A stretch of 64,000 bases of DNA from Spartobacteria bacterium (GTDB lineage Bacteria > Verrucomicrobiota > Kiritimatiellia > RZYC01). A program made the position numbers and the translations under genes. The notes beneath the pieces are model-generated. The model was given only the letters and a program-made list of their open reading frames with translations, searched no databases and was not told the origin of the DNA. How positions within the stretch are numbered: position 1 is the stretch's first letter; every line of letters starts with the position of its first letter. Below are positions 1 to 64,000 of the stretch, piece by piece. The stretch lies in contig RZYC01000001.1 in assembly GCA_009930475.1 (NCBI GenBank), forward strand, positions 17,062 to 81,061, given 5' to 3'.

Positions 1-141
1 GACGATTGGGCTGATCTGGAATTGGATAATGTGGAGGATGTTCAGTTACTGCGGGCACTGGATCTGATTAAGGGATTGGACACTTTTCAGACAAAAACGA
101 CCTCGCCATGCGACGAGATCCTCTTAAAAGCGGAGAAATAA
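1..141 (+). CDS. 3' end (46 codons) of an unidentified upstream gene, truncated by the window start
   Basis: The frame is open from base 1 to TAA at 139-141 (…DDWADLELDNVEDVQLLRALDLIKGLDTFQTKTTSPCDEILLKAEK*). The next gene starts 4 nt later. No family was recognised. Confidence 0.3.
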   Translation, partial: DDWADLELDNVEDVQLLRALDLIKGLDTFQTKTTSPCDEILLKAEK

Positions 142-144
142 GCT

Positions 145-1179
145 ATGCTGATACTGGGTATTGAAACGTCCTGTGATGAAACATCTGCGTCTGTGGTTCG
201 TGATGGCCGCGAGGTGTTGTCGAATGTCATATATTCGCAGATTGCAAAACATGCTCCCTATGGCGGAGTCGTTCCTGAAATCGCCTCCCGCTGTCATGTG
301 GAGGTCATCCACGACGTTGTCCGGCAGGCTGTTGTTAAGGCCGGTGTGGAATGGAATGCGTTGGATGCGGTTGCCGCGACGCGCGGCCCCGGACTGGCCA
401 GTTCCCTGCTTATTGGCTATACCGCCGCCAAGTCGCTCGCTCTATGCTTGAATAAGCCGCTGATCGATATCAACCATCTGGAAGCCCATCTGTACGGCAT
501 GTTTCTCGGCGACAGTGCCCCGGTTCCTTCCGAAGTGATGCCCATGGTTGCACTGCTTGTTTCTGGCGGTCATACCTGTCTGATACGCATGAATCATCTG
601 GGCCATTATCAATTGCTGGGGCAGACATTGGATGACGCAGCCGGTGAAGCACTGGATAAAGGGGCCAGCCTGCTGGGACTCGGCTATCCCGGTGGCCCAG
701 TCATAGAAAAAACGGCCCGCGACGGAAATCCCCAATTTGTGCGTTTCCCCAGGGGGTTGGCCTCCTCCCGCTCATCTGGCGATGACCGTTCCCTCTGCTT
801 TAGCTACAGCGGAGTAAAAACATCGCTTAAATACTACTTAAAAGATCATCCCGAAACAAAAACGGACGGAACCTTTGCCGATGTGGTGGCCAGCTATCAG
901 GAAGCCATCCTCGACGCCCTGGTCCAGCGATTTGAAGATGCCATACGCCGAGAGAACGTGCGTTATGCCGGATGTGGCGGCGGAGTAGTCTGTAATCAAC
1001 TTCTACGCAATAAATTGCAGGCCGCGGCTCAACGTAGTAACGTAACCCTGTTCACCGCCGGGCCAGGCTTCTGCACCGACAATGCAGCCATGGTCGCTGG
1101 CCTCGCGGCCCACCGCTTGAACCCCGACATCGACCCCTTCACCCTTGATATCCGCCCCAGCTTCCCCGTCGGCGCATAA
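145..1179 (+). CDS. tsaD: tRNA N6-adenosine threonylcarbamoyltransferase TsaD (Kae1/Gcp/YgjD family)
   Basis: The N-terminus MLILGIETSCDETSASVV… is typical of the family, the length is 344 aa, a GGAGA RBS sits 8 nt upstream of the ATG, and the product spans the full Gcp-like fold. Confidence 0.9.
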   Translation: MLILGIETSCDETSASVVRDGREVLSNVIYSQIAKHAPYGGVVPEIASRCHVEVIHDVVRQAVVKAGVEWNALDAVAATRGPGLASSLLIGYTAAKSLALCLNKPLIDINHLEAHLYGMFLGDSAPVPSEVMPMVALLVSGGHTCLIRMNHLGHYQLLGQTLDDAAGEALDKGASLLGLGYPGGPVIEKTARDGNPQFVRFPRGLASSRSSGDDRSLCFSYSGVKTSLKYYLKDHPETKTDGTFADVVASYQEAILDALVQRFEDAIRRENVRYAGCGGGVVCNQLLRNKLQAAAQRSNVTLFTAGPGFCTDNAAMVAGLAAHRLNPDIDPFTLDIRPSFPVGA

Positions 1180-1273
1180 TTTTACTCCCCCCCCTGTGCA
1201 CCGTGCACAATAAATAGTATAGTGACAGTCACATATTAGTTGACACGAGTTCGTGAGAATGTATATTGGCTGC

Positions 1274-2272
1274 ATGAGAAGAAAACGAATAAAACGGGCG
1301 CGGTTGGCTTATTACCACTGCATGACACGTGTGGTGGGACGTCAGATGTTGCTCGGGTCGTCGGAGAAGGAACACATGCGTGTCCTTATTCGGAAGGTCG
1401 AGGGGTTTACAGGAGTCCAGGTGTTGACGTATGCGCTGATGACCAATCATATCCATTTGCTACTGAAGGAACCCGAGAGGGATACGGTGGTGGATGAGGA
1501 TGTATTGGTGGAGCGGATGAGGTCGTTGTATTCTGAGGAGGAAATGGAAGAGGTTCTGCTGCGGTGGGCGGATTGGCGAGCGCAGGGGAACAGGATTGCA
1601 GTGGAAGAGGATATGATGCGTTACAGAAGGCGAATGCATGATATCAGTGAATTTATGAAGACGTTGAAGCATCGGTTTTCATTTTGGTATAACCGCCGCA
1701 ATGATCGTAAGGGGACGCTGTGGTCTGAACGTTTTAAGAGTGTCCTCGTTGAGGGCGGAGATGCGTTGAGAACCGTGGCGGGGTACATTGAGATGAATCC
1801 GGTACGGGCGGGTTTGGCCTGTGATCCGTCGGGGTATTTGTTTTGTGGCTTGGGCGACGCAGCGGCCGGGTCGGTGAAGGCACGTGAAGGAATTATGGAA
1901 TTGGTGGTGCAGAAGAATACTTCTTTTGGGACGCATGTGGGCAAATCTTGGTGTGTTTTGTCTGCCGCCTATTTTGATGATGTGTTGATGTATGGTGGGA
2001 CATGCCCTGCCATGCATGATGCAAGCATGAAGGATGGCGGGGGGTGCCTCCAAATACAAGAGGCTGAACTATTGTATCGTAATCGTTTTTTTTCTGATGG
2101 ACAAGTTATTGGTAGCAAAAGTTTTGTTGAGGAGTTTTTTGCAGAAAACAGGGATTATTTCGGGTCACGCCGCACGTCAGGCGGTCGCAGAGTTAAAGGA
2201 ATTACACGCGGCCTGTATGCGATACGGGATGTCGGACGCATTGTCGACAAACGAAACAAACAGCTTTCGTAA
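1274..2272 (+). mobile_element. RAYT/IS200-like Y1 HUH transposase paralog 1 (about 332 aa, with a conserved C-terminal extension)
   Basis: It carries the HUH motif TNHIHLLL and the RAYT-type tyrosine motif AGYIEMNPVRAG. The start was set at the ATG (MRRKRIKR…) that matches the three other paralogs; the ORF track begins at an upstream GTG at 1253. The C-terminal block …RNRFFSDGQV.G…FVEEFF..NRDYFG…LYAIRDVGR is shared by all four copies. Confidence 0.75.
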
Positions 2273-2285
2273 AAGGCGATCTCTA

Positions 2286-3314
2286 TTAACACTTGCGTCG
2301 TCGGGATATGAAGAAGGCTGCCAGTGATCCTGCAATGAACATAAACAAGGGTATTTTCCACCACAGTCCACGACTTGGTTCCGGTTTTTCCTCAATTGTC
2401 ACGACGTCAATTAAAGGAATTTCTTCCGTGGTCACCGCATGCATTATCGGCACGGGGGTCGGCGTGGGGACAATCGCCGGCAGGTTCATAAAGCCGGCAG
2501 AAAGGAATTCTTTCGCCGACTGATCACGAACTTTCTTTTGCTTGCTACCCATCACCACGGCGATAACTCGGCGATCATTGCGTGCAGCTGTTGCCGTAAT
2601 GGAAAATCCGCCCGCCCGAAAATATCCTGTTTTAAAGCCATCGCATCCTTCATAGCTTTTGAGCAAATTGTTATGAGTGCGCATAATGAAGGTATTGTCA
2701 CGAAATCCTTTTTCCTGTATCGAGGTGTATCTATATATATCCGGCATTTTTGTTAATGCCTGCCCGAGCAGCGCCATGTCATAAGGTGTTGATACGTCGG
2801 GCTTCTGCCCTTTTCCGGGCGGTAGACCATGCACGGAATGAATGTGTGTATCTTTCATGCCCAGTTCATCGGCTTTCTGCTGCATCATGGCTTCAAAGGC
2901 ATTACGGGAGCCCGCTACATGGATGGCCAGCGCGACGGCAGCATCATTAGCGGACTGAATCATCAGTGCGTAGAGCAGCTCGTCAATAGTAAATGTTTCG
3001 CCCTCTTTAAGATAAACCTGCGATCCACCCATGCCTGCGGCCTCTGCCGTAATTCTTACGGTTTCATCCAGTCGCAGATGCCCGCTCTGAATGCGTTCCA
3101 AAACAATCAGCGCATCCATCATTTTTATCATACTGGCCGGATATGCAACGGTATGTGCATTGTCTTCTTGCAGTACGCTGCCGGTATCGGCATCGATCAC
3201 GACGGCGCCGATGTAGGGATCTTGCGAAATGGTTTCGAGGGCTGCAGATGCCGAACAGGCCAGTAGAGCCACAGCAGCAAAAGCAAAAAATGAAGTCGTA
3301 CTGCGCGTAAACAT
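2286..3314 (-). CDS. D-alanyl-D-alanine carboxypeptidase (PBP5/6-like, peptidase S11)
   Basis: It has a signal peptide and the SxxK (SMIKMM), SxN (SAND) and KTG (KTGY) active-site motifs. The start was set at an ATG with an AAAGGA RBS; the ORF track extends to a TTG at 3332. Confidence 0.8.
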   Translation of the reverse strand: MFTRSTTSFFAFAAVALLACSASAALETISQDPYIGAVVIDADTGSVLQEDNAHTVAYPASMIKMMDALIVLERIQSGHLRLDETVRITAEAAGMGGSQVYLKEGETFTIDELLYALMIQSANDAAVALAIHVAGSRNAFEAMMQQKADELGMKDTHIHSVHGLPPGKGQKPDVSTPYDMALLGQALTKMPDIYRYTSIQEKGFRDNTFIMRTHNNLLKSYEGCDGFKTGYFRAGGFSITATAARNDRRVIAVVMGSKQKKVRDQSAKEFLSAGFMNLPAIVPTPTPVPIMHAVTTEEIPLIDVVTIEEKPEPSRGLWWKIPLFMFIAGSLAAFFISRRRKC

Positions 3315-3435
3315 GATAATTGTCCTTTTCAAATATTTTCTAAAACGTCACGTGCATCACTAAGACGGATTTGGCGGATAATATCAATCGAAACTTGCCA
3401 ATTTGGACACAATGCCTTATAAACGCATTTCTTTT

Positions 3436-3540
3436 GTGGGGCCGGGCCCTATGCAACGAAAGCGGGTGAACCACGTCAGGACCGGAAGGTAGCAGCGTTA
3501 AATCATGTCTTCCGGGTGCCGTAGGTAAACCTGGCCCCCT
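3436..3540 (+). ncRNA. ffs: Small (4.5S-type) signal recognition particle RNA
   Basis: It contains the conserved domain IV motif GUCAGGACCGGAAGGUAGCAGCG. The 5' GGGGCCGGGCCC pairs with the 3' …CUGGCCCCC, and a T-run follows (3540-3546). It lies immediately upstream of dnaX, as in many bacteria. Confidence 0.65.
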
Positions 3541-3589
3541 TTTTTATACTGATACTTATAATATAGCGATGCTTTGAGGTGTTTTAGTT

Positions 3590-5305
3590 ATGGCGTACGA
3601 AGTACTTGCACGAAAATGGCGACCACAGCAGTTTGATCAGCTGGTGGGACAGGAACACGTGGCGCGCACTCTGAGCAATGCCATTCAGACCGGACGGATT
3701 GCCCATGCTTATTTGTTCGTGGGGCCGCGAGGCATAGGTAAAACCTCGTCAGCACGTATTTTTGCAAAAGCACTGAACTGCATTAACGGACCAACGGTAA
3801 CACCCTGCGATAAATGTGAATCCTGTCTGGAAATTATGACAGGCAGCAGCATGGACGTGATTGAAATCGACGGGGCCTCCAACACCGGTGTGGATAACAT
3901 TCGTGATCTGCGTGAAAATGTGCAGTACGCTCCGGCCCGCGGTCCCTATAAAATCTATATCATCGACGAAGTACATATGCTAAGCACCGGCGCATTCAAT
4001 GCCCTGCTCAAAACGTTGGAAGAACCGCCGCCACATGTAAAATTTATCTTTGCCACCACCGATCCGCAAAAAGTTCTGCCCACGATTCTGTCCCGCTGCC
4101 AGCGATTTGATCTTCGTCCCATTTCTTCCAAAAAAATTATGCAGCACCTCCAGAAAATTTGCGCCGCCGAACAAGTCAATATCAGCGAGGACGCGCTGCT
4201 GGCCATTGCTCGCGGGGCGGAAGGCGGTATGCGTGATGCAGAATCTGCACTGGATCAGCTGATTTCATTCTGTGGCGGCGAAGTGGCTGAAGACGATGTT
4301 ATGTCGGTATTCGGCCTTGTATCCCGCAAAGTTCTCGAAGACCTCGTCACGGCGGTTCTCGTGGGTGATATTCCGCTTGCCATCCAACGAATCGATGAAC
4401 TGGATCGGGATGGCAAAGATATGCTTCGTCTTATTGTCGAGCTGATTCGCTATCTTCGCAATTTGCTGATAATCAAATTTACGCCCGATCAGATTGAGCT
4501 GCTCGACACATCGGAAGGCCAGATCGTGGCATTGCGCACTCAGGCAGAGAAAGCCGACGCCGATCAGATTCTGCGCATGATTCAGATTCTAACCGATGCC
4601 GACGAGCGGATGCGCTACGCATTATCTCGACGAACGCTCCTTGAAGTGGCGGTCATACAATGCGCCCGCGTTGCACAGGTTGTCCCTATCGCCAAGGTGA
4701 TGAAGACCCTCGAGCAGCTTAAAAAGGGATGCCAGATTGTTGCAGGTTCCCCCGTGAGCGAATCACCCGTTACGTATACGCCGCACCCGTCCATTCCCGA
4801 AAAAAAAAATGACATAGCTCCCCCTGAACCCGCTTCCGAACCGGCATATGACCCGGACGACTATGAAAAGGACCGTATCCTGCTCAACGATGACTGGGAA
4901 GAGATCAAGCAAAGCGCGTCGCGCTTTTCCATGCGCGCCGGAACCTGTCTGAAAGATGCACAGGTCGTCCATGTCAGTGAAGACCGTGTAACCATTGGTT
5001 TTGATCCACAGTTTGCCAATGAACGAAGCGAGATGGAAACGGTGCGGAACCGACGAGCCATTGTTATGGCCATCAAAGGCAAGCTTAACCGTCCCGTCGA
5101 TATTCAATTCACAACCATGGCCGTCAAAGAAATCCTTCCAAGCGATCAGGTTGTTGAAAAAAAAAACGAAGTGAAAGCCGGTAAAATGAAAATTACCGGC
5201 AAAAGTAGCATGTCCAAAGAAGATCGTGACAAATGGATGAAGAACGAACAGGTTAAACTCACGTTGGAAGAATTCAACGGCGATATCGTTGATATACGGT
5301 GCTGA
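3590..5305 (+). CDS. dnaX: DNA polymerase III subunit gamma/tau
   Basis: MAYEVLARKWRPQQFDQLVGQEHV…, the Walker A motif GPRGIGKTS, the zinc-module cysteines (CDKCESC) and an AAA+ clamp-loader domain are present, giving 571 aa. A TGAGGTG RBS precedes the start. Confidence 0.9.
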   Translation: MAYEVLARKWRPQQFDQLVGQEHVARTLSNAIQTGRIAHAYLFVGPRGIGKTSSARIFAKALNCINGPTVTPCDKCESCLEIMTGSSMDVIEIDGASNTGVDNIRDLRENVQYAPARGPYKIYIIDEVHMLSTGAFNALLKTLEEPPPHVKFIFATTDPQKVLPTILSRCQRFDLRPISSKKIMQHLQKICAAEQVNISEDALLAIARGAEGGMRDAESALDQLISFCGGEVAEDDVMSVFGLVSRKVLEDLVTAVLVGDIPLAIQRIDELDRDGKDMLRLIVELIRYLRNLLIIKFTPDQIELLDTSEGQIVALRTQAEKADADQILRMIQILTDADERMRYALSRRTLLEVAVIQCARVAQVVPIAKVMKTLEQLKKGCQIVAGSPVSESPVTYTPHPSIPEKKNDIAPPEPASEPAYDPDDYEKDRILLNDDWEEIKQSASRFSMRAGTCLKDAQVVHVSEDRVTIGFDPQFANERSEMETVRNRRAIVMAIKGKLNRPVDIQFTTMAVKEILPSDQVVEKKNEVKAGKMKITGKSSMSKEDRDKWMKNEQVKLTLEEFNGDIVDIRC

Positions 5306-5357
5306 GCAACATGTCGAACATGGGCGTTTTGTCGCAGACCAGCTGAAATGCGCATGG

Positions 5358-5400
5358 GCATTTTGTCATGAGCGGACAAAATGCACAGTGCTTTCGCACT
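5358..5400 (+). terminator. Stem-loops downstream of dnaX, a possible terminator
   Basis: A perfect 10-bp inverted repeat GCATTTTGTC/GACAAAATGC (5358-5384) sits 50 nt after the dnaX stop and is followed by a second small hairpin (AGTGC…GCACT). There is no strong U-run, so this is a weak call. A diverged copy of the same motif lies at 7725-7760. Confidence 0.3.
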
Positions 5401-5452
5401 TTCAATAACTCCATGTCGCAGACCACATGCTTTTATTTCCACTGCAAAAATT

Positions 5453-5540
5453 AAAAAGTTCCAATGATTGGAACTTTTAACTCTCTACTATTCCAATGAT
5501 TGGAACTTTTAATTTAAAAAGTTCCAATGGTTGGAACATT
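5453..5540. repeat. REP-like palindromic repeat cluster A (3 units)
   Basis: There are three units of the near-perfect palindrome AAAAGTTCCAATGATTGGAACTTTT: 5453-5478, 5491-5510 and 5517-5540. The cluster lies between the convergent dnaX and RAYT paralog 2. Confidence 0.85.
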
Positions 5541-5559
5541 GTAAATTCTTTCTATGGAT

Positions 5560-5870
5560 ATAAACTTGGCACGCCTACTGCTCCTTCAACGATGCATATT
5601 ATTTGTTCTTTAACATTAGCATTACTTAGGCTGGCAAGACCGACTGATTTATTCTCCGCCCTGAGGCTGGGGAGTGACAAGCAGGCCGCCGCAGACCCGA
5701 ACGCGCTGCAAGCCGCTTGCTCCACACACACACACCGTCACCCATAAAACAGTAAGCCAAACCAGTCTTGATTACACGTTCACGAGAAAACCTCAGCGCG
5801 TTATGCGCACTCCTTCATACACAATGCCGGGCCGGAGCGGGAATAACCCCGCCCCGGCCGGTGTCGTTTT
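5560..5870 (+). pseudogene. Diverged duplicate of the 5' region of the hsp20-like gene (relic copy of 7920-8330), including a relic sigma-54 promoter
   Basis: Nucleotide similarity of roughly 70-80% runs through 5567-5870 versus 7925-8330. For example TTGGCACGCCTACTGCT matches TTGGCACGCGTATTGCTG, and …ATGCGCACTCCTTCATACACAATGCCGGGCCGGAGCGGGAATAACCCCGCCCCGGCC matches 8262-8320. Internal stops and frame changes are present, and only short spurious ORFs (5496-5747, 5674-5994) remain. Confidence 0.45.
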
Positions 5871-5900
5871 AAGACTTGTTGTTTCTAAAATTACTCCGAC

Positions 5901-6950
5901 TCAGCACCAATGTCCCAGATCACGAATGGTATACAAGCCGTCCCACCCTCCGCGTATTTTTCGTGCTCCGGTTTTTCGTGCCGGAGCAAAATAATCCCTG
6001 TTCTCATCAAAGAACTGCTCCACAAACTCCTGAGAGCCGAAGACCTGTCCATCTGAAAAAAAACGACTCCGACATTGTAGTCGTTCGAACGAAGAGATTT
6101 TCATCCGTTTCTTTAATTTGTTTGGAATCATATTCTTATCAAGAAACGCGAAATTAGGGTTTTTACATAGCTCCTCGTACATCAATACCCGCTCCCAGTA
6201 AACATTCAAAGCCGCCGTCCATGAACCCACCTTGTCAGTCGCTCGAACCGTGTTATCCAGCTGTTTCACCCCCGATGCCAGCACCACAATCCCTCTTTGT
6301 GCGGAAAGGCTCCCGCCCATGGCCTCACCTAGCCCGCAAAAACGATATTTCTTGGGATCATCGACCATCCCCGCTCGAACCGGATTCATTTCTATATATG
6401 CCGCCATAGTACGCAGTGCCGTCCCATCCTCCACCAGTACGCTTTTAAAGCGTCGTTCCCACAAGGTTCCGCAACGGCCAGCTCTGCGATTGAACCAGCA
6501 GGAGAATCGCTGTTTCACCTGCTTCATAAACTCACTGATATCGTGCATTCGAACAAGATATCGCTGCTTATCCTCCGCAATAAAAGCTGTTAGCCCCGCC
6601 TGATCCCATGCTTGCCATCTACTACAAATTTCATCTACATCCTCTTTAGAATACAAACAGCGCAATCGATCTATCAACTGCGCATCCGTAATCAAAAGGA
6701 CGTCCGCGCGGTCTGGTTCCTCCAGCAGTAGATGGATATGATTTGTCATCAGCGCATACGTTAGAACGCGTACTCCGGAGAACCCCTCAACCCGTCGAAT
6801 CAAACGGCGCATGTGTTCTTTTTCCACAGATCCCAGCAGCATATCCCGATTCACAATGCGCGACATGCAATGATAGTAGGCCAAATGATCGCGTTTTATT
6901 CGTGTTTGTTTCATGAATCGATACAAGCATGGGAACATATATAAATGCAA
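5901..6950 (-). mobile_element. RAYT/IS200-like Y1 HUH transposase paralog 2
   Basis: MKQTRIKRDHLAYYHCMSRIV… carries the HUH motif TNHIHLLL, the tyrosine motif AAYIEMNPVRAG, and the conserved C-terminal block …SRFFSDGQVFGSQEFVEQFFDENRDYF…LYTIRDLGHWC. REP clusters flank it at 5453-5540 and 7813-7903. Confidence 0.75.
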
Positions 6951-7052
6951 TAAAATATATTAAATAATAGAATGTATATATAATTATATCTCTTCGATAT
7001 TTACAGCGCGATGTGTACTCGATATAAAAAGTGGCAATAACAAAGGCGGCAT

Positions 7053-7682
7053 GTGATGGATGCGATGATGATTTTTTCCGGTTTACTCTTGGTGATGGGG
7101 ATGGTGATTTCTGCGGGGGCTGGGATTTGGTTTCTGGTGATTGCTTTTAAGGAAAGTGTTTTGTGGGGGCTGGCGGTGTTGCTTCTGCCTGTTGCGGGGC
7201 TGGTATTCACGATTATGCATTGGTCGGATGTGTGGCGGACGGTGGTGGCGAATCTGGCGGGATATGCGGTGTGTGTGCTGGCGGCGGTGGTGATGTTTTC
7301 ATCGCATCCTGAATTTGTGGAGAGTATGGCACGATCCATGGAGGTGTCGGCGATGCAGCAATCGTCGGGCGGCGACGGGTCGGGGATGGAATTGAAGGAA
7401 ATGCTGCGGCAGGCAAAGCTGGAGGCGGAGCGGGCGAGGCAGGATGCGGCCGCTGAAAGAGAGACGCGCGAGCGTGTTGAGGCTGCTGAGGCTGCGCTTG
7501 CGGAGCAGGGAGAAGCTGGCGTGCAGGGGCTTATCGGTAAGTCACTGCACGAGGTGGTGCGTATTCTGGGCGAGCCGCCTAACACCTATCAGACCTCCAG
7601 GGGTAGAACCATTTATTTGTATGATGCCTATGAAGTCACATCGGCTGACGGACTGACGGTCAGTGATGTGACAGCGAAGTGA
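7053..7682 (+). CDS. Hypothetical membrane protein (3 TM helices plus a charged coiled-coil segment)
   Basis: There are three hydrophobic helices (IFSGLLLVMGMVISAGAGIWFLVIAF, LWGLAVLLLPVAGLVFTI, LAGYAVCVLAAVVMF) followed by an E/A/R-rich segment. The G-rich first and third codon positions are typical of genuine coding sequence. The antisense ORF 7001-7585 was rejected. Confidence 0.45.
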   Translation: MMDAMMIFSGLLLVMGMVISAGAGIWFLVIAFKESVLWGLAVLLLPVAGLVFTIMHWSDVWRTVVANLAGYAVCVLAAVVMFSSHPEFVESMARSMEVSAMQQSSGGDGSGMELKEMLRQAKLEAERARQDAAAERETRERVEAAEAALAEQGEAGVQGLIGKSLHEVVRILGEPPNTYQTSRGRTIYLYDAYEVTSADGLTVSDVTAK

Positions 7683-7812
7683 TCATCGGGCGGGCGATTT
7701 GTCCCATGGGAGGTCGGCGGAGTGCGGGCGTTTTGGCGCACTCGGACAAAAGGCACAGCGTAATGTTTATTTTGACGGGGAGATGTTTGAGGCGGGGCTT
7801 TTTATGGAAAAT

Positions 7813-7903
7813 AAAAAGTTCCAATGATTGGAAGTTTTAACATGTTGTTTTTCCAGTGGTTGGAAGTTTTGTTTTAAAAAGTTCCAATGATTGGAACTTT
7901 TTA
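7813..7903. repeat. REP-like palindromic repeat cluster B (3 units)
   Basis: Units are at 7813-7838 (…GATTGGAAGTTTT), 7851-7870 (TTCCAGTGGTTGGAAGTTTT) and 7877-7903 (AAAAGTTCCAATGATTGGAACTTTTTAA). Confidence 0.85.
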
Positions 7904-7925
7904 ATATTTCCTCTGAGCGTGATAT

Positions 7926-7942
7926 TGGCACGCGTATTGCTG
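7926..7942 (+). promoter_or_regulatory. Sigma-54 (-24/-12) promoter for the hsp20-like gene
   Basis: TGGCACGCGTATTGCTG matches the TGGCACG-N4-TTGCW consensus, with exactly 10 nt between GG and GC. It lies about 60 nt upstream of the ATG at 8005. A degraded copy (TGGCACGCCTACTGCT) is at 5577-5592 in the duplicated segment. Confidence 0.5.
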
Positions 7943-8004
7943 TGTTGAATGTCAGATTAAAACATTAAACGAAGTACAGCAGAAAGGATTTGGGGAAAGC
8001 GGAT

Positions 8005-8754
8005 ATGCGACAGTGGAACTGGACAGCACTCATACATAGTATCACGGCAGACCGCATTGTTCTTTTTACCGTTTTAGCTTTTCAGGTTGGTTTGGCCGGC
8101 TGGTTCTATACCTACACCCGCGAGGGTGACAAACAAGCGGCCTCAGAACTGAACACACCTGACGGCCGATTGTCGATCCAACACACACAAAACGTCGCTT
8201 CTCAGCCAGTCGGTCAACCAGCCTTTTCCGATTCATCATCAGTAATACCCTCATCAATGCGCTCAATGCGCACTCCTTCACACAGTGCTGGGATGGGGCG
8301 GGTGATAACCCCGCCCCATCCTGTGGCATTAATGGATGAATCGTTTATCACTCCGATATCTTTTACGGATTCGCGCGCCGTGATGGCTCAGATGCAGGAT
8401 CGTATGCGTCGCCGGATGGAAGCGTATCAGCAGAAAAATGCTCTTATTTATTCTGATGATGACTGGTCTGGACTGGCGCGGAGTCCCACGATGGATATGC
8501 GCGAGCGAGGGGATGTCTATGAAGTCACTTTCAGTATTCCGGATGCGAAAAATCGGGATATTACCACGGATTTGCAAGATCGTCTTCTGACGGTTAATGT
8601 GAATCAATCGAATGAATTTGACAGGGGGCATGCCCAGCAGTCGTTTACCAGTCGCATCCTTCTTCCGGAAGACATTGATAGCGACAAAGCCATAGAGACG
8701 CGTTTCAAAGACGGCAATGTGATTCTGAGTATTTCCAAGTCAGCGGCGCAATAA
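8005..8754 (+). CDS. Membrane-anchored small heat-shock protein (Hsp20/alpha-crystallin family)
   Basis: The C-terminus has an alpha-crystallin-domain pattern (…RERGDVYEVTFSIPDAKNRDITTDLQDRLLTV…SFTSRILLPEDIDSDKAIETRFKDGNVILSI…). The N-terminus has a TM helix (IVLFTVLAFQVGLAGWFY) followed by a P/S-rich linker. The ORF track starts at a TTG at 7990; an ATG lies at 8005. Confidence 0.6.
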   Translation: MRQWNWTALIHSITADRIVLFTVLAFQVGLAGWFYTYTREGDKQAASELNTPDGRLSIQHTQNVASQPVGQPAFSDSSSVIPSSMRSMRTPSHSAGMGRVITPPHPVALMDESFITPISFTDSRAVMAQMQDRMRRRMEAYQQKNALIYSDDDWSGLARSPTMDMRERGDVYEVTFSIPDAKNRDITTDLQDRLLTVNVNQSNEFDRGHAQQSFTSRILLPEDIDSDKAIETRFKDGNVILSISKSAAQ

Positions 8755-8778
8755 CGAATCCTATTCAAGGCGTTTTCT

Positions 8779-9513
8779 ATGCTGAACATCTACGATATAC
8801 ACAAGAACTTTGGGAAAATTCAGGCCGTTAACGGACTGTCATTTCATGTGGGCCGAGGTGAGATTCTGGGATTTCTTGGACCAAACGGTGCGGGAAAATC
8901 CACGACCATGCGGATGATTACAGGCTTTCTGAGGCCGAGTTCAGGAAGTGCCGCCATCGCCGGCTATGACATTCAGACCGATTCGTTGAAGGCAAAAAAA
9001 CATCTGGGTTATCTTCCTGAAAATGCACCGGTGTATGGCGATATGACGGTTCTCGCGTTCTTGCGTTTTGTGGCGTCCGTCCGAGGATATCGCGGGCAGC
9101 GTTTGCGTCAATGCCTTGACCGCACGCTGGAACACTGTTCCCTGACATCGGTCATTCATCGCCCCATCCACACCCTTTCCAGGGGATTCCGTCAGCGGGT
9201 CTGTTTTGCACAGAGCATCCTGCACGAACCGGATGTTCTGATCATGGACGAACCAACGGACGGGCTGGATCCCAACCAAAAATTTCTGGTGCGCAAAATG
9301 ATACGGGAGATGGCCAAAGAGAAAGCCATCGTCATTTCTACGCATATTCTTGAAGAGGTGGATGCTGTTTGCAGCCGGTGCATTATTATCAATAATGGAC
9401 AGATGGTTGCCGAAGGCACACCCGAAACACTGCGTCTTCAAAGCCCGGCCGGGCGGTTGGACGACGTTTTCAGACAATTAACGATTCCGAAAAGCGAGGT
9501 CATGGCAACATGA
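8779..9513 (+). CDS. gldA: ABC-2 type transporter ATP-binding protein (GldA-like)
   Basis: It has the Walker A motif GPNGAGKST, a signature region, the Walker B motif LIMDEPTDGLD and an H-loop (244 aa). It is followed by ABC-2 permease, GldG-like and DUF4340-like genes. Confidence 0.7.
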   Translation: MLNIYDIHKNFGKIQAVNGLSFHVGRGEILGFLGPNGAGKSTTMRMITGFLRPSSGSAAIAGYDIQTDSLKAKKHLGYLPENAPVYGDMTVLAFLRFVASVRGYRGQRLRQCLDRTLEHCSLTSVIHRPIHTLSRGFRQRVCFAQSILHEPDVLIMDEPTDGLDPNQKFLVRKMIREMAKEKAIVISTHILEEVDAVCSRCIIINNGQMVAEGTPETLRLQSPAGRLDDVFRQLTIPKSEVMAT

Positions 9514-9785
9514 ACGACGGCGAAGAAATTTCAAAAAAAGTACAGGTGGGGTGTCCGGAGGGTATCCATATGCGCATTGCCGCAGAACTGCTCATAGCGG
9601 CGAGGGGATTCAATGCCGTATGGCACATAGAAAAAGACGGGATGACCGCATCGGGGCAGAGCCTGCTGCAAGTACTGGCACTGGGCGCATGCCTGGGATC
9701 CCAGTTAACACTGTGGGCATCGGGTCCGCAGGCGGCCTCACTCATCGAAAAACTGTCACAAATCATTCAGCAGGGCATCGGGTAG
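9510..9785 (+). CDS. HPr-family phosphocarrier protein (HPr/NPr-like)
   Basis: The 91-aa product aligns along its whole length with E. coli HPr. The active-site His context GIHMRIAAELL matches GLHTRPAA, and the Ser46 context MTASGQSLLQVLALG matches KSASAKSLFKLQTLG. Its start overlaps the gldA stop (ATGA). Confidence 0.7.
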   Translation: MNDGEEISKKVQVGCPEGIHMRIAAELLIAARGFNAVWHIEKDGMTASGQSLLQVLALGACLGSQLTLWASGPQAASLIEKLSQIIQQGIG

Positions 9786-9825
9786 CGAATACAACGCACC
9801 CTGACGACGGCAAACAGGAAGCAAT

Positions 9826-10560
9826 ATGAGCAGAACGGGATCGCTTTTTCGTCGGGAATTCAAGGCCTTTTTCGAAACGCCGGTCGCGTATGTTTTCCTT
9901 GTCGTATTTCTGGTTATGACCGGTTTTTTGACCTTCTTTGTGAGTCATTATTATGAGGCTGGGCAGGCTGATTTAAGCGGTTTTTTCATATGGATCCCCT
10001 GGGTTTACCTCGTTCTTGTGCCAGCGGTCACGATGCGGTTATGGAGCGAAGAGCGCCGGACGGGAACCATCGAGCTGCTGCTGACGCTGCCCATAACCAC
10101 GACGCAGGCTGTGGCTGCCAAATTTTTGGCCGGCTGGGCGTTTATGATCTTGGCACAGCTGCTGACTTTACCACTGGTCGCGACCACGATGTGGCTGGGA
10201 GATCCCGATCCGGGGCCGATTATTGGCGGGTATCTGGGATGCATTATGCTGTCCGGGGCCATGGTGTCCGTGGGATGCGTTATGTCGGCCACCACGCGTA
10301 ATCAAGTCATCAGTTTTATTTTGTCAGCACTGGTTTCTCTGTTTCTGATACTGGCGGGGTGGCCGCCGGTAACAGACATGCTGGCGGCATGGGATCCGGG
10401 GTGGGTCATTCCTTTTGTGGCGAAATGCAGCGTGATGCCGCATTACGAAACCATGCAGCGGGGCGTGCTCGATTTACGCGACGGGGTATATTTTATCAGC
10501 ATCATACTGTTCATGCTCGCGGCGGCGGTCACCGTTATAAACGAACGAAAAACGGTTTAG
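9826..10560 (+). CDS. gldF: ABC-2 family transporter permease (GldF-like)
   Basis: It is 244 aa with 6 predicted TM helices, begins MSRTGSLFRREFKAFFETPVAYVF…, and the motif EERRTGTIELLLTLP is typical of ABC-2 permeases. Confidence 0.65.
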   Translation: MSRTGSLFRREFKAFFETPVAYVFLVVFLVMTGFLTFFVSHYYEAGQADLSGFFIWIPWVYLVLVPAVTMRLWSEERRTGTIELLLTLPITTTQAVAAKFLAGWAFMILAQLLTLPLVATTMWLGDPDPGPIIGGYLGCIMLSGAMVSVGCVMSATTRNQVISFILSALVSLFLILAGWPPVTDMLAAWDPGWVIPFVAKCSVMPHYETMQRGVLDLRDGVYFISIILFMLAAAVTVINERKTV

Positions 10561-10571
10561 CGGAACATGAC

Positions 10572-12407
10572 ATGAGACACAACGGCGCTCTGAACTGTTT
10601 CTTAAAAAGTTACCGGCTGCTTGGTCTGGCGGCCTTAGCCGTGGCCCTTGCTGCGATCAATATACTCATCAGTCCGTGGGTGATTCGTCAGGACATAACC
10701 GAAAACAAATTATACACGCTTTCTCAGGGAACCATTGATTTGGTGGCCTCGCTGGAGCATCCTGTGACGGTCAAACTGTATTTCAACAGCAGTGATCCGC
10801 AGATTCCCGTCATGCTGAAGCAATATGCACAACAGGTTCGCGAAGTCCTGAACGAATATGTTGTGCTTTCCCATGGAGACATCATTTTGGAAGTCTATGA
10901 TCCGGAACCTGATACCCGTGCGGAAGACTGGGCGCTGCGCTATGGGCTGCGTGGGCAGATGCTTTCACCCGCAGGGCCGGTATTGTATTTCGGACTGGTG
11001 ATGACCTGCGGGGACAAAGACGCGCTGATTCCCATGCTGGATCCCCGGGGAGCCTCCATGCTCGAGTATCGTATTGACCAGCTGCTGGTCAAGGTGACCG
11101 AAGAACGCAGGCCGGTGGTCGGCGTCATGTCGGAACTGCCCGTGCTGGGTCATCCTGTGGCGGACGTAATGGGGGCGACAGGAATCGACCGGGGATGGGC
11201 CCCATTTGTGGAATTACGGGACAATTTTGATTTACGATCGGTGAGCAGTGCGGCGACACATATCGATGACCATCTGTCGTCATTGATCATGGTCAACCCG
11301 CGACAGCTCAGTGACGATACGCTTCGCGCCATAGATACCTATGTAGGGCAGGGGGGGCATCTTATCGTATTTGTCGATCCGCTCAGTTATGCCGGCGGTG
11401 AAGCCGAAGAAATCCCTCGTGCAATGGACAGACATTGCAGTATGACGCAGCTGTTTGAAAAATGGGGTATCAGCTACAATCCACAGAAGGTTGTGGCCGA
11501 TCTACAGGCTGCATCGCCCATCAAAGGTCCGCGCGGACAATTGCTGGAGAACCCCGTCTGGTTGTCGTTATATCGGGGCGGCGTGCAGCCGGATCATATC
11601 ATCACATCGCAACTCGCAACCCTGCTTTTTCCGGCGGCGGGCGCGTTTACCTATGTTGTAACGGGCGACCTCACCGCGGTTCCGCTGCTGCATACATCCA
11701 AGTCATCCTACACCGTAGATGCACGCACAGCCAAAACACAGAATATGACCCGCCTGCGTGCACTGTACAAGGAAAGCGATACAGAAGAGCACGTGATTGC
11801 CCTGTTATTGCGCGGACGGTTTCCATCGGCTTTTGACTCAGAAAATCATGCGCTCGGAAAGACGGCGGCCGTCCTGCTCGTGGGCGACAGCGACCTGCTG
11901 TATAATCCTTTCTGTACCAAGCCTTCCAGCCGGTACGGTACATCCGTGGATCAACCCATCAACGACAATATCGCCTTCGTCCTCAATGCGGTGGAAAACA
12001 TGGCCGGCAGTGATTACCTTCTTAATATCCGGTCACGTGGAAATAACGTATATCCCTTCACCATTGTCCAGCAAATGCTGCGCGAAGTTCAGGTTCGCTA
12101 CATTGCACAGGAACAGGCGCTTGAGCAGCAATTGGCGGCCACCCGCGCCCAGCTGAAAGCCATCGAACAACAAAATGAGCAGGCACCGCAGCTGGTGTTA
12201 ACGGAAACCCAGCGAAATGCGTTGGAAACCTCCCGTAAACAGGAATATCAGATCAAACAGCAGCTGCGCACCCTGCGGCGGGAACTGACCGGCGACATCG
12301 AACGGCTGGGCATGTTGATCAAGGCCGTCAATATGCTGCTCATGCCCCTGCTGGTATGCCTGTTCGGCATCGGCTTCTGGCTGATTCGTCGTGTGCGGGC
12401 CTCATGA
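10572..12407 (+). CDS. gldG: GldG-like ABC-transporter-associated protein
   Basis: It has an N-terminal TM helix, a large extracytoplasmic domain, and a C-terminal coiled coil followed by a TM helix (…IKAVNMLLMPLLVCLFGIGFWLIRR). The start was chosen at an ATG (MRHNGALN…) downstream of the gldF stop; the ORF-track extension to 10359 overlaps gldF. Confidence 0.6.
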   Translation: MRHNGALNCFLKSYRLLGLAALAVALAAINILISPWVIRQDITENKLYTLSQGTIDLVASLEHPVTVKLYFNSSDPQIPVMLKQYAQQVREVLNEYVVLSHGDIILEVYDPEPDTRAEDWALRYGLRGQMLSPAGPVLYFGLVMTCGDKDALIPMLDPRGASMLEYRIDQLLVKVTEERRPVVGVMSELPVLGHPVADVMGATGIDRGWAPFVELRDNFDLRSVSSAATHIDDHLSSLIMVNPRQLSDDTLRAIDTYVGQGGHLIVFVDPLSYAGGEAEEIPRAMDRHCSMTQLFEKWGISYNPQKVVADLQAASPIKGPRGQLLENPVWLSLYRGGVQPDHIITSQLATLLFPAAGAFTYVVTGDLTAVPLLHTSKSSYTVDARTAKTQNMTRLRALYKESDTEEHVIALLLRGRFPSAFDSENHALGKTAAVLLVGDSDLLYNPFCTKPSSRYGTSVDQPINDNIAFVLNAVENMAGSDYLLNIRSRGNNVYPFTIVQQMLREVQVRYIAQEQALEQQLAATRAQLKAIEQQNEQAPQLVLTETQRNALETSRKQEYQIKQQLRTLRRELTGDIERLGMLIKAVNMLLMPLLVCLFGIGFWLIRRVRAS

Positions 12408-13468
12408 AACAGCTGCTGCTGATCATTGTTGCGGCAGGGCTGGCCTTGCTGGCGTATCGCGCGATAGAACTGGAAAAAAACGATATCCCTCCGGAAACGC
12501 AGACGGAAGAGCTCTTGCTGCCCCAGCTGACTAAACCGGGATTAGCCGATGCGATTCATCGCATGGAGTTCTATTTCAGTCATAGCACAACGATTGTTGC
12601 CCGTGTAGACGGCACATGGAGTCTTTTGGATCATGGCCGCTATCCCGTTCGAAAAGAGCTTGTTACTACGTTGTTCCGCACCCTGAGCACCCTGCGTGTC
12701 GGTCAGGTGGTGCATGTCCGGCCGGATCAATATGCCGACCTGCATCTGGTGGCGTCCACCAACGATCTTGACTCAGATTTTGTACAGCTTCGTCTGCTGG
12801 GCCGGGACTGGGAGGCCGTCATCGACCTCATCATTGGTTCTTCTCGCGAAGCAGCGGCTCAGGAATCAAAAGCATATCATGTACGTATGGGCGACCAGGT
12901 TTTTCTCGTAAGCGGGGCCTTGCCCGAACTGCAAAGCGACCCGATGGCCTGGGTGGATAATACCCTTGTGGACGTTGACCCCGAAAGCATTACTCGTATC
13001 CGCATCGTCCAGAGCGAACAGACGACCGTTCTGACTCGCCGCATGGACAAACAGGGATGGTATGTGGCCGGGATGGCTCCGGCACTGGATCCCGATCCTG
13101 AAAAAATCGATAAACTGAAAACCATACTTAAAAAGCTCTCTTTTCTGGATGTTCACAAGGTCGACCGGCGAGCCTTTTCCGGATCGCAGACAGAGGAGTA
13201 TACTTTTTGGACGGAAGACGGGTTGACGTACACGTTGTCCGTCGCATCCGACCACGTCATCGCATCCGGCAATCTGCGCATCATGCTTGATGTACAGGCA
13301 TCGCCCGAAGACGGGGTCATCTGCTCTGAGCTCACACTGCAAAAGGCCGAAGTGCTTCGGACGCAATGGCAGGATCGGGTCTTTCTCATTCCCGGCTACC
13401 GTACCTGCCATCAGGGAATCAAACCCGATGATTTTGGCATACCACGGAAACGCGGCGCACCGAATTAA
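12404..13468 (+). CDS. DUF4340-like protein (fourth gene of the gldAFG-type module)
   Basis: MKQLLLIIVAAGLALLAY… has a signal/anchor sequence, and the ATG overlaps the gldG stop. The position and size are typical of the DUF4340 partner. The family assignment rests on context. Confidence 0.4.
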   Translation: MKQLLLIIVAAGLALLAYRAIELEKNDIPPETQTEELLLPQLTKPGLADAIHRMEFYFSHSTTIVARVDGTWSLLDHGRYPVRKELVTTLFRTLSTLRVGQVVHVRPDQYADLHLVASTNDLDSDFVQLRLLGRDWEAVIDLIIGSSREAAAQESKAYHVRMGDQVFLVSGALPELQSDPMAWVDNTLVDVDPESITRIRIVQSEQTTVLTRRMDKQGWYVAGMAPALDPDPEKIDKLKTILKKLSFLDVHKVDRRAFSGSQTEEYTFWTEDGLTYTLSVASDHVIASGNLRIMLDVQASPEDGVICSELTLQKAEVLRTQWQDRVFLIPGYRTCHQGIKPDDFGIPRKRGAPN

Positions 13469-13486
13469 AAAAAGGGGCGGCGTCCG

Positions 13487-15664
13487 TCAGGATGAAATGG
13501 TGCGGCGAATCATTTGTTCCAGCTGACGAATATCTCTGATGTCGCGAATTCTTGGCGGAACGAAAAGGAGCGGTATTCTATTCTCTGCCCGCCAGAGGTT
13601 GAGCCGCTGTTGAAAAAGCAGCCCCCAACCGGGCAAACGATTTTCTGTCGCCACAATCAGGGTGTCCTCCGGCAGGTAATGCAGCGGGGCTCCATGATAA
13701 AGCTGGGTGGCCAGTAATTCCAGCCAATGGCACACCACCAGCAGTGATGTCTGCGGCTGGAGCTGCATCATCACCGCAGCATGAATCCAGTTTACCGGTT
13801 CGAGGATGATCAGGCCGTGTCGCGCTGAATCCCATTGGTTTTCGGCCAAAAAAGCACGGATATCGCGTTCGGCACAGGCTGGCGCATCCCATGGATGATC
13901 GGTCAGGGCCACGGAGCGGTCTTTCTGCAGGATTTCCACATAGGGAAAGACCTGCGCCTCCCATCGTAATCGCATGGATCGGGGTTGGTTTTCCGGGGAA
14001 ATAGATTCCAGAATACCGGCCAGATCGCTGTTATTTTGTGCGATACGCCGACATCCGGCATGGTAAAACGCACTGAAGATATACGGGGAGTATTCCGAAT
14101 GGGCAGAACGATCCGGACTGGGCGATACTTTTGTAAGAGCTCGGTCCACATCTTTTTTTACGTCTTCGCACAACGTATGAACGAACGAATAAAACTGGTT
14201 CAAATGCCGTTTTATCCCGACAGGCTGCATATCCTTCCATTCTGGTAACGGGGCATACAGCTGTTCGGCCGCCTGGCGGATAAATGTAAAAAGTGGATGA
14301 TTGGGAGACTTAATAAACAAATCCCGTTCTGCCCGGAGATAGGCTCGCACGCTTTCTTCCGAATCCTTATCCAGCGGAGCATCAGCCACATCGGTTAGAT
14401 CAGCAAGGCATCCTGCAATGCGTTCGTACTGGCGCAGATTCACCAGCATCTGATGGAGTGCGCTGTTGTCGTAGGCCTCCGTATAGGTTGTGGTGAACAG
14501 GGCGTGTTTCAGCGAGGTATCGAAGGAATGCGAGCGCAGCGGTTTGTATTCCGTGTGAGCAATGAGGGCGCCGCGATCCGAGGCGTTATAAAAAACAGGC
14601 CGTTGTTCTGCAGGCAGCACCGACGGGATGAAATCCATGTATTGATTCAGTGCATTCCACAGATCTACCAGATTATGTGTGGCATAAACCGCACTTCCAT
14701 TGTAGCCCGGCAACTTGCTCAGGCCATGTTGTTCCGCATCATCAGGACGCTGTCCGCCGGGGTATAGTGCTCCTGTTTCGGCCAGGGAACAATCTTGTCC
14801 TATCATAAAAATGGTGGAACAGCCCAGACGCACTGCGGTATCCAATGCGTGAATACTGACGGTTCGGCCGATGGTCATGGGCAGCAGTGGAATACGCAGG
14901 GTGTTGAGCATCTCATTGATGGGCATAAATGAGGAGGCACTCCATAAAATGTGACGAAAACGTGCCGGCACCGAAGAATCGACATCCGGAACGGTCACCA
15001 GTAAACTATCGGGCAGGCGAAGATCCTGCTGCCAATGCCGTCCGGCCCGGTTGTCGTTTTCTACAACAATATCCGGCGTGATATCAGCCGCCATGAGGGT
15101 TGGAACAGCATGTCCCACAGCAATGATCACGGCCTGACTGGAACGATGAATATGGCGAATATCCGGCAGTGCTTCTTTAAGGGAGGGGCCGGCCGCGCAG
15201 ACAATAGCACAGAGATGGTCGCGGGGAACCAGCCGGGTGCTGCGATTGGTGAACATCAATGGTAAATTTTGCAGGGCACAGCGCAGTCGCGTCATGCTTT
15301 TTACCGCATTTCCGGAACGGGCGGACAGGGCCTGTTTGATGGTCTGCTGCATCAGGGGCAGCAGGGTTTTAACCTGTTCTGACAAGACATGAGGAGTAAT
15401 CAGACGCAGATCTTTGTATCGCTGGTAATCCCCGATGGCCGCGACCAACTGATTGCGCCACTGCTGCATGGGATCAACCGTGATCCAGCGCGTATTTTGC
15501 GGTAAATTCCGGGGAACCGTTACATCTGTCGCCATGCACAAATAGATGACAGGAATCTGCGTCGGCAGTTGTTTACGAAGTTCAGCCAGATCCGCGAAGC
15601 CTTGTTCGCCCACACTGATAATTAATTCATTTTCACCGATCGACTGCGAATCCTGTCCTGTCAT
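13487..15664 (-). CDS. Motility-accessory-factor-like (Maf / DUF115, MptE-like fold) protein
   Basis: The 725-aa product contains a DUF115-like core: AIVCAAGPSLKE…AVIIAVGHAVPTLMAADITPDIVVENDNRA…HALDTAVRLGCSTIFMIGQDCSLAE. An AAGGAA RBS precedes the start. Confidence 0.45.
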   Translation of the reverse strand: MTGQDSQSIGENELIISVGEQGFADLAELRKQLPTQIPVIYLCMATDVTVPRNLPQNTRWITVDPMQQWRNQLVAAIGDYQRYKDLRLITPHVLSEQVKTLLPLMQQTIKQALSARSGNAVKSMTRLRCALQNLPLMFTNRSTRLVPRDHLCAIVCAAGPSLKEALPDIRHIHRSSQAVIIAVGHAVPTLMAADITPDIVVENDNRAGRHWQQDLRLPDSLLVTVPDVDSSVPARFRHILWSASSFMPINEMLNTLRIPLLPMTIGRTVSIHALDTAVRLGCSTIFMIGQDCSLAETGALYPGGQRPDDAEQHGLSKLPGYNGSAVYATHNLVDLWNALNQYMDFIPSVLPAEQRPVFYNASDRGALIAHTEYKPLRSHSFDTSLKHALFTTTYTEAYDNSALHQMLVNLRQYERIAGCLADLTDVADAPLDKDSEESVRAYLRAERDLFIKSPNHPLFTFIRQAAEQLYAPLPEWKDMQPVGIKRHLNQFYSFVHTLCEDVKKDVDRALTKVSPSPDRSAHSEYSPYIFSAFYHAGCRRIAQNNSDLAGILESISPENQPRSMRLRWEAQVFPYVEILQKDRSVALTDHPWDAPACAERDIRAFLAENQWDSARHGLIILEPVNWIHAAVMMQLQPQTSLLVVCHWLELLATQLYHGAPLHYLPEDTLIVATENRLPGWGLLFQQRLNLWRAENRIPLLFVPPRIRDIRDIRQLEQMIRRTISS

Positions 15665-15687
15665 AATATTCCTTCTTCGACAAATGG

Positions 15688-16809
15688 CTAAAGTAACTCT
15701 GCGATCACCGCATTGCTTATGAAATAGGCTTCGGGGGCGAGCCTGATCCCGTCCGGATTAGCAGTTATCATGCCGAGCGCGATCATTTGTGATAAACCTT
15801 CCCCGCATAACGTCTTCAGTGAAATCCCTGTTTTTTCACGAAACACGTCATAGGAAAGTCCCTCCATCAAACGCAATCCGAGCATGAGTGTATCTCTTGC
15901 AAATTGCTCTGGCGTATCGATTTCCTCATCAATACGCGGCGATGAACCGTTTTGTACACAGGCTGACCAGCGGGGCAGATCACGCATATTTCCCCAGCGG
16001 TGTCCCTTCCAGTGCGAACAGGCCGCCGGTCCGCATCCAAGCCATTGTCCATTCTGCCAATAGGTCACATTGTGCCGGCAGGCACGATCCGGGAGGCTGA
16101 AATTCGACAGTTCATAGTGTTCATACCCGTTATCACCGAGTTCCTGTCGCAGCATATCATATTGATCCCGCGTGATATCATCGTCAGGCCGGGCACAATG
16201 TCCCGTGTTTATAGACCGTTCCAAAGGCGTTCCCTGCTCAACACTCAACGCATAGGTTGCCACATGGGCGGGCTGCAGCTTCAGCATCGCTGTTACATCC
16301 GAGCGGCACTCCTCCAGCGACTCCCCAGGCAGTCCATACATCAAATCTAAATTAAAATTATCCAGACCGCAGGTCGTAAATACATCAATGGTCTCCAAGG
16401 TGTCACGCACCGTATGAATACGGCCTAGTGCCTGTAATACGCCGTCGCGCATAGATTGGGCTCCGATAGAAACACGATTAATCCCCGCCTGCACCATCAA
16501 CGCTGCCTTGTTCGCTGTCATCGTGCCGGGATTGACTTCACAGCTCCATTCCGTCACGGCATCCGGTTCAATGGTGTCCCTGATCATCGACAGCAACTCT
16601 TCCAGGTGCTCCACGGAAAGCGAAGACGGGGTTCCGCCACCCAGAAAAACCGTTTGAACCGTCAGCGGTGCCCATGAATCCAGTTCGCAGCGCAAGGCGC
16701 GTAAATAATCCGTGATAATTCGATCATTCTGCGCAGGACAGGAATAAAAATCACAATAAGCGCATTTCTTTACACAAAAAGGGACATGGATATATAACGA
16801 TGCAGTCAT
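15688..16809 (-). CDS. hemW: Radical SAM heme chaperone HemW (HemN-like, oxygen-independent coproporphyrinogen-III oxidase family)
   Basis: It begins MTASLYIHVPFCVKKCAYCDFYS with a CxxxCxxC radical-SAM cluster motif, and contains the GGGTPS motif and a HemN C-terminal domain. Confidence 0.85.
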   Translation of the reverse strand: MTASLYIHVPFCVKKCAYCDFYSCPAQNDRIITDYLRALRCELDSWAPLTVQTVFLGGGTPSSLSVEHLEELLSMIRDTIEPDAVTEWSCEVNPGTMTANKAALMVQAGINRVSIGAQSMRDGVLQALGRIHTVRDTLETIDVFTTCGLDNFNLDLMYGLPGESLEECRSDVTAMLKLQPAHVATYALSVEQGTPLERSINTGHCARPDDDITRDQYDMLRQELGDNGYEHYELSNFSLPDRACRHNVTYWQNGQWLGCGPAACSHWKGHRWGNMRDLPRWSACVQNGSSPRIDEEIDTPEQFARDTLMLGLRLMEGLSYDVFREKTGISLKTLCGEGLSQMIALGMITANPDGIRLAPEAYFISNAVIAELL

Positions 16810-16909
16810 GCGGTGAGTAAGCGTGCAAGAAGCGTTGCTGTCAATCTATTCCTTCTTGCACGCCTGTGTACAGCTCTGTACATTAGCGGAAACCTGGGAG
16901 ATTTTGATT

Positions 16910-17647
16910 ATGGACATGTTGGCACTGGAACATATTCGGGCGGTGTTGAGCCGTTTGGAAGAAACGATTATCTTTGGGCTGATTGAGCGGGCGCAGTTCG
17001 CTCAGAATAAAGTCATCTATCAACCCGACGGCGTCGGCCCGCTCCAGGGGAAAAGCCTTTTCGGCTTCATGCTGTACGAAACAGAATGCACCCACGCCAA
17101 AGTGCGACGCTATACCAGCCCGGACGAACATCCTTTCAACAGCAATCTGCCGGAGCCCATGTTAACCCGGCTGACCTTTTCAGACAGTCCGCTGTATCCC
17201 AATGATATTAATATCAATGACGAAATTCTGCCGATATATCAGGACAGGATCATACCCCGAATCTGTGATCAGGGCGATGACGGACAATACGGCTCCAGCT
17301 CTGTCAACGACGTACAATTGATTCAGTCCATATCCAAACGTATTCACTACGGGAAATTCGTGGCCGAAAGCAAATATCGCGCCGACCCCGCGCCTTTTGA
17401 TGCCTTTATTGCCGCTCGCGATGCCGATGCGATCATGTGCCACATCACCTTTGCCGCCGTTGAAAAAGCCGTCCTGGATCGCGTCTATATGAAGGCCTGC
17501 ACCTACAGCAAAGAGCTCAACGAAACCCGTATCAATTATAAAGTTGATCCCGAGGCTGTCCGCGATATTTACGCCAAATGGATTATTCCCATGAACAAGC
17601 AGGTTCAGATTCGCTACCTATTGGGGAAACAATGCGTATCGCAATGA
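16910..17647 (+). CDS. Chorismate mutase, AroQ class, eukaryotic (Aro7-like) type
   Basis: Motifs match yeast Aro7 across the protein: LALEHIRAVLSRLEETIIFGLIERAQFA, RRYTSPDEHPF, KRIHYGKFVAESKY and VQIRYLLGK, at about 246 aa. The ATG at 16910 was chosen; the ORF track starts upstream at 16823. Confidence 0.7.
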   Translation: MDMLALEHIRAVLSRLEETIIFGLIERAQFAQNKVIYQPDGVGPLQGKSLFGFMLYETECTHAKVRRYTSPDEHPFNSNLPEPMLTRLTFSDSPLYPNDININDEILPIYQDRIIPRICDQGDDGQYGSSSVNDVQLIQSISKRIHYGKFVAESKYRADPAPFDAFIAARDADAIMCHITFAAVEKAVLDRVYMKACTYSKELNETRINYKVDPEAVRDIYAKWIIPMNKQVQIRYLLGKQCVSQ

Positions 17648-17715
17648 TCCCCTAATTTAATAAATTATTATCCAGATGGTAACGTAACGAAGGGAGTTTG
17701 TTGCTCCGGTTGTCT

Positions 17716-18117
17716 TCAAAATGCGCAGCTCAACAAGCGTTTGCAATTCGCGCTGAAGTGTTCTCCGCGAAATATCGGAACAGATCGATTGGTAAAAAGG
17801 CGTTTGAAATCATATCCCGCACAGTACAGGCACAACGTGGAAAGCAAACGGGAAACCCGTCTATTGCCATCCCGAAACGGATGAATATGAACCAGCTCAA
17901 ACTGGGCAATGCCGCTTTTCAGTACGGGATACACATCATCTTTTTTATTCAGTCATAGTATCAGTTCCTGCAGCAGTTCCGGAACCTTTTCCGGTGCCGG
18001 AGGCGTATAAATCACCTTGCCTGTGGACTGGTTGACCACATAGTTCTGTTTGTGACGATACTCGCCGGGTGATGCACCCCCGCCAGCAACCGCTCGGATT
18101 GTTCCAGCGTCAGTTGT
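17716..18117 (-). pseudogene. Fic/Doc-family (AMPylase-like) pseudogene remnant
   Basis: The minus-strand translation contains the Fic motif [14 protein letters not shown] (G-to-R within the HPFx[D/E]GNGR consensus). Upstream pieces sit in two other frames (…GEYRHKQNYVVNQSTGKVIYTPPAPEKVPELLQELIL* and LTLEQSERLLAG…), so the gene is frameshifted and N-terminally truncated. Confidence 0.6.
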
Positions 18118-18120
18118 GTG

Positions 18121-18152
18121 CCTTCAATGATTGGAACTTTCGATGGTTGGTT
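18121..18152. repeat. Truncated REP-like remnant
   Basis: CCTTCAATGATTGGAACTTTCGATGGTTGG contains one near-complete REP core plus half of a second. It lies between the Fic remnant and the hppA stop. Confidence 0.45.
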
Positions 18153-20433
18153 ACTGAATCATGCCCAGCCAGGACTGTACAATGGGCGAGAATTTCACAA
18201 CGACCGGGGCAAAGACGACACTGACCATGGTCATCAGTTTGATCAGGATGTTCAGGGATGGTCCGCTGGTATCTTTGCAGGGATCCCCCACGGTATCACC
18301 TACGACACTGGCTTTATGGGTGTCAGAGCCTTTGCCTCCGTGATGCCCTTTTTCGACATATTTTTTCGCATTGTCCCAGGCTCCACCTGCATTGTTAAGC
18401 ATCGTGGCCAGCACAAAGCCGGAAACCAGTCCGCCTGCAAGCAGTCCCATCACTCCCGCAACACCTAGAATCAGACCGGTTGCCACAGGGACGATAATGG
18501 CAAGCAGTGACGGCAGAACCATTTCACGCTGCGCACCGGTGGTGGAGATCGCAACACAGCGGGCATAATCCGGCTTCTGTGTTCCCTTCATGATGCCGGG
18601 GAAGTCTTTGAACTGGCGACGAACTTCTTCAACCATTGCTCCGGCTGCACGTCCCACCGCCTTCATGGTCATCGCACAAAAGACAAAGGCCATCATGGCA
18701 CCGATAAACATGCCGCACAGTAGCAATGGATTCATAATATGTAATTTGTATACATCAATAAAATCAGTCAGTTCCATATGCAGCACCGGCTTGGTAATGC
18801 CGAGCATACTGGTGACATCCGGCATTTTGGCGACCCATATTTTTACTTCTTCGATGTAGGCGGCCAGCAGAGCCATGGCTGTGAGTGCTGCAGAACCGAT
18901 TGCAAAACCTTTTCCTGTGGCGGCGGTGGTGTTGCCAAGGGAATCCAGCGCGTCAGTGCGTTCACGCACTTCATGCGGCAGATGAGCCATTTCCGCGTTG
19001 CCGCCGGCATTGTCAGCAATAGGGCCATAGGCGTCGGTAGCCAGAGTCACGCCCAATGTGGCCAGCATACCCACAGCAGCAAAACCAATACCGTAAAGAC
19101 CCATGCCGATTTCATGGAAACCACCGGCGAAACCGAAGGCACAGAGAATACCGATGACAATGGTGATCACCGGAGCTCCTGCGGAATACATTCCCGTCGC
19201 CAACCCGTCGATGATGGTTGTAGCAGGACCCATACGGGCCTGATCAGCGATGCCTTTGGTGGGGGCATATTCATCCGATGTATAATATTCTGTTGCCTGA
19301 CCAATGACCACGCCAGCCATCAGACCGGCAATCACCGAACCGACAATGCCCCAGCTCGGAACCAGTCCTAAAAGTTTCAACACGATCAGGATCAGCACAA
19401 TGGCCACAGAACTGCCGAGCGTTCCGGTCAAAAGGGCGCGTAACAAGTTCTTCTGCGTGGCCCCTTCACGGCAGCGCACCACCATAATCCCGCCAATGGA
19501 AATGATCGTCCCGATACCCGCAACAATCATGGGAGAGGTAACCAGTCCAATGCCTAGCTTTGCATCGCCCGCCTGTGAGGCCACAGCCGCACCCAGTGCT
19601 GCCGTTGCCAGAATCGATCCGCAATAGGATTCATAAAGGTCAGCCCCCATACCTGCAACATCGCCGACGTTATCGCCGACGTTATCAGCAATCGTCGCCG
19701 GATTGCGCGGATCGTCTTCCGGAATGCCTGCTTCCACTTTCCCCACTAGGTCAGCCCCGACGTCCGCCGCTTTGGTATAAATACCACCACCGACACGGGC
19801 AAACAACGCCTGCGTAGAGGCACCCATCCCAAAAGTAATCATTGTCGTTGTAATCTGAACCAGTTTACCCGCCATTGTGCAGCCGGCCGGAACCAGCGTC
19901 AATCCGAACAGACTTAATCCCTGCGCCATGTTTGCGGAGGTATAGATAACTTTATCGAGGAACAGATACCAAATACAAATATCCAGCAGGCCAAAACCTA
20001 CCACGACCAGTCCCATCACAGCACCAGACCGAAAGGCGACCTGCAGACCTTCATTTAAACTGCTTCTGCAGCCGTTGGCTGTGCGAGAGGATGCCGCCGT
20101 CGCGGTTTTCATTCCTATATATCCGCATAGACCGGAAAAGAATCCGCCTGTGAGAAAGGCCACCGGGACAAAGGGGTTTTCAATATCAAACCAGGCAAGC
20201 GCACTCAGGATCACAAACAAAACGAAAAACACAAAGCCCACGACTTTGTACTGACTATATAAATAAGCCATTGCTCCCTCGCGGACATATCCGGCGATGG
20301 ATTTCATTTCCTCTGTTCCCTCGTCCGCCTCCAGCATTTTTTTATAGAAAACCCATGCAAAAATTAAGGCAAGCACAGACGAGACAGGTGCAATCCACCA
20401 GGCAGCGGGGATGACAGACATTGATTCATTCAT
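18151..20433 (-). CDS. hppA: Membrane-bound proton (or sodium)-translocating pyrophosphatase
   Basis: The 760-aa polytopic protein has the H+-PPase motifs [19 protein letters not shown] and DNVGDNVGD, and about 16 TM helices. Confidence 0.9.
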
Positions 20434-20558
20434 GATATCTTCCTAACATACAACAAGTTAACTATGATTATTAATATGACAACCTACTGCGATGATACTA
20501 ACGACACGGATGCATATATACAATGAATTATTTAATTCTGACTATATCATTATTGTAC

Positions 20559-20597
20559 ACAAAAAACCTGCAGAACATATTTCATGTTCTGCAGGTT
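20559..20597 (-). terminator. Rho-independent terminator downstream of the YHS-domain gene
   Basis: A perfect 14-bp stem AACCTGCAGAACAT/ATGTTCTGCAGGTT with a 5-nt loop is followed on the minus strand by a U-run (the A-run at 20561-20566 on the plus strand). Confidence 0.5.
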
Positions 20598-20628
20598 AAG
20601 TTAGAGGCATATGCCACGTTTCTATTTT

Positions 20629-20991
20629 CTATTCACATGATTTTTCCGCGCCACAGGAACGAGGTGCGCACTTTTCTTTGGGGCAGGCGGCCGCCGCACC
20701 GCAGGCTGCCGGGCGGCCGCAACGACAGGATGCTGCTTCCTGTTTTTCTGTCGACTGACCGCCGGCTCCCCATTGATCCAGGCATTTCTGAGGATTTTTT
20801 CTCACTTCATCTGCACAGCCCCGGCAGCAACCATAAACGCGCGGCCCTTCGGCATCGGCACCCAGGCTTCTGTTTATCGCTCCGCCCATGACCGGACAAG
20901 TGGTTTTTTCTGCCGCATAGGTGGCTGCAACCGTCATCATCATGACTCCAACGGCCAGAGCAGCCATCATTTTCATCATTCTATTTTTCAT
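20629..20991 (-). CDS. Secreted YHS/TRASH-type metal-binding domain protein, Cys-rich
   Basis: MKNRMMKMMAALAVGVMMMTVAATYA forms a signal peptide. A YHS-like motif CPVMGGAIN…YGCCRGCADEVRKNPQKC and a Cys-rich tail follow. An AAGGAG RBS sits upstream of the chosen ATG; the ORF track extends to 21144. Confidence 0.5.
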   Translation of the reverse strand: MKNRMMKMMAALAVGVMMMTVAATYAAEKTTCPVMGGAINRSLGADAEGPRVYGCCRGCADEVRKNPQKCLDQWGAGGQSTEKQEAASCRCGRPAACGAAAACPKEKCAPRSCGAEKSCE

Positions 20992-21386
20992 GATCGACTC
21001 CTTTTTTTCTTTTCTGTTCCTAAGTATACCCACCGCCCATCGCTTGTATAGAAAATAATTAGGCACACCTAATTTTGACACATCGCCCTGTTCTGGCGGG
21101 TGATGCACCATGCGGGTGGATTCATTAACCGGCCATGTGAACAATTGTTAACAACGATACATAAACAGTCGAAGGCCGCACCACTTATTACATTGTTTAT
21201 TAAGGACTTATTCATTGTTAACTATTTCGCCGATCCGTCTGTTAATAACTGCACACGCCTGTTAATAAAAAAGAGAGACCGCTATATCACCCCCACAAAA
21301 AAGCGGTTGCAGAACATTGTCATACTGTTCAAATCCTGTTAAGAATCGCGTGTCAAATGAAAACTATTTTAACGGAGGCATGACCA

Positions 21387-22202
21387 GTGACGGAAAATCC
21401 CATGGAACAGGTTCGTATTGTTTTAGTAGATCCGCTGTACAGTGGAAATGTCGGTGCGATCTGCCGGTGTATGGCCAACTGCGGGGTCCACGATCTGGTC
21501 ATTGCAGAAGGGTCGCGCGATATGGATACGGTGGACTGCCGAAAACGTGCCATGCATGCCGAAACCATCATGCAGAACCGCAGCGAGTGTTCCACGCTGG
21601 CGGAAGCGGTCGAAGACTGCATTGCGGTGATAGGGACAACGGCACGCAAAGGACTCTACCGCGCCCATTCAAAAACCATGCGCGAGTGGGCTCCTGATCT
21701 CGTTCAGCTTGCTGCAGCGGGCAGGGTTGCCCTTGTTTTCGGAACCGAGGACAAAGGCCTGAGTAATGATCACCTGCTGCTGTGTACTCATCTGGTACAG
21801 ATTCCTTCACATCCTGATTACAGCTCGCTCAATCTGTCGCACGCAGTGATGATCTGCCTCTATGAGATGTATGTGGCCAGCGGACATTTTGAACCGAGTG
21901 AAGAAATTTCCCCTCCTGCCCCGAGTGGCCAGCGAGAACGCCTCCTTATGGTATGGCGCGAAATGCTGCAGGATATCGGGTTCATGAATGAGGAGAAATC
22001 AGATCACATGATGCAGGGAGTCCGCCGCATCTTCACCCGCGACAACCTGACCCTTTCCGATGTCAAAATCATGATGGGTGTGGCAAGGCAGTCACAATGG
22101 AATGCGATGAAAGTAAAGGAACTCAAAACACAGCTTTCCGCATTGCAGGCGGAACTGGCAGCCGCGAAGAGCGCAACCCCGGATAAGGCCGCCGATGAAT
22201 AA
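21387..22202 (+). CDS. SpoU/TrmH-family RNA 2'-O-methyltransferase (TrmJ-like) with a C-terminal coiled-coil extension
   Basis: RIVLVDPLYSGNVGAICRCMANCGV is the TrmJ/SpoU N-terminal motif, and the SPOUT fold is present. A GTG start with an ACGGAGG RBS was chosen, with an alternative ATG at 21402. Confidence 0.65.
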   Translation: MTENPMEQVRIVLVDPLYSGNVGAICRCMANCGVHDLVIAEGSRDMDTVDCRKRAMHAETIMQNRSECSTLAEAVEDCIAVIGTTARKGLYRAHSKTMREWAPDLVQLAAAGRVALVFGTEDKGLSNDHLLLCTHLVQIPSHPDYSSLNLSHAVMICLYEMYVASGHFEPSEEISPPAPSGQRERLLMVWREMLQDIGFMNEEKSDHMMQGVRRIFTRDNLTLSDVKIMMGVARQSQWNAMKVKELKTQLSALQAELAAAKSATPDKAADE

Positions 22203-23229
22203 GCAGCCATGGTATTATTTCACAGGCATAGCACTGGTACTCCTGGCCTCTACGTTTTCCTGCCTGGCGATGGAACCGCAGGTAGAAAATATCGACGCAT
22301 TTATCACCGTGCTGCAGTCCCGGTTCACCCCGGAGAAACCGACGGTCTGCATGAACTACGATGTAACTTATCGCTTTCTGGGCATACGACTCGCACGCAT
22401 AGCCCGTGCGCAGCTGGAAGCCACTGAAGGGGCCTGGCAAACGCCCGATAACCGGGAAATCCCTGCGTGTATGATGATTATGACATTAAAATCATGCGAC
22501 CTGGGCACGCGTCAACGGGAGAAAAGTCGCGTGTGGCTTAATGACAGGATCGTCTCTGTTGTTACCATGCCCTCGCTCGATACGCTTTATTATATCAAGG
22601 ATACCGATGAGTATATCCGGCCCATACTGGGTCAAAAACGCGATGTTCATTTCTACTCCGTTTATAATCTGGAAGGAAATGAACTGGATTACTACGAGAA
22701 AAACTACGTTAAAAATACGGTCAAGACTCAGATCGAAGGAGCCAGTGCATTGGCGGGGCAGGGTAGAGAAGTGGCTGAAGTGCTCCGCATGCTCTCCGAG
22801 GTGTATCATGGCCTGCGTCCCATGGTTACAAAAGACTCCGATTACCGATTATTGATCAACTGTGATGGCAAAACGATCCCCTTTGCCGCTGAAACACAAA
22901 AAGACGAACTGCGGGTGCTGGGCGAAACATGCTCGACTGTTTATGTAGATGTCGAACTTGCTGAAGAAGCTCCGAAAATAAAGAATGCACGCGATTTTGA
23001 AATGTGGGCGACTTCCTTTAAAGATGCATCCATTTTATCTCAGGATCCCGTTCTCATTGATCTGTCGAACAACACGCTAGAGTGGGCCATGACCCCGCTG
23101 GTGGCCAATTACGGCATGGGAATAGGCTATATTCATACGGAAATATCCGAACTGAAAGCCATATTGCATACCCGTTCTGAAGACGTTGCATTCATAACAA
23201 AAACAAGGAGTTCGTACGATGCTGAATAA
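22195..23229 (+). CDS. Hypothetical secreted protein
   Basis: A signal peptide (MNKQPWYYFTGIALVLLASTFSCLA) is present. No family was recognised. The stop overlaps the start of the downstream flavin-reductase-like gene. Confidence 0.45.
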   Translation: MNKQPWYYFTGIALVLLASTFSCLAMEPQVENIDAFITVLQSRFTPEKPTVCMNYDVTYRFLGIRLARIARAQLEATEGAWQTPDNREIPACMMIMTLKSCDLGTRQREKSRVWLNDRIVSVVTMPSLDTLYYIKDTDEYIRPILGQKRDVHFYSVYNLEGNELDYYEKNYVKNTVKTQIEGASALAGQGREVAEVLRMLSEVYHGLRPMVTKDSDYRLLINCDGKTIPFAAETQKDELRVLGETCSTVYVDVELAEEAPKIKNARDFEMWATSFKDASILSQDPVLIDLSNNTLEWAMTPLVANYGMGIGYIHTEISELKAILHTRSEDVAFITKTRSSYDAE

Positions 23230-23791
23230 ACTGCCCGACAATAATATGTTTCTACCCATGACCAACTGCATTATCGGCACCATGGCTGATCAGATGCCCA
23301 ATTTTGCCGCCATTGCCTGGGTGACTCGAGCCAACATGCTTCCTCCCATGCTGGCAGTTTGCATTGGTAAAAAACAGCAGTCAGGGGAAGTTATTGCAGA
23401 TACTGGAACGTTTTCACTCAGTATTCCAGGAACGAAGCTCCTTAAAAAGTACGATTACATTGGAACGACATCCGGTCGCACAATAGATAAATCGAACGTA
23501 TTTCCGCATTTTTTCAGTGAAAAAACCGGGATGCCGATCATATCCGATGCCGCCATGGCTTGTGAATGCGTTGTCAACAAACAGGTTGAGCTGCCATCGC
23601 ATAACGTGTTTATTGGAGAAATACTGTCGACATGGTGCCAGGCAGACTGCATCACCGACGGTGCGCCGGATATCCAGAAAATGAATCCCTTCTTTTTGTC
23701 CATGCCCGATGATCGCTATTGGAGTCTGGGCGAAAATATCGGAAGGGCATGGGATTACAGCCGAACAGAAGCACCTTTCTCCAGTGAATAG
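23219..23791 (+). CDS. Flavin reductase-like (FMN-binding split-barrel) protein
   Basis: An AAGGAG RBS sits 8 nt upstream. …MPNFAAIAWVTRANMLPPMLAVCIGKKQQSGEVIADTGTFSLSI… resembles the flavin-reductase-like domain. Confidence 0.45.
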   Translation: MLNKLPDNNMFLPMTNCIIGTMADQMPNFAAIAWVTRANMLPPMLAVCIGKKQQSGEVIADTGTFSLSIPGTKLLKKYDYIGTTSGRTIDKSNVFPHFFSEKTGMPIISDAAMACECVVNKQVELPSHNVFIGEILSTWCQADCITDGAPDIQKMNPFFLSMPDDRYWSLGENIGRAWDYSRTEAPFSSE

Positions 23792-23801
23792 CATCCGCAC
23801 A

Positions 23802-24965
23802 TTACATCATACTCAGCAATGACGAGTTCATCGTCGTCATGGTGGCTCTCATCGCTGCTTCGTAGGCCGTCTGCTTCTCGCTGAGTTCCATGGCGGCCTT
23901 TGCTATATCGATGGATTCTTCGTCTTCCAGACGAATATTCAGCTGATTACTTTTGGTGAGCAGCACCGATTTATTAGCACTGACACGTTCTTCATAGGCA
24001 CCCAGACGCGTAAGCACATCAATCACCTGATCGGTATCCTTCTCGATGCAGGCCTGATGCTCCTGCGTGACTTTCAAATCACCCGTTCCTGCATCGGTAA
24101 AACTCAAAGCTATTCCGGCTCTGGCATTTTCGAGTGAATCGGCGAGTTTAATCTCTGTGTCAGATATTCGAATGGCATAGTATGTGGTATCGGCATCCAG
24201 TCCCGACGGCAACGTTCCGTCTGTAGAAAGACTTACTGCACCGCCCGTAGCGTAGATATCAGAAACCGTGAGCGTGCCGGTCGCTTCATCTGCCGTCGCC
24301 GCGTCCTCCTGTGCTAAATTCGTTCCTGCGAGTAATCGGTCACGAATCAGAATCAAATCGGCAAATACATCATTATCATTTGTTTGAAAAACGCCGTTAT
24401 CGCCCGTCATGTCACTGCCGACCAGTGTTCCCGGTACGTAGTCGTTTTCGCCTATTTCCACCATGCGGGTCTGATCGCTGCCCTGATAATTCACTTCACT
24501 GATACGCCCTTCATCATCACGAACGATTTCATAGGCCGGCGTATCCTGTCGCAATCCGGAATAAATATAACTTTCTCCGGGATGTGTATTGGCATTACCG
24601 ACGAGACTTTCAAGGTATTGATCGACCTCTTCGCCGAGTGCAATCAGGTCGTTGGGATTTTTCGAGCTGTCGCCCCCCTGAATCGTTATTTCAGAAACAC
24701 GCTTGAGTTTATCATGCACGTTCTGAAGATTCGCATCCATGGTGAGCAGATCGCCATCAAGCTGCGTTGTATTTTTATTGAATTGTGTGATCCGGCTCTG
24801 CTGCGTATACATACTCGAAATTCGGCTGTACGCTGCCGGATCATCCGAGGCATACTGAACTTTTTTACCGCTGGAAGTCTGCTCCTGCAAGCGATACAGT
24901 TCGTCCCTGTTTTTAAGCAGATACGACGTCATCGTCGATGTGTTCATTGAGTCCGTTATTCGCAT
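23802..24965 (-). CDS. flgL: Flagellar hook-associated protein 3 (FlgL)
   Basis: The N-terminus MRITDSM…SGKKVQYASDDPAAYSRISSM corresponds to the FlgL segment MRxSTxM…GKRVxxPSDDP. YIYSG corresponds to YIFAG, and the C-terminus is flagellin-like and helical. Confidence 0.55.
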   Translation of the reverse strand: MRITDSMNTSTMTSYLLKNRDELYRLQEQTSSGKKVQYASDDPAAYSRISSMYTQQSRITQFNKNTTQLDGDLLTMDANLQNVHDKLKRVSEITIQGGDSSKNPNDLIALGEEVDQYLESLVGNANTHPGESYIYSGLRQDTPAYEIVRDDEGRISEVNYQGSDQTRMVEIGENDYVPGTLVGSDMTGDNGVFQTNDNDVFADLILIRDRLLAGTNLAQEDAATADEATGTLTVSDIYATGGAVSLSTDGTLPSGLDADTTYYAIRISDTEIKLADSLENARAGIALSFTDAGTGDLKVTQEHQACIEKDTDQVIDVLTRLGAYEERVSANKSVLLTKSNQLNIRLEDEESIDIAKAAMELSEKQTAYEAAMRATMTTMNSSLLSMM

Positions 24966-24999
24966 AGCACGACCTCTCTTTATCTAAACGTATTGAGAC

Positions 25000-25152
25000 T
25001 TATTCGCCTTGATCCTGCGGTTTGGCGACAGGATTATGCCGCACGGGCACCGGACACGCCTGGGCCACCTGTTGCAGCGAAAACAGAAGATTTGTGTTTC
25101 TAAGCAAATATGACGAAATCATCTGCGCGATCTGTTGATCAGTGATTTTCAT
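25000..25152 (-). CDS. Small hypothetical protein (50 aa) upstream of flgL
   Basis: MKITDQQIAQMISSYLLRNTNLLFSLQQ… starts at an ATG with an AGGGAGAA RBS. No family was recognised. Confidence 0.25.
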   Translation of the reverse strand: MKITDQQIAQMISSYLLRNTNLLFSLQQVAQACPVPVRHNPVAKPQDQGE

Positions 25153-25466
25153 TAGTTGTTCTCCCTGAGCTATCATTTTTACCTCACCTTGTCCGGGTCG
25201 CATGGAGCATGCCAACATCTATTAACGTAGCATGCCCCCATATTTACTGGGGATAACGAACACGATTCCGGCTTAGACAGCGTTGCAGGGAACGACACTG
25301 ATGTCAAAAGCGACACCATAGCAGCGGTCTTTATATCACGGTCTTCATTCATCTGCGTATCCTTGTGGTTGACTCTTCCAAAGCAGGGTCAATGCCGCAC
25401 AAGATACACATGCATAAATTGCAGGGTCACAGGAAAACAAAACCTGCGGGCTGGAGATGAATCAAC

Positions 25467-26378
25467 TCACTGGGCACCGGCCAGTTGATCCGATATCGAC
25501 GACAAGCTTCCCTTCAATCGCCGAAAATTATCCAAATACAGCTGCGCCTTTTCTTCCTTCATAACGCGGGCTGTATTCTGCTTTGCAAACAGACGGAGCA
25601 GCCGACTCTGAAACAGGATGCGACGCGCTTTGCGCATCTCGACACGACAAATGCGATCAATCGATGCCCCACTATAGTGCTTCAGATAGAAAATATTGGA
25701 TGAAACCAGCTTCTTCCGTTCCAGCTCAAGACGGGCTGTTGCGCGCTCACTCTGCCCCTGATAATGCGTGACCACCACATCGGGAATCAACGCAATGCCA
25801 TACCCTTTTTTGCGCACACTCAGACAAAGATCTTCGTCCTCCCCATACATAAAAAAACGCGCATCAAATCCACCGATGTCCTTAATTAAATCACTGCGAC
25901 CAATCATACTCGCCCCCAAAACCCAGGCAATCTCTCCGGGCAAGCCCGAGAGCTCACCCTTCAACAGGTATTTCTGCCCATCATGACGATGTTTCGCCGC
26001 AGGCTGTGGACTGTTATCTGGGAAAACAAGTCCGGTACTGGCCATTCCGACGTCAGGATGCGCTTGCATGTATGATGTAATACCTGCAAGAGCATCAGGG
26101 GGAAGCACCGTATCCGGATTGAGAAAATAAACCAATGGAGCAGTCACTCGTTCCAACGCCCGATTATTTGCCCGGCCAAACCCCAGGTTTTCGCCAGTGC
26201 AATCCAGCTCCACGGATCTGAACTCTTCAGCAACCATCGCAGCACTGCCATCTTCCGACTGATTATCTACCACAAATATGCGATACGAACATCCCCTCTG
26301 CGACATAATGGACTGCAAACAGCTGCGCAGAAGAGCGCACACATTATAACTGACAATGATGATATCTATATCGGGCAT
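25467..26378 (-). CDS. Family 2 glycosyltransferase
   Basis: MPDIDIIIVSYNVCALLRSCLQSI…FVVDNQSEDGS…NLGFGRANN is a GT2 GT-A fold with a DxD-type motif. The start was set at an ATG with a GGAGG RBS. Confidence 0.75.
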   Translation of the reverse strand: MPDIDIIIVSYNVCALLRSCLQSIMSQRGCSYRIFVVDNQSEDGSAAMVAEEFRSVELDCTGENLGFGRANNRALERVTAPLVYFLNPDTVLPPDALAGITSYMQAHPDVGMASTGLVFPDNSPQPAAKHRHDGQKYLLKGELSGLPGEIAWVLGASMIGRSDLIKDIGGFDARFFMYGEDEDLCLSVRKKGYGIALIPDVVVTHYQGQSERATARLELERKKLVSSNIFYLKHYSGASIDRICRVEMRKARRILFQSRLLRLFAKQNTARVMKEEKAQLYLDNFRRLKGSLSSISDQLAGAQ

Positions 26379-26488
26379 AGCGAGCTCCTCACGGGTTACA
26401 CCTTTCTGATTACTGCCATAACGAACAAAAGCTAACAAAATAATTCAAACAATAACAAGTCATGGTGCGAAATAATACAAAAACAGCA

Positions 26489-26516
26489 TTGACTCTACGA
26501 TCTCGGTCTATATATT
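26489..26516 (+). promoter_or_regulatory. Candidate sigma-70 promoter for tRNA-Ala
   Basis: TTGACT, then a 16-nt spacer, then TATATT, lying 24 nt upstream of the mature tRNA 5' end. Confidence 0.35.
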
Positions 26517-26540
26517 TACGCCATATTTCACACAACGAGT

Positions 26541-26616
<76 letters not shown>

Positions 26617-26907
26617 CTCGTTTAACTTACACATTGCCAGCCACTTAGCAAAACAAAGACAGTCCCGAAAAACGCCACTTCTAACGGTAACTCATAACGC
26701 GTGTCATTTTGTGCTATGCTGTTTTTCCTGTAATTTTGCCCCTGATTTAATGCTTTTTTCACCTATGCAGAAATTTAATTTAAATTATTTTCAATTTCTT
26801 TTGATGTCATTAATAGCCTGGATATATTTAGACTTATTTTTCCTTTTTGCATTTGCTGGAGGACTGATATACACTCTCACCCAGTCATCGAATATGGAGA
26901 AAATCAC

Positions 26908-27864
26908 ATGTGCACAACTATACGACTTGGTATCAGTTCATGCCTGATGGGCGAAAAAGTTCGTTACGACGGACAACACAAACTGGATCATTACCTGCGG
27001 GATGAGCTGGGATCATTTGTTGAATATATTCCGGTTTGCCCTGAGGCCGAATCGGGGTTCAGTATTCCACGGGAGGCCATGCGTTTGGTGGGCGATATCA
27101 GCAATCCCAGACTTTTCACTGTGAATTCCAAAGTTGATGTGACGCAAAAGATGACGCAATGGATTGCGATGCGTATCAAGCAACTGGAGGGAGCGCGACT
27201 GGATGGCTATATTTTCAAGTCGAAGTCTCCCAGCAGCGGAATGGAACGGATCAAAGTCTACCCCAGCCCCGAAGGCGGAATGCCGACCAAAAAAGGAGTA
27301 GGCCTCTTTGCCCGTGCTTTTATGGATCACTTTCCTACTCTTCCGGTAGAAGACGAAGGACGCATGCATGATCCTGTACTTCGCGAAAATTTTATCGAGC
27401 GTGTTTTTGTACATGCGCGATGGCAGACGTTTTTGGGTGGTAAGCCAGACAAGGCCGGATTGATTGCTTTTCATCGCCGTCACAAATTGTTGCTTATGGC
27501 CCACGATGTGGCGTCCTATCGATCCATCGGAAAAATGGTGGCCCAACTGTCAAAAGCTGACGTCGATACCTTTTTAGTTGAGTATATTGCCTTGCTTATG
27601 AAGGGCTTGTCACACAAGGCAACGTTGGCGAAAAACACCAATGTTCTTCAGCATATTATGGGATATTTCAAAAAGCAGTTAAGCCATGACGAAAAACAGG
27701 AAGCGGTGGAATTGATTCAGCAGTACCATGATGGACTTATACCCCTAATTGTCCCCGTTACGTTGCTGAATCATTATGTGAGAAAATACCAGACAGAATA
27801 CCTCCTGGATCAGTACTACTTACATCCCCATCCAGCAGAACTGAAACTGCGAAATCATGCGTAG
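26908..27864 (+). CDS. DUF523 (TudS-like, Cys-rich) / DUF1722 fusion protein (YbgA-like)
   Basis: The N-terminus MCTTIRLGISSCLMGEKVRYDGQHK is typical of DUF523. The product is 318 aa with a helical C-terminal half. A GGAGA RBS precedes the start. Confidence 0.6.
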   Translation: MCTTIRLGISSCLMGEKVRYDGQHKLDHYLRDELGSFVEYIPVCPEAESGFSIPREAMRLVGDISNPRLFTVNSKVDVTQKMTQWIAMRIKQLEGARLDGYIFKSKSPSSGMERIKVYPSPEGGMPTKKGVGLFARAFMDHFPTLPVEDEGRMHDPVLRENFIERVFVHARWQTFLGGKPDKAGLIAFHRRHKLLLMAHDVASYRSIGKMVAQLSKADVDTFLVEYIALLMKGLSHKATLAKNTNVLQHIMGYFKKQLSHDEKQEAVELIQQYHDGLIPLIVPVTLLNHYVRKYQTEYLLDQYYLHPHPAELKLRNHA

Positions 27865-27967
27865 GATAGGGAGCGGAATGGGCGAATACCCAAACAAATG
27901 ACCCACTGGATTATTGCTGTCGATTGCGCCACCTATTTCTGCGACGAAACCTCATAGATTCCCGCCC

Positions 27968-28636
27968 TCACCCATTCCTGCGACGTAAAGGCAATCCAAA
28001 AGCCAGCCCCATCCATAATCCAATGGCACTGCCCACCAACACATCCGTGGCGTAATGCCCCTCCACATAAATCCGCGATAAGGCCACGCCACATTCAAAA
28101 ACCATCACCGGAACTGCAATCGCGGGATAAGCACAAGCCAAAACCCCTGCCGTAGCCATCGCAGTACATGAATGCGCCGAAGGAAAACTTTTATAATCAT
28201 TATCTCCCCAGTGCGATGGACCGCGAAACGTCGGCGGCATCACCTCTGAATTAGGTCGCGGACGCCCCGCCACATTCTTAATTATATTCACTGGCAAACC
28301 CGCAAACAAACACGCAAGCAAACAAGAAAGAACCACGCGCTTCCAGCGATTATCCCGCAGCCAAAGTCCCCCGGCCGCAATGATCCCGCAAAACAACAAT
28401 GTCGCTCGTTCAAACGCACCATAATGGCTCAATTCCCCCGCATAAAACCACCAAAAAGGAATCCTGCCGCGCGTCGACACCGCCGCCGTAATCGCCGTAT
28501 CATAAGGCCACAGCCAAAACGCCAGCACTCCGGTCACCAAGGGGAGCAAAACAAACAGTACCCAATATTTGCGCAGTACTCCCTTTACTTCCTGCATAAG
28601 ACCCGCAAGCAAAGTCAACATAGTCAACCAATCCAT
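27968..28636 (-). CDS. PAP2-family phosphatase (phosphatidic acid phosphatase type 2 / undecaprenyl-diphosphatase-like)
   Basis: It has the three PAP2 motifs: KNVAGRPRP (KxxxxxxRP), FPSAHS (PSGH) and SRIYVEGHYATD (SRxxxxxHxxxD), and is polytopic. The start was chosen at ATG (MDWLTM…); the ORF track extends to a TTG at 28705. Confidence 0.8.
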   Translation of the reverse strand: MDWLTMLTLLAGLMQEVKGVLRKYWVLFVLLPLVTGVLAFWLWPYDTAITAAVSTRGRIPFWWFYAGELSHYGAFERATLLFCGIIAAGGLWLRDNRWKRVVLSCLLACLFAGLPVNIIKNVAGRPRPNSEVMPPTFRGPSHWGDNDYKSFPSAHSCTAMATAGVLACAYPAIAVPVMVFECGVALSRIYVEGHYATDVLVGSAIGLWMGLAFGLPLRRRNG

Positions 28637-28676
28637 GTAAAAAAGAGTACTCAACTGAATTTTGTATAACCTCCGA

Positions 28677-29246
28677 TCATGAGGATATTTTAAAAAACAC
28701 CTCAAATCGGTTTCGACGTTCTATCGTTCCGGCAATAAATATGCCGGAATGAGACGTCGTTAATGACGCCGTATTTGTTGACGTTGCTGTCGGAGTCGCC
28801 GTAGGAGAAGTCACAACCGTGGCGGTTCCCTCCGCATAACCAACAAAGCCTGATTCAATCCACGAGCCCTGCAATGTTGCCGTTGAACCACTAACGTTGA
28901 TAGTTGCACTCAACGTACCCTCTGCGCCACTTTTTGAATGTCCATCCATATTAATCGAAACAAGCATTCCTCCATCAGACACACTACCAATAGAACCCCC
29001 AAAATGAATGCCATGATTATCATATCCCTGCAAATCATCCCCGGTCTGTTCAATATACAGCCAAGAAATGTCCGCATTATCACTTGTCTCAACCAAGGGA
29101 CTACCATCATAACGTCCCGTAATATTTGCATCCACATCGCGCGTCACCGTATCTCCCGACCCCACTTCGCAGCCGGCAACCAAAATTAATGCCAAAACAC
29201 ATCCGACCAATGAAACCAATCCAACAGCCACTTTTACTATTTGCAT
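28677..29246 (-). CDS. Hypothetical lipoprotein with a Thr/Ser-rich tail
   Basis: MQIVKVAVGLVSLVGCVLALILVAGC contains a signal peptide and the lipobox LVAGC. No family was recognised. Confidence 0.45.
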   Translation of the reverse strand: MQIVKVAVGLVSLVGCVLALILVAGCEVGSGDTVTRDVDANITGRYDGSPLVETSDNADISWLYIEQTGDDLQGYDNHGIHFGGSIGSVSDGGMLVSINMDGHSKSGAEGTLSATINVSGSTATLQGSWIESGFVGYAEGTATVVTSPTATPTATSTNTASLTTSHSGIFIAGTIERRNRFEVFFKISS

Positions 29247-29388
29247 AAATTCACCTATAAGTTTTCGATGAAAGTAGAACACAACATGACTGTTGGCAAG
29301 CTTTTGCCTATATATATGAATATCGCCAGGCTTTATTTATATATATTTATTGACGTCTCATTCCCCCATCTGCTAAACAGGGGTCATT

Positions 29389-30402
29389 ATGAGAAGAAAA
29401 CGAATCAAGCGAGACCACCTAGCGTACTATCACTGCATGTCGCGCATTGTGGGGCGAGGGATGTTACTGGGCGATGTGGAGAAAGTGCACATGTGCCGGC
29501 TTATTCGCCGTGTTGAAGGCTTTACAGGGGTTCGCGTTCTCACCTATGCGATCATGACGAATCACATTCATCTGCTGCTGGAGGAACCAGATCGTAATGA
29601 GATACATCAGATGACTCACGAAGAGCTTGTGAAGCGATTGCTGTATCTGTACTCGCAAGATGATGTCGACGAAATATGTGCTCGCTGGCGCATGTGGGAG
29701 AGGGAAGGCCTTCTGGCCCTGGTGACCGAGGACAAGCAGCGTTATTTGGTACGGATGCATGATATCAGTGAATTTATGAAACAGGTAAAACAGCGGTTAT
29801 CCTGCTGGTATAACAGAAATAACGGACGGTACGGGACGTTGTGGGATCGTCGCTTTACGAGCGTGCTGGTGGAAGATGGTGCGGCACTGCGCACGATGGC
29901 GGCGTATATCGAAATGAATCCGGTGCGGGCAGGAATGGTGGATGACCCGAAAAAGTACCAGTTCTGCGGATTTGGAGAAGCCATGGCCGGTGTAAAACGG
30001 GCGATGTGCGGCATTATGAAGCTGGCCAGCGGACTGGATTGCATGGATGATGCGGTGCGGGCTCGGGAACGGGCGGATTCATGGGATGTTGCGTCGTCGA
30101 TCTACTGGGAACGGATTTTGATGTACGATGAAGTAACGAAAAACCCTCATTTTGCGATGCTGGATATGGATATGATTCCAGATAAATTGCGTAAACGAAT
30201 GAAAATATCTGATTTTGAACGACTGCGATGTCGAAGTCGCTTTTTTTCCGACGGGCAAGTCTTTGGTTCGCGTGACTTTGTGGAAGATTTTTTTGAGCAT
30301 AATCCTGATCACTTTGGAATCACCCGCAAAACAGGTGCTCGGAAAATACGCGGAGGGTGGAACAGCCTGTACTCCCTTCGAGATCTGGGAAACTGGTGCT
30401 GA
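29389..30402 (+). mobile_element. RAYT/IS200-like Y1 HUH transposase paralog 3
   Basis: MRRKRIKRDHLAYYHCMSRIV… carries the HUH motif TNHIHLLL, the tyrosine motif AAYIEMNPVRAG, and the C-terminal block …SRFFSDGQVFGSRDFVEDFFEHNPDHF…LYSLRDLGNWC. It is about 75% identical to paralog 2. Confidence 0.75.
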
Positions 30403-30599
30403 TTCATTAATTATATATATCTTTAATATTTCACATATAGCCTCTTATTTTGTTTATGACATGGTTTTGAAGTAAGTCATTCATAAGTATGTATCACGTA
30501 TCCACATGGCGTGCTGTGTATTACCCGAATCGAATCTTCAGGTCGTTCACATGGCACACCCTGTGCGTCTTGTTTTTCAACACAAAACAAGAAGAGATC

Positions 30600-30800
30600 A
30601 TGGACGCATGTAACGAACAAATTCAAAAAGCAATGGAGTTATCTCGTCAGTTAATTATACTGGCGGACGACGGAGAGGCTGTGAGCGATGATGATGGTTG
30701 TATTTTACTGTATAGCATTATTCGTGATTGTGGGTATCGCATACGAAAGCAGGCAGATCACGAACGTGAAGCGCATAAGATGTCGAATAGATGGAAATAA
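30600..30800 (+). CDS. Small hypothetical Cys-containing protein (66 aa)
   Basis: MDACNEQIQKAMELSRQLIILADDGEAVSDDDGCILLYSIIRDCGYRIRKQ… ends 3 nt before the thioredoxin-like gene. The RBS is weak. Confidence 0.25.
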   Translation: MDACNEQIQKAMELSRQLIILADDGEAVSDDDGCILLYSIIRDCGYRIRKQADHEREAHKMSNRWK

Positions 30801-30803
30801 ACA

Positions 30804-31277
30804 ATGAAAGGTTGGGTTATGAAAAACGCAATATGGATTGGGGTGGCGATAGTGGCCGGAGTATTGATCTTATCAAACCGCGGTCGTGCCGCAGACATTG
30901 ATCATAGCGCATGGATGACGGATTTTCCTGCTGCGCAGGAACAGTCGAAGAAATTAAATAGACCCATGCTAATCGATTTCTCTGGTTCTGACTGGTGTGG
31001 ATGGTGCGTAAAACTGGACAAAGAAGTTTTTAGCCAGGGCGTGTTTAAGGAGTACGCCAAAGACAATCTGGTATTGTTTATGGCTGATTTTCCTCGGCGA
31101 ACACAGCTGCCGGAGGGCATAGCTCAGCAAAATGAAATGTTAGCTGAGAAATATAAAATACGCGGATTTCCCACAGTGATCTTGCTTGATCCGGACGGAA
31201 AAGTGATTGGAACCACAGGATATCAACGCGGGGGTCCAGAGGCATATATATCTCACTTAAAAACGTTTATGAAATAG
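30804..31277 (+). CDS. Secreted thioredoxin-fold protein (thioredoxin-like, WCGWC motif)
   Basis: It has a signal peptide and the CxxC motif in SDWCGWCVKLD, plus a thioredoxin fold (…GFPTVILLDPDGKVIG). An alternative start lies at 30819 (MKNAIW…) with an AAAGG RBS. Confidence 0.65.
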   Translation: MKGWVMKNAIWIGVAIVAGVLILSNRGRAADIDHSAWMTDFPAAQEQSKKLNRPMLIDFSGSDWCGWCVKLDKEVFSQGVFKEYAKDNLVLFMADFPRRTQLPEGIAQQNEMLAEKYKIRGFPTVILLDPDGKVIGTTGYQRGGPEAYISHLKTFMK

Positions 31278-31452
31278 TTTTTCACCGGATCAACTTCGTA
31301 CATACATCCGTAGCTGGTAGTGACAAGCATGTTGCTGCCAGCTGGAATTAATATACACGGTAGATATTGCGTGACATAATTTAGATGCTATAATTCGTCT
31401 ACAAGCGGAATGTTAACAAGATATATTTTTGAAGATATAAGACATACAAACA

Positions 31453-32655
31453 TTGAGGATCAGCACAGTGAATACAGAATTGAAAGAGAACATTTTTTGG
31501 GTTGGATTTGTTGACTGGAACGTAAGGGATTTTCACGGATACACGACAGATAAGGGTTCCAGTTACAATGCCTATCTTATTCGTGATGAAAAGACGGCCC
31601 TGATTGATACAGTAAAAGGACCATATGCCGGCGAGTTGCTGAGACGCATTGAAGCACTGGTTCCTTACGAAAAGGTGGATTACATCATCTGCAACCATGC
31701 CGAACCCGACCATGCCGGAAGCCTCCCGAAAGTAGTGGAAGCCTGCCCGAATGCGGTGGTGGTGTGCGACGCAAAATGCGAAAAAGCTCTGGGACTGCAT
31801 TTTGATACCAGCGAATGGACGTTTAAAATTGTCAAAGAAGGCGACTCCTTATCTTTGGGAAAACGGACTCTGCAATTTATTGAAACACCTATGGTTCACT
31901 GGCCGGAATCCATGTTCACCTACATACCTGAAGAAAAACTGCTGTTCTCCATGGATGCTTTCGGACAGCACTATGCAACGGTGAATCGCTTTGATGACGA
32001 AGCCAATCTGAACATTGTCATGGATGAAGCACGCACATATTACGCGAACATCGTGATGCTGTACGGACGGCAGATCAGCAAGGTACTCGACCGCAGCAGT
32101 GCCATAGACATTGAAATGATCGCTCCGAGTCATGGAGTTATTTTCCGCAGCCATATCGATTTGATCATGGAGGCCTATCGTAACTGGGTTGTATGCAAGG
32201 CACTGCCAAAAGTTGTGATCTTTTATGACACGATGTGGAAGAGCACAGAGAAAATGGCAGAAGCCATCCTGCACGGTGTCGAAGAATTTAATGTGGACGC
32301 CTCATTGATCAACGTGCGAGCCAGCAATATCACGGTACTGGCCACGGAAGTACTGGAAGCAGCGGTCGTTGCCGCGGGGTCGCCGACGCTGAACACCACA
32401 TTGATGCCTGCCATGGCTGGATCGCTCACGTATCTGAAGGGACTTCGCCCGCAGGACAAAAAAGGATTTGCGTTTGGCTCCTACGGGTGGGCTCAGGGCG
32501 GCGCGGCAGACGTGGAGAACTATTTGAAAGATATGAAATTTGAAATTCTGCGCGAACCATTACTTTCCAAGTTTGTGCCCACACCGGAAGTGATTGAAGA
32601 GTGTGTGGAAGCAGGACGTATGCTCGCAAAGGAAGCACTGAAAGTCGTTGAATAA
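31453..32655 (+). CDS. Flavodiiron protein (rubredoxin:oxygen/NO oxidoreductase, FprA/ROO type)
   Basis: It has a metallo-beta-lactamase-like diiron domain (…YNAYLIRDEKTALIDTV…CNHAEPDHAGSLP…) and a C-terminal flavodoxin domain. The probable true start is a GTG at 31468 after a GAGGA RBS; the ORF track starts at a TTG at 31453. Confidence 0.85.
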   Translation: MRISTVNTELKENIFWVGFVDWNVRDFHGYTTDKGSSYNAYLIRDEKTALIDTVKGPYAGELLRRIEALVPYEKVDYIICNHAEPDHAGSLPKVVEACPNAVVVCDAKCEKALGLHFDTSEWTFKIVKEGDSLSLGKRTLQFIETPMVHWPESMFTYIPEEKLLFSMDAFGQHYATVNRFDDEANLNIVMDEARTYYANIVMLYGRQISKVLDRSSAIDIEMIAPSHGVIFRSHIDLIMEAYRNWVVCKALPKVVIFYDTMWKSTEKMAEAILHGVEEFNVDASLINVRASNITVLATEVLEAAVVAAGSPTLNTTLMPAMAGSLTYLKGLRPQDKKGFAFGSYGWAQGGAADVENYLKDMKFEILREPLLSKFVPTPEVIEECVEAGRMLAKEALKVVE

Positions 32656-32657
32656 CC

Positions 32658-34340
32658 ATGGAGTCATCTCAAAAAACACGGGTGTCCGGAACAGAAGTCC
32701 GTATAAAAGGTGTCGCATTAAGCGAAGGCATTGCCATCGCGCGTATCTGCATGTTCAATGAACATCGCCACAGCAATCTCCCGATGTACAAAGTAACGGG
32801 TGATGGAGTAGAACGCGAATTGAACAGGCTGGAGCGGGCGCTTGACATCGCAAAAGAACGAATTGGTCAGTTGCAGGAATCTGTCGTCGAGAACATCGGC
32901 GCGGCGGAAGGAGAGATCTTTACGGCCCACAAGATGATTCTGGATGATCCGTCTCTCCACCAAAAAATCGTGCAGCAGATCGAAACAACTGGAATCAACG
33001 CAGAAACGGCCGTATCACAGGTTCTTGATTCTTTTGAGGCCCGCATGCGGTCGCTCGGCGACGAATATATGCGTGAACGCGCCTCGGATTTTGCTGAAAT
33101 TCGTGATCGGATACTCGATGTGCTGGGCAATATGCACCCCGCGCTGCAATGCGATGATCAGCACTGCCTGCATGGTAAAAACCGTATGGTGGTAGCGGAG
33201 GAATTGACGCCGAGCCTGACGGTGGATCTGGATACATCATCAGTATGCGGATTTGTGACTGAACGCGGCGGCGTGAATTCTCATGCCGCCATTCTTGCCA
33301 GGGCACTGGGTATTCCGGCGGTCAGCGGCATTCGGGGGATTCGTGACATGGTCGGATGCGGCATCGAATTGCTGGTAAACGGTTATGACGGTGAAATCAT
33401 CATCTGGCCCCATGAAAAAACCGTGCATGATATTCTGGAAGCGCATCCTCAGCATCTGCGTCGTCACGAGATCGTGGAGCCGATTGATGGGTTCTGCGTC
33501 ATGGGAAATATCAGTATTTCCCGAGAGACCAATCAGTGCTTAAAGATGCTGCCCGACGGCATTGGCCTATATCGAACAGAATTTGAACTGATGGATGCCG
33601 GACGGTTTCTTACAGAAAACGAATTGTACGAGCGCTTAAAATCAGTAGCACAGGCTTTTGACGGCAAGCCGGTCGTATATCGCCTTCTGGATATCGGCAG
33701 TGACAAGACGATGCCCTTCATGAATATTGATAAAGAGGAAAATCCTGCGCTGGGTTTACGCGGAGCCCGCTTATTATTGAGCCGCCCCGAACTGATTGAG
33801 ATACAGGCACGCGCACTGGCACGTGTTTCCAGGGACTACACCGTTCGTGTTCTGTACCCCATGATCGCCGATGTAGCCCAATTTGAAGCGGTAGACCGCA
33901 TTTTTTCTGCGGCCGCGCAGTCCTTGGGACAAGGGCGCATTCTGAAAGGAATCATGTTTGAAGTCCCCTCCGCCTGTTTAGTAGCAGATGAACTGTTTGA
34001 GCGCATTGATTTTGCAAGTATCGGAACCAATGATCTGTTGCAGTATCTTTTTGCTGTGGATAGAAATAACGAACATGTTGCGGCAGATTACAATCCGGAT
34101 CATCCGATTTTCTGGGGTGTGATACAGCGTATGGCGACCCTGGCTGATAAATATAATAAACCCCTGTCCATGTGCGGCGAAATGGCTGGAAATCCCCGAT
34201 TCATTTCCAAACTGATCGAATGCGGAATTCGCAGCGTAAGCGTAAGTCCCATGCGCATTCCGGACGTACGAGCTGCGGCGCAGAGCAGCCTGCAGCTTTT
34301 GGCAAAGACAAACTCATTTACCGGCTCTGTCGCCGGATAA
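32658..34340 (+). CDS. ptsI: Phosphoenolpyruvate-protein phosphotransferase (PTS Enzyme I)
   Basis: The active-site His region [21 protein letters not shown] matches [43 protein letters not shown] and [19 protein letters not shown] are further PEP-utilising-enzyme signatures. The ATG sits 3 nt after the FDP stop. Confidence 0.8.
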
Positions 34341-34359
34341 AACACAAAAGGAGAACATC

Positions 34360-34749
34360 ATGGCTAAACTAAAAGAAATATACAAATGTGAGTTGTGCGG
34401 AAATATAGTCGAAATCGTTCACGGCGGAGCTGGATCGCTGGTTTGCTGCGGTGAAGCCATGAAGCTCATTGGCGAAAATTCCACCGATGCCGCCACAGAA
34501 AAACACGTGCCCGTCATTGAAAAAATCGACGGCGGTTACAAGGTTAGCGTTGGCAGCACATTGCATCCGATGGATGAAAAACATTACATCGAATGGATTG
34601 AAATCCAGTTCGACAGCAAAGTCGGCCGCAAATATCTCAAACCCGGCGAAGCACCAGTAGCAATATTCAACGGCGTAGATGCCGCGAATGTCACCGCTCG
34701 AGCCTATTGCAATCTGCACGGCTTATGGAAAGCCGCTTACGGAGAGTAA
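34360..34749 (+). CDS. dfx: Desulfoferrodoxin (2Fe superoxide reductase)
   Basis: The N-terminal desulforedoxin-like domain is [34 protein letters not shown] (C-x2-C…CC), followed by an SOR domain (…HVPVIEK…[13 protein letters not shown]…) over 129 aa. An AAAGGAGAA RBS precedes the start. Confidence 0.85.
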
Positions 34750-34752
34750 ATT

Positions 34753-35271
34753 ATGATCAGTAAAACCATGACGGATGCCTTAAACCGGCAAATCAATGCG
34801 GAAGTATATTCTGCGTACCTATACCAGTCCATGGCCGCCTATGCCACATATACCGGCATGAAAGGGGTAGCCAACTGGCTGAATGTTCAGGCAAAAGAAG
34901 AAATGGCACATGCCCAGATTTTTTATCAATATATAAACAGTCAGGGCGAACAGGTCATCCTCTATGCCATTGAACAGCCACCCAGCGAGTTTGAATCGGT
35001 CGGTGATATTTTCGAACAGACGCTGGCTCATGAAAAGAAAATCACGGGACTGATCAACGATCTCGCCAATCTGGCACAGGATGAACGGGATCACGCCACG
35101 GCCAACTTCCTTCAGTGGTTCGTCGATGAACAGGTGGAAGAAGAAGGCAATGCCCGGGATATTCTCGATAAATTCAAACTGACCGGAGGCCAGGGCAACG
35201 GTTTGTTTATGATTGATAGTGAACTGGCTGCAAGAGTTTTTGTGATGCCTGCAAAGCTGTCACAAGGGTAG
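34753..35271 (+). CDS. ftnA: Non-heme bacterial ferritin (FtnA-like)
   Basis: The protein aligns with E. coli FtnA: ALNRQINAEVYSAYLYQSM, QAKEEMAHAQ and ANFLQWFVDEQVEEE. It is 172 aa, with the ATG 3 nt after the dfx stop. Confidence 0.8.
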   Translation: MISKTMTDALNRQINAEVYSAYLYQSMAAYATYTGMKGVANWLNVQAKEEMAHAQIFYQYINSQGEQVILYAIEQPPSEFESVGDIFEQTLAHEKKITGLINDLANLAQDERDHATANFLQWFVDEQVEEEGNARDILDKFKLTGGQGNGLFMIDSELAARVFVMPAKLSQG

Positions 35272-35310
35272 AATGACGGTGCAATCGATAAATACAAAAG
35301 GAGAAATAAA

Positions 35311-35472
35311 ATGAAAAAATATGTATGTAATATCTGCGGTTATATCTACGATCCCGAACTGGGCGATCCCGACAGCGGTGTTGCTCCAGGCACAGCCTTT
35401 GAAGACATTCCTGATGATTGGTGCTGCCCTGAATGCGGCGTAGGCAAAGACGATTTCAGTGCAGAAGACTGA
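35311..35472 (+). CDS. Rubredoxin
   Basis: The 53-aa product [53 protein letters not shown] has the CxxCG…CPxCG motifs. An AAAGGAGAA RBS precedes the start. It is not in the ORF track because it is under 60 aa. Confidence 0.85.
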
Positions 35473-35493
35473 TCGAACAACTGGAGAAAAATC

Positions 35494-36642
35494 ATGCGTG
35501 TAGGCATCATTGGAGCCGGACACGCGGGTGTGGCGGCAGCATGGGATCTGGCGAAGGCGGGGGTACAAGTAACCCTGTTTTCAGCCGAGCCTGTGCTGCC
35601 CTATTTTCGTCCCCGCATCGTCGCCTATGCCTTCGGGCAGGCGACTGCGGCAGAAATAGAAATGCATCCGCTGGACTGGTATGAAAAGCAGAACATCACC
35701 CTCGTCACAAACGAGGCCGTCACTGCTGTGGAAACACAGAATAGTGACTTTAACATTCGCACAGCAACGAGCGAAACACTGGTTGATCACGTCATCATCG
35801 CATCCGGTGCTGGACCGATTATGCCACCATTCGCACGCGGTGATTTTACTTCGGTGGTTCCCCTGTGGTCTATGCAGCATGCAGGACAGATCAGAAACCG
35901 CCTGCGGGATGGACTCAGAATGATGATTATCGGCGGAGGCGTCATCGGTATTGAAGCCGCACTGCGCGCGGCCGACATAGGCGTTAAGGTCAGTATCGTC
36001 GAGAAACTCGATACATTAATGGCCCGCAACTTCAGCCCGGAAGCATCGGAAATGATTCGAGAATTACTTCAGTCCGCACAGATTGATGTGCTGACCGGAC
36101 GTTCCGTATCGACATTGACCCAGACAGACAGCGAAACCGTTCAGGTGACCTTTGAACATCATGATCCGGTGAAAACCGACTTGGTGCTCATGTCCATCGG
36201 CGCCGCGCGTCAGGTCAACTTCCAATTACCAGACGACGTGACCTTTGATCGCGGCATCTGCGTCGATGACTGCATGCGGACCGCGCACCCGGGGATATGG
36301 GCCTGCGGCGATATCGCCCAGTTTACCCAGCCCCTGCCATGTACCGCCCGGGGGGCAACCATACAGGGGAAAGGCATCGCCGCCAACATCATCGCCGGCA
36401 TGGACAGTCAGGATGCAAAACCATATATCGTGGAGCCGGTTGCGATGTCACTGAAGTATAAAAACTATCAGTTCCATTCTGCGGGTGCCGTCGCCTCAGG
36501 CCCGTTGCATGAAGAAAAAATGGAGAGCGATCCCGGAACCTATCGAGTTCGTGTACTGGACGAAAAAGGTCAGCTCCACGGTGTTCAGATGGTGGGAACC
36601 GCACAGGACTTCCAGCAGATGTCAAAAGCTGTTGAATTCTAG
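35494..36642 (+). CDS. NAD(P)H:rubredoxin oxidoreductase (FAD-dependent pyridine nucleotide-disulfide oxidoreductase)
   Basis: MRVGIIGAGHAGVAAAWDLAKAG contains the FAD-binding GxGxxG motif. A second dinucleotide fold (MMIIGGGVIGIEAA) is present. It lies directly downstream of rubredoxin. Confidence 0.75.
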   Translation: MRVGIIGAGHAGVAAAWDLAKAGVQVTLFSAEPVLPYFRPRIVAYAFGQATAAEIEMHPLDWYEKQNITLVTNEAVTAVETQNSDFNIRTATSETLVDHVIIASGAGPIMPPFARGDFTSVVPLWSMQHAGQIRNRLRDGLRMMIIGGGVIGIEAALRAADIGVKVSIVEKLDTLMARNFSPEASEMIRELLQSAQIDVLTGRSVSTLTQTDSETVQVTFEHHDPVKTDLVLMSIGAARQVNFQLPDDVTFDRGICVDDCMRTAHPGIWACGDIAQFTQPLPCTARGATIQGKGIAANIIAGMDSQDAKPYIVEPVAMSLKYKNYQFHSAGAVASGPLHEEKMESDPGTYRVRVLDEKGQLHGVQMVGTAQDFQQMSKAVEF

Positions 36643-36682
36643 TCGACATCATCGATTATACATTAAATAACAGCCTGTTATA

Positions 36683-36770
36683 AAAGTTCCAATGATTGGA
36701 TGTTTTCGTTTTAAAACTTCCAGACATTGGAACTTTTTTTCTGGAAAGTTCCAACGACTGGAACTTTTTT
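36683..36770. repeat. REP-like palindromic repeat cluster D (3 units)
   Basis: Units are at 36683-36707 (AAAAGTTCCAATGATTGGATGTTTT), 36713-36739 (AAAACTTCCAGACATTGGAACTTTTTT) and 36744-36770 (GAAAGTTCCAACGACTGGAACTTTTTT). The cluster lies between convergent gene ends. Confidence 0.85.
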
Positions 36771-36776
36771 CGGGGA

Positions 36777-37115
36777 TCAATTATCCAGGAAAAAGATCTC
36801 ATTTCCCGATGATTCGGTCTTCACAGCACCACTGTCGATGACGGCATAGCCATAAGATATCCGAGCCTCATTTTTTAACTCGACAGTACGCTCGCTACCT
36901 CTGCCCACCAGCTGAAACGACGTCGTACCAACCCATTCTTCGCCGCCGTCACGATACACTTGAATCCTTTTATCCGTGTCATTGATGAAAACAAACTGCG
37001 CATACTCATCGTCGCTGGAATCCGCCCCAACGTCGCATCCGGACAACAGAGAGCACGTACCGCAAACCGTGCACAACAGCACCGCCCGCAACACATTATT
37101 AATATATTTTCTCAT
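36777..37115 (-). CDS. Small hypothetical lipoprotein
   Basis: It has a signal peptide and the lipobox LLSGC (MRKYINNVLRAVLLCTVCGTCSLLSGCDVG). No family was recognised. Confidence 0.45.
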   Translation of the reverse strand: MRKYINNVLRAVLLCTVCGTCSLLSGCDVGADSSDDEYAQFVFINDTDKRIQVYRDGGEEWVGTTSFQLVGRGSERTVELKNEARISYGYAVIDSGAVKTESSGNEIFFLDN

Positions 37116-37470
37116 TGAACTCCTTGTCTAGAGCCTGTTTCACAGGTCTATTATATTGCAGGCAAAGATGATGGATTAAATAAATCCGATCAGAAGAGGC
37201 CTTTTAGCCTCAATTGCCGAAAAAAGCGCCTTACACTTTAAGCTGCTAGCCAGAAAGGTATAAAACACATGGGCATTATTGGCATTCAAACTTAATTTCG
37301 TCCAGCACTTCCGACCGTTTATGCACCAAAAGATTATCATGAGTTCCGCCGGATTCTTGAAGAGATGGATCGGCTGTTATGTGAGTCGGGCGTGGAGAAT
37401 CAGATTGTTTGATGATTGAAAAACGATGTCTTATCCATATTGCAGATTCCATGATTTGGAATCTGGGTGG

Positions 37471-39297
37471 TTATTCGGGCGTCTTGAGGGGAAGCCGAAT
37501 ACTGAAGGTGGTTTTGCCGGATTTGCTGGTGCAGCTCATAAGACCGTCGTGAGATTCGATGATGTGCTGGCAGATGGACAGGCCGAGGCCGGTATTGGTT
37601 TTGCCGACTTTGGTACTGAAAAAGGGATCGAATATTTTATCCATCACTTCAGGGGGGATGCCGCTGCCATTGTCAGTGACGGTAATTTCGGCGTATTGAC
37701 CGTCATTCGGACAGGTGGCGGCGATGCGGATGGTTCCACCTTCGGGGACGGCATCCCAGCTGTTGACAATGAGGTTCATCAGGACCTGTTTGAGTTTATT
37801 TTCCTGTCCGGCAATGAAGATGGCTTCGCCGGGGTCACGGATGATATTGATGTTTTTCTGCCGCAGTTTGTGGTTGAGAAGGATGAGGATATCGTCGATG
37901 AGCGGCTGGACGGCGACGCGGCGCATAACGGGTATGCGGTTGATTTTTGAAAAGGACAGGAGGCTCTCTACAATACCGGCGATGCGTTTGAGTTCGGCGT
38001 CCACCTTTTCCAGTTTTCGGAGAGAATCTTCGTCCTGCATTTTCCGGCGCATGATGGCGACATAATTACTGATGATGCCCAGAGGGTTATTGATTTCATG
38101 AGCAACACCGGCGGCCAGTTCGGCGATGGATTCGATTTTTTGTGAGCGAAGCAGGTATTCATTAACCTGACGGTCACGCGTGATATCTTCGAAGATGATA
38201 ATGGTTCCGAGATAGCGGTCGTTTTCGTCTTTAAAGGGTCCGATGTGAATGCGCAGGTATTTATTATCGCCATGTTTGAATTCGTCCCATGATTTCTCTG
38301 TTCGCTCATCGATGGCCTTCATCAGTTCGGCCGCCTGTTCCGTGATTTCTCCGTCGGCATCTTTGGGAACGATCGCATCCATCGTCAGATTCATGATTCG
38401 GTCCTGATCGATTTCCAGGATTGCGGATGCGGCATAATTGGTAAGATAGACATGGTTCTTTTCGTCGAGAATCACGATGCCTTCAGGGATATTTTTAATG
38501 ATATCTTCGTTGTATTTTTTGAGCAGAAACAATTCCCGGTTGTGATGTTCCAGTTCTTCGCGCGACATAACAAAGGAATAGGTGAGCTTGATAAGCTTCA
38601 CCTTATCGATATCCTGAATTTCCTCGGTTCCGATATTACGTCCGTTCTGCATGATGGTGACACGATCGGCGAGGTCAAATATCTCGTTCATGTTGTGCGT
38701 AATATAAATCACACTGCGTCCCTGGTGGCGCAGACCGAACAGCAGTTTATAAACGCGCTCCATTTCCACCGGCGTAAGCTTAAAGGATATCTCATCGAAA
38801 ATGATCACTTCAGGATGATTAATCAGCACTTTTGCCAGTTCCACCATATGCTGATCGGCCTGCGGCATCAGGCTGAGAGGGATATTGAGATCGAGATCGA
38901 TTCCTAATGAATCCAGCAGCTGCTGCGCTTCTTTCTCCATGACACGCCGTCGCACGCCACCCCACCAGTAGCGCTTAAAATATCCGGCATACATATTCTC
39001 CACCGCATCCAGCGCATTGATCACGTTATTATGCTGATAGAACATGCTGATGCCGTCGCGCATGGCGGTATGCGGCGTGAAATAAGGCATATCAACGCCG
39101 CGATAATAGATCAGACCTTTTTTCATGCGCACTGCACCGCTGAGCACCTTGACGAGGGTGGATTTTCCGGAACGGTGTTCGCCGACAAGACCGTGAATTT
39201 CACCTTTCCGAAGATCAAAATCCACGCCCTTCAGCACCTGTGTGGTGCCGTAATTCACATGAATATTGCGCATCTGCACAATAAGGTCGGATGTCAT
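37471..39297 (-). CDS. Cytoplasmic sensor histidine kinase with an N-terminal ABC-transporter ATP-binding domain (NBD-PAS-HisKA-HATPase_c fusion)
   Basis: Residues 1 to about 240 carry the Walker A motif GEHRSGKST, a Q-loop, a degenerate signature LSLMPQADQHMVELAKVL, the Walker B motif VIIFDEIS and the H-loop YITHNMNE. This region is most similar to the N-terminal half of CUT2 sugar ABC ATPases such as the neighbour at 45117-46607. A PAS-like region follows, then an H-box AHEINNPLG, then HATPase_c (…DNGSGIPPEV…GLGLSICQ…). No TM helices are present. The start overlaps the response-regulator stop (ATGA). Confidence 0.8.
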   Translation of the reverse strand: MTSDLIVQMRNIHVNYGTTQVLKGVDFDLRKGEIHGLVGEHRSGKSTLVKVLSGAVRMKKGLIYYRGVDMPYFTPHTAMRDGISMFYQHNNVINALDAVENMYAGYFKRYWWGGVRRRVMEKEAQQLLDSLGIDLDLNIPLSLMPQADQHMVELAKVLINHPEVIIFDEISFKLTPVEMERVYKLLFGLRHQGRSVIYITHNMNEIFDLADRVTIMQNGRNIGTEEIQDIDKVKLIKLTYSFVMSREELEHHNRELFLLKKYNEDIIKNIPEGIVILDEKNHVYLTNYAASAILEIDQDRIMNLTMDAIVPKDADGEITEQAAELMKAIDERTEKSWDEFKHGDNKYLRIHIGPFKDENDRYLGTIIIFEDITRDRQVNEYLLRSQKIESIAELAAGVAHEINNPLGIISNYVAIMRRKMQDEDSLRKLEKVDAELKRIAGIVESLLSFSKINRIPVMRRVAVQPLIDDILILLNHKLRQKNINIIRDPGEAIFIAGQENKLKQVLMNLIVNSWDAVPEGGTIRIAATCPNDGQYAEITVTDNGSGIPPEVMDKIFDPFFSTKVGKTNTGLGLSICQHIIESHDGLMSCTSKSGKTTFSIRLPLKTPE

Positions 39298-40616
39298 AAC
39301 GCCATATCCAGCTTTTTCATACGGTTGTACAGCGTACGACGACTGATATTCAGGATATCGGCGGCCTTCTGTTTGACACCGCCGCTGCGTTCCAGTGCAT
39401 CTTCGATCATGGAACGACTTAACCGTTCGAAGGCATTTTCATAGGACTCCAATTCATCCTGCTGAAGCAGTTTGGTATATTGCGCGGCCAGATGTTCCGG
39501 CTCAATCAACGGCTTTTCACAGAAAATAACCGACCGCTCAATACAGTTCTTGAGTTCACGGACATTGCCCGGCCAGGTATGGACGCGGATGATCTCCTCC
39601 ACAGAAGGTGAGACGCCCTGAATATTTTTGCCATACACCTTGTTGTACTGCTCGATGAAATAACGGGTCAGCATCATGGCATCATCGGTGCGGTCACGCA
39701 GTGGCGGCAGGTGCAGCGTAATAACGGACAGCCGGTAATACAAATCCTCACGAAACCGCTGGTCTTCGATCAATTCATCCAGATCCTGATGGGTTGCAGC
39801 AATGATGCGGATATCGGTCTTGATGGTTTTATTTCCCCCGACTTTTTCGAATTCCTGTTCCTGAATCACCCGCAGAATTTTTGCCTGGGTTTTCAGACTC
39901 ATATCGCCGATTTCATCCAGAAACAGCGTGCCGCCATTGGCCATCTCGAAGCGCCCAATGCGTTCTTTTATCGCGCCGGTGAAGGCACCTTTTTCATGAC
40001 CGAACAATTCACTTTCCAAGAGTTCGTCGGGAATGGCGGCGCAGTTGATCTTGATAAACGGGGCATCGCTGCGCCGGCTCATCTGCTGGATCGCTCTCGC
40101 CACCAGTTCCTTCCCCGTTCCGCTTTCGCCGGTAATAAGAACCGGAGCATCGGTGGGGGCGGCCTTATCGAGCAGCGACAATACTTTTCTCATCTTCGCA
40201 TCATAAGTAACAATGCCGCCCTGCGGCAGATGAACTCGACCGCCTGCCTGCACCGCCTGTCGGGCATGTTCCCCTATTTCCTGCAGCAGCTGATCGAGAT
40301 CAATGGGTTTGGTATAGACGTTGACGGCACCATAACGCATGGCAAGGACGACATCCTGCACAGTGGGATATCCTGTCATCATCGTTACCGGTAAATCCGA
40401 GGCGATGGACTTGATTTTCTGCAGCAGTTCCACGCCGCCCATTTCAGGCATACGAATATCCAGCATCACCATATCGTAGTTGGTTACCGCGATTTTACCC
40501 AGTGCTTCGGACGGGTGCATGGTCCAGTCCGCGATCATGCCTTCGGATTCCAGCAGTTCCGAAAGCGAGCGGCACATTTCTTCTTCGTCATCCACAATAA
40601 GAATGCGGTAATTCAT
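39294..40616 (-). CDS. Sigma-54-dependent response regulator (NtrC family: REC-AAA+-HTH)
   Basis: The REC domain has a phospho-acceptor Asp (MNYRILIVDDEEE…VMLDIRMPEMGG). The AAA+ sigma-54 activator domain has GESGTGKE, GAFTGA and ESELFGHEKGAFTGA. A C-terminal Fis-type HTH is present. A GAGG RBS precedes the start. Confidence 0.85.
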   Translation of the reverse strand: MNYRILIVDDEEEMCRSLSELLESEGMIADWTMHPSEALGKIAVTNYDMVMLDIRMPEMGGVELLQKIKSIASDLPVTMMTGYPTVQDVVLAMRYGAVNVYTKPIDLDQLLQEIGEHARQAVQAGGRVHLPQGGIVTYDAKMRKVLSLLDKAAPTDAPVLITGESGTGKELVARAIQQMSRRSDAPFIKINCAAIPDELLESELFGHEKGAFTGAIKERIGRFEMANGGTLFLDEIGDMSLKTQAKILRVIQEQEFEKVGGNKTIKTDIRIIAATHQDLDELIEDQRFREDLYYRLSVITLHLPPLRDRTDDAMMLTRYFIEQYNKVYGKNIQGVSPSVEEIIRVHTWPGNVRELKNCIERSVIFCEKPLIEPEHLAAQYTKLLQQDELESYENAFERLSRSMIEDALERSGGVKQKAADILNISRRTLYNRMKKLDMAL

Positions 40617-40664
40617 AGTTAAAACCTCAATTTGAGACACAGATTAACGCTTTTGTGCCCCTTT

Positions 40665-43631
40665 TTAAAAGTTCCAATCATTGGAACTTTTTTCCGGAAA
40701 CCTTCCAATCATTGGAAGTTTTTTTGCTGAAAGTTCCAATGGTTGGAACTTTTCAGCTTCGTGCGCTGCGGCACATTTGAAGCGCGAAATAAGTTCTGTC
40801 AGCTGCGTCGACTGGTGATCAAGGGTTCCTGCGGTCTGAGCCGTTTCATCGGCACCGGCCATGGTTTGCTGGGTGACCTGATCAATCTGTTCCATTCCGA
40901 TCTGAATCTGACTCACGGCCTCGGCCTGTTCGCGGGATGCATCGGCTATATGCTGTACATGTTCGGACGACTTGGAAATACCGCCTACCATGGACTGGAA
41001 TGTTGCGGAAACAGCATGGACGGATTGCTGTCCGGCTTCCACACGGTTCACCGTTTCGTCGATGAGTTCAGCCGTTTCTTTGGCCGCTTTTGCACTGCGT
41101 CCGGCCAGGTTGCGTACTTCATCGGCCACGACCGCAAAGCCTTTGCCGTAGGTTCCGGCGCGGGCGGCTTCGACGGCGGCGTTCAACGCAAGCAAATTGG
41201 TCTGAAAGGCAATGTCGTCGATGACTTTATTGATCTTGGCTATTTGCTGACCCGATTCCTGGATGGCCTGCATGGCCTGCCCCATCATTTCAATTTCTTT
41301 TTCACCCACGCCGGCACTGCGCTGCACCGAAGCGAATTCACGGGAGGCCACATGGGCTTCATTGGCATTTTCATTGGCCTGATGGGATATCTGCGTCATG
41401 GAACTGCTGATTTCCTGCAGGGAAGAGGCCTGACGGGTAGCGCCCTCAGCCAGCTGCTGACTTGCATCATTAATCTGCTGTGCTCCTTCATGAACCTGTC
41501 CCGCCGTATCCGAGACCTGACTCAGGGCCTCACTCAAGTTGTCGAGCATGGAGTTAACATTTGCCTTAAGTTCCGCCAGCCGCCCGTTGTATTCACCGTT
41601 TACACGGATGGTTAAATCGTTTTCTGCCGCCGCGTTCAGTGCGTTGGCCGTTTCATCCAGTGGATCAATAACCGCATCCATGGTGTGATTGATGCCTTCC
41701 ACGATCTGACGGAAGGCCCCTTCATGATTTTCAGGGTCGGCCCGGAAAGACAAATCGCCTGACTGGCCGGCCTCGGCCAGCTGCTGTACATCCTGAATGA
41801 GCAGTCCGATGGCACCGATACATTGATTGATATCGTTCTTCAGTGTCTCGAATTCTCCCTTGAAATCGGCGGCAATGGGCTCGGGCAAAATGCCCGAACC
41901 CAATGCACGGATGCACGCAGCCGCTTTAGTTAGGGGAACGGAGACGGCATCAAGATTGGCATTAAATTCTTCAATGATCGTACAAAAAACGCCGCGATGA
42001 CCGGAGGCATCGGCTCGAACCTGTAATTGACCGGCTATCCCCGCTCTGGCCAGCGATTCGACGTCGGTGATCATATTTTCCAGCGACTCCATCATGGCGA
42101 TAAAACTGGGGGTAAGTCGATCGGCCTCGGATAATTTGCCCATTTCACGATAGGCGGCAAGATCTTCCAGACTGCCTTCGGCGATATGCTCGGCTGTATG
42201 CTGCAGCAGCAGAAAACGATCGCGCAAGTTATTGGCGGCCTTCGCAATCAGCAGATAATCGCCCGTACAGTTTTCGTCCATAGAGCCGGTCATATCATTG
42301 ACAGACAACCGTTCCATCATGCCGATCGCGTTATGAACGGGCGTGGCTACTTTGTCCATCATCTGATTCATGCGCTGGACCATTTCCTGAAAGACGCCAT
42401 CGAATGCTGACACGTTGCCGCGATAGGATAATTCACCCTGCTCGCAGGCCTGAGTCAGCTCTCCAACCTGCCCGATAATCGAGCGAAGGGTCTCTACAAT
42501 AGAACCGAAGGCTCCATATATCCGGCCGATTTCATCACGGCTTGAAGTCGTCAAATCAATATCAATATTACCATTGCGAATATGCCCCGCTGCATCGACC
42601 AATGCACGGATGGGACCAATTATACGACGAATCATGATACCTGCCAAAAAAATGGAAAGGATCAGACCTCCACATAACAGCAGCCCCATGTTGCGGATAC
42701 TGGTTCTGCTCATGGCTGCATCCGCCTCTGCAGCCTGCGCCGCAATATCCGAGCTGGTCTGGGCGACGGTGCGAGCCTTGTCGATGATCTCCTGTGAAAG
42801 GCTGCTCATCCTGGCCACATGGGATGCAAGGGTAACCGTGGTATCCATGCAGGTCTGTACGTTTTTCACGAAATTCATGACCTCTTTCTGCTGCCCGTCT
42901 ATGGCGGCAAGCATACTCCGGTTTCCCGTCTCTTTCTTCAATTCATCCAGCAGCGGTTCCACTGAAAGAGCGGTGGCCTCAGCCAGCTTCCCCATGTCTG
43001 GCTGCTGCGTATGGATGAACTGCATCAACTGCACCTGTGCCTGATTGATCGTGGCGGCAATTTGCTGAATGATATTCATCTGCGTGATGCGAATATCGAT
43101 CACTCTGCGATCGTAATCATAATCCAGTGCTTCGGTAAGTCTTTCTTCTGCATCAACTTTCTGCTTTGCTGCGCTGTCCGTTACCAGTGTTGCGGTTTTG
43201 GCGGCCTGTGCTGCGGCATCACTGCGCTCCGAGACCAGATCAGCGCACTCAATGTATAAATTCCGGTAATCCTTTTCCGCAGTCATCGCGGCCCGAATTA
43301 TCCCTTCCAGCTGTGTCAGTTCCATACTGGCTGCCAGAGAATCCAGCGAGGTCAGTCCTGCGCGCACCGCATCCAGTGCCGTGACACCTCTGTCATGGAC
43401 AGACGGATTTTGTTCCAATAAATAGCGTTTTTCACTGATAAGCACCTGTCCGACATGACTCTCCACTTCAAAGGCATCTTGTTGAAGAACATATGTGCGG
43501 GTTGTCAGCTGGTTGATTTCTTCGCTGAGGCGTACCACCCCGCTAATGCCCATCGCCCCAATGAGCATCGCCACCAATGTGCTTACCGCGAAACCAATCA
43601 CAATCTTGCTTTTTATCGAAACAGTTATCAT
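40665..43631 (-). CDS. Methyl-accepting chemotaxis protein with a periplasmic sensor domain and a multi-HAMP array
   Basis: It has two TM helices, several HAMP-like repeats, and a conserved MCP signalling domain (…[21 protein letters not shown]…[46 protein letters not shown]). A GGAGG RBS lies 9 nt before the chosen ATG (MITVSIK…). The last 30 codons are REP-derived. Confidence 0.85.
40667..40754. repeat. REP-like palindromic repeat cluster E (3 units, opposite orientation, centre base C)
   Basis: Units are at 40667-40693 (AAAAGTTCCAATCATTGGAACTTTTTT), 40698-40725 (AAACCTTCCAATCATTGGAAGTTTTTTT) and 40729-40754 (GAAAGTTCCAATGGTTGGAACTTTTC). The cluster lies inside the 3' end of the MCP reading frame. 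Confidence 0.85.
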
Positions 43632-43654
43632 ATCCGCCATCCTCCTTATGTGTG

Positions 43655-43692
43655 CAAAAAAATCAACCGGTTCGGAACGATGTCCGAACCGG
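43655..43692 (-). terminator. Rho-independent terminator after sugar ABC operon 1
   Basis: A hairpin CCGGTTCGGAACGATGTCCGAACCGG is followed on the minus strand by a U-run (A-run at 43655-43664 on the plus strand), 16 nt after the permease stop. Confidence 0.45.
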
Positions 43693-43707
43693 CTCCCGGC
43701 ATTAATC

Positions 43708-45105
43708 CTATTGATTAGTCGCCTTGTCACCTTGAAGCATTTTAAGAACACTGCTCATTTTCCACCCCTGTTTCTTAAGCATGTCCAGCAGCACCGCACC
43801 AAGGATCACCAGTCCCAGCACGACCATCTGCGTATAACTTTCCACACCCGTCAGATTCATCCCGTTCTGAATCACCGCAATAATAAACGATCCAATCAGC
43901 GTGCCAAGAATCTTTCCTTCGCCGCCCGCCAGACTGGTCCCGCCGACCACGACCGCCGCAATGACATACATTTCATAGCCAACACCATAGGTAGGTGCGC
44001 CGCTCTTGAGCTGTGAGGCCAGAATAATACCGCCGAACCCGGAAAGCAGTCCGCAGAGGATATAAACGAACATCAGAACTTTATTGACGGGAACGCCTGA
44101 CAGACGAGCCGCTTCTTTATTGCCGCCAACCGCGTAGATATAACGACCTAACACCGTGCGCGTCATCAGAATATGCGCTGCGGCATAGAGAATGATAAGC
44201 AGCCAGACGGTATTGGGAATGCCAAACAATCCCATGCTGCGTCCCAGCCAGGTGATACTGTCCGGCACCTGATAAATCGACTGTCCATCGGCAAAAATGA
44301 AGGCAAATCCACGGGCGACCATCATCATGGCTAACGTCACAATAAAGGGAGGAATCATAAATTTTGTGACCATGAATCCCGAAAAACAACCGGAAAGACC
44401 GCTCATCACCATCGCCACCATGGCAAAAAAGACCATGGCCATCACACCGGCATCTTCACCGCCTCCGTATTTACGAATCATTAACGTCCAGACCACCGCC
44501 GACAGGGCAATCATACTGCCCACCGACAATTCGATTCCCGTCGTGATGATCACCATAGTCATACCAATGGCGATCACAGCAATCACAACAATGCGGTCGG
44601 CGATGGCCAGTAGATTGGATTTTTTGAGGAAATCAGGATAGTTATAAGGCTCCGGTTTGATGATCGTCACCGCGCTGTAACTGGCGTTTTCCTCTCCCAT
44701 TTTAGAAAGATATTTCCAGTTGGCTGAATCCTGAGAACCGATGATCACATCGACAGTCCCCGCTTCGCCGTATTTGATCAGATCTTTCTTCACTCCCGGA
44801 GGAGTGCCCTGGAACAACGCAACTTTGGCTGCCCCTTTGGCCTTCATCTGTTTTTCAACGGCCTGACCAAAAGCCATATCATCTTTTCCTCTGGTCGTGA
44901 TAATGGCGAAATTCGCTGATTTACCGAACTGGCTCAGTGCCGTTTTCACCATCGGCCCCGCCGCGTCCAGTCCCTGCGGCGACTGCTCTTTCAGCGTTGC
45001 CAGACTGTAGTAGCCGCACAGCAGCAGCAATACAAAAATAATCCCGTAATCGGCGAAAAACCGCCGCATCCATAGTGAGCCCTTTGATGTCTTTTCTTTG
45101 TTCAT
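43708..45105 (-). CDS. Sugar ABC transporter permease (CUT2/ribose-xylose-galactoside type, BPD_transp_2) with a large periplasmic insertion
   Basis: It is 465 aa with about 10 TM helices and a roughly 130-aa hydrophilic domain after TM1. The conserved CUT2 loop region is present (…[24 protein letters not shown]…). A TAAGGAG RBS precedes the start. Confidence 0.8.
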
Positions 45106-45116
45106 TGTGTTTCTCC

Positions 45117-46607
45117 TTAAACGACTGCTAATTCCATAATTTGTTCCTGAGTGGCATTCTTTACATCGGTTATTTCTCCGGTGATACGACCGCCATGCAT
45201 AACCAGAATGCGTGTACTCAAACCTAAGATTTCGGGCATTTCTGAACTGATCAATATGATCACTTTGCCGGCATCCGCCAATTCGTTAATAATCTGGTAA
45301 ATTTCAAATTTGGCTCCCACATCAATTCCGCGGGTCGGTTCGTCAAAGATTATGACGTCAAAGTCACGATACAGCCACTTGGCTAAAACGACTTTTTGCT
45401 GATTCCCGCCAGAAAGGTTGCCCGCTAATGCCTCATTGGTCGGTATTTTTATCGACAGGCTCTTGACGAATTTAGAGAATTCCTTGTCCTCTTTTTTCAG
45501 ATTGATAAATCCTTTGCGGGACAAACGATCGAAATTCGGCAATCCAAAATTATCACGCACTGAATTTCCCATCACCAGACCTTCCAGTTTGCGATGCTCG
45601 GACACCAACAGGATCCCGTTGTCGATTCCATCTCTGGCCGATTTAATTTTAAGCGGTTTGCCGTCGAGCAGCAGCGTTTTGTATTCGCCCTTGTCTGCTC
45701 CGCAAAAAATGCGAACCGATTCACTGCGACCCGCCCCCACCAGACCCGTCAACCCCAGGATTTCGCCGGCACGCACCGTCATCGATACATCGTGCACCCA
45801 TTTCGGCCGATTCAATCCCGTGACTTCCAGACGAACGTCGCCGATTTTTGGATTTTTTCGAACGGGAAATTCATTTTCAAGTTTTCGTCCCACCATCATC
45901 TCGATAAGTCGTTCCCTCTTCAGCTCTTTCGTCGGCTTCGTGCCCACATATTCGCCGTCGCGCATCACCATCACCTGATCTGAAATCTGGAATATTTCGT
46001 CCATGCGATGACTGATGTAAATAATGCCAATGCCTTGCTTTTTCAGGTCGTTGATAATCACAAATAATTTGGACACTTCCTGATTCGTCAATGCGGCGGT
46101 CGGTTCATCCATCACCAGAATTTTTGCCTGCAGCGACAAGGCCTTGGCAATTTCAACCACCTGCTGCTGCGCCACCGTTAAATCCCGGCACGGTACATTC
46201 GGCGGAATATTGATACCAATGCGATAGAACAGCGCCATGGCCTGTCTGTATTCGTTCAGCATCCGAATAAATCCCCAGTTATGTACTTCGCGCCCCAAAA
46301 AAATATTTTCGCAGGCCGATAAAGCAGGTATCAAATTGAATTCCTGGTAAATAATGCCGATTCCATTTTTCTGTGCATACGCCGGTGTCGGAATGGATAC
46401 CGGTTTGCCTTGCACCTCTATGTGACCGCTATCCGGCTGATACGCTCCACCCAAAACCTTCATCAAGGTACTTTTCCCTGCCCCGTTTTCCCCCATAAGT
46501 GCCAGGACTTCTCCGGAACGAAGCATCAAATCAATCCCATTTAAGGCTTTGACTCCAGGGAACGTCTTCACAATGTTTTTCATCGTTAGTAAAATCTCGC
46601 CCGCCAT
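45117..46607 (-). CDS. Sugar ABC transporter ATP-binding protein (two fused NBDs, RbsA/MglA/XylG-like)
   Basis: The first NBD has Walker A GENGAGKST and the signature LTVAQQQVVEIAKAL. A second NBD follows (…LSGGNQQKVVLAKWL…IIFDEPTRGIDV). The product is 496 aa, and an AAGGAGG RBS precedes the start. Confidence 0.85.
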   Translation of the reverse strand: MAGEILLTMKNIVKTFPGVKALNGIDLMLRSGEVLALMGENGAGKSTLMKVLGGAYQPDSGHIEVQGKPVSIPTPAYAQKNGIGIIYQEFNLIPALSACENIFLGREVHNWGFIRMLNEYRQAMALFYRIGINIPPNVPCRDLTVAQQQVVEIAKALSLQAKILVMDEPTAALTNQEVSKLFVIINDLKKQGIGIIYISHRMDEIFQISDQVMVMRDGEYVGTKPTKELKRERLIEMMVGRKLENEFPVRKNPKIGDVRLEVTGLNRPKWVHDVSMTVRAGEILGLTGLVGAGRSESVRIFCGADKGEYKTLLLDGKPLKIKSARDGIDNGILLVSEHRKLEGLVMGNSVRDNFGLPNFDRLSRKGFINLKKEDKEFSKFVKSLSIKIPTNEALAGNLSGGNQQKVVLAKWLYRDFDVIIFDEPTRGIDVGAKFEIYQIINELADAGKVIILISSEMPEILGLSTRILVMHGGRITGEITDVKNATQEQIMELAVV

Positions 46608-46697
46608 GATATCCTCCTTTTGCGACTCGCGCCGTTTCGTTGTTTTATTCTGAAAAGAAGGGCCATACCTTTCGGCATGGCCCTTAGGAGGAGGAGA

Positions 46698-47627
46698 CTA
46701 TTTTACGGAAGGATCTTTGTCCGCATCTGCTTTTTTGTACAAGCCGGTGGGAATCAATACAACCGATTTAACATCGTCGCCATCGAGATATTTCATGATC
46801 GTTTTTACAGTGATCTGACCGATTTTGCTCGGGAACTGGATTGGATCAGCATAGATACGACCGTCTTTGATCGCTTTTTTGCCTTCAGGAGCACCGTCAA
46901 AACCAACAATAACCACGTCACGTTCTGCTATTTCAGCTGCAGCTACAACACCCAAAGCAGAAGGATCGTTGATAGCAAATACACCGTCCAGATTCGGATA
47001 GGCCTGAAACACTTCTTTGGCGACAGAAAAACTGATGTCCTTGCTGCCGCGACCAGGCCATGCGCCCACGATTTCAATATCCGCATTCTGATCTTTGATT
47101 TCGTCTTTGAATCCCTGGGTTCTCATGATCACAGATTCCACTTCAGGATGGTCAATGATAGCCACGGTGCCCTTACCGTTCAGCGCTTCAATCATGGCGC
47201 GACCAGCCTGACGACCACCTTCGTAGTTGTCTGTTGCAATATGCGTAACAACCGGAGCACCGCCCAGAGCAGCAATGTCAGCAGTAAAGACAGGAATACC
47301 AGAGTCAGCCGCTTTTTGAATCGCAGGACCAATCGCTTTTGAATCAGCAGGATTCAAAATAATCGCAGAAACTTTTTTCGTAATGAAATCGTTGACCTGA
47401 TTGTTCTGCATTGCCGGGTCAAATTCAGAACTCACGATGATTGTGTCATATCCGCTTTTCGCCGCTTCTGCTGTCACACTGTCTGCCATTTCTTTGAAGA
47501 ACGGATTCTGCAAGGTCAGCACCGACATACCGATCGTGCCATTCGATGCCAGCGCATCAAATGCCAAACCCGTCACGCAGCATGCTGCCATAGCCCAAGA
47601 CATCCATTTTCTTTTATTACTATTCAT
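46698..47627 (-). CDS. Sugar ABC transporter periplasmic substrate-binding protein (RbsB-like, Peripla_BP_1)
   Basis: A signal peptide is followed by a type I periplasmic binding fold (…IGMSVLTLQNPFFKEMADSVTAEAAKSGYDTIIVSSEFD…). The start was set at ATG (MNSNKRKW…) with an AGGAG RBS. Confidence 0.8.
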   Translation of the reverse strand: MNSNKRKWMSWAMAACCVTGLAFDALASNGTIGMSVLTLQNPFFKEMADSVTAEAAKSGYDTIIVSSEFDPAMQNNQVNDFITKKVSAIILNPADSKAIGPAIQKAADSGIPVFTADIAALGGAPVVTHIATDNYEGGRQAGRAMIEALNGKGTVAIIDHPEVESVIMRTQGFKDEIKDQNADIEIVGAWPGRGSKDISFSVAKEVFQAYPNLDGVFAINDPSALGVVAAAEIAERDVVIVGFDGAPEGKKAIKDGRIYADPIQFPSKIGQITVKTIMKYLDGDDVKSVVLIPTGLYKKADADKDPSVK

Positions 47628-47698
47628 ATCCAACTCCTAGTTTTGACATGGTTTCTTAACGTTGTTACAACTGCACTTTCGCAGCCGACAATCAACAT

Positions 47699-47715
47699 CG
47701 CATGTAGTGTGCCAA
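47699..47715 (-). promoter_or_regulatory. Candidate sigma-54 promoter for sugar ABC operon 1
   Basis: On the minus strand the sequence reads TGGCACACTACATGCG, with exactly 10 nt between GG and GC. It lies about 72 nt upstream of the substrate-binding-protein ATG. The -12 element (ATGC) is imperfect. Confidence 0.3.
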
Positions 47716-47873
47716 CCATTTCTAATAAAAGCAATGCACTTGTTATCCATTGCAAAACAGGACGATACACAACACGCCGTTCTCGCCGCATTACCACCGG
47801 CGATCGCCCCCACCGTGAAAATCCGTTCCCACAACTGTGCAATCATATGTGCACAATGAAATGGAAGGGAAAT

Positions 47874-47970
47874 AGTGACAGACACATAAATATTGACTTG
47901 CGATAGGGATTGTATACAGGGAAAGAGTGACAGACACATAAATATTGACTTGCGATAGGGATTGTATACA
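47874..47970. repeat. Tandem direct repeat (2 x 45 bp, 7-bp spacer) immediately upstream of RAYT paralog 4
   Basis: AGTGACAGACACATAAATATTGACTTGCGATAGGGATTGTATACA occurs at 47874-47918 and again, identically, at 47926-47970. The unit is related to the region upstream of paralog 1 (…AGTGACAGTCACATATTAGTTGACACGAG…, 1221-1250). Confidence 0.8.
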
Positions 47971-47979
47971 TTGGATGGC

Positions 47980-48942
47980 ATGAGAAGAAAAAGGATAAAG
48001 CGAGAACGGTTGGCTTACTACCATTGCATGACACGTGTGGTGGGTCGTCAAATGCTGCTGGGATCGGTGGAGAAGGAGCACATGCGTGTGCTGATTCGAA
48101 AAATTGAGGGGTTTACGGGGGTTCGGGTTTTGACTTATGCGCTGATGACAAATCATATTCATTTGCTGTTGGAAGAGCCGGATCGGGCGACGGTGGTAGA
48201 GGATGATGTGTTGGTGGAGCGAATGCGTGCGCTGTATTCGGATGCGGAAATGGAGGAGATTCTGTTGCGGTGGGCGGATTGGCTGGACCAGGGGAATGTG
48301 GCTGCGGTGGAGAATGATAAGCATCTTTACAGAAGAAGGATGCATGATATCAGCGAATTCATGAAGACGTTGAAACATCGGTTTTCATTTTGGTATAATC
48401 GGTTGCATGATCGCAAGGGGACATTGTGGTCGGAACGGTTTAAGAGTGTGCTGGTTGAGGGCGGAAATGCTTTGAGGACCGTGGCGGCGTATATTGAGAT
48501 GAATCCGGTACGGGCGGGTTTGTCATGTGATCCGTCGGAATATCCATTTTGCGGACTTGGTGACGCTGTGACTGGGTCGGGCGCGGCGAAAGATGGTATT
48601 ATGGAGCTGGTGGTTCAAAAGAATGCGGCTTTTGGAATACATGCAGTAGAGCACTCATGGGACGTTCTGTCGGTTGTCTACTTTGATGACGTATTGATGT
48701 ACGGGCGAGCAAAGAGTGACGGGCAACCTCTTGAGCCGGCGGTGGAGTTGTTGTGTCGCAATCGCTTTTTCACTGACGGGCAGGTTCTTGGAGGTAGGGA
48801 TTTCGTTGAGGAATTTTTTCGAGCAAACAGAGCGTATTTTGGACCGCAGAGAGTGGCAGGCGGTCGCAAAGTTAAGGGATGGACGGGATGTCTTTATGCG
48901 ATCCGAGATGTGGGACGAAGTGCGGACGTGCCCAAGAAATAG
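47980..48942 (+). mobile_element. RAYT/IS200-like Y1 HUH transposase paralog 4
   Basis: MRRKRIKRERLAYYHCMTRVVGRQMLLGS… carries the HUH motif TNHIHLLL, the tyrosine motif AAYIEMNPVRAG and the conserved C-terminal block. It is about 80% aa-identical to paralog 1. The ATG start was chosen; the ORF track starts at a TTG at 47962. Confidence 0.75.
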
Positions 48943-49908
48943 CTAGCGTCGTTTTCGACTGATAAAGACATTGATGACGACGGAGACGGCAATGAGCAGG
49001 CCGACTAATGCATCCTGAACATAGGCATTGGTACCCATGAGTACGAGACCCGTGCGAACCTGAGCAATGATGAGTGCGCCAAGGAAAGTCCCAAAAATAC
49101 CGCCGATGCCGCCATTCATAGATGTACCGCCAATCACGGCCGCAGCAATGGCTTCCAATTCAAGGCCTCCGCCCTGGGACGGTGTGGTGGTGCCAAGATA
49201 TCCCATGGAAATCAGCGAGGCACATCCGGCTGCGAAGGCGGTAATCAGGAAGCAGCGGCGCTTAATTTTGTCGGTGCGGATTCCGACCAGACCAGCGGCC
49301 TCTTTATTGTCGCCTGTGGCATAAACTTTTACCCCGAAAGACGTCCTGTGCATGACGAAATAAAAGATGCAGAGTGCTACGAAGAGCCACAGCACAGGAA
49401 TGGGGATAAATCCAAACAGCTTTGCATGTCCTGTAAATTCAAAGAAAAAGCCCTTGTTCAGTCCGGAGACCGACTGGGCGCCAGTGAGAACCATGGCAAC
49501 GCCCCGAAAAACCTTCATGGTTGCCAGTGTCCCGATAAAAGAATGAATGCCTGTTTTCGTAACAAGCAAGCCATTTACCGCCCCGAGAAGAAGTCCAATA
49601 CCCAGAGCACAACCGGCCGACAACCAGATATTATGCAGTACGTTTTTATAAAGCAGACCGGTTACTACACCGACGACGGCATAAATGGAACCCACCGATA
49701 AATCGAACTCGCCCCCAACGATCAACATACTCATGGCCATCGCCACAATCCCCAGCTCAGCCGTTTGTCGCAGCATGGTAAAAATGGTATAAGATGTCAA
49801 AAAATTAGGTGCGGTCAGAGAGAAAAACACCCCGACAACAATGGCTGAAATCAGCACACCGACATCGCGTCCACCGGCTTTAAATAATTTCAATTTAGTA
49901 TTTCTCAT
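48943..49908 (-). CDS. Sugar ABC transporter permease (CUT2 type), operon 2
   Basis: It is 321 aa and polytopic, with the conserved loop …KVYATGDNKEAAGLVGIRTDKIK…. It is paralogous to the permease at 43708-45105 but lacks the periplasmic insertion. Confidence 0.8.
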   Translation of the reverse strand: MRNTKLKLFKAGGRDVGVLISAIVVGVFFSLTAPNFLTSYTIFTMLRQTAELGIVAMAMSMLIVGGEFDLSVGSIYAVVGVVTGLLYKNVLHNIWLSAGCALGIGLLLGAVNGLLVTKTGIHSFIGTLATMKVFRGVAMVLTGAQSVSGLNKGFFFEFTGHAKLFGFIPIPVLWLFVALCIFYFVMHRTSFGVKVYATGDNKEAAGLVGIRTDKIKRRCFLITAFAAGCASLISMGYLGTTTPSQGGGLELEAIAAAVIGGTSMNGGIGGIFGTFLGALIIAQVRTGLVLMGTNAYVQDALVGLLIAVSVVINVFISRKRR

Positions 49909-49945
49909 AACGGCTCTTTATTCAGGGTTCTTTGTTCTTCGTTTA

Positions 49946-51430
49946 TTAAGCAGACGCCTTAATAATGGCTTCTTTCGTGATCGAACCACGGGACAGCGTG
50001 GTGATCAGTTTTCCGCGGTTCAGGACAATCAGCCGATCCGACAGTGCAATCAATTCTTCCAGTTCCGACGAGGCGATAATAAAGGTATATCCCGCATTAC
50101 TCATGCGCAGAATCACATCGCAAATTTCTTGTTTCGCACCCACGTCAATACCGCGTGTCGGCTCATTCATCAAAAAAAGTCGCGGTTCCAGCAAAATCCA
50201 GCGAGCCAGCAAGACCTTTTGCTGATTGCCGCCGCTGAGGGAATCTATTGATGCATGCGGGCTGTCGGCCTTAATATTAATTTGCCTGGTATATTTAGCG
50301 ACCAAATCCATCAGTTGACCGGTTTTCTGCAGTCCATGGGATATCCATCGTGTTAAACCGGCAATACCAACATTATATTTCAAATCCTGCCCATAAAAAA
50401 GTCCCTGCGTCTTACGATCCTCTGGGAGATATCCCAGTCCGGCAGCCATCGCATCCTGCGGCGAAGTAATCTGCAGAGGTTTTCCGGCCAGCTTGATGGA
50501 GCCCCCCGGCGTGCCGCCGATTCCAAACAGCGACTCCACCAACTCAACACGTCCAGAACCAGCCAGGCCAGCCACACCAAGAATCTCCCCTTTGTACACG
50601 GTCAAGTTTAACGGTTCATACCCGGTTCGGGCCGTATAATCGGTTAACTCAAGCAGCGGCTGTTCCCTATGAATATTGCGATCAGAAATCTGGCCCGCAA
50701 GTGTTCGCCCGGCGATAAGCGCCGCCAGATCATCGCGCGTATATTCCCCTCTGTATCGTTCACCCACAAGATCCCCGTCGCGCAACACCACGACGTGGTC
50801 GCACAAATCCAGCATTTCCTCCATCATATGGCTGATAAAAATGAAAGAAATACCCTTTTTCTGAAGGTTGCGAATGATCGTAAACATCTTTTTCACTTCG
50901 CCCGGCGTCAACGCGGTAGTCGGTTCATCCAGGACAATCAGACGTGCATCACGTGACAATGCTCGCACCAGCAAGGTCATCTGGCGTTCGGCAATGGTAC
51001 AGTCGGCCATACGGGCTGTCGGGTCGATAGACTCATTCAGTAAATCCCGAAAGAGTCGAATGGTTTCCGCATTCATCCACTTCCAGTCCGGCGATCCGTG
51101 ACGGGAAGGCATTTTGCTCGATAAAAACAAATTGGCGGCCACAGTCATATTTTCACAGATCGGAATTTCCTGATGAAAAACACTGAGGCCGGCCCGTTCC
51201 GATTCCTGAGGGTCAGCCGGTTCAAACGGCTGACCCTGCAGGTACGTACGTCCAGTATCGCGAGCGTGAATACCACAGAGAATCTTAACCAGCGTTGATT
51301 TGCCTGATCCATTTTCGCCAGCCAGCCCCAGAATTTCGCCGGGAGCCATGCTGAACGAAACGCCCTTCAGCGCCCGGGTTGCCCCAAAGCTTTTGGACAG
51401 ATTCTCAATGCATAATATGGTTTCTTCCAC
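49946..51430 (-). CDS. Sugar ABC transporter ATP-binding protein (two fused NBDs), operon 2
   Basis: It has Walker A GENGSGKST and a second NBD (…LSGGNQQKVLLARWI…). The product is 494 aa, with a GTG start after a GGAGGA RBS. Confidence 0.85.
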   Translation of the reverse strand: MEETILCIENLSKSFGATRALKGVSFSMAPGEILGLAGENGSGKSTLVKILCGIHARDTGRTYLQGQPFEPADPQESERAGLSVFHQEIPICENMTVAANLFLSSKMPSRHGSPDWKWMNAETIRLFRDLLNESIDPTARMADCTIAERQMTLLVRALSRDARLIVLDEPTTALTPGEVKKMFTIIRNLQKKGISFIFISHMMEEMLDLCDHVVVLRDGDLVGERYRGEYTRDDLAALIAGRTLAGQISDRNIHREQPLLELTDYTARTGYEPLNLTVYKGEILGVAGLAGSGRVELVESLFGIGGTPGGSIKLAGKPLQITSPQDAMAAGLGYLPEDRKTQGLFYGQDLKYNVGIAGLTRWISHGLQKTGQLMDLVAKYTRQINIKADSPHASIDSLSGGNQQKVLLARWILLEPRLFLMNEPTRGIDVGAKQEICDVILRMSNAGYTFIIASSELEELIALSDRLIVLNRGKLITTLSRGSITKEAIIKASA

Positions 51431-51444
51431 GCCCGTTCCTCCGA

Positions 51445-52437
51445 TTAACGGTATCCGTCTTTCGCCAGCTTAATGACATCAGTCACGTCGCCTTTGGTAA
51501 TAATGGCGGTACCGGTATCCATGCTTGAAGGAACCAGTTTATACTTAATATTATTATATAACTGCATGACCGTATAAAAACCCTGCATGTAGGGCTGCTG
51601 ATCAATAGTAAATGTAAAGTCACCATCATTAATGCCCTCAAGCAATTCAGGAACGAGGTCAAATCCGCCGGAAACAACCTTATCGCCAATCTCCTCGCGC
51701 CGCACAACCTGCATGATGGCAATCCCGCTGATTTCATCCACACCCACCATGGCTTTCACGTCTTTATTTGCCTGGTACCAAGAAGAGACCAGCGACGTTG
51801 CCTGAACCAGATCCTTGGTTGTAGCCACGACTTTCACATCGTATCCGCCCGCATCAGCCAGAGCCGCCTTGATTCCGTCCATGCGCTCGATCAAATTGGC
51901 TGCACCCAGTGAATGGATACCGATAAGCACTTTGCCGCCTTTCACCATGCTGACCACCTTTTTACCTACTTCGTATCCAGCACCGTAATTACTCTGGCCA
52001 ATATAGCAGAGACGACCGGTATTAGGCGCATCGGCATTCAGTGCAATCACAGGAATGCCGCGACTCATGGCCTCCTTGGTCACGTCATTAAACGCTTCTG
52101 CATCCGGCATCGTTGTTCCGAGTCCATCGATCCCCGAGGCAATGGCCCCTTCAATCAGTTCAACCTGTTTAGCGATACTAAAATCCGTCGGCCCGACTAC
52201 ATTCACATCAATGTTCAAGAGTTTTGCCGCATCTTCAATCCCGTTTTGAACGGGAACCCATGCCGGCACATTGGAATAGTGCGATGCAATTGTAAGACGA
52301 ATAACGTCCCCGTTTTCATTCAGATTGGCTCCATCTTTATCTTTCTTTTTTCCAAAGCCGAAACCGGATCCCAAAGTAAAGGCCAGACCGCAAATCAATG
52401 TTGCGCTCATCAGCTTTATCAGACTGTTCTTATTCAT
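51445..52437 (-). CDS. Sugar ABC transporter periplasmic substrate-binding protein, operon 2
   Basis: A signal or lipoprotein-like N-terminus (MNKNSLIKLMSATLICGLAF) is followed by a type I periplasmic binding fold. An AAGGAG RBS precedes the start. Confidence 0.75.
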   Translation of the reverse strand: MNKNSLIKLMSATLICGLAFTLGSGFGFGKKKDKDGANLNENGDVIRLTIASHYSNVPAWVPVQNGIEDAAKLLNIDVNVVGPTDFSIAKQVELIEGAIASGIDGLGTTMPDAEAFNDVTKEAMSRGIPVIALNADAPNTGRLCYIGQSNYGAGYEVGKKVVSMVKGGKVLIGIHSLGAANLIERMDGIKAALADAGGYDVKVVATTKDLVQATSLVSSWYQANKDVKAMVGVDEISGIAIMQVVRREEIGDKVVSGGFDLVPELLEGINDGDFTFTIDQQPYMQGFYTVMQLYNNIKYKLVPSSMDTGTAIITKGDVTDVIKLAKDGYR

Positions 52438-52497
52438 CACGTACTCCTTGTTCTAGTTATTAAACCGTACTGGTATAACTCCATTCTTCGAATTAAG

Positions 52498-52525
52498 ATT
52501 TATATTAACGGTAACACATTGTCAA
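52498..52525 (-). promoter_or_regulatory. Candidate sigma-70 promoter for sugar ABC operon 2
   Basis: On the minus strand the sequence reads TTGACA, a 16-nt spacer, then ATAAAT, about 60 nt upstream of the substrate-binding-protein start. Confidence 0.3.
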
Positions 52526-52707
52526 TTCATAATTAACGAGAACCAAAAGGCCGGGAATACCCGTTTTCATCCCGATTAAACCCTGCATTTAATGCTTTTA
52601 TCGGTGTATCATGACGGGGTCGTATTCCGTTGACTTTTTGTCTTGGAATTTTCTTTGTAGTCAAAGACACCGCTATGATAGTATAAGTCTGTTTTTTTGA
52701 GCAATCT

Positions 52708-54738
52708 ATGGACTTCGATCAAAACACCAGCCCCCTGCGCGAGACACACGAAGATGCCGGCACCACACGGAGCCTGCGTGCGGGTGCGTCGTCGCCTAAT
52801 GTCGCCACGAAAGCACTGTCGTCCTTTCTCTCATGGCTAGGTTACGGCAAAGAAGAACAGAGTCCGCATGAGACCACGCCAGAAAACAGTTCCTCGCCAT
52901 CACTCGCCGAAAAATCTGCGCAGCCGCTCATTCTGCGGCAGATATCCGCCGATGAACTCAAAGACGAAATGTCTCCGGAAAAAGAAGAAGATTTCACTGA
53001 CACCATGTCAGACATCATGCGGCAGCAGCGCGAAGAGCAGGATTTAATCGAACGCTGGCGAGACAGCTATCTACTTCATCAAACCCAGCGGGATCAGCGC
53101 AAGACGCGTTTTGCAGAAGTCACAGAAAGAAAACGCGAAGCCTTCGCGCACATGCTGGCGGCCTGTCGTGTGAACAACGAAAAAGAGCTGCTGCAGGAAT
53201 ATCCGCCCATGGATGGACGTCCCAAACCGGAACCAAAAAGTTCCACTGAAACGCCGGCCACGCCCTTGCCGCCGCCGCGTCAGACAACCCACGATCTGGC
53301 CGCTGCCTATAAATCCGGCGAATACAGCAATCCCTCCCCTGAACTGCTCAACGCTCATGAGAGCGGCGGACAATTCATGGTGTCGCAGGACGTTCTGGAG
53401 GAACAGAAGATCATGCTTCAGGAAACACTGGACAATTTCACGGTGGATGCACAGGTATGGGATGCGCTGGTGGGTCCTCGCGTCACCCAGCTACGCATTC
53501 GTCCGGGACGTGGCGTCCGTGTGGAAGCCATCAGTGCCCTGCAAAACGATATTGCGCTGTCCCTTTCGGCGAAAAGTCTGCGCATCCAGGCACCGATTCC
53601 CGGCGAGCCCTTTGTGGGCATTGAAGTGCCCAACGGCAATGAAACGCCTCTCTATTTACGACACATGCTCGAATCACCTGCCTGGCTCGAAAGCCGCGCC
53701 AAGATCCCATTGATTCTCGGCATGGATATCACCGGAGAAACCGTGGTCACCGATTTAGCCGCCGCCCCGCACATGCTGATTGCCGGAGCGACAGGCAGCG
53801 GTAAATCCGTCTGCATGAATGCATTAATCATGTGTTTACTGCAAAAATTCAATCCCGACGAATTACGCATGGTGCTCGTGGATCCGAAACGCGTCGAATT
53901 CAGTGTTTATTCCACGATTCCGCATTTAGTAACCCCGGTGGTCACCGACCCGAAAAAAGTCGTATCTGTTCTGGCGTGGGTCGTACGGGAGATGGAACAG
54001 CGTTACGAACTGCTTTCCCATCACGGCGCACGCAACATTGCCGCGTTTAATGCAGCGGCAGAACATAGAGGCGTGGATAAGCTGCCCTATCTCGTCGTCA
54101 TCATCGACGAACTGGCCGACCTCATGATGACCGCGCGCGGCGATGTCGAAACCGCACTGGCGCGACTGGCCCAATTGTCCCGGGCGGTGGGTATTCACAC
54201 CATTATCGCAACACAGCGTCCCAGTGTAAATGTCATCACGGGCATCATCAAAGCGAATTATCCCACCCGCATCGCGTTTCAGGTCACCTCGCAAATCGAT
54301 TCGCGCACCATTCTCGACGGAAAAGGAGCCGAACAATTACGGGGCCAGGGCGACATGCTGTTCAGCCCGCCGGGCATCGGACGCCTGATGCGCATTCAGG
54401 GACCGCTCATTTCTGACAATGAAATTGAACGGGTGGTCGACTACATGAGCGACCAGTGCGACCAGACCTTTATCGACAGTACCTGTGTGACTGAATCCAT
54501 TTTAGGCAACGGAAGTGTCAGTAATGGAGAAGAAGCCGATGACGAGCTGCTCGGCAAAGCGATCGAGATTATCATGCGCGACCGACGAGCCAGCACCAGT
54601 TATTTACAGCGCTGCCTGCGCGTCGGGTATAACCGCGCGGCCAATCTCATTGAAGTAATGGAAGCCCGGGGCATCGTCGGCCCGCAAGTCGGCAGTGCCC
54701 CGCGAGAAATCCTTCTCATGTCGGAGGATTCGGAATAA
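52708..54738 (+). CDS. ftsK: DNA translocase FtsK/SpoIIIE family (no N-terminal TM domain in this ORF)
   Basis: The motor domain has Walker A (LIAGATGSGKSV) and Walker B (LVVIIDELADLMM) motifs. A C-terminal gamma (winged-helix, KOPS-binding) domain is present (…TSYLQRCLRVGYNRAANLIEVMEARGIV…). Confidence 0.85.
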   Translation: MDFDQNTSPLRETHEDAGTTRSLRAGASSPNVATKALSSFLSWLGYGKEEQSPHETTPENSSSPSLAEKSAQPLILRQISADELKDEMSPEKEEDFTDTMSDIMRQQREEQDLIERWRDSYLLHQTQRDQRKTRFAEVTERKREAFAHMLAACRVNNEKELLQEYPPMDGRPKPEPKSSTETPATPLPPPRQTTHDLAAAYKSGEYSNPSPELLNAHESGGQFMVSQDVLEEQKIMLQETLDNFTVDAQVWDALVGPRVTQLRIRPGRGVRVEAISALQNDIALSLSAKSLRIQAPIPGEPFVGIEVPNGNETPLYLRHMLESPAWLESRAKIPLILGMDITGETVVTDLAAAPHMLIAGATGSGKSVCMNALIMCLLQKFNPDELRMVLVDPKRVEFSVYSTIPHLVTPVVTDPKKVVSVLAWVVREMEQRYELLSHHGARNIAAFNAAAEHRGVDKLPYLVVIIDELADLMMTARGDVETALARLAQLSRAVGIHTIIATQRPSVNVITGIIKANYPTRIAFQVTSQIDSRTILDGKGAEQLRGQGDMLFSPPGIGRLMRIQGPLISDNEIERVVDYMSDQCDQTFIDSTCVTESILGNGSVSNGEEADDELLGKAIEIIMRDRRASTSYLQRCLRVGYNRAANLIEVMEARGIVGPQVGSAPREILLMSEDSE

Positions 54739-54741
54739 TTT

Positions 54742-56187
54742 ATGGCCGTATTACTTACAACCGATGAACTTCTTGCGGAAATCCGTGAAAAAGGCATAGC
54801 GAAAACCGTTTCGTCGTATCGCAGAGAACCGCTTTCAAGTCGTACACTGCAGGATCTTTTTGAAACAGAAGACGTACCCGAGGCCCGTCTGTTTCTCGCC
54901 AGTTATCCCAATGTTCCCAGTTTGATTTTAGACCAAATTATTGCCGCAGGATCGCTGGACGAAGAACTGCTGACCGCCCTGGCCATTAATCCCAGAACAG
55001 CCAACACCTATCTCATCCAGCTGACACAGCACCCATCGGTTTCAGTACGGCTGTCACTGGCGGGAAACGACCAGCTGGGCAGCAAGGAAATCAGCCTGCT
55101 CATGCAGGATCCGGCACCGGAAGTCCGCGTGGCACTGGTACGGAATCGGGCACTGTCGGTCATGAATCATCTCCCGTTGCTGGCGGCCGATCCTGAACCC
55201 ATGGTGCGCATGGCGGCGGCACAGCATCCCAAACTTCCGGAAGAAGCGTTGTTTGAACTGTTAAACGACCCCAATCCACTGGTTGTCGCCCACACCGTGA
55301 TGTTTGCCAAAATCCCGGAAAAAATGATCGTCTATCTGGCCGATTCCGATAATCAGATCATTCAATCCCTGCTGCTCCAGCATAAGAATATCACCGAGCC
55401 GGTGTATCGGTCACTGACCCTCAGCGGGCATGCGCCGATACGCGCCGCAGCCAGTCGATTAAACGGGCTGGAACCCTCGGATCAATTTGCGTGGGCCTCG
55501 TCCGATTGTGAAGAAGACCGTCTGGCACTGCTTGACTTCCCCGAGCTGCATCCTCTGGTACAGAAAAAACTGGCAGCCGATGCCTCTGTCGATGTGCGCT
55601 GCAAGCTGGCGTCCTATCCGGATATTGATTTAGAGACCGTATTGCTTTTTGCTTTTTCCAACGATGTCCCGTCCTGCCGCAGACTGGCAATGAATCCCAA
55701 CATCCCGGAAGAAGCCTTGACGGAGCTGTGCCATAACGAACACACAGAAGTACTGAAAGTGCTCGCTTATCGCGATGATCTGACACTGAATCATCTCGAT
55801 TTACTGGTGAATCTTTCCCGCAACATCAGTGTCATCCAGCATTTGGCCTGGCGGAAAATATGGATGCCGTCCACCGATGCGGATCTGGTGGAAGAACTGA
55901 GCCATTATGCGTCACCGACACTGCGGGCGTTTGCCGCCGCGTCGCAACATATGACGAACCAGTTATTCCGACAGTTCATGCTCGATCCCTCGGCGCAGGT
56001 GCGCTTATGGACAGCACTGAATCCCCTGCTGCCTGCGGCCTGTATTCAGGTCATGCGGGACGATCCGGATAAATTGGTTGCCCGCGTTATTGCAGAGCGG
56101 GCCCCCGGTTCAACGCGGCAAAAACAAACGGACGCCCCCCGAACTCAATCACATTTTGTAAACAAAAATTCCTGGTTAACTCTATAA
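54742..56187 (+). CDS. Hypothetical repeat protein (leucine-rich-variant / HEAT-like alpha-helical repeats)
   Basis: The 481-aa product has recurring motifs of roughly 23-30 aa (…NP…VR.ALA.N…L..L..D). No enzymatic motifs were found. Confidence 0.4.
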   Translation: MAVLLTTDELLAEIREKGIAKTVSSYRREPLSSRTLQDLFETEDVPEARLFLASYPNVPSLILDQIIAAGSLDEELLTALAINPRTANTYLIQLTQHPSVSVRLSLAGNDQLGSKEISLLMQDPAPEVRVALVRNRALSVMNHLPLLAADPEPMVRMAAAQHPKLPEEALFELLNDPNPLVVAHTVMFAKIPEKMIVYLADSDNQIIQSLLLQHKNITEPVYRSLTLSGHAPIRAAASRLNGLEPSDQFAWASSDCEEDRLALLDFPELHPLVQKKLAADASVDVRCKLASYPDIDLETVLLFAFSNDVPSCRRLAMNPNIPEEALTELCHNEHTEVLKVLAYRDDLTLNHLDLLVNLSRNISVIQHLAWRKIWMPSTDADLVEELSHYASPTLRAFAAASQHMTNQLFRQFMLDPSAQVRLWTALNPLLPAACIQVMRDDPDKLVARVIAERAPGSTRQKQTDAPRTQSHFVNKNSWLTL

Positions 56188-56203
56188 CGAAAGGACAAAT
56201 CCA

Positions 56204-56551
56204 ATGGTAAGAAAACCTATCACACTCAGTTACATCGATATCATTCTCGGCGCCGATGCAGAAACCATCCGTCAAGCCTATGAGTCACGTGTAAAAATCG
56301 ACGAACTGCTCGACGAGCGCCGTCAGGCCTACGAACGCATTCACGAACTGGAAACACAGATCGAAGAAATCGTCGGAACACCGGGCACATTCATGTATCC
56401 CGCGCCGCCCATGGAAGTGGCCGGATATCCCAAACTGGAAGCCGCCTCTTTCCCCGTTCCGACGCCGCCTAAACGTCCCGCAAAACCGGCTGCACCCAAA
56501 CCCGAACCGAAACCGGTCAGCGATACAGTCAAAAATATGCCCTCTGAATAA
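56204..56551 (+). CDS. Hypothetical protein with a Pro/Lys-rich C-terminus
   Basis: The ATG has an AAAGGA RBS. The product is 115 aa with a coiled-coil N-terminal half. Confidence 0.4.
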   Translation: MVRKPITLSYIDIILGADAETIRQAYESRVKIDELLDERRQAYERIHELETQIEEIVGTPGTFMYPAPPMEVAGYPKLEAASFPVPTPPKRPAKPAAPKPEPKPVSDTVKNMPSE

Positions 56552-56591
56552 CTGAGCGGGCACACCACCAACAGCGCTTCCCCTGCACCAC

Positions 56592-57044
56592 ATGAATAAT
56601 ATCGAGCAAACCATCGCAATCAATGAACGGCTGATCAGCCGTGAAGAAGAGTTCATGCGTATTTATCGCATTGAGCGCGATATTGCCCGAATGATCGGTC
56701 AGGAATACCCCATCCCCGACCCGCCAGACGACCTGCCATCGCGAATGCGACCACAAAAAACGGCCAAAAAACCGGCGAAAACGGCGAAAAAAGAATCACA
56801 GAAAACGATCCGGCTGCGCTCCCTGCAATCTGATGAAACAGCCTATCGCCTCATCTATCGATACGACGGAGCGATTCGTGAAGAGATCCACCTCCACACC
56901 AAAACACTGCAAAACCTGCTCAACAATCAGGATGCATCGGGCTTACAGTTCATCCAGATAGACACGGTTTCACGCGCCACCGCGCCAACGGAATCCGATA
57001 TGGAAGAATGGGTCACCATGGAAACAATCTGGGTCAAAGAGTAG
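56592..57044 (+). CDS. Hypothetical protein
   Basis: The 150-aa ORF follows the previous gene. No family was recognised. Confidence 0.35.
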   Translation: MNNIEQTIAINERLISREEEFMRIYRIERDIARMIGQEYPIPDPPDDLPSRMRPQKTAKKPAKTAKKESQKTIRLRSLQSDETAYRLIYRYDGAIREEIHLHTKTLQNLLNNQDASGLQFIQIDTVSRATAPTESDMEEWVTMETIWVKE

Positions 57045-57094
57045 CGAACCGCGTCCTCCCCGCCCCGGCGACAGGAACCGGACTCTTCGGGGTG

Positions 57095-58300
57095 TTACAG
57101 GGGATCAATCACACGCCATTGTGTGAGCTCCACATAGTTTTTGGAAAAGCTGTCGAGAATACTGGTATCAATAAACACCTCTGACTGCGGCTGGAAACGG
57201 ACGGAATCCCCCCAGAACATACCTTTTTGCTCTCCTTGCGGCTGCAGGCGGATTTCCGCATAGGGCGCATATACAAAGGCACTAAAATCTGAGTCGGGCT
57301 GAATGCGTACCTCATCGGCCGTATCGCAGAAAAGAAGGAACGATCCGGGCCGTAAATCCGACAGGCTGACCGCTGACTGCGGCTGCATTCGAAAACTCCC
57401 GTGAAGCATTAAAACGACGGGATTATCCGGAGTCGCAATGACATGAACCTCCGATTGAGCACCCAGAGTAAAGTCCGTCAAGTAGTACACGCCACTGGTC
57501 AGATCCAGTGAATCATGCGGACCGGTATTCACCGTGTTGCCGACAATACCTGCCGCTGCATTATTGTTGTTCGTTGCATAATAGGTAAATAAATCAGCCA
57601 GTTCACCACCGACAGCACCCAGCGGATCGGGATCAATGCGGCCCACATAAGATGACGGATAACCTGATGGAGCAGCAAAAGAGTTGCCAAGCGTATCGGC
57701 ACCCATGATAAACCCTCCGTCCAATGTCACGTGATTCTGCATGGTGATAGGTCCGTTGGAACCAATCATCGCCTGCCCTGTTGAATCTGTTGAAACGGGA
57801 TTGGTTACCACACGTGAATCATAACTGTAAATATCCAGCTGTGGCTGAAGCGTGACAGCATCCCCGCCAAACACACCTATTCCACTAAAAACAGACGGCT
57901 GCTGGAAAGCCACTTCGATCACGCAGGAGGCATGATTATAATGCCCGGTGACAGTGAAGTAGAACTGACTGGTTTCTTCCACTCGTTCCAGTTTGCGCAC
58001 GGGGTCGAATTGATAAGGCGACGGCGTCGTAATCGTTATATCCAGGGAATGACTACCATTGAAATTTAGTGAACCGTCATCAAGCAGCCGGTTGATTTCG
58101 GAGATAGTATGGCGTACACCGGCCTCGGCGTCATAAAAGGCCAACTGCCGATGCCGAATATAGCCCGCACTGCGAAAATCGGCCACCGTGACCGCGACCA
58201 TCGACGTGGATATAAACGTCAGTAATGCAATAAACAACATGCAGCTGATCATGACAATCCCTGCCTTTTCCGGAACATGCTGTTTCATGATGGCTTTCAT
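57095..58300 (-). CDS. GspK/PilX-like minor pseudopilin
   Basis: A hydrophobic N-terminal helix is followed by …RHRQLAFYDAEAGV… (the PilX_N / GspK pattern RxxQAxxxAEAG). It is the last gene of the H-I-J-K-ordered pseudopilin cluster. Confidence 0.5.
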   Translation of the reverse strand: MKAIMKQHVPEKAGIVMISCMLFIALLTFISTSMVAVTVADFRSAGYIRHRQLAFYDAEAGVRHTISEINRLLDDGSLNFNGSHSLDITITTPSPYQFDPVRKLERVEETSQFYFTVTGHYNHASCVIEVAFQQPSVFSGIGVFGGDAVTLQPQLDIYSYDSRVVTNPVSTDSTGQAMIGSNGPITMQNHVTLDGGFIMGADTLGNSFAAPSGYPSSYVGRIDPDPLGAVGGELADLFTYYATNNNNAAAGIVGNTVNTGPHDSLDLTSGVYYLTDFTLGAQSEVHVIATPDNPVVLMLHGSFRMQPQSAVSLSDLRPGSFLLFCDTADEVRIQPDSDFSAFVYAPYAEIRLQPQGEQKGMFWGDSVRFQPQSEVFIDTSILDSFSKNYVELTQWRVIDPL

Positions 58301-58316
58301 AATAATCCTCTGGCAT

Positions 58317-59180
58317 TCAACTGTTGTTTCTCATGAATATCTCACTGGTCATATATTGCTTACGGTTCACATCGTTCGTGTGCTTCTGCCCGTAAATAAA
58401 ATCGACCTCTTTAGATTGAGCCCCCAGCGTCACGGCGATGCGTTCGCCGCTCTGCGAAATCTGTATGTCACATATATCGGTGGCCAACAAATGGCGCCAC
58501 CAATCCGACGTGGAATCTGCCTCATCGATGCGGCGCACATAATAATTGCTGTCATAATCACCATAAAAATTCTGCACCTCGTACGTATAGACTTTAACCA
58601 TTTCTATGGGCGAATTGGTTCCATGGTCGTACAGCAGCCCCTTACTGCTCACCGGGTCGGTACTGATGGTCAGCTGGTTGCCGTACATACTGATAATACG
58701 GGCCAGTTCGCAACGTCCGATAAAGACAACACTGCGTGATCCGGTATCGAATTTGCTGACAAGATTGGTCGGAACATACACCACCGCTGCGCCGCTGGTC
58801 GCTGCCGCATCCAGCATGCCGATGCGTTCGTACGCCGCAGCCACCGATATTTTGTCCGAGGCGCTCCCGTATCCGGGGGTGATCTGCGGATTTTGAGTGA
58901 GCGCAGTCGTCGTCCAGTTAATCCACTGAGGCAGTTCATTCGACGAAACACCAGTTAATCCATAATTGGCCATGGCCAGATCATGAATGAGGTAGTTCAT
59001 TGTGGTCCGCAGATTTGCATCCAGATTGCTTCGAATGCGCTGTGACTGCATGATTCTTTTGCACTGGAGAAACGTGGTCAGCACACTACCCATAATCAAG
59101 AGAGCCAGGGGCATAGATATCAGTAACTCGACCAGCGTAAAACCGCGTTTGCTTCGTATTTTTATAAGAGACGATTTCAT
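58317..59180 (-). CDS. Prepilin-type N-terminal cleavage/methylation domain protein (GspJ-like pseudopilin)
   Basis: The N-terminus …KRGFTLVELLISMPLALLIMGSV has the G/FTLVE prepilin peptidase motif. Confidence 0.6.
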   Translation of the reverse strand: MKSSLIKIRSKRGFTLVELLISMPLALLIMGSVLTTFLQCKRIMQSQRIRSNLDANLRTTMNYLIHDLAMANYGLTGVSSNELPQWINWTTTALTQNPQITPGYGSASDKISVAAAYERIGMLDAAATSGAAVVYVPTNLVSKFDTGSRSVVFIGRCELARIISMYGNQLTISTDPVSSKGLLYDHGTNSPIEMVKVYTYEVQNFYGDYDSNYYVRRIDEADSTSDWWRHLLATDICDIQISQSGERIAVTLGAQSKEVDFIYGQKHTNDVNRKQYMTSEIFMRNNS

Positions 59181-59208
59181 AGCGACCTGCGATGCATTTT
59201 CATTTTAG

Positions 59209-59724
59209 CTACTTGTCATTTCCTTTGCCATTATTAGTCTTGGTAGACGTAGCCGTGGGCTCAGGAGTTGCCGTTGCACCCGGAACCGCTGTTGCACCGG
59301 GTGTCGGCACGCTGCTCACAGCACTGGCAAATATGGTATCCAGTCCATTCCCTGCGTAGGTGGGGATCTCATTAAATATGATAGATGACAGTACCACTAC
59401 GTTGGTTCGCACGGCGGGGTACGTCCAGTTGATGGTTATGGCGACACGCTTTGCTTCATTGGACGTTTCGGAGACATCCCAGACGCGGGTGAACTGATTG
59501 ATACTGTCGCTTCCCGACGACACATTGGTGTAACTCAGCACGAGAAATTCTTCCATTTTTCGTTCAGCCAGCTCGATGGCCATATTGCTGTAGTACCCCT
59601 CGTAATTCGTCCGGGTAACCCAGCTAAGCAATCCCCAGATGCCGCCCATGGAAAGTCCCACAATAAAGGTGGAAACCACCACTTCAACTAATGAAAACCC
59701 GTGTTTTTTATACTTCTTTTTCAT
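59209..59724 (-). CDS. Prepilin-type N-terminal cleavage/methylation domain protein (GspI-like pseudopilin)
   Basis: It begins MKKKYKKHGFSLVEVVVSTFIVGLSM and has a Thr/Pro-rich C-terminal tail. Confidence 0.6.
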   Translation of the reverse strand: MKKKYKKHGFSLVEVVVSTFIVGLSMGGIWGLLSWVTRTNYEGYYSNMAIELAERKMEEFLVLSYTNVSSGSDSINQFTRVWDVSETSNEAKRVAITINWTYPAVRTNVVVLSSIIFNEIPTYAGNGLDTIFASAVSSVPTPGATAVPGATATPEPTATSTKTNNGKGNDK

Positions 59725-59750
59725 GACACACCAAGCTATGACGTTCCATG

Positions 59751-60284
59751 CTAGCCGTTATTATATTTGTAGGTAGACATTTGGCCCGAAGGCCACACCA
59801 TGACTGTATAACTGTTTTTTGCATTACCCGCCCGCAACCAGAACCACATGACGTTGTAGTAATCATCCCCCGACACAAAGGTGCCATCGGCATGGAATGC
59901 CACCGTATTTTGTGGCCAATAGCTGTATTCAACCTTGTTTAAGCCATCCACGGTGCGGGACAGGAGCTCATTATCCGTCTTCAGGTTATCATGATTCCTA
60001 TCCGCCCATATTTCGTAGGTGCTGTTGGTTGCATTCAGCGAAAGCTCCACACGGCAGGATTCCGCCATGGCCTGCGTGCGTGCACTGCGCATCAATGCAT
60101 TCAGCTGCCAGATGGTGTTGTTCAGGTGTATATCGGGGAGACGGGATACCAGCGACGGAATCGCCAGTGCCGACATAAGCCCCATAATGGAGATCACAAG
60201 CATCATTTCTATCAGCGTAAAAGCCGAACCCCCTCTAAAAGAGGATCCGTGCAGCGTATCAATCCCTCTACTACATATACTCAT
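59751..60284 (-). CDS. Prepilin-type N-terminal cleavage/methylation domain protein (GspH-like pseudopilin)
   Basis: The prepilin-like N-terminus is …GGSAFTLIEMMLVISIMGLMSALAIPS, in a 177-aa product. Confidence 0.6.
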   Translation of the reverse strand: MSICSRGIDTLHGSSFRGGSAFTLIEMMLVISIMGLMSALAIPSLVSRLPDIHLNNTIWQLNALMRSARTQAMAESCRVELSLNATNSTYEIWADRNHDNLKTDNELLSRTVDGLNKVEYSYWPQNTVAFHADGTFVSGDDYYNVMWFWLRAGNAKNSYTVMVWPSGQMSTYKYNNG

Positions 60285-60405
60285 ATCCGAACCTCTTAAA
60301 ACATGTCAAAGCAGGAGACCCTGTAAGAATATACTATGCGTTAGGCCACGGTTTTAATAGGGGTCAACGGTCTGATTGATCTATCAGACTTTGTCTGATA
60401 GTAGA

Positions 60406-60444
60406 CAAAAAAATCCCCCCCGGCGAAACGGAACACCGGGGGGA
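60406..60444 (-). terminator. Rho-independent terminator after the urea/branched-chain-type ABC operon
   Basis: A GC-rich hairpin CCCCCCCGGCGAAACGGAACACCGGGGGG (60415-60444) is followed on the minus strand by a U-run (A7 on the plus strand at 60407-60413), 28 nt after the ATPase stop. Confidence 0.5.
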
Positions 60445-60472
60445 GGGATCGGCAGCACAACACATACTGCTC

Positions 60473-61168
60473 CTACACAGAAAGATATCCTTTTATCTTC
60501 TCTTCATTAATGGATCCTTTGGCATCCGAATGAATGATATTTCCCGATTCGATGACATACATATGATCGGCAATATCGATGGTAAAACTAAGCACCTGTT
60601 CGGTAACGATGATGGACAGGTTTTTTGACTGCTTGATCTGATTCAGCAAGTACGCGATATCCTTGATGATGGAGGGCTGAATGCCTTCCGTCGGTTCATC
60701 AAGAATCAGTACTTTCGGTTCTGAAACCAGAGCTCTCGCAATGGCCAGCTGCTGCTGCTGTCCGCCGGACAAGTTGCCGCCCTTTCGTTTACGCATATCG
60801 TAGAGCACATGAAACATGCTATAGGCATCGTTCATCAGTTCCGCCTTATGCGTCGATTTGGGATTGAGACCGGACAGAATATTTTCTTCAACGGTCAGTT
60901 TCGAGAAAATCTGCCGTCCCTGAGGCACATAGGCAATGCCGGCTTTGACGCGCCTACTGCTGTCCCAGGACGCCACATCGGTCTCATCCAGCATAACACG
61001 GCCGGATTTGGGCTTCACCACGCCGATGATACTTTTCATGAGAGTGGATTTTCCCATGCCGTTTTTGCCCATAATGGCAATCACTTGCCGGGGTTTCGCC
61101 TCAAAGGAAATGCCATGGATGACTTCACTCTGGCCATAGGCGACATGTAGATCTTTAATTGAGAGCAT
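60473..61168 (-). CDS. HAAT-family ABC transporter ATP-binding protein (LivF/UrtE-like)
   Basis: MLSIKDLHVAYGQSEVIHGISFEA…GKNGMGKSTL…LSGGQQQQLAIARAL is typical of LivF/UrtE. The start was set at ATG with an AAGGA RBS. Confidence 0.7.
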   Translation of the reverse strand: MLSIKDLHVAYGQSEVIHGISFEAKPRQVIAIMGKNGMGKSTLMKSIIGVVKPKSGRVMLDETDVASWDSSRRVKAGIAYVPQGRQIFSKLTVEENILSGLNPKSTHKAELMNDAYSMFHVLYDMRKRKGGNLSGGQQQQLAIARALVSEPKVLILDEPTEGIQPSIIKDIAYLLNQIKQSKNLSIIVTEQVLSFTIDIADHMYVIESGNIIHSDAKGSINEEKIKGYLSV

Positions 61169-61199
61169 TGGATTATTCCTTTCGCTTAAATCGACGGGA

Positions 61200-61943
61200 T
61201 CAGTGTCCGAGATAGACATCGATCACTTTTTCGTTTTTCTCTACGTCTTCCATAGAGCCTTCGGCCAATACTTTGCCCTGATGCATCACCGTGACGCGGT
61301 GAGCAATTTCACGAACAAAATTCATGTCATGCTCAATCACCAGCACCGAACGGTCTTTGCATATTTTATCCAGCAGGGCGGCCGTCTTATTGCGTTCGTC
61401 CACACTCATCCCAGCCACAGGTTCGTCCAGCATGAGCAGACGGGGGTCGGACATCAGCAGCATGCCGATTTCCAGCCACTGTTTTTGTCCGTGACTCAGC
61501 AGTTCACCCTGGGTCTCCAGTTTATCTTCGAGATAGATCATTTTGGCGACGGCACTGATGCGCTCCATGATTTCTTCATCACGCCTGAAGGCCAGAGCTC
61601 CCCAAACGCCGCGCCCTCTGGGATAAGAAACCTCCAGATTTTCGAACACCGACAACGCCGGGTAGATCGACGGCGTCTGGAATTTACGCCCGACACCCAC
61701 CTGAACGATCTTCTGTTCCGCCATCGTGGTCAGCTGGTACTTACCAAACTCAATGGAGCCGGAGGTGGGCTTGGTTTTCCCGCAGATCAGATCCAGCAGC
61801 GTCGTTTTACCCGCGCCATTAGGTCCGATGATCACATGCACCCGTCCCATTTCCAGATAGAGCGACACATTGTCTACGGCCTTAAATCCATCGAACGATA
61901 CCGTCAGGTTTTCTACCGAGAGAACATATTTAGTTAAGCTCAT
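61200..61943 (-). CDS. HAAT-family ABC transporter ATP-binding protein (LivG/UrtD-like)
   Basis: It begins MSLTKYVLSVENLTVSFDGFKAVDNVSL and has GPNGAGKTTL, LSHGQKQWLEIGM and VLVIEHDMNFV. Confidence 0.7.
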   Translation of the reverse strand: MSLTKYVLSVENLTVSFDGFKAVDNVSLYLEMGRVHVIIGPNGAGKTTLLDLICGKTKPTSGSIEFGKYQLTTMAEQKIVQVGVGRKFQTPSIYPALSVFENLEVSYPRGRGVWGALAFRRDEEIMERISAVAKMIYLEDKLETQGELLSHGQKQWLEIGMLLMSDPRLLMLDEPVAGMSVDERNKTAALLDKICKDRSVLVIEHDMNFVREIAHRVTVMHQGKVLAEGSMEDVEKNEKVIDVYLGH

Positions 61944-63118
61944 GACAGCTCCTTTCCTGCTTTGAACTTGCCCTGCATGGGACAGCTCCGTTTATCCATG
62001 CCCGTCCATTTCATGCATTTTGAACCGACGGTTCCGCCATACTGCTCAATCAGACCGGCCAGTCCATCCGAACAGACCACCGTGGTCAGGATGAAGACAC
62101 CACCCATGATAAACATCCACAGTTCGGGGAACTGTTCTGAAAAATAGGTGCGGCCAAAACTGACAATCAGCGTTCCGTATACGGCGCCCACCAGCGAACG
62201 GCGACCGCCCACCGCACAGAAGATCACCATGTAGATGGATGGCGCAATCGTCACCAGCTTCGGCGACATAAAGCCCACATTCAGGGTAAACATCGCGCCG
62301 CCCACAGCGGAAATAATGGCTGCAAAACAGAAGATAAACGTCTTGAAGTTGGAGACATCATAACCGGAAAACCGAACCCGATCCTCCATGTCACGAATCG
62401 CGACGAGAATCTGTCCCATTTTGCTGTGCAATATACGCTTGCTCACCAGAATACCGCCCAGTAGCAATACCACCGTAATAAAGTACAGGATCGTGTGCGC
62501 CGAATCCGTTCGAAGATCCCAGCCAAGGCAGGTGCGCAGGTCAGTGATTCCATTGATCCCGCCGGTCCAGCCCTGACGCGTCACAAACAGAATTTCCATG
62601 ATCCAGCAGAGCACCTGCGTGATGATCGCGAAATACACCCCGTTCACACGCCGTTTGAAAATGGCGATACTGATAATGTAAGCCAGAAGCCCGGGTACCA
62701 CCAACATGCAGATCAAGGTCAGCGGAAAGCTTTTGAAAGGATACCAGATGTAGGGTAGCTCGGTGACCTGATTCCAGTCCATGAAATCCGGCAGTCCGAC
62801 GGTTGTAAGTGCTTTAATCTGATCAGTCCCGGCTTCGGCAGCAATATTCTTTGCCGCTTCCAGTTTCAGGAAGGCGGCCATGCAGTAGCCGCCCAGGCCC
62901 CAGAATACGCCCTGACCCAGACTCAGTATGCCGCCATAGCCCCAGCAGAGCACCAGCCCCACGGCCACAAAGGCCAGACTCAGGTATTTTGCCAGCATGT
63001 TCAGACGAAAGCTGTCCAATGCCAGCGGGAACAGAATCAGCAGTACAATCGCCAGCAGGGTGAACGACGCAACGGCCGAGCGATCTTTGAAAAAGGTGAA
63101 ATTCGTTTTTTTGTCCAT
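61940..63118 (-). CDS. HAAT-family ABC transporter permease (LivM/UrtC-like, with N-terminal extension)
   Basis: It is 392 aa and polytopic, with a roughly 90-aa N-terminal extension, as in UrtC. Start and stop overlap the neighbouring genes by 4 nt. Confidence 0.7.
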   Translation of the reverse strand: MDKKTNFTFFKDRSAVASFTLLAIVLLILFPLALDSFRLNMLAKYLSLAFVAVGLVLCWGYGGILSLGQGVFWGLGGYCMAAFLKLEAAKNIAAEAGTDQIKALTTVGLPDFMDWNQVTELPYIWYPFKSFPLTLICMLVVPGLLAYIISIAIFKRRVNGVYFAIITQVLCWIMEILFVTRQGWTGGINGITDLRTCLGWDLRTDSAHTILYFITVVLLLGGILVSKRILHSKMGQILVAIRDMEDRVRFSGYDVSNFKTFIFCFAAIISAVGGAMFTLNVGFMSPKLVTIAPSIYMVIFCAVGGRRSLVGAVYGTLIVSFGRTYFSEQFPELWMFIMGGVFILTTVVCSDGLAGLIEQYGGTVGSKCMKWTGMDKRSCPMQGKFKAGKELS

Positions 63119-63155
63119 TTTATTTTCCTCTCAGACTGTGATGAGTTCGAAATGA

Positions 63156-64000
63156 TTATTTCCGGACTTTGTTAGAGATAAGACCCTGTGGACGCAGCAT
63201 GAGAATGATGACCACGGTCGTCAGCACCCAGACTTTCGCCAGAACACCGCTCAGGAAGAACTCAAGAATGGACTGCGCCTGGGCAATACCGAAGGCCGAG
63301 ATAATCGTGCCCAGTAAGCTGCCCGCTCCGCCGAAGACCACCACAATAAAGGTGTCGACGATATACAAGGATCCTGCGGCAGGTGAAACCGAACCAATGG
63401 TGGTAAAGGCCGCTCCGGCGATTCCTGCAATCCCGCAGCCCAGCGCAAAGGTCATGCGGTCGACGTTTTTCGTATTGATGCCCACGGCATTGGCCATCGT
63501 ACGATTCTGTACGGTAGCGCGAACACAGAGGCCCCAGCGTGAGCGATACATGAGCAGGCAGATAATCAGCGTCATCACGATGGCTGTCCCGAGCAGGAAT
63601 AGTCCATTTATGGGAATATCAATGCTGTCTGTCGGAGCCCAGGATCCCATCAGCCACTCCGGCAGCTCCGCGCTGTCTTCACGACCGCCGAAGATAAGAC
63701 GGAACCCCTGCTGCATAATCATGCTCACACCCCAGGTGGCCAGCAGTGTATCCAGCGCCCGGTTATACAGGTGCCGCACCAGCAGATATTCGACAATGTA
63801 GCCCAGAATAAAAGCCACAATGAAGGCCATGACAATGGCGAAAAAGAAATAATAAGGGCGCATGGCCGGACAGTACGTATTGACCAGATCGGACATGAGA
63901 ACTGTGGTATAGGCCCCGGCGGTAAGAAATTCGCCGTGAGCCATATTGATCACTTTCATCTGACCGAAAATAATCGCCAGCCCCAGTGCCATGAGGAGAA
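63156..64000 (-). CDS. HAAT-family ABC transporter permease (LivH/UrtB-like), with its 5' end beyond the window
   Basis: …MALGLAIIFGQMKVINMAHGEFLTAGAYT… is the conserved LivH/UrtB region. The ORF is open to the window edge. The gene order B-C-D-E matches urtBCDE. Confidence 0.65.
   Translation of the reverse strand, partial: LLMALGLAIIFGQMKVINMAHGEFLTAGAYTTVLMSDLVNTYCPAMRPYYFFFAIVMAFIVAFILGYIVEYLLVRHLYNRALDTLLATWGVSMIMQQGFRLIFGGREDSAELPEWLMGSWAPTDSIDIPINGLFLLGTAIVMTLIICLLMYRSRWGLCVRATVQNRTMANAVGINTKNVDRMTFALGCGIAGIAGAAFTTIGSVSPAAGSLYIVDTFIVVVFGGAGSLLGTIISAFGIAQAQSILEFFLSGVLAKVWVLTTVVIILMLRPQGLISNKVRK

Follow-up and report, generated by a model that had tools for sequence, protein, structure and literature searches.

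A decayed partial copy of an hsp20 gene and its upstream region beside dnaX in a Kiritimatiellia bacterium

The segment at positions 5322-5868 (+ strand; copy 1) of the window, i.e. of the whole 64,000-nt stretch of DNA analysed, is by its sequence features a pseudogene fragment, and it is probably the relic of an ancient local duplication that comprised the hsp20 regulatory region and the first ~109 codons of the gene. In a gapped local alignment, copy 1 is collinear, and in the same orientation, with 7692-8330 (+; copy 2), which is the functional version of the block, the identity being 72.8% (378 of 519 ungapped columns, with 148 gap columns). The similarity extends beyond the REP units: against dinucleotide shuffles, the part preceding them gives z = 8.7 and the part following the promoter z = 33.5, whereas unrelated regions scored in the same way give z = -0.1 and 1.1, and the score of the reverse complement is 14.5 vs 67.5 for the true comparison. 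By segment, the identity is 72.6% (5674-5769 vs 8126-8225), 80.3% (5796-5868 vs 8259-8330) and, for the weakest segment (z = 3.4), 75.6% (5603-5649 vs 8057-8105); the REP block is 82% identical. The value for the ex-coding part depends on the gapping, as it is just 58% in a four-way MAFFT alignment with the orthologues. On these scores, the homology of the two copies is not in doubt. The original prediction of a diverged ~600-bp duplication with ~70-80% identity and indels is borne out, and all the landmarks it named lie at the positions given. Its label "tandem" does not suit the arrangement, in which 2.36-2.46 kb and two genes separate the copies, a layout that does not follow from any single known event.

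Each copy begins 10-16 nt past the stop codon of the preceding gene. For copy 1 this is dnaX (3590-5305, +; DNA polymerase III gamma/tau; Pfam DNA_pol3_delta2, 4.9e-48, plus gamma3 and lid domains), whose stop codon lies 16 nt ahead and whose nearest relatives are Kiritimatiellae. Copy 2 runs into the intact hsp20 gene (8005-8754, +; Pfam PF00011 HSP20, 8.4e-8), coding for a 249-aa protein with an N-terminal membrane anchor; an identical protein in the metagenome-assembled genome (MAG) is annotated "Hsp20 family protein". Seven synonymous and no non-synonymous differences separate the strains in this gene, and only three members of its family were found, in a narrow lineage.

Copy 1 lacks ~100 nt of copy 2, namely the 5' UTR, the ribosome-binding site (RBS), the start codon and the first codons. 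The remaining pseudo-hsp20 fragment (5592-5868, +; homologous to 8033-8330) retains its homologous residues first in frame 0 (GSDKQAA...THTH) and then in frame 1 (RVMRTPSYTMPGRSGNNPAPAGVV), has stop codons in every frame, and ends at hsp20 codon ~109, so that the alpha-crystallin domain is absent. Strains also differ by a 1-nt indel at 5588. With the RBS and start codon lost, the frame shifted and the alpha-crystallin domain missing, copy 1 cannot encode Hsp20. The homology was expected at codons 60-110; it is present, but it covers codons ~10-109 of the 249. The open reading frames at 5496-5747 and 5674-5994, already suspected to be spurious in a non-coding copy, have no protein family match.

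Upstream of the coding part, both copies carry the same succession of elements. Three GACAAAAYGC motifs are found in copy 1 (5322-5386), at 5324-5333(-), 5358-5367(-) and 5375-5384(+), all exact; in copy 2 (7692-7756), they occupy 7694-7703(-), 7728-7737(-) and 7745-7754(+), with one mismatch each and with the identical spacing of 34/19 nt. The second and third members form a 10-bp inverted repeat in copy 1, and the corresponding hairpin motif lies at 5356-5388 and 7726-7758. This GGGCATTTTGTC...GACAAAATGC motif had been taken for a terminator, a label that is not supported, since the hairpin of the functional copy is imperfect and the GACAAAAYGC motif upstream of the orthologue in contig L004 forms a direct repeat; the motif looks more like a putative protein-binding site.

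The REP triplets follow at 5448-5544 (cores TTCCAATGATTGGAA from 5459, 5491 and 5522) and at 7808-7904 (cores from 7819, 7851 and 7882). Only these two have a spacing of 32/31 nt, the two other triplets in the window being spaced by 31/31, and the copy 2 triplet is 79% identical to that of copy 1 vs 63-73% to the others. The units show an A5-stem-T5 shape, as in bidirectional terminators; a terminator role of the REPs and of the GC hairpin described below is suggested by shape only. Enterobacterial REP/BIME clusters and Pseudomonas REPINs are dispersed short extragenic palindromes (PMC3116915, PMC3337134), and the present units are similar to them in lying outside genes at 3' ends, in forming regularly spaced clusters, and in having a consensus conserved across related genomes (identical in L004, where the Hsp20 is 66% identical). 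They differ in the AT-rich stem with A5/T5 flanks, of intrinsic-terminator shape, in occurring within the window always as triplets with 31-32 nt spacing and not as inverted doublets, in showing no 5' GTAG-type tetranucleotide, and in being tied to no cognate RAYT as yet.

The hsp20 gene has a sigma-54-type promoter, TGGCACGCGTATTGCT (7926-7941, +), which is an exact TGGCAC-N5-TTGCW match conserved in the orthologues. Its remnant in copy 1, TGGCACGCCTACTGCT (5567-5582, +), retains GG-N10-GC, with C for T before GC, and TTGGCAC...TGC is invariant across both copies, L004 and L005. In E. coli, the small heat-shock gene ibpB has a sigma-54 promoter. Likewise, the TGGCAC-N5-TTGC element lies here ~65 nt upstream of the start codon of an Hsp20-family gene, with conserved upstream repeats as putative activator sites; the window also contains a gene for an NtrC-type activator. 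In contrast to ibpB, the protein has a membrane anchor and belongs to a narrow lineage, a REP array separates the putative activator sites from the promoter, and the whole module is present twice.

The hsp20 coding sequence contains a conserved nucleotide element at codons 81-109 (8245-8330, +), in which 79-86% of the third positions are identical to those of the orthologues vs 40-45% in codons 110-249. It includes a 19-bp hairpin (8284-8330; folding energy -34.4 kcal/mol) with three compensatory pairs among the four sequences, a number matched by 3 of 500 shuffles. The copy 1 version (5796-5868, +) comprises a small GCGC-N5-GCGC hairpin, an invariant ATGCGCACTCCTTC, a long GC hairpin (~5824-5864) and then GUCGUUUU, which was gained in this copy and is absent from copy 2. 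Its hairpin (-31.7 kcal/mol, z = -3.9) shows two compensatory pair changes with respect to copy 2, and only 0.3% of copy 2 hairpins randomly mutated by 30% remain as stable. The element, retained in the pseudo-copy, coincides with the block's 3' edge.

Of the two genes between the copies, both located as predicted, the first (5901-6914, -; 337 aa, with an alternative TTG start at 6950) encodes a Y1 HUH (IS200-like) transposase-like protein (Pfam Y1_Tnp, 6.3e-13) in which both the HUH (HIHLLL) and the Tyr (YIEMNPVRAG) motif are intact. Its nucleotide homology to the paralog R3 is confined to 5886-6914, and pN/pS between strains is 0.14. The second is a membrane protein gene (7056-7682, +; start at 7053 or 7056), G-rich, with GC content of 0.56-0.62 against a background of ~0.50 and a GC skew of about +0.4. 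It has no Pfam or NCBIfam match, but its pN/pS is ~0.25 and its exact product is also called in an independent contig (L010).

Every assembly available for the species shows the layout. Strain variants from other samples (L008 and L009, 98.5% identity; L002 and L003, 98.7-99.0%) carry the matching structure, two contigs of sample SRR8327731 (L006, L010) are 100% identical, and together these cover both halves and the middle of the locus. The hsp20 orthologues in L004 and L005 (63-66% protein identity) have the same upstream architecture of motif, REP and sigma-54-type promoter, with a single REP, so the architecture is older than the duplication. L004 and L005 lack a 15-nt segment that is common to both copies; since its deletion in the ancestor of those two would account for this equally well, the difference cannot be polarised and is of no use in dating the duplication. 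The ancestral adjacency of dnaX and hsp20 that had been anticipated is not supported by the relatives: in L007, with a 74% identical dnaX, an unrelated convergent gene follows, and a 61% identical relative has the order dnaX-ybaB-recR. None of the relatives examined has dnaX adjoining hsp20, and no "empty-site" genome was found among them.

The duplication would be old, given the 27-42% divergence of the ex-coding part, which equals or exceeds that from the orthologues, and it would have occurred in the lineage of the present genome, as the 32/31-nt triplet spacing common to both copies suggests. The transposase-like and membrane genes may have arrived in the same event that truncated copy 1 at codon ~109, or several events may have been involved. 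Copy 1 would now serve as a spacer separating the convergent dnaX and transposase-like genes, in which the REP triplet, shaped like a bidirectional terminator, and the GC hairpin with its U-run plausibly stop transcription from both sides; these islands appear better preserved than the remainder of the copy.

The original prediction went further and saw in the RAYT segment between the copies a footprint of REP or RAYT activity, with a Y1 transposase acting on REP hairpins and its gene left between the products. Y1 enzymes (IS200/IS605, TnpAREP) act on hairpins in single-stranded DNA, and here a gene with intact HUH and Tyr motifs is flanked on both sides by REP triplets; the right breakpoint (5868/8330) lies 33 nt away from the stop codon of the transposase and no more than ~8 nt from the base of a strong hairpin. 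We nevertheless consider this origin unlikely. The REPs lie ~130 nt inside the left edge of the block and ~330 nt inside the right one, absent from the edges themselves, and are therefore passengers and not join points; the breakpoint hairpin is part of hsp20 in every orthologue and did not come in with the transposase gene. In the REP-mediated tandem duplications of Salmonella and E. coli reportedly described by Shyamala, Schneider and Ames in 1990, which likewise combine REPs and a duplication at one locus, the REPs are said to stand at the join point, whereas those of the present locus, ~130 and 330 nt from the unit ends, were not recombination substrates.

Nor does the RAYT label suit the protein, although it shares with RAYT/TnpAREP proteins (PMC5581495, PMC8266576) the Y1 HUH fold signature (PF01797), REP_Tyr_transpos as its best NCBIfam match, purifying selection and the lack of IS-like termini. 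The match (58-64 bits; 63.8) is below the curated cut-off of 80 bits, the protein of ~337 aa has a long C-terminal extension, and it belongs to a set of at least 73 diverged Y1 paralogs in one MAG, the opposite of the pattern of RAYTs, with about one copy per genome (PMC5581495). Of the four paralogs within the window, three lack REPs in their flanks, and these three have no flanking duplications and no downstream GC hairpin apparent by eye in their 300-nt flanks. Thus, the duplication stands, but REP or RAYT chemistry as its cause is not supported.

Just as improbable, in our estimate, is the integration within hsp20, near the hairpin, of a segment made of the transposase-like gene, the membrane gene, the upstream region and the hsp20 5' part, the displaced resident 5' end becoming copy 1. 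Integrative elements that rebuild their target gene are represented by e14 in icd and by islands in tRNA genes, and one such event would yield exactly this layout, with direct repeats flanking the insert. The start of each copy close to a stop codon, the best-conserved patch (80%, 14 invariant bases and the hairpin) at the right-hand junction and the atypical composition of the membrane gene, with its strong G skew, fit as well. The icd' fragment beside e14 in E. coli, a partial gene duplicate from such an integration, is similarly a truncated and diverged copy of a gene end that has the same orientation as the intact gene and is separated from it by a few kb with unrelated genes. Here, however, the 5' end and the entire regulatory region are duplicated, the divergence (27-42%) is much higher, a Y1 transposase-like paralog occupies the gap, and no integrase or att-like core was identified; Y1 transposases are not known to integrate by rebuilding their target gene. 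Moreover, the transposase-like gene has many paralogs resident in the MAG and is under purifying selection, the relatives do not place dnaX next to hsp20, and no discontinuity in hsp20 points to foreign origin, its 5' part being, if anything, nearer to the orthologues than the 3' part because of the synonymous constraint.

It is rather doubtful that copy 1 has been exapted as a non-coding unit, in which the enhancer-like trio and the sigma-54-type promoter drive a ~280-nt transcript (~5592-5870) ending at the hairpin and U-run; this might be a co-regulated sRNA, a decoy for the hsp20 activator, or a barrier to read-through into the convergent transposase-like gene. The motif trio is exact, unlike that of copy 2, GG-N10-GC is retained, the RBS and start codon have been removed cleanly, the hairpin is held by compensatory changes and followed by the gained GUCGUUUU, and the REPs and promoter of copy 1 show 0 differences in 135 nt between strains vs 4.5% at synonymous sites (Fisher p = 0.004). 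On the other hand, intergenic DNA is here generally more conserved than synonymous sites, the 16-nt promoter, with two differences, is not significantly more conserved than the divergence elsewhere would predict, copy 1 has indel polymorphism, the putative RNA body is not unusually structured (z = -1.9, mainly from the terminal hairpin), and Rfam gives nothing above threshold.

An assembly artefact, with two loci joined inside the transposase-like gene and the copies not truly 2.4 kb apart, is very unlikely: the join (6513-6542) is spanned by the MAG contig alone, the short-read contigs of two samples all break there, at the motif best conserved within the paralog family, and the mosaic JGI protein P0124 (the N-terminal 124 residues of this gene, 98%, with the C-terminus of another paralog, 97%) indicates that joins at this motif do occur, in assemblies or in nature, but the reading frame is intact and collinear with the paralogs across it, neither half has an alternative partner among the MAG proteins, the 22-nt overlap of L006 and L010 is as expected of a k-mer graph branch from paralogs, and the diverged duplication would stand in any case.

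As the relic of a local duplication, copy 1 is a real yet fairly ordinary genome scar. Fragments of bacterial pseudogenes are usually deleted quickly. The survival of ~290 nt of ex-coding DNA so far diverged, together with a between-strain divergence (1.6%, compared with 1.2-1.9% in other intergenic DNA) lower than that of synonymous sites, suggests that copy 1 may be more than a mere relic.

The locus of the duplicated block runs from dnaX (3590-5305, + strand), whose closest relatives are found in the Kiritimatiellae, to a gene for a membrane-anchored Hsp20-family protein (hsp20, 8005-8754, + strand); genes for an ABC transporter and HPr come after hsp20. Behind dnaX comes a non-coding stretch of 595 nt and then, on the - strand, a Y1 HUH (IS200-like) transposase-like gene (R2, 5901-6914). 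An AT-rich divergent promoter region of 140 nt separates R2 from a membrane ORF of no known family (7056-7682, + strand), and a 322-nt intergenic region leads from this ORF to hsp20. The dnaX, R2 and hsp20 assignments come from a protein family scan. The hsp20 product contains an alpha-crystallin domain (PF00011, 8.4e-8) at residues 170-252, as numbered on the 254-residue TTG-start translation (7990-8754). The membrane ORF is rich in G+C (0.56-0.62; background about 0.50), with a GC skew of about +0.4. Strains differ in it at 7 sites, 3 of them non-synonymous, and the ORF may be of foreign origin or may evolve fast. Exact look-up gave a match for the ATG-start form of its product and none for the GTG-start form.

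Gapped local alignment of 5306-5900 with 7684-8345 is collinear from 5322/7692 to 5868/8330, which delimits an upstream copy (copy 1, 5322-5868) and a counterpart that includes the 5' part of hsp20 (copy 2, 7692-8330). The copies are identical at 378 of 519 ungapped columns (72.8%), with 148 gap columns. Both contain, in the same order, a trio of GACAAAAYGC motifs spaced alike by 34/19 nt, the TTCCAATGATTGGAA palindrome (REP) in triplicate, the element TGGCAC-N5-YTGC, and hsp20 codons ~10-109, present in copy 1 as homologous sequence behind a gap of ~100 nt. Compared with dinucleotide shuffles, the flanks outside the REP units score z = 8.7 (before the REPs) and z = 33.5 (after the promoter-like element), so that sharing of the REPs alone is clearly excluded; unrelated control regions of equal size remain at chance level (z = -0.1 and 1.1). 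Identity by segment is 73-80%, the weakest being the transmembrane-helix region (z = 3.4). The formerly coding part is just 58% identical in a four-way alignment with the orthologues, a percentage whose exact value varies with the gapping.

Copy 1 is no longer coding. The ~100 nt that it lacks correspond to the 5' UTR, the RBS, the start codon and the first codons. The remaining hsp20-like residues change from frame 0 (GSDKQAA...THTH) to frame 1 (RVMRTPSYTMPGRSGNNPAPAGVV) along the copy, and stops occur in every frame. Since copy 1 ends at hsp20 codon ~109, ahead of the alpha-crystallin domain, it carries no such domain and is not an Hsp20/alpha-crystallin member. Its two ORFs (5496-5747 and 5674-5994) gave no family match; a 1-nt indel at 5588, within the first of them, distinguishes strain variants. 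The collinear identity together with the lost coding capacity bears out the duplication with a pseudo-copy put forward in the original prediction. The word tandem does not fit, as 1.8 kb and two genes separate the copies and neither terminal repeats nor conserved ends were found round the transposase-like gene.

The sigma-54-type promoter (TGGCAC-N5-TTGC, GG and GC spaced by 10) is exact in copy 2 and has one mismatch in copy 1. The window contains 4 matches of this type against 2.9 expected, no excess over chance. The string TTGGCAC...TGC is invariant in copy 1, in copy 2 and in the two contigs with hsp20 orthologues (L004 and L005), whereas its flanks vary. An NtrC-family activator gene is present at 39294-40616. 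The three GACAAAAYGC motifs of each copy (5322-5386 and 7692-7756) lie 180-250 nt upstream of the promoter; they are exact in copy 1, have one mismatch each in copy 2, and occur as direct repeats at L004:4655-4695. Judged by sequence, the motifs look like putative activator binding sites more than a terminator.

The comparison set for the history of the block consists of two hsp20 orthologues on short Logan contigs (L004 and L005) and one dnaX relative (L007). The two orthologues (66% and 63% identity) are the only further Hsp20 family members found; an hsp20 alignment search of large genome-contig and metagenome-contig collections gave no confirmed relatives. Upstream of hsp20 both contigs have GACAAAATG-type motifs, a single REP copy and the TTGGCAC...TGC element, which makes this regulatory architecture older than the duplication. 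A 15-nt segment is common to copies 1 and 2 and absent from L004 and L005; as the latter two could equally well have inherited a deletion of it from their shared ancestor, the character cannot be polarised. The identity between the copies (58-73%) is below that between copy 2 and the orthologues over the same region (76-78%), so the event is old, with an age roughly comparable to that of the divergence from these orthologues' lineages. The excess divergence of copy 1 fits what long neutral decay would produce.

No single standard event yields the layout. A one-step route would be that a segment bearing its own hsp20 5' region integrated by recombination inside the resident hsp20 5' region, in the way of elements that restore the gene into which they insert. 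The membrane gene, with its unusual composition, and the good conservation of the patch at the right junction are compatible with this route; against it, the locus has neither an integrase nor an att core, and the ancestral layout that it predicts occurs in no relative. Comparison of the hsp20 5' part for a foreign origin was uninformative, because synonymous constraint dominates this region. A tandem duplication followed by deletion would need a precise deletion. The direct dnaX-hsp20 adjacency originally proposed as ancestral turned up in no genome, and scans of the large genome and metagenome collections gave nothing. Other neighbours follow dnaX both in a 61%-identical relative and in L007, where an unrelated gene lies behind the 74%-identical dnaX (same sample as L005) and converges on it. 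Neither that gene nor the one upstream of hsp20 in L004, which encodes a 1539-aa protein, has homologues within the window. The 61%-identical relative has the canonical order dnaX-ybaB-recR; dnaX is without ybaB-recR behind it in the window, and the operon is broken in L007 as well.

The REP palindromes are a genuine dispersed extragenic family. The window has 26 strand-specific matches (3.4 expected), that is, 13 palindromic units, arranged as four intergenic triplets, all just 3' of genes, and one single site. Each unit is built as A5-stem-T5, which is the shape of a bidirectional terminator. The triplets of copies 1 and 2 share a spacing of 32/31 nt, and the other two are spaced by 31/31 nt (36687-36763, between convergent genes, and 40672-40748, between a chemoreceptor gene and the NtrC-type sigma-54 activator gene). 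A role of the triplet as an enhancer of the sigma-54 promoter was discarded, since identical triplets stand between those convergent genes and downstream of the chemoreceptor gene. The arrays of the window are always triplets, in contrast to the lone unit in front of hsp20 in L004 and L005. The consensus AAAAAGTTCCAATCATTGGAACTTTTT recurs identically at L004:4699-4730, though the L004 hsp20 has only 66% protein identity, which indicates that the repeat family is maintained across long evolutionary distances. A degenerate single REP-like unit (CTTCAATGATTGGAA, 18122-18136) is found just 3' of an H+-pyrophosphatase gene. A search of Rfam returned sub-threshold chance matches on the REPs only.

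The duplication had been tentatively linked to REP or RAYT activity, and this mechanistic part is not supported, while the feature itself was correctly described and is real. The R2 protein has a Y1 HUH domain (Pfam PF01797, 6.3e-13) with HIHLLL and YIEMNPVRAG motifs in its translation, and exact look-up of the 337-aa sequence gave no match. It is one of four paralogs of ~320-340 aa in the window (1253-2272, +; 5901-6914, -; 29389-30402, +; 47962-48942, +), which score 57.7-63.8 bits against the NCBIfam RAYT model NF047646, all below the cut-off of 80. RAYTs are typically present in one copy per genome with REPINs flanking them (PMC5581495), in contrast to the four diverged paralogs in these 64 kb and to the MAG as a whole, which supplies at least 73 of the best 120 homologues (48-77% identity). 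Three of the MAG's transposase-like proteins, and its Hsp20, match products of the window exactly. REPs are found within 1 kb of only one of the four paralogs, R2, and those belong to the duplicated block; the closest is 365 nt from the 3' end of R2, and on the 5' side the REPs lie beyond another gene. The other three paralogs have no REPs in their 300-nt flanks and no flanking duplications, and the homology among the four is limited to the gene itself, with no conserved ends found. The duplicated block neither begins nor ends at the REPs, which are well within it. A pN/pS of 0.14 between strains shows purifying selection on R2. The internal REPs, the RAYT score, the number of paralogs, the bare surroundings of the other three and this selection together leave the causal reading unsupported; the sole suggestive point in its favor is the position of the right breakpoint, a few bases at most from a strong hairpin and 33 nt away from the stop codon of the transposase gene. 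Y1 elements are not known to make target-site duplications of 560 bp.

Same-species contigs from other samples (98.5% identity) carry either the left half of the locus, from dnaX through copy 1 to the transposase-like gene, or the right half, from the membrane gene through copy 2 to hsp20; both flanks are seen in two other samples (L002, L003, L008 and L009). Contig L010 covers the middle and links the N-terminus of the transposase to the membrane gene. The join at 6513-6542 is spanned by the MAG contig alone, and the short-read contigs of two samples all break there. It corresponds to residues ~125-134 of the transposase-like protein, where conservation among the paralogs is highest (motif MHDISEFMKQVKQRF). 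A JGI protein of this family (P0124) is a mosaic joined at MHDISEFMKQVKQRF, with the N-terminus of this gene (98%) and the C-terminus of another paralog (97%, P0143). The break and the mosaic reflect either chimeras that arise repeatedly in assembly or genuine recombination between paralogs. The MAG contig may hold a mis-join of two loci there, though nothing else points to one.

The reading to which we commit, and the only one, is that copy 1 is an old partial hsp20 duplicate turned non-coding, a fresh case of an already known type of genome scar. The control region and 5' coding part of hsp20 would have been partly duplicated long ago, and copy 1 would then have decayed into non-coding DNA with preferential preservation of its repeat, promoter-like and hairpin islands, to act now as a spacer between two convergent genes. 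Between strains copy 1 differs at 1.6% of positions (9/565), compared with 4.5% at synonymous sites (pooled), and its REP and promoter show no differences (0/135). The intergenic region of copy 2 (1.9%) and another intergenic region (1.2%) are close to this value, so copy 1 behaves like ordinary intergenic DNA and does not drift freely. The low divergence and the exact trio leave room for a retained function, for example as an activator decoy or as a sigma-54-driven non-coding transcript of ~280 nt. The body of this putative transcript is not notably structured overall, and Rfam gives nothing above threshold for it.

A conserved element inside hsp20 (8245-8330, codons 81-109; also L004:5153-5248 and L005:463-558) takes up the final ~85 nt of the block. 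Identity to the two orthologues at third codon positions is 79-86% in the element and 40-45% elsewhere in hsp20. A codon-degenerate DNA pattern of the element had 0 matches in the genome or metagenome contig collection. The predicted fold has three parts: a small hairpin (GCGC-N5-GCGC), a single strand that is invariant (ATGCGCACTCCTTC) and contains ACUCCUUC, and a GC-rich hairpin of 19 bp, for which all sequences give -32 to -35 kcal/mol. Compensatory double changes affect three base pairs among the four sequences (one in L004, synonymous plus Pro-to-Ser, and two in copy 1), a number reached by only 3 of 500 shuffles. The element thus appears to be a nucleic-acid-level feature of hsp20. The GC-rich hairpin is no second family of dispersed repeats, since it is present only in hsp20 and copy 1. 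Copy 1 differs from copy 2 at ~30% of positions in this region and still retains -29.6 kcal/mol, a stability kept by only 0.3% of random mutants at this rate. Its hairpin stem, which folds at -31.7 kcal/mol, is followed by GUCGUUUU, a U-run absent from copy 2. The hairpin of copy 1 is plausibly retained as a candidate terminator between the convergent dnaX and transposase-like units; the terminator consensus scan did not report it, probably owing to a bulge and a mismatch. We regard as improbable the wider proposal that a previously undescribed hsp20 element bounds the block on its 3' side and that the pseudo-copy is kept for working enhancer-like sites, a sigma-54 promoter and the element with its U-run, as a stress-co-regulated non-coding RNA or decoy made from a gene fragment, or alternatively that the hairpin is a Y1 cut site.

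For annotators the locus is a clean example in which two spurious ORFs, a second sigma-54 promoter and a second REP array are explained by partial gene duplication, and the tempting connection with REP/RAYT activity does not survive testing here. Two by-products are perhaps worth wider attention. The Y1 paralogs of this MAG form a very large, diverged and domesticated-looking family, which is under purifying selection and behaves unlike RAYTs and unlike active insertion sequences. The element in the hsp20 coding region, with its synonymous constraint and covariation, may act as an RNA structure that regulates a small heat-shock protein with a membrane anchor.

Follow-up and report, generated by a model that had tools for sequence, protein, structure and literature searches.

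An HPr-family phosphocarrier gene within a putatively sigma-54-dependent, GldAFG-like ABC exporter operon

Why does a gene for an HPr-family phosphocarrier lie inside an operon for an ABC exporter? In the 64-kb window, by which we mean the whole stretch of DNA that was analyzed, the genes of this operon follow one another on the forward strand in the order membrane HSP20-like, ABC ATPase, HPr, GldF-like permease, GldG-like and DUF4340. The product of the leading HSP20-like gene (8005-8754; PF00011, E = 8.4e-8) has a hydrophobic segment near its N terminus and ends in an HSP20/alpha-crystallin domain. It is followed by a GldA/DrrA-like ATPase of 244 aa (8779-9513; PF00005, E = 2.8e-29), whose conserved C-terminal motif GRLDDVFRQLT is intact and which a survey of C termini places in the short class. 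ATPases of this class lack a C-terminal domain of ~70 residues that the long class possesses. Downstream of the 91-aa HPr gene (9510-9785) come an ABC-2 permease of 244 aa (9826-10560; TIGR03518), a GldG-like auxiliary protein of 611 aa with DUF7088 and ABC_transp_aux (10572-12407; PF09822, E = 1e-48) and, as the last gene, a DUF4340 protein of 354 aa (12404-13468; PF14238, E = 2.1e-13), the latter two as gene calls in L001, one of two independent assemblies of the locus. The profiles agree with the gldA-F-G/DUF4340-type neighborhood given in the preliminary description of this DNA.

The junctions around the HPr gene could be read directly. Its ATG (9510-9512) overlaps the TGA of the ATPase gene (9511-9513) in the sequence GCAAC ATG A, the overlap that had earlier been taken as translational coupling; 9510 is also the earliest possible start of the frame, and a GAGG lies 10 nt upstream. 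The HPr stop (TAG, 9783-9785) leaves the 40-nt gap previously noted before the permease ATG at 9826; the DUF4340 start and the GldG-like stop share 4 nt. No promoter or terminator internal to the operon rose above chance. Since the two assemblies (L001 and L002) carry the identical gene order, the arrangement is not an assembly artefact.

The ORF at 9510-9785 is a genuine HPr-family protein with intact catalytic residues. The profile search proposed in the preliminary description returned a PTS-HPr match (PF00381) of 63.2 bits (E = 2.4e-17; cutoff 23) that spans residues 7 to 87 of the ORF and positions 1 to 80 of the 81 in the profile, and the TIGR01003 HPr family profile also scored above its cutoff (55.1 against 47.9 bits). 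The end-to-end likeness to HPr claimed there, with both the His15 and Ser46 contexts, holds as well: residues 9 to 86 align without gaps with residues 4 to 81 of Escherichia coli HPr (1ggr_B), and H20, R22 and S51 correspond to His15, Arg17 and Ser46. Pro18 of the E. coli protein is replaced by Ile, and a residue other than Pro is frequent at this position among the nearest homologues of the ORF; the His15 and Arg17 equivalents are also kept in the sister protein P0002. The AF2 model (pLDDT 95.1) has a beta-alpha-beta-beta-alpha-beta-alpha topology (E6-12, H21-31, E37-42, E45-48, H52-57, E65-71, H75-88), and the best 40 Foldseek matches of this model in the PDB are all HPr, Crh or NPr, the best of them being HPr structures (TM-score 0.85-0.87 by query length and 0.90-0.93 by target length; rmsd ~1.1 Å). 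The "NPr-like" label did not survive as a statement of membership, as the NPr equivalog model NF008146, which has a cutoff of 119 bits, gave a score of only 20.3.

The ORF is under purifying selection, with pN of 0.24 and pS of 0.90 (the latter saturated) against its one relative, and its GC3 resembles that of the adjoining genes. The idea that it is spurious, a pseudogene or an assembly chimera could draw on the absence of HPr from orthologous operons, yet it is contradicted by the strong profile and fold matches, the intact catalytic residues, a 65%-identical orthologue with pN far below pS and the same arrangement in two independent assemblies. It is effectively refuted, and we give it next to no credence. 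The preliminary description had held that a spurious overlap absent from orthologous operons would tell against its reading; the absence was indeed found, but the overlap is not spurious.

The orthologous operons revealed that the position of this gene is exceptional. None of 80 species-representative genomes carried an HPr gene in the orthologous operon, nor did any of seven further metagenomic loci (L004 to L008, L094 and L095). In these ~87 operons, which include the closest permease relatives (~65% identity), the permease gene directly follows the ATPase gene, in many cases through an identical ATGA overlap. Many of them also have the same short ATPase. An ATGA overlap or a gap of <30 nt is the ancestral state of this junction, and the HPr insertion is lineage-specific. 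The synteny within gldA-gldF that had been proposed for comparison is consequently not conserved in relatives. Furthermore, L021 has an unrelated PD-(D/E)XK gene between its ATPase and permease genes, which indicates that this junction tolerates passenger genes. As the HPr gene occupies this position in one bacterial lineage only, we see in the arrangement an ordinary protein in an unusual place and not a conserved new system.

Which neighbor, then, does this HPr keep? The only other member of its lineage, in L003 (65% identity), follows an orthologous HSP20-like gene (63% identity), and no ABC genes or remnants of them were found near it. The ~87 operons without HPr and the L003 locus without ABC genes link HPr to the sigma-54/HSP20 module and not to the transporter, and this module is the apparent conserved partner of the HPr lineage. 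It is important to consider that the lineage is sampled by two species-level sequences, one of them a 2.6-kb contig, so that the direction of the rearrangements is not readable. HSP20-family genes also head the orthologous operon in L005, L007, L008, L094 and L095.

The sequence ahead of the operon gives this module its second component. A predicted sigma-54 (-24/-12) promoter, TGGCACGCGTATTGC (7926-7940, forward strand), precedes the start codon of the HSP20-like gene by ~65 nt; it matches TGGCAC-N5-TTGC perfectly and is the sole zero-mismatch sigma-54 match in the 64 kb. Three copies of the palindrome AAAGTTCCAATGATTGGAACTTT (7812-7901), spaced by 31-32 nt and centered at about -125, -93 and -62 relative to the predicted transcription start, may serve a sigma-54 activator as an enhancer (UAS). 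The locus combines TGGCAC-N5-TTGC with upstream activator sites, as in sigma-54-dependent operons, and the operon is predicted to be sigma-54 dependent and driven from 7926-7940. The promoter module is also conserved in relatives: four palindrome copies and a sigma-54 promoter (~1138) precede the orthologous operon in L094, whose ATPase is 68% identical to the one described here, palindrome pairs alone precede it in L018 and L061, and L003 (at 156) and L005 (at 3642) have equivalent sigma-54 promoters.

No rpoN gene was seen within the 64-kb window. An NtrC-type sigma-54 activator, a response regulator, is encoded on the reverse strand (39294-40616; Sigma54_activat, E = 1e-74), and is a candidate regulator of the HPr operon. 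The same triple palindrome also immediately precedes the activator gene (40672-40748). The palindrome has 26 matches in the window against 3.4 expected. Some of these (36687-36763) lie in a convergent intergenic region, with no evident promoter role, and the palindromes could therefore be partly dispersed repeats.

The other PTS component of the window lies elsewhere. As the preliminary description had noted, the sole Enzyme I gene (32658-34340, forward strand) is 23 kb from the HPr gene, in an oxidative-stress operon. It is flanked by genes for a flavodiiron protein, desulfoferrodoxin and ferritin. By domain matches the protein has the three Enzyme I domains and no GAF domain, with an intact HPr-binding N-terminal domain, and a sigma-54-like promoter for its operon is located at 30552-30566. 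Its orthologues in L091 and L092 have the same operon with sigma-54-like promoters, and no HPr gene adjoins them. No EII, hprK, ptsN or second HPr gene was found in the 64-kb window, nor were PTS families found in gene calls covering ~6.7 kb to its left; sugar uptake is represented in the window by genes of the ABC type. The earlier remark that the HPr context is noncanonical thus stands. The rest of the genome may hold a second HPr gene, genes for HprK or EIIA and perhaps even EII permeases. The Enzyme I at 32658-34340 is presumed to be the phosphoryl donor for HPr. FprA-EI and EI-LMWPc fusions also occur in relatives.

Three readings of the placement have to be weighed. HPr could be a dedicated regulator of the transporter, gating export by phosphorylation-dependent binding to the nucleotide-binding subunit or the permease. 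ABC transporters are known targets of PTS proteins, MalK being regulated by EIIA-Glc. The overlap of the HPr start with the ATPase stop, in a gene inside the transporter operon, would in that case secure stoichiometric co-synthesis, and the ATPase is of the short class without the ~70-residue C-terminal domain. The system would then resemble EIIA-Glc acting on MalK, or the control of ABC transporters by PTS-Ntr, for which PMC4635465 lists EIIA-Ntr. The preliminary description had likewise taken the placement to suggest phosphorelay control of, or by, the exporter. This does not follow from the wider comparison, since the same operon does without HPr in ~87 cases, many of them with the same short ATPase, no ABC gene adjoins the sister HPr in L003, the ATGA coupling is merely the ancestral ATPase/permease junction and a PD-(D/E)XK gene took the same place in L021. 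Direct control of the exporter by HPr is possible but unsupported by these comparisons, and a dedicated regulator seems to us improbable. At the other extreme, an ordinary HPr, possibly the only one of the cell, might have landed by chance in a tolerant junction and borrowed its promoter, its position carrying no regulatory meaning otherwise. The confinement of the insertion to one lineage would fit such a neutral event, as would the acceptance of a selfish-type PD-(D/E)XK gene at the junction and the taxonomically scattered closest homologues of the HPr (at most 41% identical). A housekeeping HPr placed on an activator-dependent sigma-54 promoter would, on the contrary, be silent without the inducing signal, and two species diverged to 63-65% protein identity retain HPr together with the HSP20-like gene and the sigma-54 promoter. 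Such retention, in species in which the rest of the operon differs, suggests selection on the HPr/HSP20/sigma-54 linkage, and we hold the neutral alternative to be rather unlikely.

We somewhat favor a third reading, in which a sigma-54 stress regulon has recruited HPr, as a phosphocarrier of a regulatory PTS and a partner of the Enzyme I at 32658. The HPr gene would have been inserted, in one lineage only, at the ATPase/permease junction of a widely conserved operon, where it would have claimed the overlap that in most relatives connects ATPase and permease. It lacks a promoter of its own; its transcription would depend on the sigma-54 promoter at 7926, its translation would be coupled to that of the ATPase through the ATGA overlap, and its abundance would follow the sigma-54 (envelope or protein) stress regulon. 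The orphan Enzyme I, made from an oxidative-stress operon with a sigma-54-like promoter, would most likely form with HPr a purely regulatory, PTS-Ntr-like phosphorelay without sugar permeases. We infer the phosphotransfer from this Enzyme I to HPr, a role in regulation rather than transport and the nature of any downstream targets. A bolder version, to which we grant little probability, sees Enzyme I and HPr as a sigma-54-wired, non-sugar stress phosphorelay that couples oxidative or energy stress to envelope export. There, Enzyme I would read the PEP/redox state and thereby determine how far HPr is phosphorylated. HPr, synthesized along with an envelope exporter's ATPase, would attach reversibly, as a regulatory subunit, to the short-type ABC-2 ATPase or to the HSP20-like membrane protein.

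Comparison with described systems, among which NPr and Bc1009 are precedents for it, helps to place the recruited phosphocarrier that we favor. With HPr (PtsH) of the PEP:sugar PTS it shares family, fold, size and the residues His15, Arg17 and Ser46. However, Pro18 is Ile here, neither ptsI nor an EII gene adjoins it as in a canonical ptsH-ptsI/EII locus, and it is located within the operon of an ABC exporter, downstream of a predicted sigma-54 promoter; the locus L089, with EIIA, EIIB, EIIC, aldolase, HPr and EI, is the canonical contrast. NPr (PtsO) of PTS-Ntr is likewise a purely regulatory HPr paralogue with a genomic tie to sigma-54 and no EII permease, and in E. coli it influences envelope-stress tolerance and LPS synthesis (PMC4635465). 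The gene described here, in contrast, is a putative sigma-54 target and not an rpoN neighbor in an rpoN-hpf-ptsN-rapZ-ptsO cluster, the window has no ptsN, and its Enzyme I is missing the GAF domain of EI-Ntr. Bc1009, an HPr-like protein encoded in the SigB stress gene cluster of Bacillus cereus (PMC9912610), likewise belongs to the stress regulon of an alternative sigma factor and is expressed together with it, as predicted here from sequence, and it affects a sub-regulon and not sugar transport; it differs in phylum, sigma factor (SigB instead of sigma-54) and neighbors, with no ABC transporter there. The incomplete PTS of alphaproteobacteria such as Brucella (PMC2937029) similarly has PTS proteins without permeases that are thought to be regulatory only, but it comprises EI-Ntr, NPr, EIIA-Ntr and EIIA-Man, whereas our window holds EI and HPr only, in two different stress operons.

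If HPr is functionally tied to its operon, a theme of regulatory PTS, sigma-54 and cell envelope, so far known mainly from proteobacterial PTS-Ntr, would extend to Verrucomicrobiota/Kiritimatiellia, a group that has PTS proteins without sugar permeases. The confinement of the HPr placement to one small lineage limits its generality, and the conserved place of Enzyme I in oxidative-stress operons with sigma-54-like promoters probably offers a lead that is broader and easier to test.

A true functional tie would also offer a handle on the GldAFG-like/DUF4340 exporter family, whose members occur widely across Verrucomicrobiota, Kiritimatiellia, Lentisphaerae, Desulfobacterales and Gammaproteobacteria. 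Homologues of the permease number in the thousands, the closest being 57-66% identical. The architecture of ATPase, ABC-2 permease and GldG-type auxiliary protein is that of GldA, GldF and GldG of Bacteroidota gliding motility, whose models are the best-scoring NCBIfam entries for the three proteins, with scores that fall well short of the equivalog cutoffs (TIGR03522, 275.3 against 402.6; TIGR03518, 190.5 against 288.5; TIGR03521, 101.6 against 389.9). By these scores the transporter proteins are homologous, not orthologous, to GldA/F/G, and the operon adds to that architecture the DUF4340 gene and the leading HSP20-like gene.

The open reading frame at 9510-9785 (91 aa) encodes a member of the HPr family and shows every defining feature that can be tested. 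The PTS-HPr profile (PF00381) matched it over profile positions 1-80 of 81 with 63.2 bits (E 2.4e-17; cutoff, 23 bits), and the NCBIfam HPr-family model gave 55.1 bits against a cutoff of 47.9. Comparison with solved structures aligned residues 4-81 of E. coli HPr with residues 9-86 of the query; because this alignment is free of gaps, H20, R22, and S51 correspond to His15, Arg17, and Ser46. Isoleucine stands in place of Pro18, a variation common among the 127 closest homologues. An AlphaFold2 model built from 60 homologues (pLDDT 95.1) had the beta-alpha-beta-beta-alpha-beta-alpha order of HPr, and its top 40 Foldseek matches in the PDB were all HPr, Crh, or NPr, the best with TM-scores of 0.85-0.87 (query length) or 0.90-0.93 (target length) and an rmsd of about 1.1 Å. 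With both profile models above their cutoffs and the His15 and Ser46 equivalents in place, the HPr assignment of the preliminary description holds. NPr in the strict sense was rejected, as the NPr model, whose cutoff is 119 bits, gave only 20, an rpoN/ptsN neighborhood is absent, and the Enzyme I (EI) of the window lacks a GAF domain. Two cysteines, Cys15 (9552-9554) in the loop preceding His20 (CPEGIH) and Cys61 (9690-9692) past helix 2 (GACLGS), are kept in both members of this HPr lineage, and few of the 127 homologues have a cysteine where Cys61 stands. Since EI sits among oxidative-stress genes, the two might conceivably form a redox-sensitive disulfide close to the HPr active site.

The gene lies in an operon of six genes, which opens with an HSP20/alpha-crystallin-domain protein carrying an N-terminal hydrophobic segment (8005-8754) and continues with an ABC ATPase of 244 aa (8779-9513), HPr, an ABC-2 permease (9826-10560), a GldG-like DUF7088/ABC_transp_aux protein (10572-12407), and a DUF4340 protein (12404-13468). 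Among NCBIfam models, GldA, GldF, and GldG fit the transporter proteins best, but all three scores fall far under the equivalog cutoffs; the transporter is Gld-like, not Gld. Translation of HPr is coupled to that of the ATPase: its start, the earliest possible in this frame, shares ATGA with the ATPase stop and is preceded by GAGG 10 nt upstream, and the permease ATG at 9826 follows after a 40-nt gap. The overlap and the gap, already reported in the preliminary description, were read directly in the sequence. Consensus scans detected no internal sigma-70 promoter or terminator above chance in the operon. The same arrangement occurs identically in two independent assemblies and is therefore no chimera. 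Together with the profile matches, the fold, and the conserved residues, these two identical assemblies leave a negligible probability that the frame is an artefact.

The transporter operon is widespread, and HPr is missing from it in the other loci scanned. A permease-based scan confirmed at least 586 loci, the best 80 of which were kept and come from Verrucomicrobiota, Kiritimatiellia, Lentisphaerae, Desulfobacterales, Gammaproteobacteria, and Planctomycetota. When the HPr profile was run on all six-frame ORFs of these 80 loci and of five metagenomic loci, the sole hits were in the window with its two identical copies and in a sister locus on a 2.6-kb contig (L003). The ATPase leads directly into the permease in almost every one of these loci, with a 4-nt ATGA overlap in about 30 and mostly less than 30 nt in the remainder, compared with 312 nt in the window. 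Among the metagenomic loci, the nearest relatives by permease (about 65% identity) lack HPr: L094 and L095 have the order HSP20-like gene, ATPase, permease, and the permease comes straight after the ATPase in L004. L005 and L007 share this operon and additionally carry a divergent sigma-54 two-component system. Conserved synteny of HPr inside the operon was thus not found, the gene being absent from about 87 orthologous operons. An unrelated gene of the PD-(D/E)XK nuclease family (PDDEXK_3) occupies the same ATPase/permease junction in another Verrucomicrobiota MAG (L021, 2123-2602), which indicates that this junction tolerates passenger genes.

We also considered whether HPr replaces a lost C-terminal ATPase domain, as the window ATPase covers just positions 3-222 of 301 of the GldA model. 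This was rejected because the ATPase is complete, with its terminal motif GRLDDVFRQLT intact, and because the nearest clade as a rule has ATPases of about 245 aa with an intact GRLDDVFRxLT, without HPr; long ATPases gave no match to the HPr profile. The GldA-like ATPases of the 80 genome loci fall into two length classes, both ending in GRLDDVFRxLT, with about 210 residues from Walker A to the end in the short class, typical of Kiritimatiellia/Lentisphaerae-like loci, and about 275-293 in the long one.

The HPr lineage itself is rare. From 5.8 billion proteins, a word-based search returned HPr itself and a single relative, P0002 of L003 (65% identity). When 1.84 billion cluster representatives were searched exhaustively with HMMER, the next-nearest HPr was 41% identical (E 7.7e-11), the nearest homologues beyond P0002 being scattered over phyla at no more than this identity. 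Scanning the two-sequence alignment over genome and metagenome contigs revealed no further members: species-representative genomes gave no match, and metagenomes gave just two distant HPrs, one of them in a canonical EIIA-EIIB-EIIC-aldolase-HPr-EI cluster (L089). Between the window and L003 HPr genes, pN is 0.24 and pS 0.90 (saturated), and the GC and GC3 of the gene resemble those of its neighbors; the gene is therefore under selection and long resident. A recent horizontal acquisition was considered and is not favored, given the same compositional match and the phylum-scattered, distant homologues.

In L003, an orthologous HSP20-like gene (63% identity) lies behind a sigma-54-like promoter and is followed after 81 nt by HPr and then by two unrelated genes. 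There are no ABC genes in L003, and their decay in place was rejected, as tblastn found no remnants. Because this locus keeps the operon head and HPr without the ABC genes, the conserved partner of the HPr lineage, as judged from the sequences, is the sigma-54/HSP20-like head and not the transporter.

Upstream of the operon, the only perfect match in the 64-kb window to TGGCAC-N5-TTGC is found at 7926-7940, preceded by three copies of a 15-nt palindrome, TTCCAATGATTGGAA, at 31-32-nt spacing (7819-7896). The palindrome is strongly over-represented in the window (26 matches observed against 3.4 expected). An array with the same geometry (5459-5536) stands ahead of a second sigma-54-like promoter at 5567, at an identical distance, and its different spacers indicate that it is no recent duplication. 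Further arrays lie immediately upstream of an NtrC-type activator gene (40672-40748) and between convergent genes (36687-36763), and another occurrence is at 18122-18136. Such arrays also front the orthologous operon in other genera: four palindrome copies abut a sigma-54 promoter in L094, and pairs 32 nt apart occur in two genome loci (L018 and L061); sigma-54-type promoters are found upstream in L003, L005, and others as well. Since sigma-54-type promoters and the palindromes both recur in relatives, the operon can be regarded as sigma-54-dependent, with a putative conserved activator-binding module. A single sigma-54 activator, setting the bounds of a small regulon, probably binds at TTCCAATGATTGGAA. 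The palindromes might instead be only REP-like repeats tied to the four IS200-like Y1 transposase-domain (PF01797) paralogues of about 330 aa in the window (1253-2272, 5901-6950 on the minus strand, 29389-30402, and 47962-48942), which might be REP-associated (RAYT-like) or domesticated, and the array between convergent genes fits this. However, the geometry to the sigma-54 promoters is conserved (5459-5581 and 7819-7940) while the spacers diverge, and palindromes recur ahead of the orthologous operon in L094, L018, and L061, which favors activator sites.

The EI at 32658-34340 has the N-terminal HPr-binding, mobile, and PEP-binding domains. As the preliminary description stated, it belongs to an oxidative-stress operon, lying between a flavodiiron protein and desulfoferrodoxin/ferritin; the operon (30552-36642) comprises a 66-aa ORF, thioredoxin, FprA flavodiiron protein, EI, desulfoferrodoxin, ferritin, and an NAD(P)H oxidoreductase, with a sigma-54-like promoter upstream at 30552. 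Orthologues at 57% identity occur in the same operon at two other loci (L091 and L092), with thioredoxins, FprA, EI, rubrerythrin, ferritin, and G6PD, and desulfoferrodoxin also in L091. There, the gene ahead of the operon encodes a sigma-54 activator that has LMWPc and PAS domains, and -24/-12 elements are at the equivalent position; in the window, one of the Y1-domain genes stands where these relatives have the activator gene. EI has a different redox context in a further locus (L093), and the EI hit list includes an FprA-EI fusion (P0326, 952 aa) and an EI-LMWPc fusion (P0379, 707 aa). No HPr lies beside EI in the window, L091, or L092. Furthermore, the 64-kb window contains no EII, HprK, EIIA-Ntr (ptsN), RpoN, or second HPr, gene calls over about 6.7 kb to its left contain none of these families, and its sugar uptake genes are ABC-type. 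The conserved place of EI in oxidative-stress operons with sigma-54-like promoters is probably a more general lead than the placement of HPr and may also be the more novel one.

From these observations, we lean slightly toward a functional phosphocarrier as the product of the gene at 9510-9785. It would be expressed from the sigma-54-driven transcript of the operon, with its translation coupled to that of the ATPase, and would partner the orphan EI in a regulatory PTS without permeases. The sequence comparisons establish the HPr identity, the coupling, the promoter, the restriction to one lineage, and the selection, whereas phosphotransfer, the regulatory role, and the targets are inferred. 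Because HPr would come from that transcript, its supply is proposed to be bound to a sigma-54 stress regulon. The preliminary description had instead read the placement as a sign of phospho-relay control of, or by, the exporter. The sole argument for a dedicated exporter regulator is gene position, and we consider it improbable, as about 87 orthologous operons have no HPr, L003 has no ABC genes, and an ATGA overlap already marked this junction in the ancestral state; the loci give no sign of a conserved functional link with the transporter. The observation of the preliminary description is confirmed and its interpretation is supported in part. A neutral hitch-hiker would fit the tolerant junction, yet it leaves unexplained why HPr is retained in two diverged species downstream of one and the same HSP20-like gene and sigma-54 promoter, and we regard it as rather unlikely.

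The nearest functional analogues of the window HPr are NPr, Bc1009, and the permease-less PTS of Brucella. NPr is linked to sigma-54 and, in E. coli, to envelope stress (PMC4635465). In B. cereus, the HPr-like Bc1009 is expressed from the SigB stress cluster and controls a sub-regulon (PMC9912610), and Brucella has a regulatory PTS without permeases (PMC2937029). Limited full-text searches returned no paper that places HPr within a GldAFG-like/DUF4340 operon or that describes a PTS in Kiritimatiellia-type genomes. The gene is a real HPr at an unusual, lineage-restricted site, in an arrangement limited to one small lineage, and is a variant on regulatory HPr paralogues already known to be connected with an alternative sigma factor.

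Rfam identified only a tRNA (26541-26613, 67 bits) and SRP RNA (3440-3539) in the window. A 161-aa ORF (26462-26947) is probably not a gene because it overlaps the tRNA and has no Pfam match. Downstream of the second sigma-54-like promoter, TGGCACGCCTACTGC (5567-5581), about 280 nt contain no Pfam-recognizable gene; this region (5567-5875) has no Rfam match and is closed by a strong GC-rich hairpin and T-run at about 5829-5872. With an RNA fold z-score of -2.6, it may represent a small RNA under sigma-54 control or a 51-aa ORF from 5592. On the minus strand, an unusual 608-aa sensor kinase, in which PAS, HisKA, and HATPase_c follow an N-terminal ABC-ATPase domain in one fused protein, is encoded co-oriented and overlapping with the NtrC-type sigma-54 activator gene (37471-40616), and a palindrome array lies immediately upstream of the pair. 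The 3' end of a methyl-accepting chemotaxis protein ORF (40665-43751, minus strand) runs through this array (40665-40748), giving the protein a tail of repeat-encoded residues.

Follow-up and report, generated by a model that had tools for sequence, protein, structure and literature searches.

A yeast- and plant-type (AroQ-beta) chorismate mutase gene in a Spartobacteria genome

How does a chorismate mutase of the yeast and plant type come to be in a bacterial genome, and what may it do there? The profile of this enzyme, TIGR01802, has been described as "found commonly in eukaryotes" (2025, PMC12607891), and the plant chorismate mutase as "probably of eukaryotic origin" (2024 review, PMC11439500). 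We have studied one such gene in 64 kb of DNA from a Spartobacteria bacterium; we call this whole stretch the window, and all positions are counted from its first letter. A preliminary description, made from the sequence alone, had already proposed that the gene codes for an Aro7-like enzyme. The gene and the features next to it are the following:

15688–16809, minus strand: hemW (radical-SAM haem chaperone), TIGR00539 with 272 bits against a cut-off of 205
16821–16832 and 16852–16863: inverted repeat of 12 nt without mismatch, GCGTGCAAGAAG/CTTCTTGCACGC, its arms 19 nt apart
16866–16883: second, smaller palindrome TGTACA-N4-TGTACA, which folds as RNA into a 7-bp hairpin; it is flanked by the 12-nt repeat on one side and by the ribosome-binding site on the other
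16896–16900, plus strand: Shine-Dalgarno-like GGGAG, 9 nt 5' of the ATG at 16910, read from the sequence
16910–17647, plus strand: chorismate mutase of 245 aa, monofunctional, AroQ-beta (yeast/plant-type); Spartobacteria bacterium (Verrucomicrobia group)
17693–17707, plus strand: weak terminator-like hairpin from a consensus scan, 46 nt past the chorismate mutase stop
18151–20433, minus strand: Na+-translocating pyrophosphatase, on the other flank of the chorismate mutase gene

The reading frame goes from the ATG at 16910 to a stop codon at 17645–17647. It has 246 codons when the stop is included; the preliminary description gave the correct frame, but its protein of 246 aa is one residue too long. 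A mechanical list of ORFs starts the same frame earlier, at a GTG in position 16823. The ATG at 16910 is the likely start, because 28 homologues start at this position, the NCBI and Logan gene calls both give 245 aa, and GGGAG is found 9 nt upstream. NCBI already contains an identical protein, encoded on a contig of 242,920 bp and entitled 'MAG: chorismate mutase [Spartobacteria bacterium]'. The gene is real and its public annotation is already correct: it is a bacterial addition to a known enzyme class. No signal peptide is visible when the N-terminal sequence is read by eye. The hairpin at 17693–17707 fits a monocistronic gene; this is weak evidence, since the scan found 5 such sites against 1.9 expected. 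The gap that separates the chorismate mutase gene from the pyrophosphatase gene also contains a 72-aa ORF with a Fic motif (17716–17934, minus strand), which matches positions 60–93 of the 93 in Pfam Fic (E 1.3e-07). It looks like the remnant of a truncated Fic/DOC gene.

Profile, pairwise sequence, predicted fold and functional residues all agree with the proposal of an Aro7-like chorismate mutase of eukaryotic type in a bacterial genome. TIGR01802 ("CM_pl-yst", an NCBIfam model of equivalog level) scores 271.1 bits, its cut-off being 170.9, and aligns positions 1–244 of its 247 with residues 4–239 of the protein. Pfam CM_2 covers the C-terminal half only, residues 134–233 of 245, with 40.9 bits. 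A search of all PDB sequences gives nine matches; each is a chorismate mutase from a plant or a fungus, and the alignments span the whole length. Among plants we find Physcomitrella 5w6y (E 8.8e-58), Arabidopsis CM1 4ppu (1.1e-56) and maize 6hjw (7.4e-54), among fungi Candida 7rj1 (7.4e-48) and yeast 5csm (6e-45); the full-length alignments to the solved plant and yeast enzymes have E values from 8.8e-58 to 1.5e-39. Four motifs had been quoted in favour of this assignment: IIFGLIERAQFA (residues 20–31), RRYTSPDEHPF (66–76), RIHYGKFVAESKY (144–156) and IRYLLGK (234–240). All four are present, and they survive both in the alignment with the TIGR01802 profile and in the full-length matches to the solved plant and yeast enzymes.

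The fold was predicted with AlphaFold2 from an alignment of 29 sequences (pLDDT 90.5, pTM 0.90). According to DSSP the model is all-helical, with ten helices of at least four residues. Foldseek compares it with the AroQ-beta structures with TM values of 0.83–0.90 throughout: 0.90 for AtCM1 (4ppv), 0.89 for 3csm and 0.83–0.89 for yeast ScCM as a whole. The predicted fold is thus superposable on ScCM and AtCM1, as expected for an AroQ-beta enzyme. The label AroQ-gamma used in the preliminary description has to be replaced: in the chorismate mutase literature AroQ-beta is the 12-helix enzyme of the yeast type, and AroQ-gamma is the secreted type represented by *MtCM of Mycobacterium (PMC7762937, PMC4281200).

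Its statement that the protein is neither a short bacterial AroQ nor an AroH is borne out: the NCBIfam models of bacterial chorismate mutases reach 12–13 bits, with cut-offs of 77–158, and the AroH families have no match. An AroQ-gamma enzyme, secreted and with about 170–190 aa, is rejected by the 12.2 bits of NF006741 (a model of 194 positions, cut-off 158) and by the lack of a visible signal sequence. In AroQ-alpha enzymes CM_2 occurs once, with about 90 aa, and either stands by itself or is joined to PDT, PDH or DAHPS. In our case NF004925 gives 13.1 bits against 77 and the CM_2 match leaves most of the 245 residues aside. For AroH, the trimeric alpha/beta barrel of Bacillus subtilis, no Pfam or NCBIfam match appears at E values up to 1, and the model contains helices only. 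The AroQ-alpha domain of the E. coli P-protein (EcCM, about 90 aa) has the same catalytic logic of Arg, Lys, Glu and Gln, which we find here in residues 134–233. EcCM is a single three-helix domain which forms an intertwined dimer, with neither an N-terminal regulatory half nor an effector site in its chorismate mutase domain.

The prototypes of AroQ-beta are Aro7 of Saccharomyces cerevisiae (ScCM, 1csm–5csm) and Aro7p of Candida albicans (7rj1). They share the 12-helix architecture with the window protein (TM 0.83–0.90), at 35–39% identity. We have carried the yeast numbering over to the window protein by HMMER alignment. The residues found by alignment and by a residue census are:

R10, R144, K155, E185, N229, K230 and Q233 of the window protein: catalytic residues
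R66, R67, G128 and S129 of the window protein: effector-site residues

The catalytic set is complete with one change. R10, R144, K155 and E185 align with R16, R157, K168 and E198 of yeast, Q233 occupies the place of Glu246, and the place of Thr242 is taken by Asn229. Two further yeast residues are replaced, Asn194 by Phe181, as in plants, and Thr145 by Val. In the yeast enzyme the transition-state analogue is bound by salt bridges from R16, R157 and K168 to its two carboxylates and by E198 at its hydroxyl (PMC5986790). The position of E246 is Gln in plants and corresponds to Gln88 in EcCM (PMC7762937).

The effector site is also kept, as it is apparent from the alignment: R66/R67 and G128/S129 stand at four yeast positions. 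These are the positions of the yeast effector residues R75, R76, G141 and S142, reportedly described by Straeter et al. (1997) and by Schnappauf et al. (1998). With the four catalytic residues R16, R157, K168 and E198 they are common to yeast Aro7 and the window protein. G128 is also the equivalent of Gly213 in AtCM1; the offset of 62 was checked by setting the C-terminal end of the chain, which has 278 residues, against the full protein length of 340 aa. Gly213 is kept in the regulated plant enzymes and lost in the unregulated cytosolic ones (PMC11171525). R66 falls on the specificity position of AtCM1, which is Gly149 in that enzyme and Arg in moss, in yeast and in the window protein.

By its sequence the protein is close to the regulated plastidic enzymes of plants (AtCM1 4ppu/4ppv, Physcomitrella 5w6y, maize CM1 6hjw), with 44–47% identity over the full length and TM values of 0.86–0.90. 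It has the same Gln, Phe and Val as these enzymes in the positions of yeast Glu246, Asn194 and Thr145, and the Gly213-Ser effector motif is kept. It differs from them by the absence of a transit peptide, by the Asn in place of Thr242 and by its bacterial host; unlike AtCM1, it has no acidic insertion ahead of the last helix.

Seven residues do not vary in 63 related bacterial loci: R10, R67, G128, S129, R144, K155 and E185. Positions 229 and 233 covary. In the 63 loci the pair is Asn/Gln in 34 cases, Thr/Glu in 28 and Thr/Gln in one; among 110 other representatives, 66 have Thr/Glu, 36 Thr/Gln and seven Asn/Gln, and 102 of them have Thr in the position of yeast Thr242. Thr/Glu is found in Lentisphaeria, Chlamydiota, Bacteroidota, Spirochaetota and most eukaryotes, Thr/Gln in plants. 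The Asn/Gln pair marks the main clade of the PVC lineages (Planctomycetes-Verrucomicrobia-Chlamydiae), to which the window protein belongs. We did not find in the literature any characterised enzyme with this pair. One related locus, L058, has an odd version, Thr-Cys-Ala-Val-Glu, where Cys replaces Lys230, a residue conserved elsewhere.

How common are such enzymes in Bacteria? We scanned one genome per species in 185,579 prokaryotic species with a sequence pattern, a method which gives a lower bound. About 90 species genomes match, and each of the 80 listed here is a MAG. Their distribution is:

Verrucomicrobia including Spartobacteria: 15
Victivallales: 11
Other Lentisphaerota: 22
Kiritimatiellota: 5
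"PVC group": 5
Chlamydiota: 2
Planctomycetota: 1
Euphemobacter/Erginobacter: 2
Spirochaetota: 7
Reichenbachiella (Bacteroidota): 1
Unclassified: 9

A database search with the window protein gives 2,168 clusters (at 90% identity) with E values up to 1e-5. The best 120 of these 2,168 are 51–64% identical to it, and those with a name belong to Kiritimatiellae, Lentisphaerota, Verrucomicrobiota, "PVC group", Ca. Auribacterota and Ca. Euphemobacter. The class had been called rare in bacteria. As a global figure this is right, about 0.05% of the species as a lower bound, but within the PVC lineages the enzyme is recurrent, and in metagenomes there are over 2,000 clusters at 90% identity. The bacterial branch is known almost solely from uncultured organisms. 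A full-text literature search, with most subscription journals outside its coverage, found no account of bacterial AroQ-beta enzymes. Besides the clade of the window protein there are a second bacterial group (Lentisphaeria, Chlamydiota and Reichenbachiella) and a group of Spirochaetota. They agree with this clade in family, in length and in the invariant residues of the catalytic and effector sites, but they are only 45–52% identical to the window protein and have the Thr/Glu pair instead of Asn/Gln. In similarity they rank beside the red algal enzymes.

The genes around the chorismate mutase are ordinary bacterial ones: hemW, the Na+-pyrophosphatase, flagellin and ABC transporters. The gene is divergent from hemW, as the preliminary description had it, with a spacer of 100 nt in between. 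A Pfam search of 45 ORFs, together with the Pfam hits of the gene calls around the chorismate mutase, found in the window no other chorismate mutase and no pheA, tyrA or aro gene. A conserved neighbourhood or operon is rejected as well: when the ORFs around the 63 related loci are clustered, the commonest neighbour family is present in just five of them. When the 99 genes directly beside these loci are assigned to Pfam, no family occurs in more than three of them, and aromatic-pathway families are absent among those listed. Ten recurrent neighbour clusters could be annotated (acetate kinase, solute-binding protein, two-component system, thioredoxin and similar); they are unrelated housekeeping genes, none of them from the aromatic pathway. 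Adjacency to hemW is absent from all 63; it is incidental, without a functional link to the chorismate mutase. With neither aromatic-pathway genes nearby nor conserved neighbours, the genomic context therefore gives no independent support for a function.

The spacer contains the 12-nt inverted repeat. A perfect repeat had indeed been noted there, but it was placed at 16833–16871, about 10 nt away from its true position, and its length was given as 10 bp. This repeat may be an element of regulation, either the operator of a dimeric repressor or a leader hairpin, which would control both divergent genes together. It lies 47 nt 5' of the start codon, inside the sole spacer available for both promoters, and none of 630 shuffles of 150-nt upstream regions reached a repeat of 12 nt or more. 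Against this, the folding energy of the RNA is no better than in shuffled sequences (z = -0.05) and Rfam gives no match, which discards a riboswitch, leader or stable RNA of known type; the repeat occurs only once in the window. Nothing similar is found upstream of the 63 homologues, so that a family-wide operator is also rejected, and five of those upstream regions contain unrelated repeats of at least 11 nt (one run of N was excluded). Even the nearest relative of the window protein, 63% identical, has a different neighbourhood. Both the repeat and the adjacency to hemW are specific to the window locus, and we consider a regulatory role of the repeat rather unlikely. In the same promoter region, the palindrome TGTACA-N4-TGTACA (16866–16883) is a possible protein-binding site or operator.

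Four genes for Y1_Tnp/IS200-like proteins are present in the window, at 1253–2272 (plus strand), 5901–6950 (minus), 29389–30402 (plus) and 47962–48942 (plus). They are paralogues of 326–349 aa with 52–74% identity and the domain in N-terminal position: an expanded family of long proteins within 64 kb. One of them has a sub-threshold match to the REP-associated tyrosine transposases (59 bits, the cut-off being 80). The 12-nt repeat might have been a dispersed REP element tied to these four genes, but it is present in a single copy in the window and therefore it is not a REP element.

Other features of the window deserve a mention. Beside hemW there is a gene for an MptE-like protein of 725 aa (13487–15664, minus strand), which weakly resembles PseD, a protein of flagellin modification, and a flagellin gene is found 8 kb from it (23802–24965, minus strand). 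These two genes suggest a motile organism with a glycosylated flagellin, which is unusual for the label Spartobacteria. A protein of 608 aa (37471–39297, minus strand) has an unusual architecture: an ABC-transporter ATPase domain in residues 22–169 is followed by PAS, HisKA and HATPase_c. It adjoins a sigma-54 response regulator (39294–40640) and a multi-HAMP chemoreceptor of 1,028 aa (40665–43751). There are also a bacterial small SRP RNA (3440–3539, plus strand, 62 bits) and a tRNA gene (26541–26613, plus strand). The latter overlaps a mechanical ORF of 161 aa (26462–26947), which for this reason is probably not a gene. Finally, an ORF of 344 aa (22195–23229, plus strand), flanked by genes for a SpoU methylase and for a flavin reductase, has no match in Pfam or NCBIfam.

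What the enzyme does can be proposed from its family membership, its predicted fold and the conservation of its residues. The presence of the catalytic and effector residues leads us to infer an allosterically regulated, cytoplasmic and monofunctional enzyme. It would convert chorismate into prephenate at the point where the pathway to Phe and Tyr separates from that to Trp. The C-terminal half would form the four-helix catalytic pocket of AroQ enzymes, in which the transition state would be anchored at both carboxylates by R10, R144 and K155 and at the hydroxyl by E185, with N229 and Q233 on the side of the ether oxygen. The N-terminal half and helix 8 would build a regulatory interface in a putative homodimer, where an aromatic amino acid could bind between R66/R67 of one subunit and G128/S129 of the other. 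Trp would activate the enzyme and Tyr and/or Phe would inhibit it. A housekeeping role is assumed. We consider it quite likely that this is a stand-alone, feedback-regulated AroQ-beta chorismate mutase of the cytoplasm, an old and native resident of its bacterial lineage.

Two other explanations have to be weighed against this one. The protein could be an accessory or specialised enzyme, for example one which provides prephenate for a secondary pathway, either redundant with a canonical bacterial AroQ-alpha domain encoded elsewhere in the genome or shifted in specificity by the change from Thr to Asn. The Asn229/Gln233 pair speaks for it, as it is so much more frequent in the bacterial loci (34 of 63) than in the other representatives (7 of 110), and so does the fact that genes for Phe and Tyr are unlinked in every locus examined. 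It has against it a score far above the cut-off of TIGR01802, a model of equivalog level, and the absence of biosynthetic-cluster genes both in the window and among the neighbour families listed for the related loci. Furthermore, the residues which bind the carboxylates and the hydroxyl and those of the effector site are conserved across divergent bacteria, as expected for a regulated branch-point enzyme of primary metabolism. On balance an accessory role appears improbable. Much less credible still is a recent transfer of the gene from a plant or an alga, or a contamination of the assembly with eukaryotic DNA. Such an event would agree with the best matches among solved structures, which are plant enzymes (moss 8.8e-58, Arabidopsis 1.1e-56). 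But the gene is found in a contig of 242,920 bp with tight bacterial flanks, has no intron and is preceded by a ribosome-binding site of bacterial style. Its GC content, about 0.49–0.50, is close to the 0.50–0.55 of the flanks, and therefore its composition shows no anomaly and no sign of recent acquisition. Its closest relatives are 51–64% identical and every one with a name is a MAG of the PVC group, whereas the plant structures stay at about 44–47%. Context, GC content and closest relatives effectively refute this explanation.

If the gene is an old resident, as we prefer, where does the family come from? We searched exhaustively 1.84 billion representatives at 50% identity. There are 1,413 matches with E values up to 1e-3, 225 of them up to 1e-30. 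A handful of short sequences of bacterial type come first in the ranking and long proteins follow; the long ones which carry names are eukaryotic: Protostelium (49% identity), an MMETSP transcript, Porphyra and Vitrella. In pairwise comparisons the window protein is 45–52% identical to the other bacterial subgroups, 44–49% to the amoebozoan, red algal, chromerid and plant enzymes and 37–39% to the fungal ones. The Lentisphaerales protein of locus L058 reaches 56–57% with a pair formed by a red algal and an MMETSP sequence. By these values the bacterial subgroups are as distant from each other (45–52%) as from eukaryotes (44–57%). With a query of the Lentisphaeria type we find Rhodosorus (54%), Porphyridium (55%), Galdieria (55%), a chytrid (51%) and an MMETSP transcript (58%), which rank among sequences of Kiritimatiellota, Verrucomicrobiota and Spirochaetes.

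Neighbour-joining trees were also calculated. With 173 taxa, 61 of the 63 bacterial sequences fall in one clan, with a bootstrap of about 0%. With 72 taxa the eukaryotes are interleaved with the bacterial subgroups: plants and fungi are each recovered in 200 of 200 bootstraps, eukaryotes as a single group in none of 200. A pairing of fungi with spirochaetes in the latter tree is probably due to long-branch attraction. We conclude that the bacterial AroQ-beta sequences are old and diverse, and that no specific eukaryotic donor lineage is evident. The equal divergences, the absence of eukaryote monophyly in all 200 bootstraps, the lack of a donor lineage and the red algae found among sequences of the Lentisphaeria type lead us to a tentative suggestion, which we regard as possible rather than probable. 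The family may be ancient in bacteria of the PVC group and in spirochaetes, with a full effector site for Trp and Tyr, and may have passed from them to eukaryotes; or else several exchanges between the domains may have taken place.

The interest of this gene is found in the evolutionary question and in the Asn/Gln variant, rather than in the window locus, a correctly annotated gene of the housekeeping type. An enzyme class which is routinely called eukaryotic has a substantial bacterial branch, with its catalytic and allosteric residues kept. This branch offers compact allosteric chorismate mutases, free of introns and transit peptides, for enzymology and engineering, and the Asn/Gln pair is a natural Thr242Asn/Glu246Gln variant of the active site. 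The bacterial branch also bears on the mosaic origin of the shikimate pathway in eukaryotes: a bacterial origin of the family or a repeated exchange, if true, would overturn the statement that the plant enzyme is "probably of eukaryotic origin" (PMC11439500).

Follow-up and report, generated by a model that had tools for sequence, protein, structure and literature searches.

A distinct Enzyme I clade found among oxygen-stress genes in Kiritimatiellia and other bacteria

The occurrence of a ptsI gene, encoding Enzyme I (EI) of the phosphotransferase system (PTS), amid genes for oxygen and ROS defence raises the question of whether the juxtaposition is an accident of gene order, or whether this EI has been recruited for a function other than sugar import.

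Gene content and layout of the locus

Eight ORFs, all on the + strand, occupy positions 30600-36642 of the window (the whole 64 kb stretch of DNA that was analysed), and profile searches agree with the names that a first-pass annotation had given them. The first (30600-30800) encodes a small protein of 66 aa that matches no family and has two conserved cysteines (in DDGC and RDC) and a conserved C-terminal histidine; three related loci (L083, L088, and L089) have, in the same position, ORFs sharing 43-54% identity with it, with a weaker homologue (34%) in that position in L005 and further homologues found by tblastn in L090, L092, L096, and L123. Next comes an exported thioredoxin-fold protein of the Thioredoxin_7/DsbH-like type (30804-31277), described as periplasmic, with an N-terminal hydrophobic segment, a WCGWC motif, and a score of 115 bits against the DsbH model NF043050, below its cut-off of 190. 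A class-A flavodiiron O2/NO reductase (FDP; 31453/31468-32655) with ODP and Flavodoxin_1 domains follows, whose best PDB match is 1ycf (384 bits; 325 bits for 1e5d), and whose likely start is the GTG at 31468, preceded by a GAGGA ribosome-binding site and giving 395 aa. Behind ptsI itself (32658-34340; 560 aa, with PEP-utilisers_N, PEP-utilizers, and PEP-utilizers_C domains) lie genes for desulfoferrodoxin, a 2Fe superoxide reductase (dfx; 34360-34749; TIGR00320, 186 bits against a cut-off of 146.9), a non-haem ferritin recognized by profile match (34753-35271), rubredoxin (35311-35472; NF045768, 105 bits against a cut-off of 90), and a flavoprotein resembling NAD(P)H:rubredoxin oxidoreductase (NROR; 35494-36642), which carries Pyr_redox_2 and matches 3klj best in the PDB, and for which no equivalog cut-off was reached in the profile search. 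The gene order is identical in an independent Logan assembly (L001).

In gene order, the intergenic spacers measure 3, 190, 2, 19, 3, 39, and 21 nt; the gap between the thioredoxin-like and FDP genes, at 190 nt, is thus not short, contrary to the range of 3-20 nt given in the first-pass annotation. The ptsI gene does adjoin the FDP stop, at a distance of 2 nt instead of the 3 nt reported, and dfx begins 19 nt after it. Because the junction sequences on either side of ptsI have space for neither a promoter nor a terminator, its co-transcription, as had been proposed, is very probable. A sigma-54-type -24/-12 promoter, TGGCACACCCTGTGC, is predicted at 30552-30566 (+), 33 nt 5' of the small ORF, and the same element, TGGCAY-N7-GC, precedes the small-ORF homologue in all eight of eight independent loci, with a chance of about 0.004 of finding one in a stretch of 120 nt. 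This is the conserved control element; a search near the operon for Rex and PerR operators, which the first-pass annotation had proposed to look for, gave none. At the other end, two REP-like hairpins (CTTCCAGACATTGGAAC and GTTCCAACGACTGGAAC; 36717-36770, +), each followed by a T-run, lie 3' of the NROR-like gene and likely mark the 3' end of the transcript; a terminator scan missed them because their stems are AT-rich. The segment 30552-36770 is thus best explained, judging from these signals, as a single sigma-54-dependent operon for oxygen and ROS defence.

The same set of FDP, desulfoferrodoxin, rubredoxin, and NROR, together with ferritin or rubrerythrin, is found in the rbo-rub-roo cluster of Desulfovibrio and in the dfx/rd/fprA/nror PerR regulon of Clostridium acetobutylicum. 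To our knowledge, however, these rubredoxin-dependent detoxification clusters contain no EI and are controlled by PerR or sigma-70, whereas the operon described here has a conserved sigma-54 promoter and no detectable PerR/Rex box.

A cysteine-bearing clade of Enzyme I

The product of ptsI has the hallmarks of an EI. It passes the cut-off of the NCBIfam PTS_I_fam model TIGR01417 (399 bits against 341.7), contains the EI-specific N-terminal domain PF05524 (E = 1e-31), and matches solved EI structures over its full length (286 bits for 2hro). It shares with canonical PtsI (E. coli 2hwg and Staphylococcus carnosus 2hro) the same three domains at 32-36% identity, the phospho-histidine (His209, at 33282-33284), and the catalytic cysteine (Cys506, at 34173-34175), both of which are invariant in the compared sequences. 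It retains the full EI machinery: an N-domain for HPr binding, the domain of the phospho-histidine, and a PEP-binding barrel that holds the catalytic cysteine. That it is a fragment of another PEP-utilising enzyme, such as PEP synthase or PPDK, has a negligible probability, and the profile searches refute it: such models do give secondary matches through the PEP-utilizers and PEP-utilizers_C domains that they have in common with EI, but these matches cover C-terminal parts only and score 108-188 bits against cut-offs of 598-843 (for PEP synthase, 179-188 against 598-740).

Nor is it simply an ordinary PtsI that moonlights, as had been considered; rather, it belongs to a separate, cysteine-bearing EI clade, here called EI*, from MAGs of Kiritimatiellia, Lentisphaerae, Omnitrophota, and Phycisphaerae. 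It reaches 336 bits with the PtsI equivalog model, far short of the cut-off of 824, and, unlike canonical PtsI, has four extra conserved cysteines, has no EII genes nearby, and is encoded in oxidative-stress operons in which ptsH never adjoins it. These cysteines (C31, 32748-32750; C165, 33150-33152; C170, 33165-33167; C234, 33357-33359), identified by sequence comparison, are present in 122-123 of the 124 clade members, and the set is missing from the 77 ordinary EI compared, only four of which have a cysteine at position 31. The whole set has been lost in L004, L125, and L128, and in sister forms a loop cysteine substitutes for C234, so that the fourth ligand is swapped. Since the four residues are kept or lost jointly, we read them as a tetra-cysteine site, and one metal or redox site involving the phospho-histidine subdomain and the linkers is the somewhat better-favored assignment. 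The set includes a C-x4-C insertion that precedes the strand entering the His domain, with a pLDDT of only ~60 for the loop in the structural model. The cysteines could instead hold a purely structural zinc.

Genomic company and control of EI* genes

The company kept by EI* is conserved. At least one stress-gene homologue lies within 6 kb in 19 of 29 EI* loci, compared with 1 of 100 ordinary ptsI loci (Fisher p = 1.4e-14), and ptsH, the gene for HPr, adjoins none of the 29, compared with 61 of the 100 (p = 4.5e-10), with the reservation for both comparisons that the loci are not phylogenetically independent. The EI* clade is thus uncoupled from ptsH. Across several phyla, its clusters draw on genes for FDP, rubrerythrin, desulfoferrodoxin, ferritin, rubredoxin, DsbD, glucose-6-phosphate dehydrogenase (G6PD; in eight loci), AhpC or Rrf2, and a neighbor which we take, from its N-terminal sequence only, to be the hybrid-cluster protein Hcp; Pfam adds hemerythrin, AhpC/TSA, and OsmC as well as Rrf2. 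The conserved context recurs in L083/L084, L087, L088, L089, L005, L004, and L003, and likewise in L090, L092, L094, L096, L106, L110, L123, and L124. EI* changes its place from cluster to cluster, whereas the stress genes stay, and in L082, a single short contig, one ORF of 952 aa encodes a fusion of FDP with EI*. About one third of the EI* loci with adequate flanks (L095, L100, L101, L109, and L118) have no recognizable stress gene nearby. The check proposed in the first-pass annotation, conservation of ptsI in this position, is thus strongly positive in relatives, and we are confident that EI* is a conserved functional member of the stress regulon. Because the pairing with oxygen defence recurs in many relatives, recruitment of EI* to couple energy and redox state to this defence, and not to import sugar, is probable.

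A possible regulator is also encoded there. In seven relatives, the gene just upstream of the EI* cluster encodes a sigma-54 activator with the architecture LMWPc + PAS + Sigma54_activat + HTH_8, in which the ArsC-like N-terminal domain retains the CX5R(S) P-loop, and all seven have a TGTCTCA motif upstream. The activators resemble OrpR of D. vulgaris, a [4Fe-4S] PAS sigma-54 activator (PMC8359166), in combining PAS, AAA+, and HTH domains, and the spacing of their PAS motif C-x8-C-x3-C-x2-C matches that of the OrpR cluster ligands C52/C61/C65. They differ from OrpR in the ArsC-like domain, in the fourth PAS cysteine, and in targeting oxygen-defence genes rather than orp genes. In the window, the TGTCTCA motif is absent, tblastn with the relatives' activators found no ArsC-like activator, and the corresponding position is taken by an ORF matching the profile of a RAYT-like/IS200-like Y1 transposase (29389-30402, +); the proposed link between EI* and an activator is therefore not visible in this genome.

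The ArsC-like domain is connected to EI* in two further ways: it is fused to EI* once (LMWPc::EI*, P0108/L087), and a stand-alone ArsC-like gene lies directly 5' of EI* in L094. The fusion is rare: with clustering at 50%, the 150 best representatives include none. These domains score 126-141 bits against TIGR02691 and share ~50% identity with ordinary arsenate reductases of the thioredoxin-coupled type, and they may be thiol-redox sensors without phosphoryl chemistry. That the ArsC-like domain is the direct partner of EI* is a tentative suggestion, less likely than not.

The window does contain one other PTS component, overlooked in the earlier reading: an HPr family protein (9510-9785, +; PF00381, 63 bits; TIGR01003, 55 bits against a cut-off of 47.9) with equivalents of His15 and Ser46, whose gene lies 23 kb from EI* and adjoins no ptsI. 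It is a possible phosphoryl acceptor of EI*. Among the ~60 window ORFs scanned, none encodes EII, EIIA, or HprK, in agreement with the earlier report of no EII genes nearby; ABC sugar transporters are present, which also fits the view that the role lies outside sugar uptake.

Possible roles of EI*

We give a role in regulation or sensing, as opposed to transport, somewhat better than even odds, and lean slightly towards a specific form of it, in which EI* is a dedicated paralogue that acts as a redox-gated regulatory phosphotransferase within a sigma-54 oxygen-stress regulon. The mechanism that we infer would run as follows. EI* would autophosphorylate from PEP, and its phosphorylation state would therefore report the PEP/pyruvate ratio, which should fall once O2 inactivates the pyruvate-oxidising enzymes of an anaerobe. 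The cysteines of the phospho-histidine subdomain and hinge would bind a metal or Fe-S center, or form disulfides, and thereby gate phosphotransfer by redox state. The acceptor, either the orphan HPr or the P-loop cysteine of an ArsC-like (EIIB-fold-like) domain, whether this is part of the activator, joined to EI*, or the product of a neighboring gene, would then tune the regulon. That PEP status is coupled to the regulation of oxygen defence, as first suggested from the locus itself, is plausible.

There are partial precedents for such a scheme. EI-Ntr (PtsP) is likewise a paralogous EI for signaling and not for transport, with an added sensory element, and is tied to sigma-54 biology in many proteobacteria. 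However, PtsP senses via an N-terminal GAF domain, which EI* lacks, its candidate sensor being the cysteine set inside the EIN domain; EI* scores 338 bits against the PtsP model NF008283 (cut-off 583), and neither ptsN nor ptsO adjoins it. LevR-type sigma-54 activators, and MtlR/LicR with their Cys-phosphorylated EIIB-like domains, offer a precedent for PTS phosphoryl control of activators, and the LMW-phosphatase/ArsC fold resembles EIIB(Cel). Here, in contrast, PRD, EIIA, and EIIB Pfam domains are absent, and phosphorylation of the ArsC-like domain would be pure conjecture.

It is less likely, yet deserves serious weight, that EI* is, in these lineages, the sole housekeeping EI of a rudimentary regulatory PTS consisting of EI and HPr without EII. 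Its gene would then be a mere passenger in a stress operon with high expression, and its extra cysteines a structural zinc site that is specific to the lineage and plays no part in sensing. The orphan HPr, the lack of a second ptsI in the 64 kb, and the HPr-binding domain kept in EI* all fit this explanation, Zn(Cys)4 would account for the four-cysteine pattern equally well, and a regulatory cascade in which a 'rudimentary' PTS senses PEP/pyruvate has been proposed for Kiritimatiella (PMC5148204). However, the same phyla also contain ptsH-ptsI pairs of the ordinary kind (Kiritimatiellaeota L067; Omnitrophota L012, L035, L056, L064, and L078; Planctomycetia; Phycisphaeraceae), so that EI* looks like a paralogue, at the phylum level. 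Moreover, passive hitch-hiking does not predict that clusters are shuffled with their stress genes kept, or the fusions with FDP and the ArsC-like domain.

A metabolic function in place of signaling seems unlikely. Pyruvate is released when EI autophosphorylates, H2O2 is scavenged by alpha-keto acids, and ArsC of the pI258 type has residual phosphatase activity; EI* might hence operate, for example with an ArsC-like (phosphatase-fold) protein, a shunt from PEP to pyruvate and Pi that supplies pyruvate as a non-enzymatic H2O2 scavenger or re-routes carbon to the G6PD/NADPH branch. The G6PD genes of the eight loci and the ArsC/LMW-phosphatase-fold domains fused to or adjoining EI* would suit such a shunt, but most loci, including that of the window, lack an ArsC-like partner, a shunt has no need of a conserved HPr-binding domain, and PEP would be wasted in fermentative anaerobes.

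Finally, it is highly improbable that ptsI came to lie here by a chance event in this genome alone, for instance a rearrangement by the nearby RAYT-like elements, and that it performs ordinary sugar phosphotransfer: although the operon has the transposase-like ORF immediately 5' of it and REP-like repeats on its flanks, more than 15 loci of several phyla, with differing arrangements, show the association again, and neither the EII-free window nor the separation from ptsH fits sugar phosphotransfer. One further repeat lies inside the operon, in the 190-nt gap before the FDP gene, where the direct repeat reported at about 31413-31436 with a spacer of N7 is indeed present, at 31418-31439 (+) and with a spacer of N6; AAGATATA-N6-AAGATATA is exact and unique in the window, and in relatives a gene for a large Thioredoxin_7 protein replaces this gap.

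The operon and its Enzyme I

All eight genes listed in the first-pass annotation for this stress-defence operon were found on the + strand (30600-36642), and profile searches upheld every name that it had assigned. The first encodes a 66-aa cysteine protein without a family match (30600-30800), and the second an exported Thioredoxin_7/DsbH-like protein. They are followed by a class A flavodiiron protein (FDP; ODP and flavodoxin domains, best solved relatives 1ycf and 1e5d), by PtsI (32658-34340, 560 aa) between FDP and dfx, and by desulfoferrodoxin (Dfx; above the TIGR00320 cut-off), ferritin, rubredoxin (above the NF045768 cut-off) and, as the last gene, an NROR-like Pyr_redox_2 flavoprotein. 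FDP, rubredoxin, superoxide reductase and NAD(P)H:rubredoxin reductase are encoded together, as in a rubredoxin-linked detoxification system, the reductase being assigned at family level only (Pyr_redox_2, best PDB match 3klj). Desulfovibrio and Clostridium have the same enzyme set in their rubredoxin-dependent detoxification clusters, which are not known to contain an Enzyme I (EI) or to be under sigma-54 control. The gene arrangement is identical in the independent assembly L001.

The spacers measure, in order, 3, 190, 2, 19, 3, 39 and 21 nt, so that there is a single real gap, from the Trx-like gene to FDP; the short spacing claimed for the operon fails here. For FDP, the start at GTG 31468, with a GAGGA ribosome-binding site, is more likely than TTG 31453. 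Only 2 nt separate ptsI from the FDP stop, and 19 nt from the dfx start, which is preceded by GGAG; this leaves no space for an internal promoter or terminator that would isolate the gene, and ptsI is very probably co-transcribed. The direct repeat reported earlier is present, as AAGATATA-N6-AAGATATA at 31418-31439 rather than with an N7 spacer at about 31413-31436. Two hairpins with T-runs lie downstream of NROR (36717-36770), where two copies of a REP-like palindrome likely form the operon terminator; a generic promoter and terminator scan gave chance-level matches only and overlooked these AT-rich hairpins.

PtsI has all three EI domains, namely the HPr-binding PEP-utilisers_N domain (PF05524, 1.4e-31), the mobile His domain (PF00391, 1e-18) and the C domain that binds PEP (PF02896, 1.4e-81), and it aligns over its full length with the solved EI structures 2hro, 2wqd and 2hwg. 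It passes TIGR01417 (PTS_I_fam) with 399 bits against a cut-off of 341.7 and falls short of narrower equivalogs (PRK11177, 336 vs 824). The proposal that it is a mis-called PEP synthase is refuted, because the PEP synthase and PPDK models match the shared C-terminal parts alone, at 108-188 bits against cut-offs of 598-843, and an EI-specific domain stands at the N-terminus in place of ATP-grasp; the PtsI assignment thus survives the doubt raised in the first-pass annotation. His209, the phosphoryl carrier, and Cys506, the catalytic cysteine of the PEP site, are invariant in the 124 members of its clade and the 77 ordinary EI compared, and also in further alignments. Neither the window ORFs scanned nor the annotated neighbours of relatives contain a PTS_EII Pfam domain, and the EIIA, EIIB and EIIC of a sugar-transporting PTS were not found in this set.

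The EI* clade, its cysteines and its neighbours

PtsI belongs to a cysteine-bearing clade that we call EI*. Its best 120 database relatives, its own protein P0001 apart, are 51-59% identical to it, and the named ones come from Kiritimatiellae, Lentisphaerae, Verrucomicrobia and MAGs of unclassified bacteria; genome and metagenome scans gave further members labelled Phycisphaerae, Omnitrophota and 'PVC group'. Ordinary EI, by comparison, is just 32-41% identical to the window protein, even when drawn from the same phyla (Kiritimatiellaeota L067, five Omnitrophota MAGs, Planctomycetia, Phycisphaeraceae and Verrucomicrobiota), and in most of these cases ptsH lies directly upstream of ptsI. The genome scan with full-length EI patterns returned at least four EI* loci and, among the matches listed, mostly ordinary ptsI, which could be used as a control.

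Cysteines at positions 31, 165, 170 and 234, usually with another at 440, occur in 122-124 of 124 EI* members. The 77 ordinary EI lack them, except that position 31 is Cys in four, and also lack the short insertion that holds C170. In a wider sample all four are kept down to about 41% identity, and they are lost jointly in five sequences (L004, L125, L128, P0122 and P0123). L006, L007, L160 and about nine 50%-cluster representatives make up a sister group with a non-cysteine residue in place of C234 and a new Cys in an extended loop, C-x5-C-x4-C. Since this all-or-none pattern and ligand swap are what would be expected of a tetra-cysteine metal or cluster site, we propose such a site. On alignment to E. 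coli EI and the subdomain boundaries of the EIN structure, the four cysteines map either to the phospho-histidine alpha/beta subdomain or to the linker returning from the HPr-binding subdomain. The AlphaFold (AF2) model has a mean pLDDT of 81.5, with the loop at about 60.

The position of EI* among stress genes, which the first-pass annotation had proposed to check in related genomes, is conserved. We searched by tblastn with the window stress genes and with rubrerythrin, DsbD, G6PD and others, and counted loci flanked by 4 kb or more. One or more stress-gene homologues lie within 6 kb at 19 of 29 EI* loci, which are phylogenetically non-independent yet show at least ten different gene orders, compared with 1 of 100 ordinary ptsI loci (Fisher p = 1.4e-14); for at least two homologues the counts are 13/29 and 0/100. 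Conversely, HPr is adjacent to ordinary ptsI at 61 of 100 loci and to EI* at none of 29 (Fisher p = 4.5e-10). At about one-third of EI* loci an obvious stress neighbour is missing (e.g. L095, L100, L101, L109 and L118). The association of EI* with stress genes is solid, and an accidental juxtaposition is contradicted by this conservation of context.

The gene orders themselves vary. L083/L084 carry an activator, the small ORF, Trx, a large Thioredoxin_7 protein, FDP, EI*, rubrerythrin, Dfx, ferritin, a rubrerythrin-like protein, rubredoxin and, further along, G6PD, and L089 and L096 have this arrangement with DsbD added. L088, L090 and L092 read activator, small ORF, (Trx), EI*, rubrerythrin, an unknown 122-aa ORF, DsbD and G6PD, and L005 reads activator, small ORF, Trx, EI*, ferritin and DsbD. 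At L087, rubrerythrin precedes an ArsC-like::EI* fusion, a large Trx, ArsP, FDP and rubredoxin; at L085/L086 the EI* start overlaps a preceding gene for a GltD/NfnB-like reductase; at L082, FDP and EI* form one 952-aa ORF. Other neighbours include an Rrf2 regulator upstream and hemerythrin downstream (L103), an Rrf2-like ORF preceding EI* (L099), AhpC/TSA (L002) and OsmC (L091), and the protein after EI* in L003 and L103, recognised by its N-terminal cysteine motif, is presumably the hybrid-cluster protein.

Several smaller features of these loci were also seen. In L082, the ORF that follows the FDP::EI* fusion is not Dfx and matches the unknown 122-aa ORF of L088. This ORF of 122-129 aa, without a Pfam match, recurs shortly downstream of EI* or rubrerythrin (L088:10306-10674, L082:3136-3525, L090 and L092), with 65-68% identity between loci. 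A HigB-toxin/Peptidase_M78 (antitoxin-like) pair with a 199-aa ORF lies between EI* and rubrerythrin at L089:9938-12050, interrupting the middle of an otherwise conserved operon. A search for homologues of the 66-aa small protein, through a word index with little sensitivity for proteins this short, yielded a single near-identical sequence.

Sigma-54 element and ArsC-PAS activators

PerR/Rex-type operators had been suggested for this operon, but Rex and PerR operator scans gave no sites near it; instead, a sigma-54 element with GG at -24 and GC at -12, TGGCACACCCTGTGC, lies at 30552-30566, 33 nt ahead of the small ORF. The 64 kb hold 8 such matches against 6.4 expected, which is not significant alone. 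However, note that an equivalent TGGCAY-N7-GC element precedes the homologous small ORF in 8 out of 8 independent loci covering the region, when the chance of one such element per 120-nt stretch is about 0.004. A TGTCTCA motif occurs 82-163 nt upstream of the promoter in 7/7 relatives, and in seven relatives the upstream gene encodes an activator with LMWPc (ArsC-like), PAS, Sigma54_activat and HTH_8 domains, of which the L005 contig holds the C-terminal end only.

These activators are closest to OrpR, the ArsC-like domain being their addition. Their PAS motif, D-C-H-x7-C-x3-C-x2-C, includes a C-x8-C-x3-C spacing equal to that of C52, C61 and C65 of Desulfovibrio vulgaris OrpR, which are required for [4Fe-4S] redox sensing (PMC8359166). 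Most of their genes have been called with starts about 16 codons too far downstream, which cuts off the P-loop; once start codons are corrected, the CX5R(S) P-loop is seen to be retained in the ArsC-like domains, whose scores of 126-141 bits on the model for pI258-type ArsC lie under its cut-off. The family is seen at L083:1614-3356, L088:5096-6853, L089:1450-3213 and L126:11284-13038, with an N-terminal pI258-type ArsC-like domain whose CX5R is kept except in L126, where it is degenerate. Most hits of a protein search with the activator were ordinary ArsC or truncated activators whose contigs were short, and the two loci looked up ran to contig edges or into a pseudogene beside a transposase.

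The 64-kb window contains neither an ArsC-PAS activator nor the TGTCTCA motif, and a RAYT-like Y1-transposase ORF (29389-30402, +) fills the activator's upstream position. An ORF at 3590-5305, considered as the missing activator, is DnaX. The window's sole activator, an NtrC-type sigma-54 response regulator (39294-40640, -), showed no link to the operon. It is translationally overlapped by a histidine kinase gene (37471-39297, -) of ABC_tran-PAS-HisKA-HATPase_c architecture, the N-terminal ABC-transporter ATPase domain being unusual, and the pair adjoins a 1028-aa multi-HAMP chemoreceptor and a sugar ABC transporter. Elsewhere, a perfect sigma-54 promoter consensus, TGGCACGCGTATTGC (7926-7940), lies 50 nt upstream of an ORF (7990-8754) whose 254-aa product carries an Hsp20 domain at its C-terminus; this suggests that sigma-54 serves a broader stress regulon in the organism.

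The RAYT-like ORF is one of four paralogous Y1_Tnp ORFs (IS200-like/REP-associated tyrosine transposase-like), at 1253-2272 (+), 5901-6950 (-), 29389-30402 (+) and 47962-48942 (+), whose products of 326-349 aa share 52-74% identity and are about twice the typical RAYT length. The REP-like palindrome GTTCCAATGATTGGAAC has 9 matches against 0.13 expected, in intergenic clusters often followed by T-runs (5458-5537, 7818-7897, 36717-36764 and 40671-40749), and these are plausibly the REP partners of the RAYT-like genes.

Possible roles of EI*

Our comparisons show EI* to be an apparently catalytically intact EI paralogue, conserved in a predicted sigma-54-controlled oxygen/NO-defence gene set. Unlike the association, the mechanism of its action is at the stage of a proposal. 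Enzyme I is among the best-studied bacterial signalling enzymes and is known to sense the PEP/pyruvate ratio and alpha-ketoglutarate, with a GAF domain providing a further input in PtsP. Our searches of the open-access literature turned up neither a cysteine-rich EI nor a ptsI gene placed in a Dfx/rubrerythrin operon. Its closest functional likeness would be EI-Ntr (PtsP), also a paralogous, sensory, non-transport EI; however, EI-Ntr has a GAF domain and EI* has none, PEP-utilisers_N beginning at residue 17, and the window protein scores 338 bits on NF008283 against a cut-off of 583, so that it falls outside EI-Ntr.

As the most likely mechanism we propose that EI* would autophosphorylate from PEP and thereby read out the PEP/pyruvate ratio, which in an anaerobe should fall once O2 has inactivated the enzymes that oxidise pyruvate; its cysteine site would render the phosphotransfer oxidant-sensitive, and the output, through an orphan HPr or an ArsC-like domain, would feed back on the regulon. 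As a rival explanation, EI* may be the sole housekeeping EI of a 'rudimentary PTS', with its cysteines forming a structural zinc site. In favor of this explanation, such a PTS, working as a regulatory cascade, has already been put forward for Kiritimatiella (PMC5148204). Alternatively, EI* might serve as a metabolic shunt from PEP to pyruvate.

A bolder reading, which we hold to be rather improbable as a whole, would make EI* a redox sensor in its own right, the first such Enzyme I. PEP-dependent phosphotransfer would then be gated by its tetra-cysteine site, an Fe-S or thiol-switch site at the hinge of the phospho-histidine domain, and would lead to the P-loop Cys of the EIIB-fold ArsC-like domain on the OrpR-like activator, rather than to a sugar permease, or go through the orphan HPr. 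If this redox-sensor reading is true, redox state becomes an added input to PTS-type signalling through a widespread EI paralogue, and the PVC group and other anaerobes have a new PTS-derived signalling branch for oxygen defence. It would also offer a concrete handle on how central carbon status and oxygen tolerance are coupled in little-studied anaerobes such as Kiritimatiellia, Lentisphaerae and Omnitrophota. The regulon is defined by the sigma-54 promoter, the TGTCTCA motif, the activator with ArsC-like and OrpR-like PAS domains and the small Cys protein, a combination for which we found no description in the open-access literature.

As for the partners, the candidate HPr gene (9510-9785), with His15 and Ser46 equivalents, lies 23 kb from EI*, shares its first 4 nt with the GldA/LptB-like ABC ATPase gene that ends there (8779-9513) and has no ptsI, hprK or EII gene adjacent. 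An ArsC-like domain with intact LCVGNSCRS and C-x6-C motifs is fused to the EI* N-terminus in P0108/L087, and in L094 a separate ArsC-like gene lies directly upstream of EI*; this shuffling, which resembles that of PTS modules, faintly suggests a partnership. The fusion is rare, since no other was found among the best 150 50%-cluster representatives. Given its identity of about 50% to ordinary arsenate reductases, the ArsC-like domain may be a simple thioredoxin-coupled thiol sensor. In other bacteria, ArsC-like (LMWPc) domains are fused to HATPase_c, ArsR-type HTH and PhoU (P0305, P0321, P0337, P0351, P0374, P0375 and P0367), and thus the ArsC fold may be a recurrent sensor module of signalling proteins.
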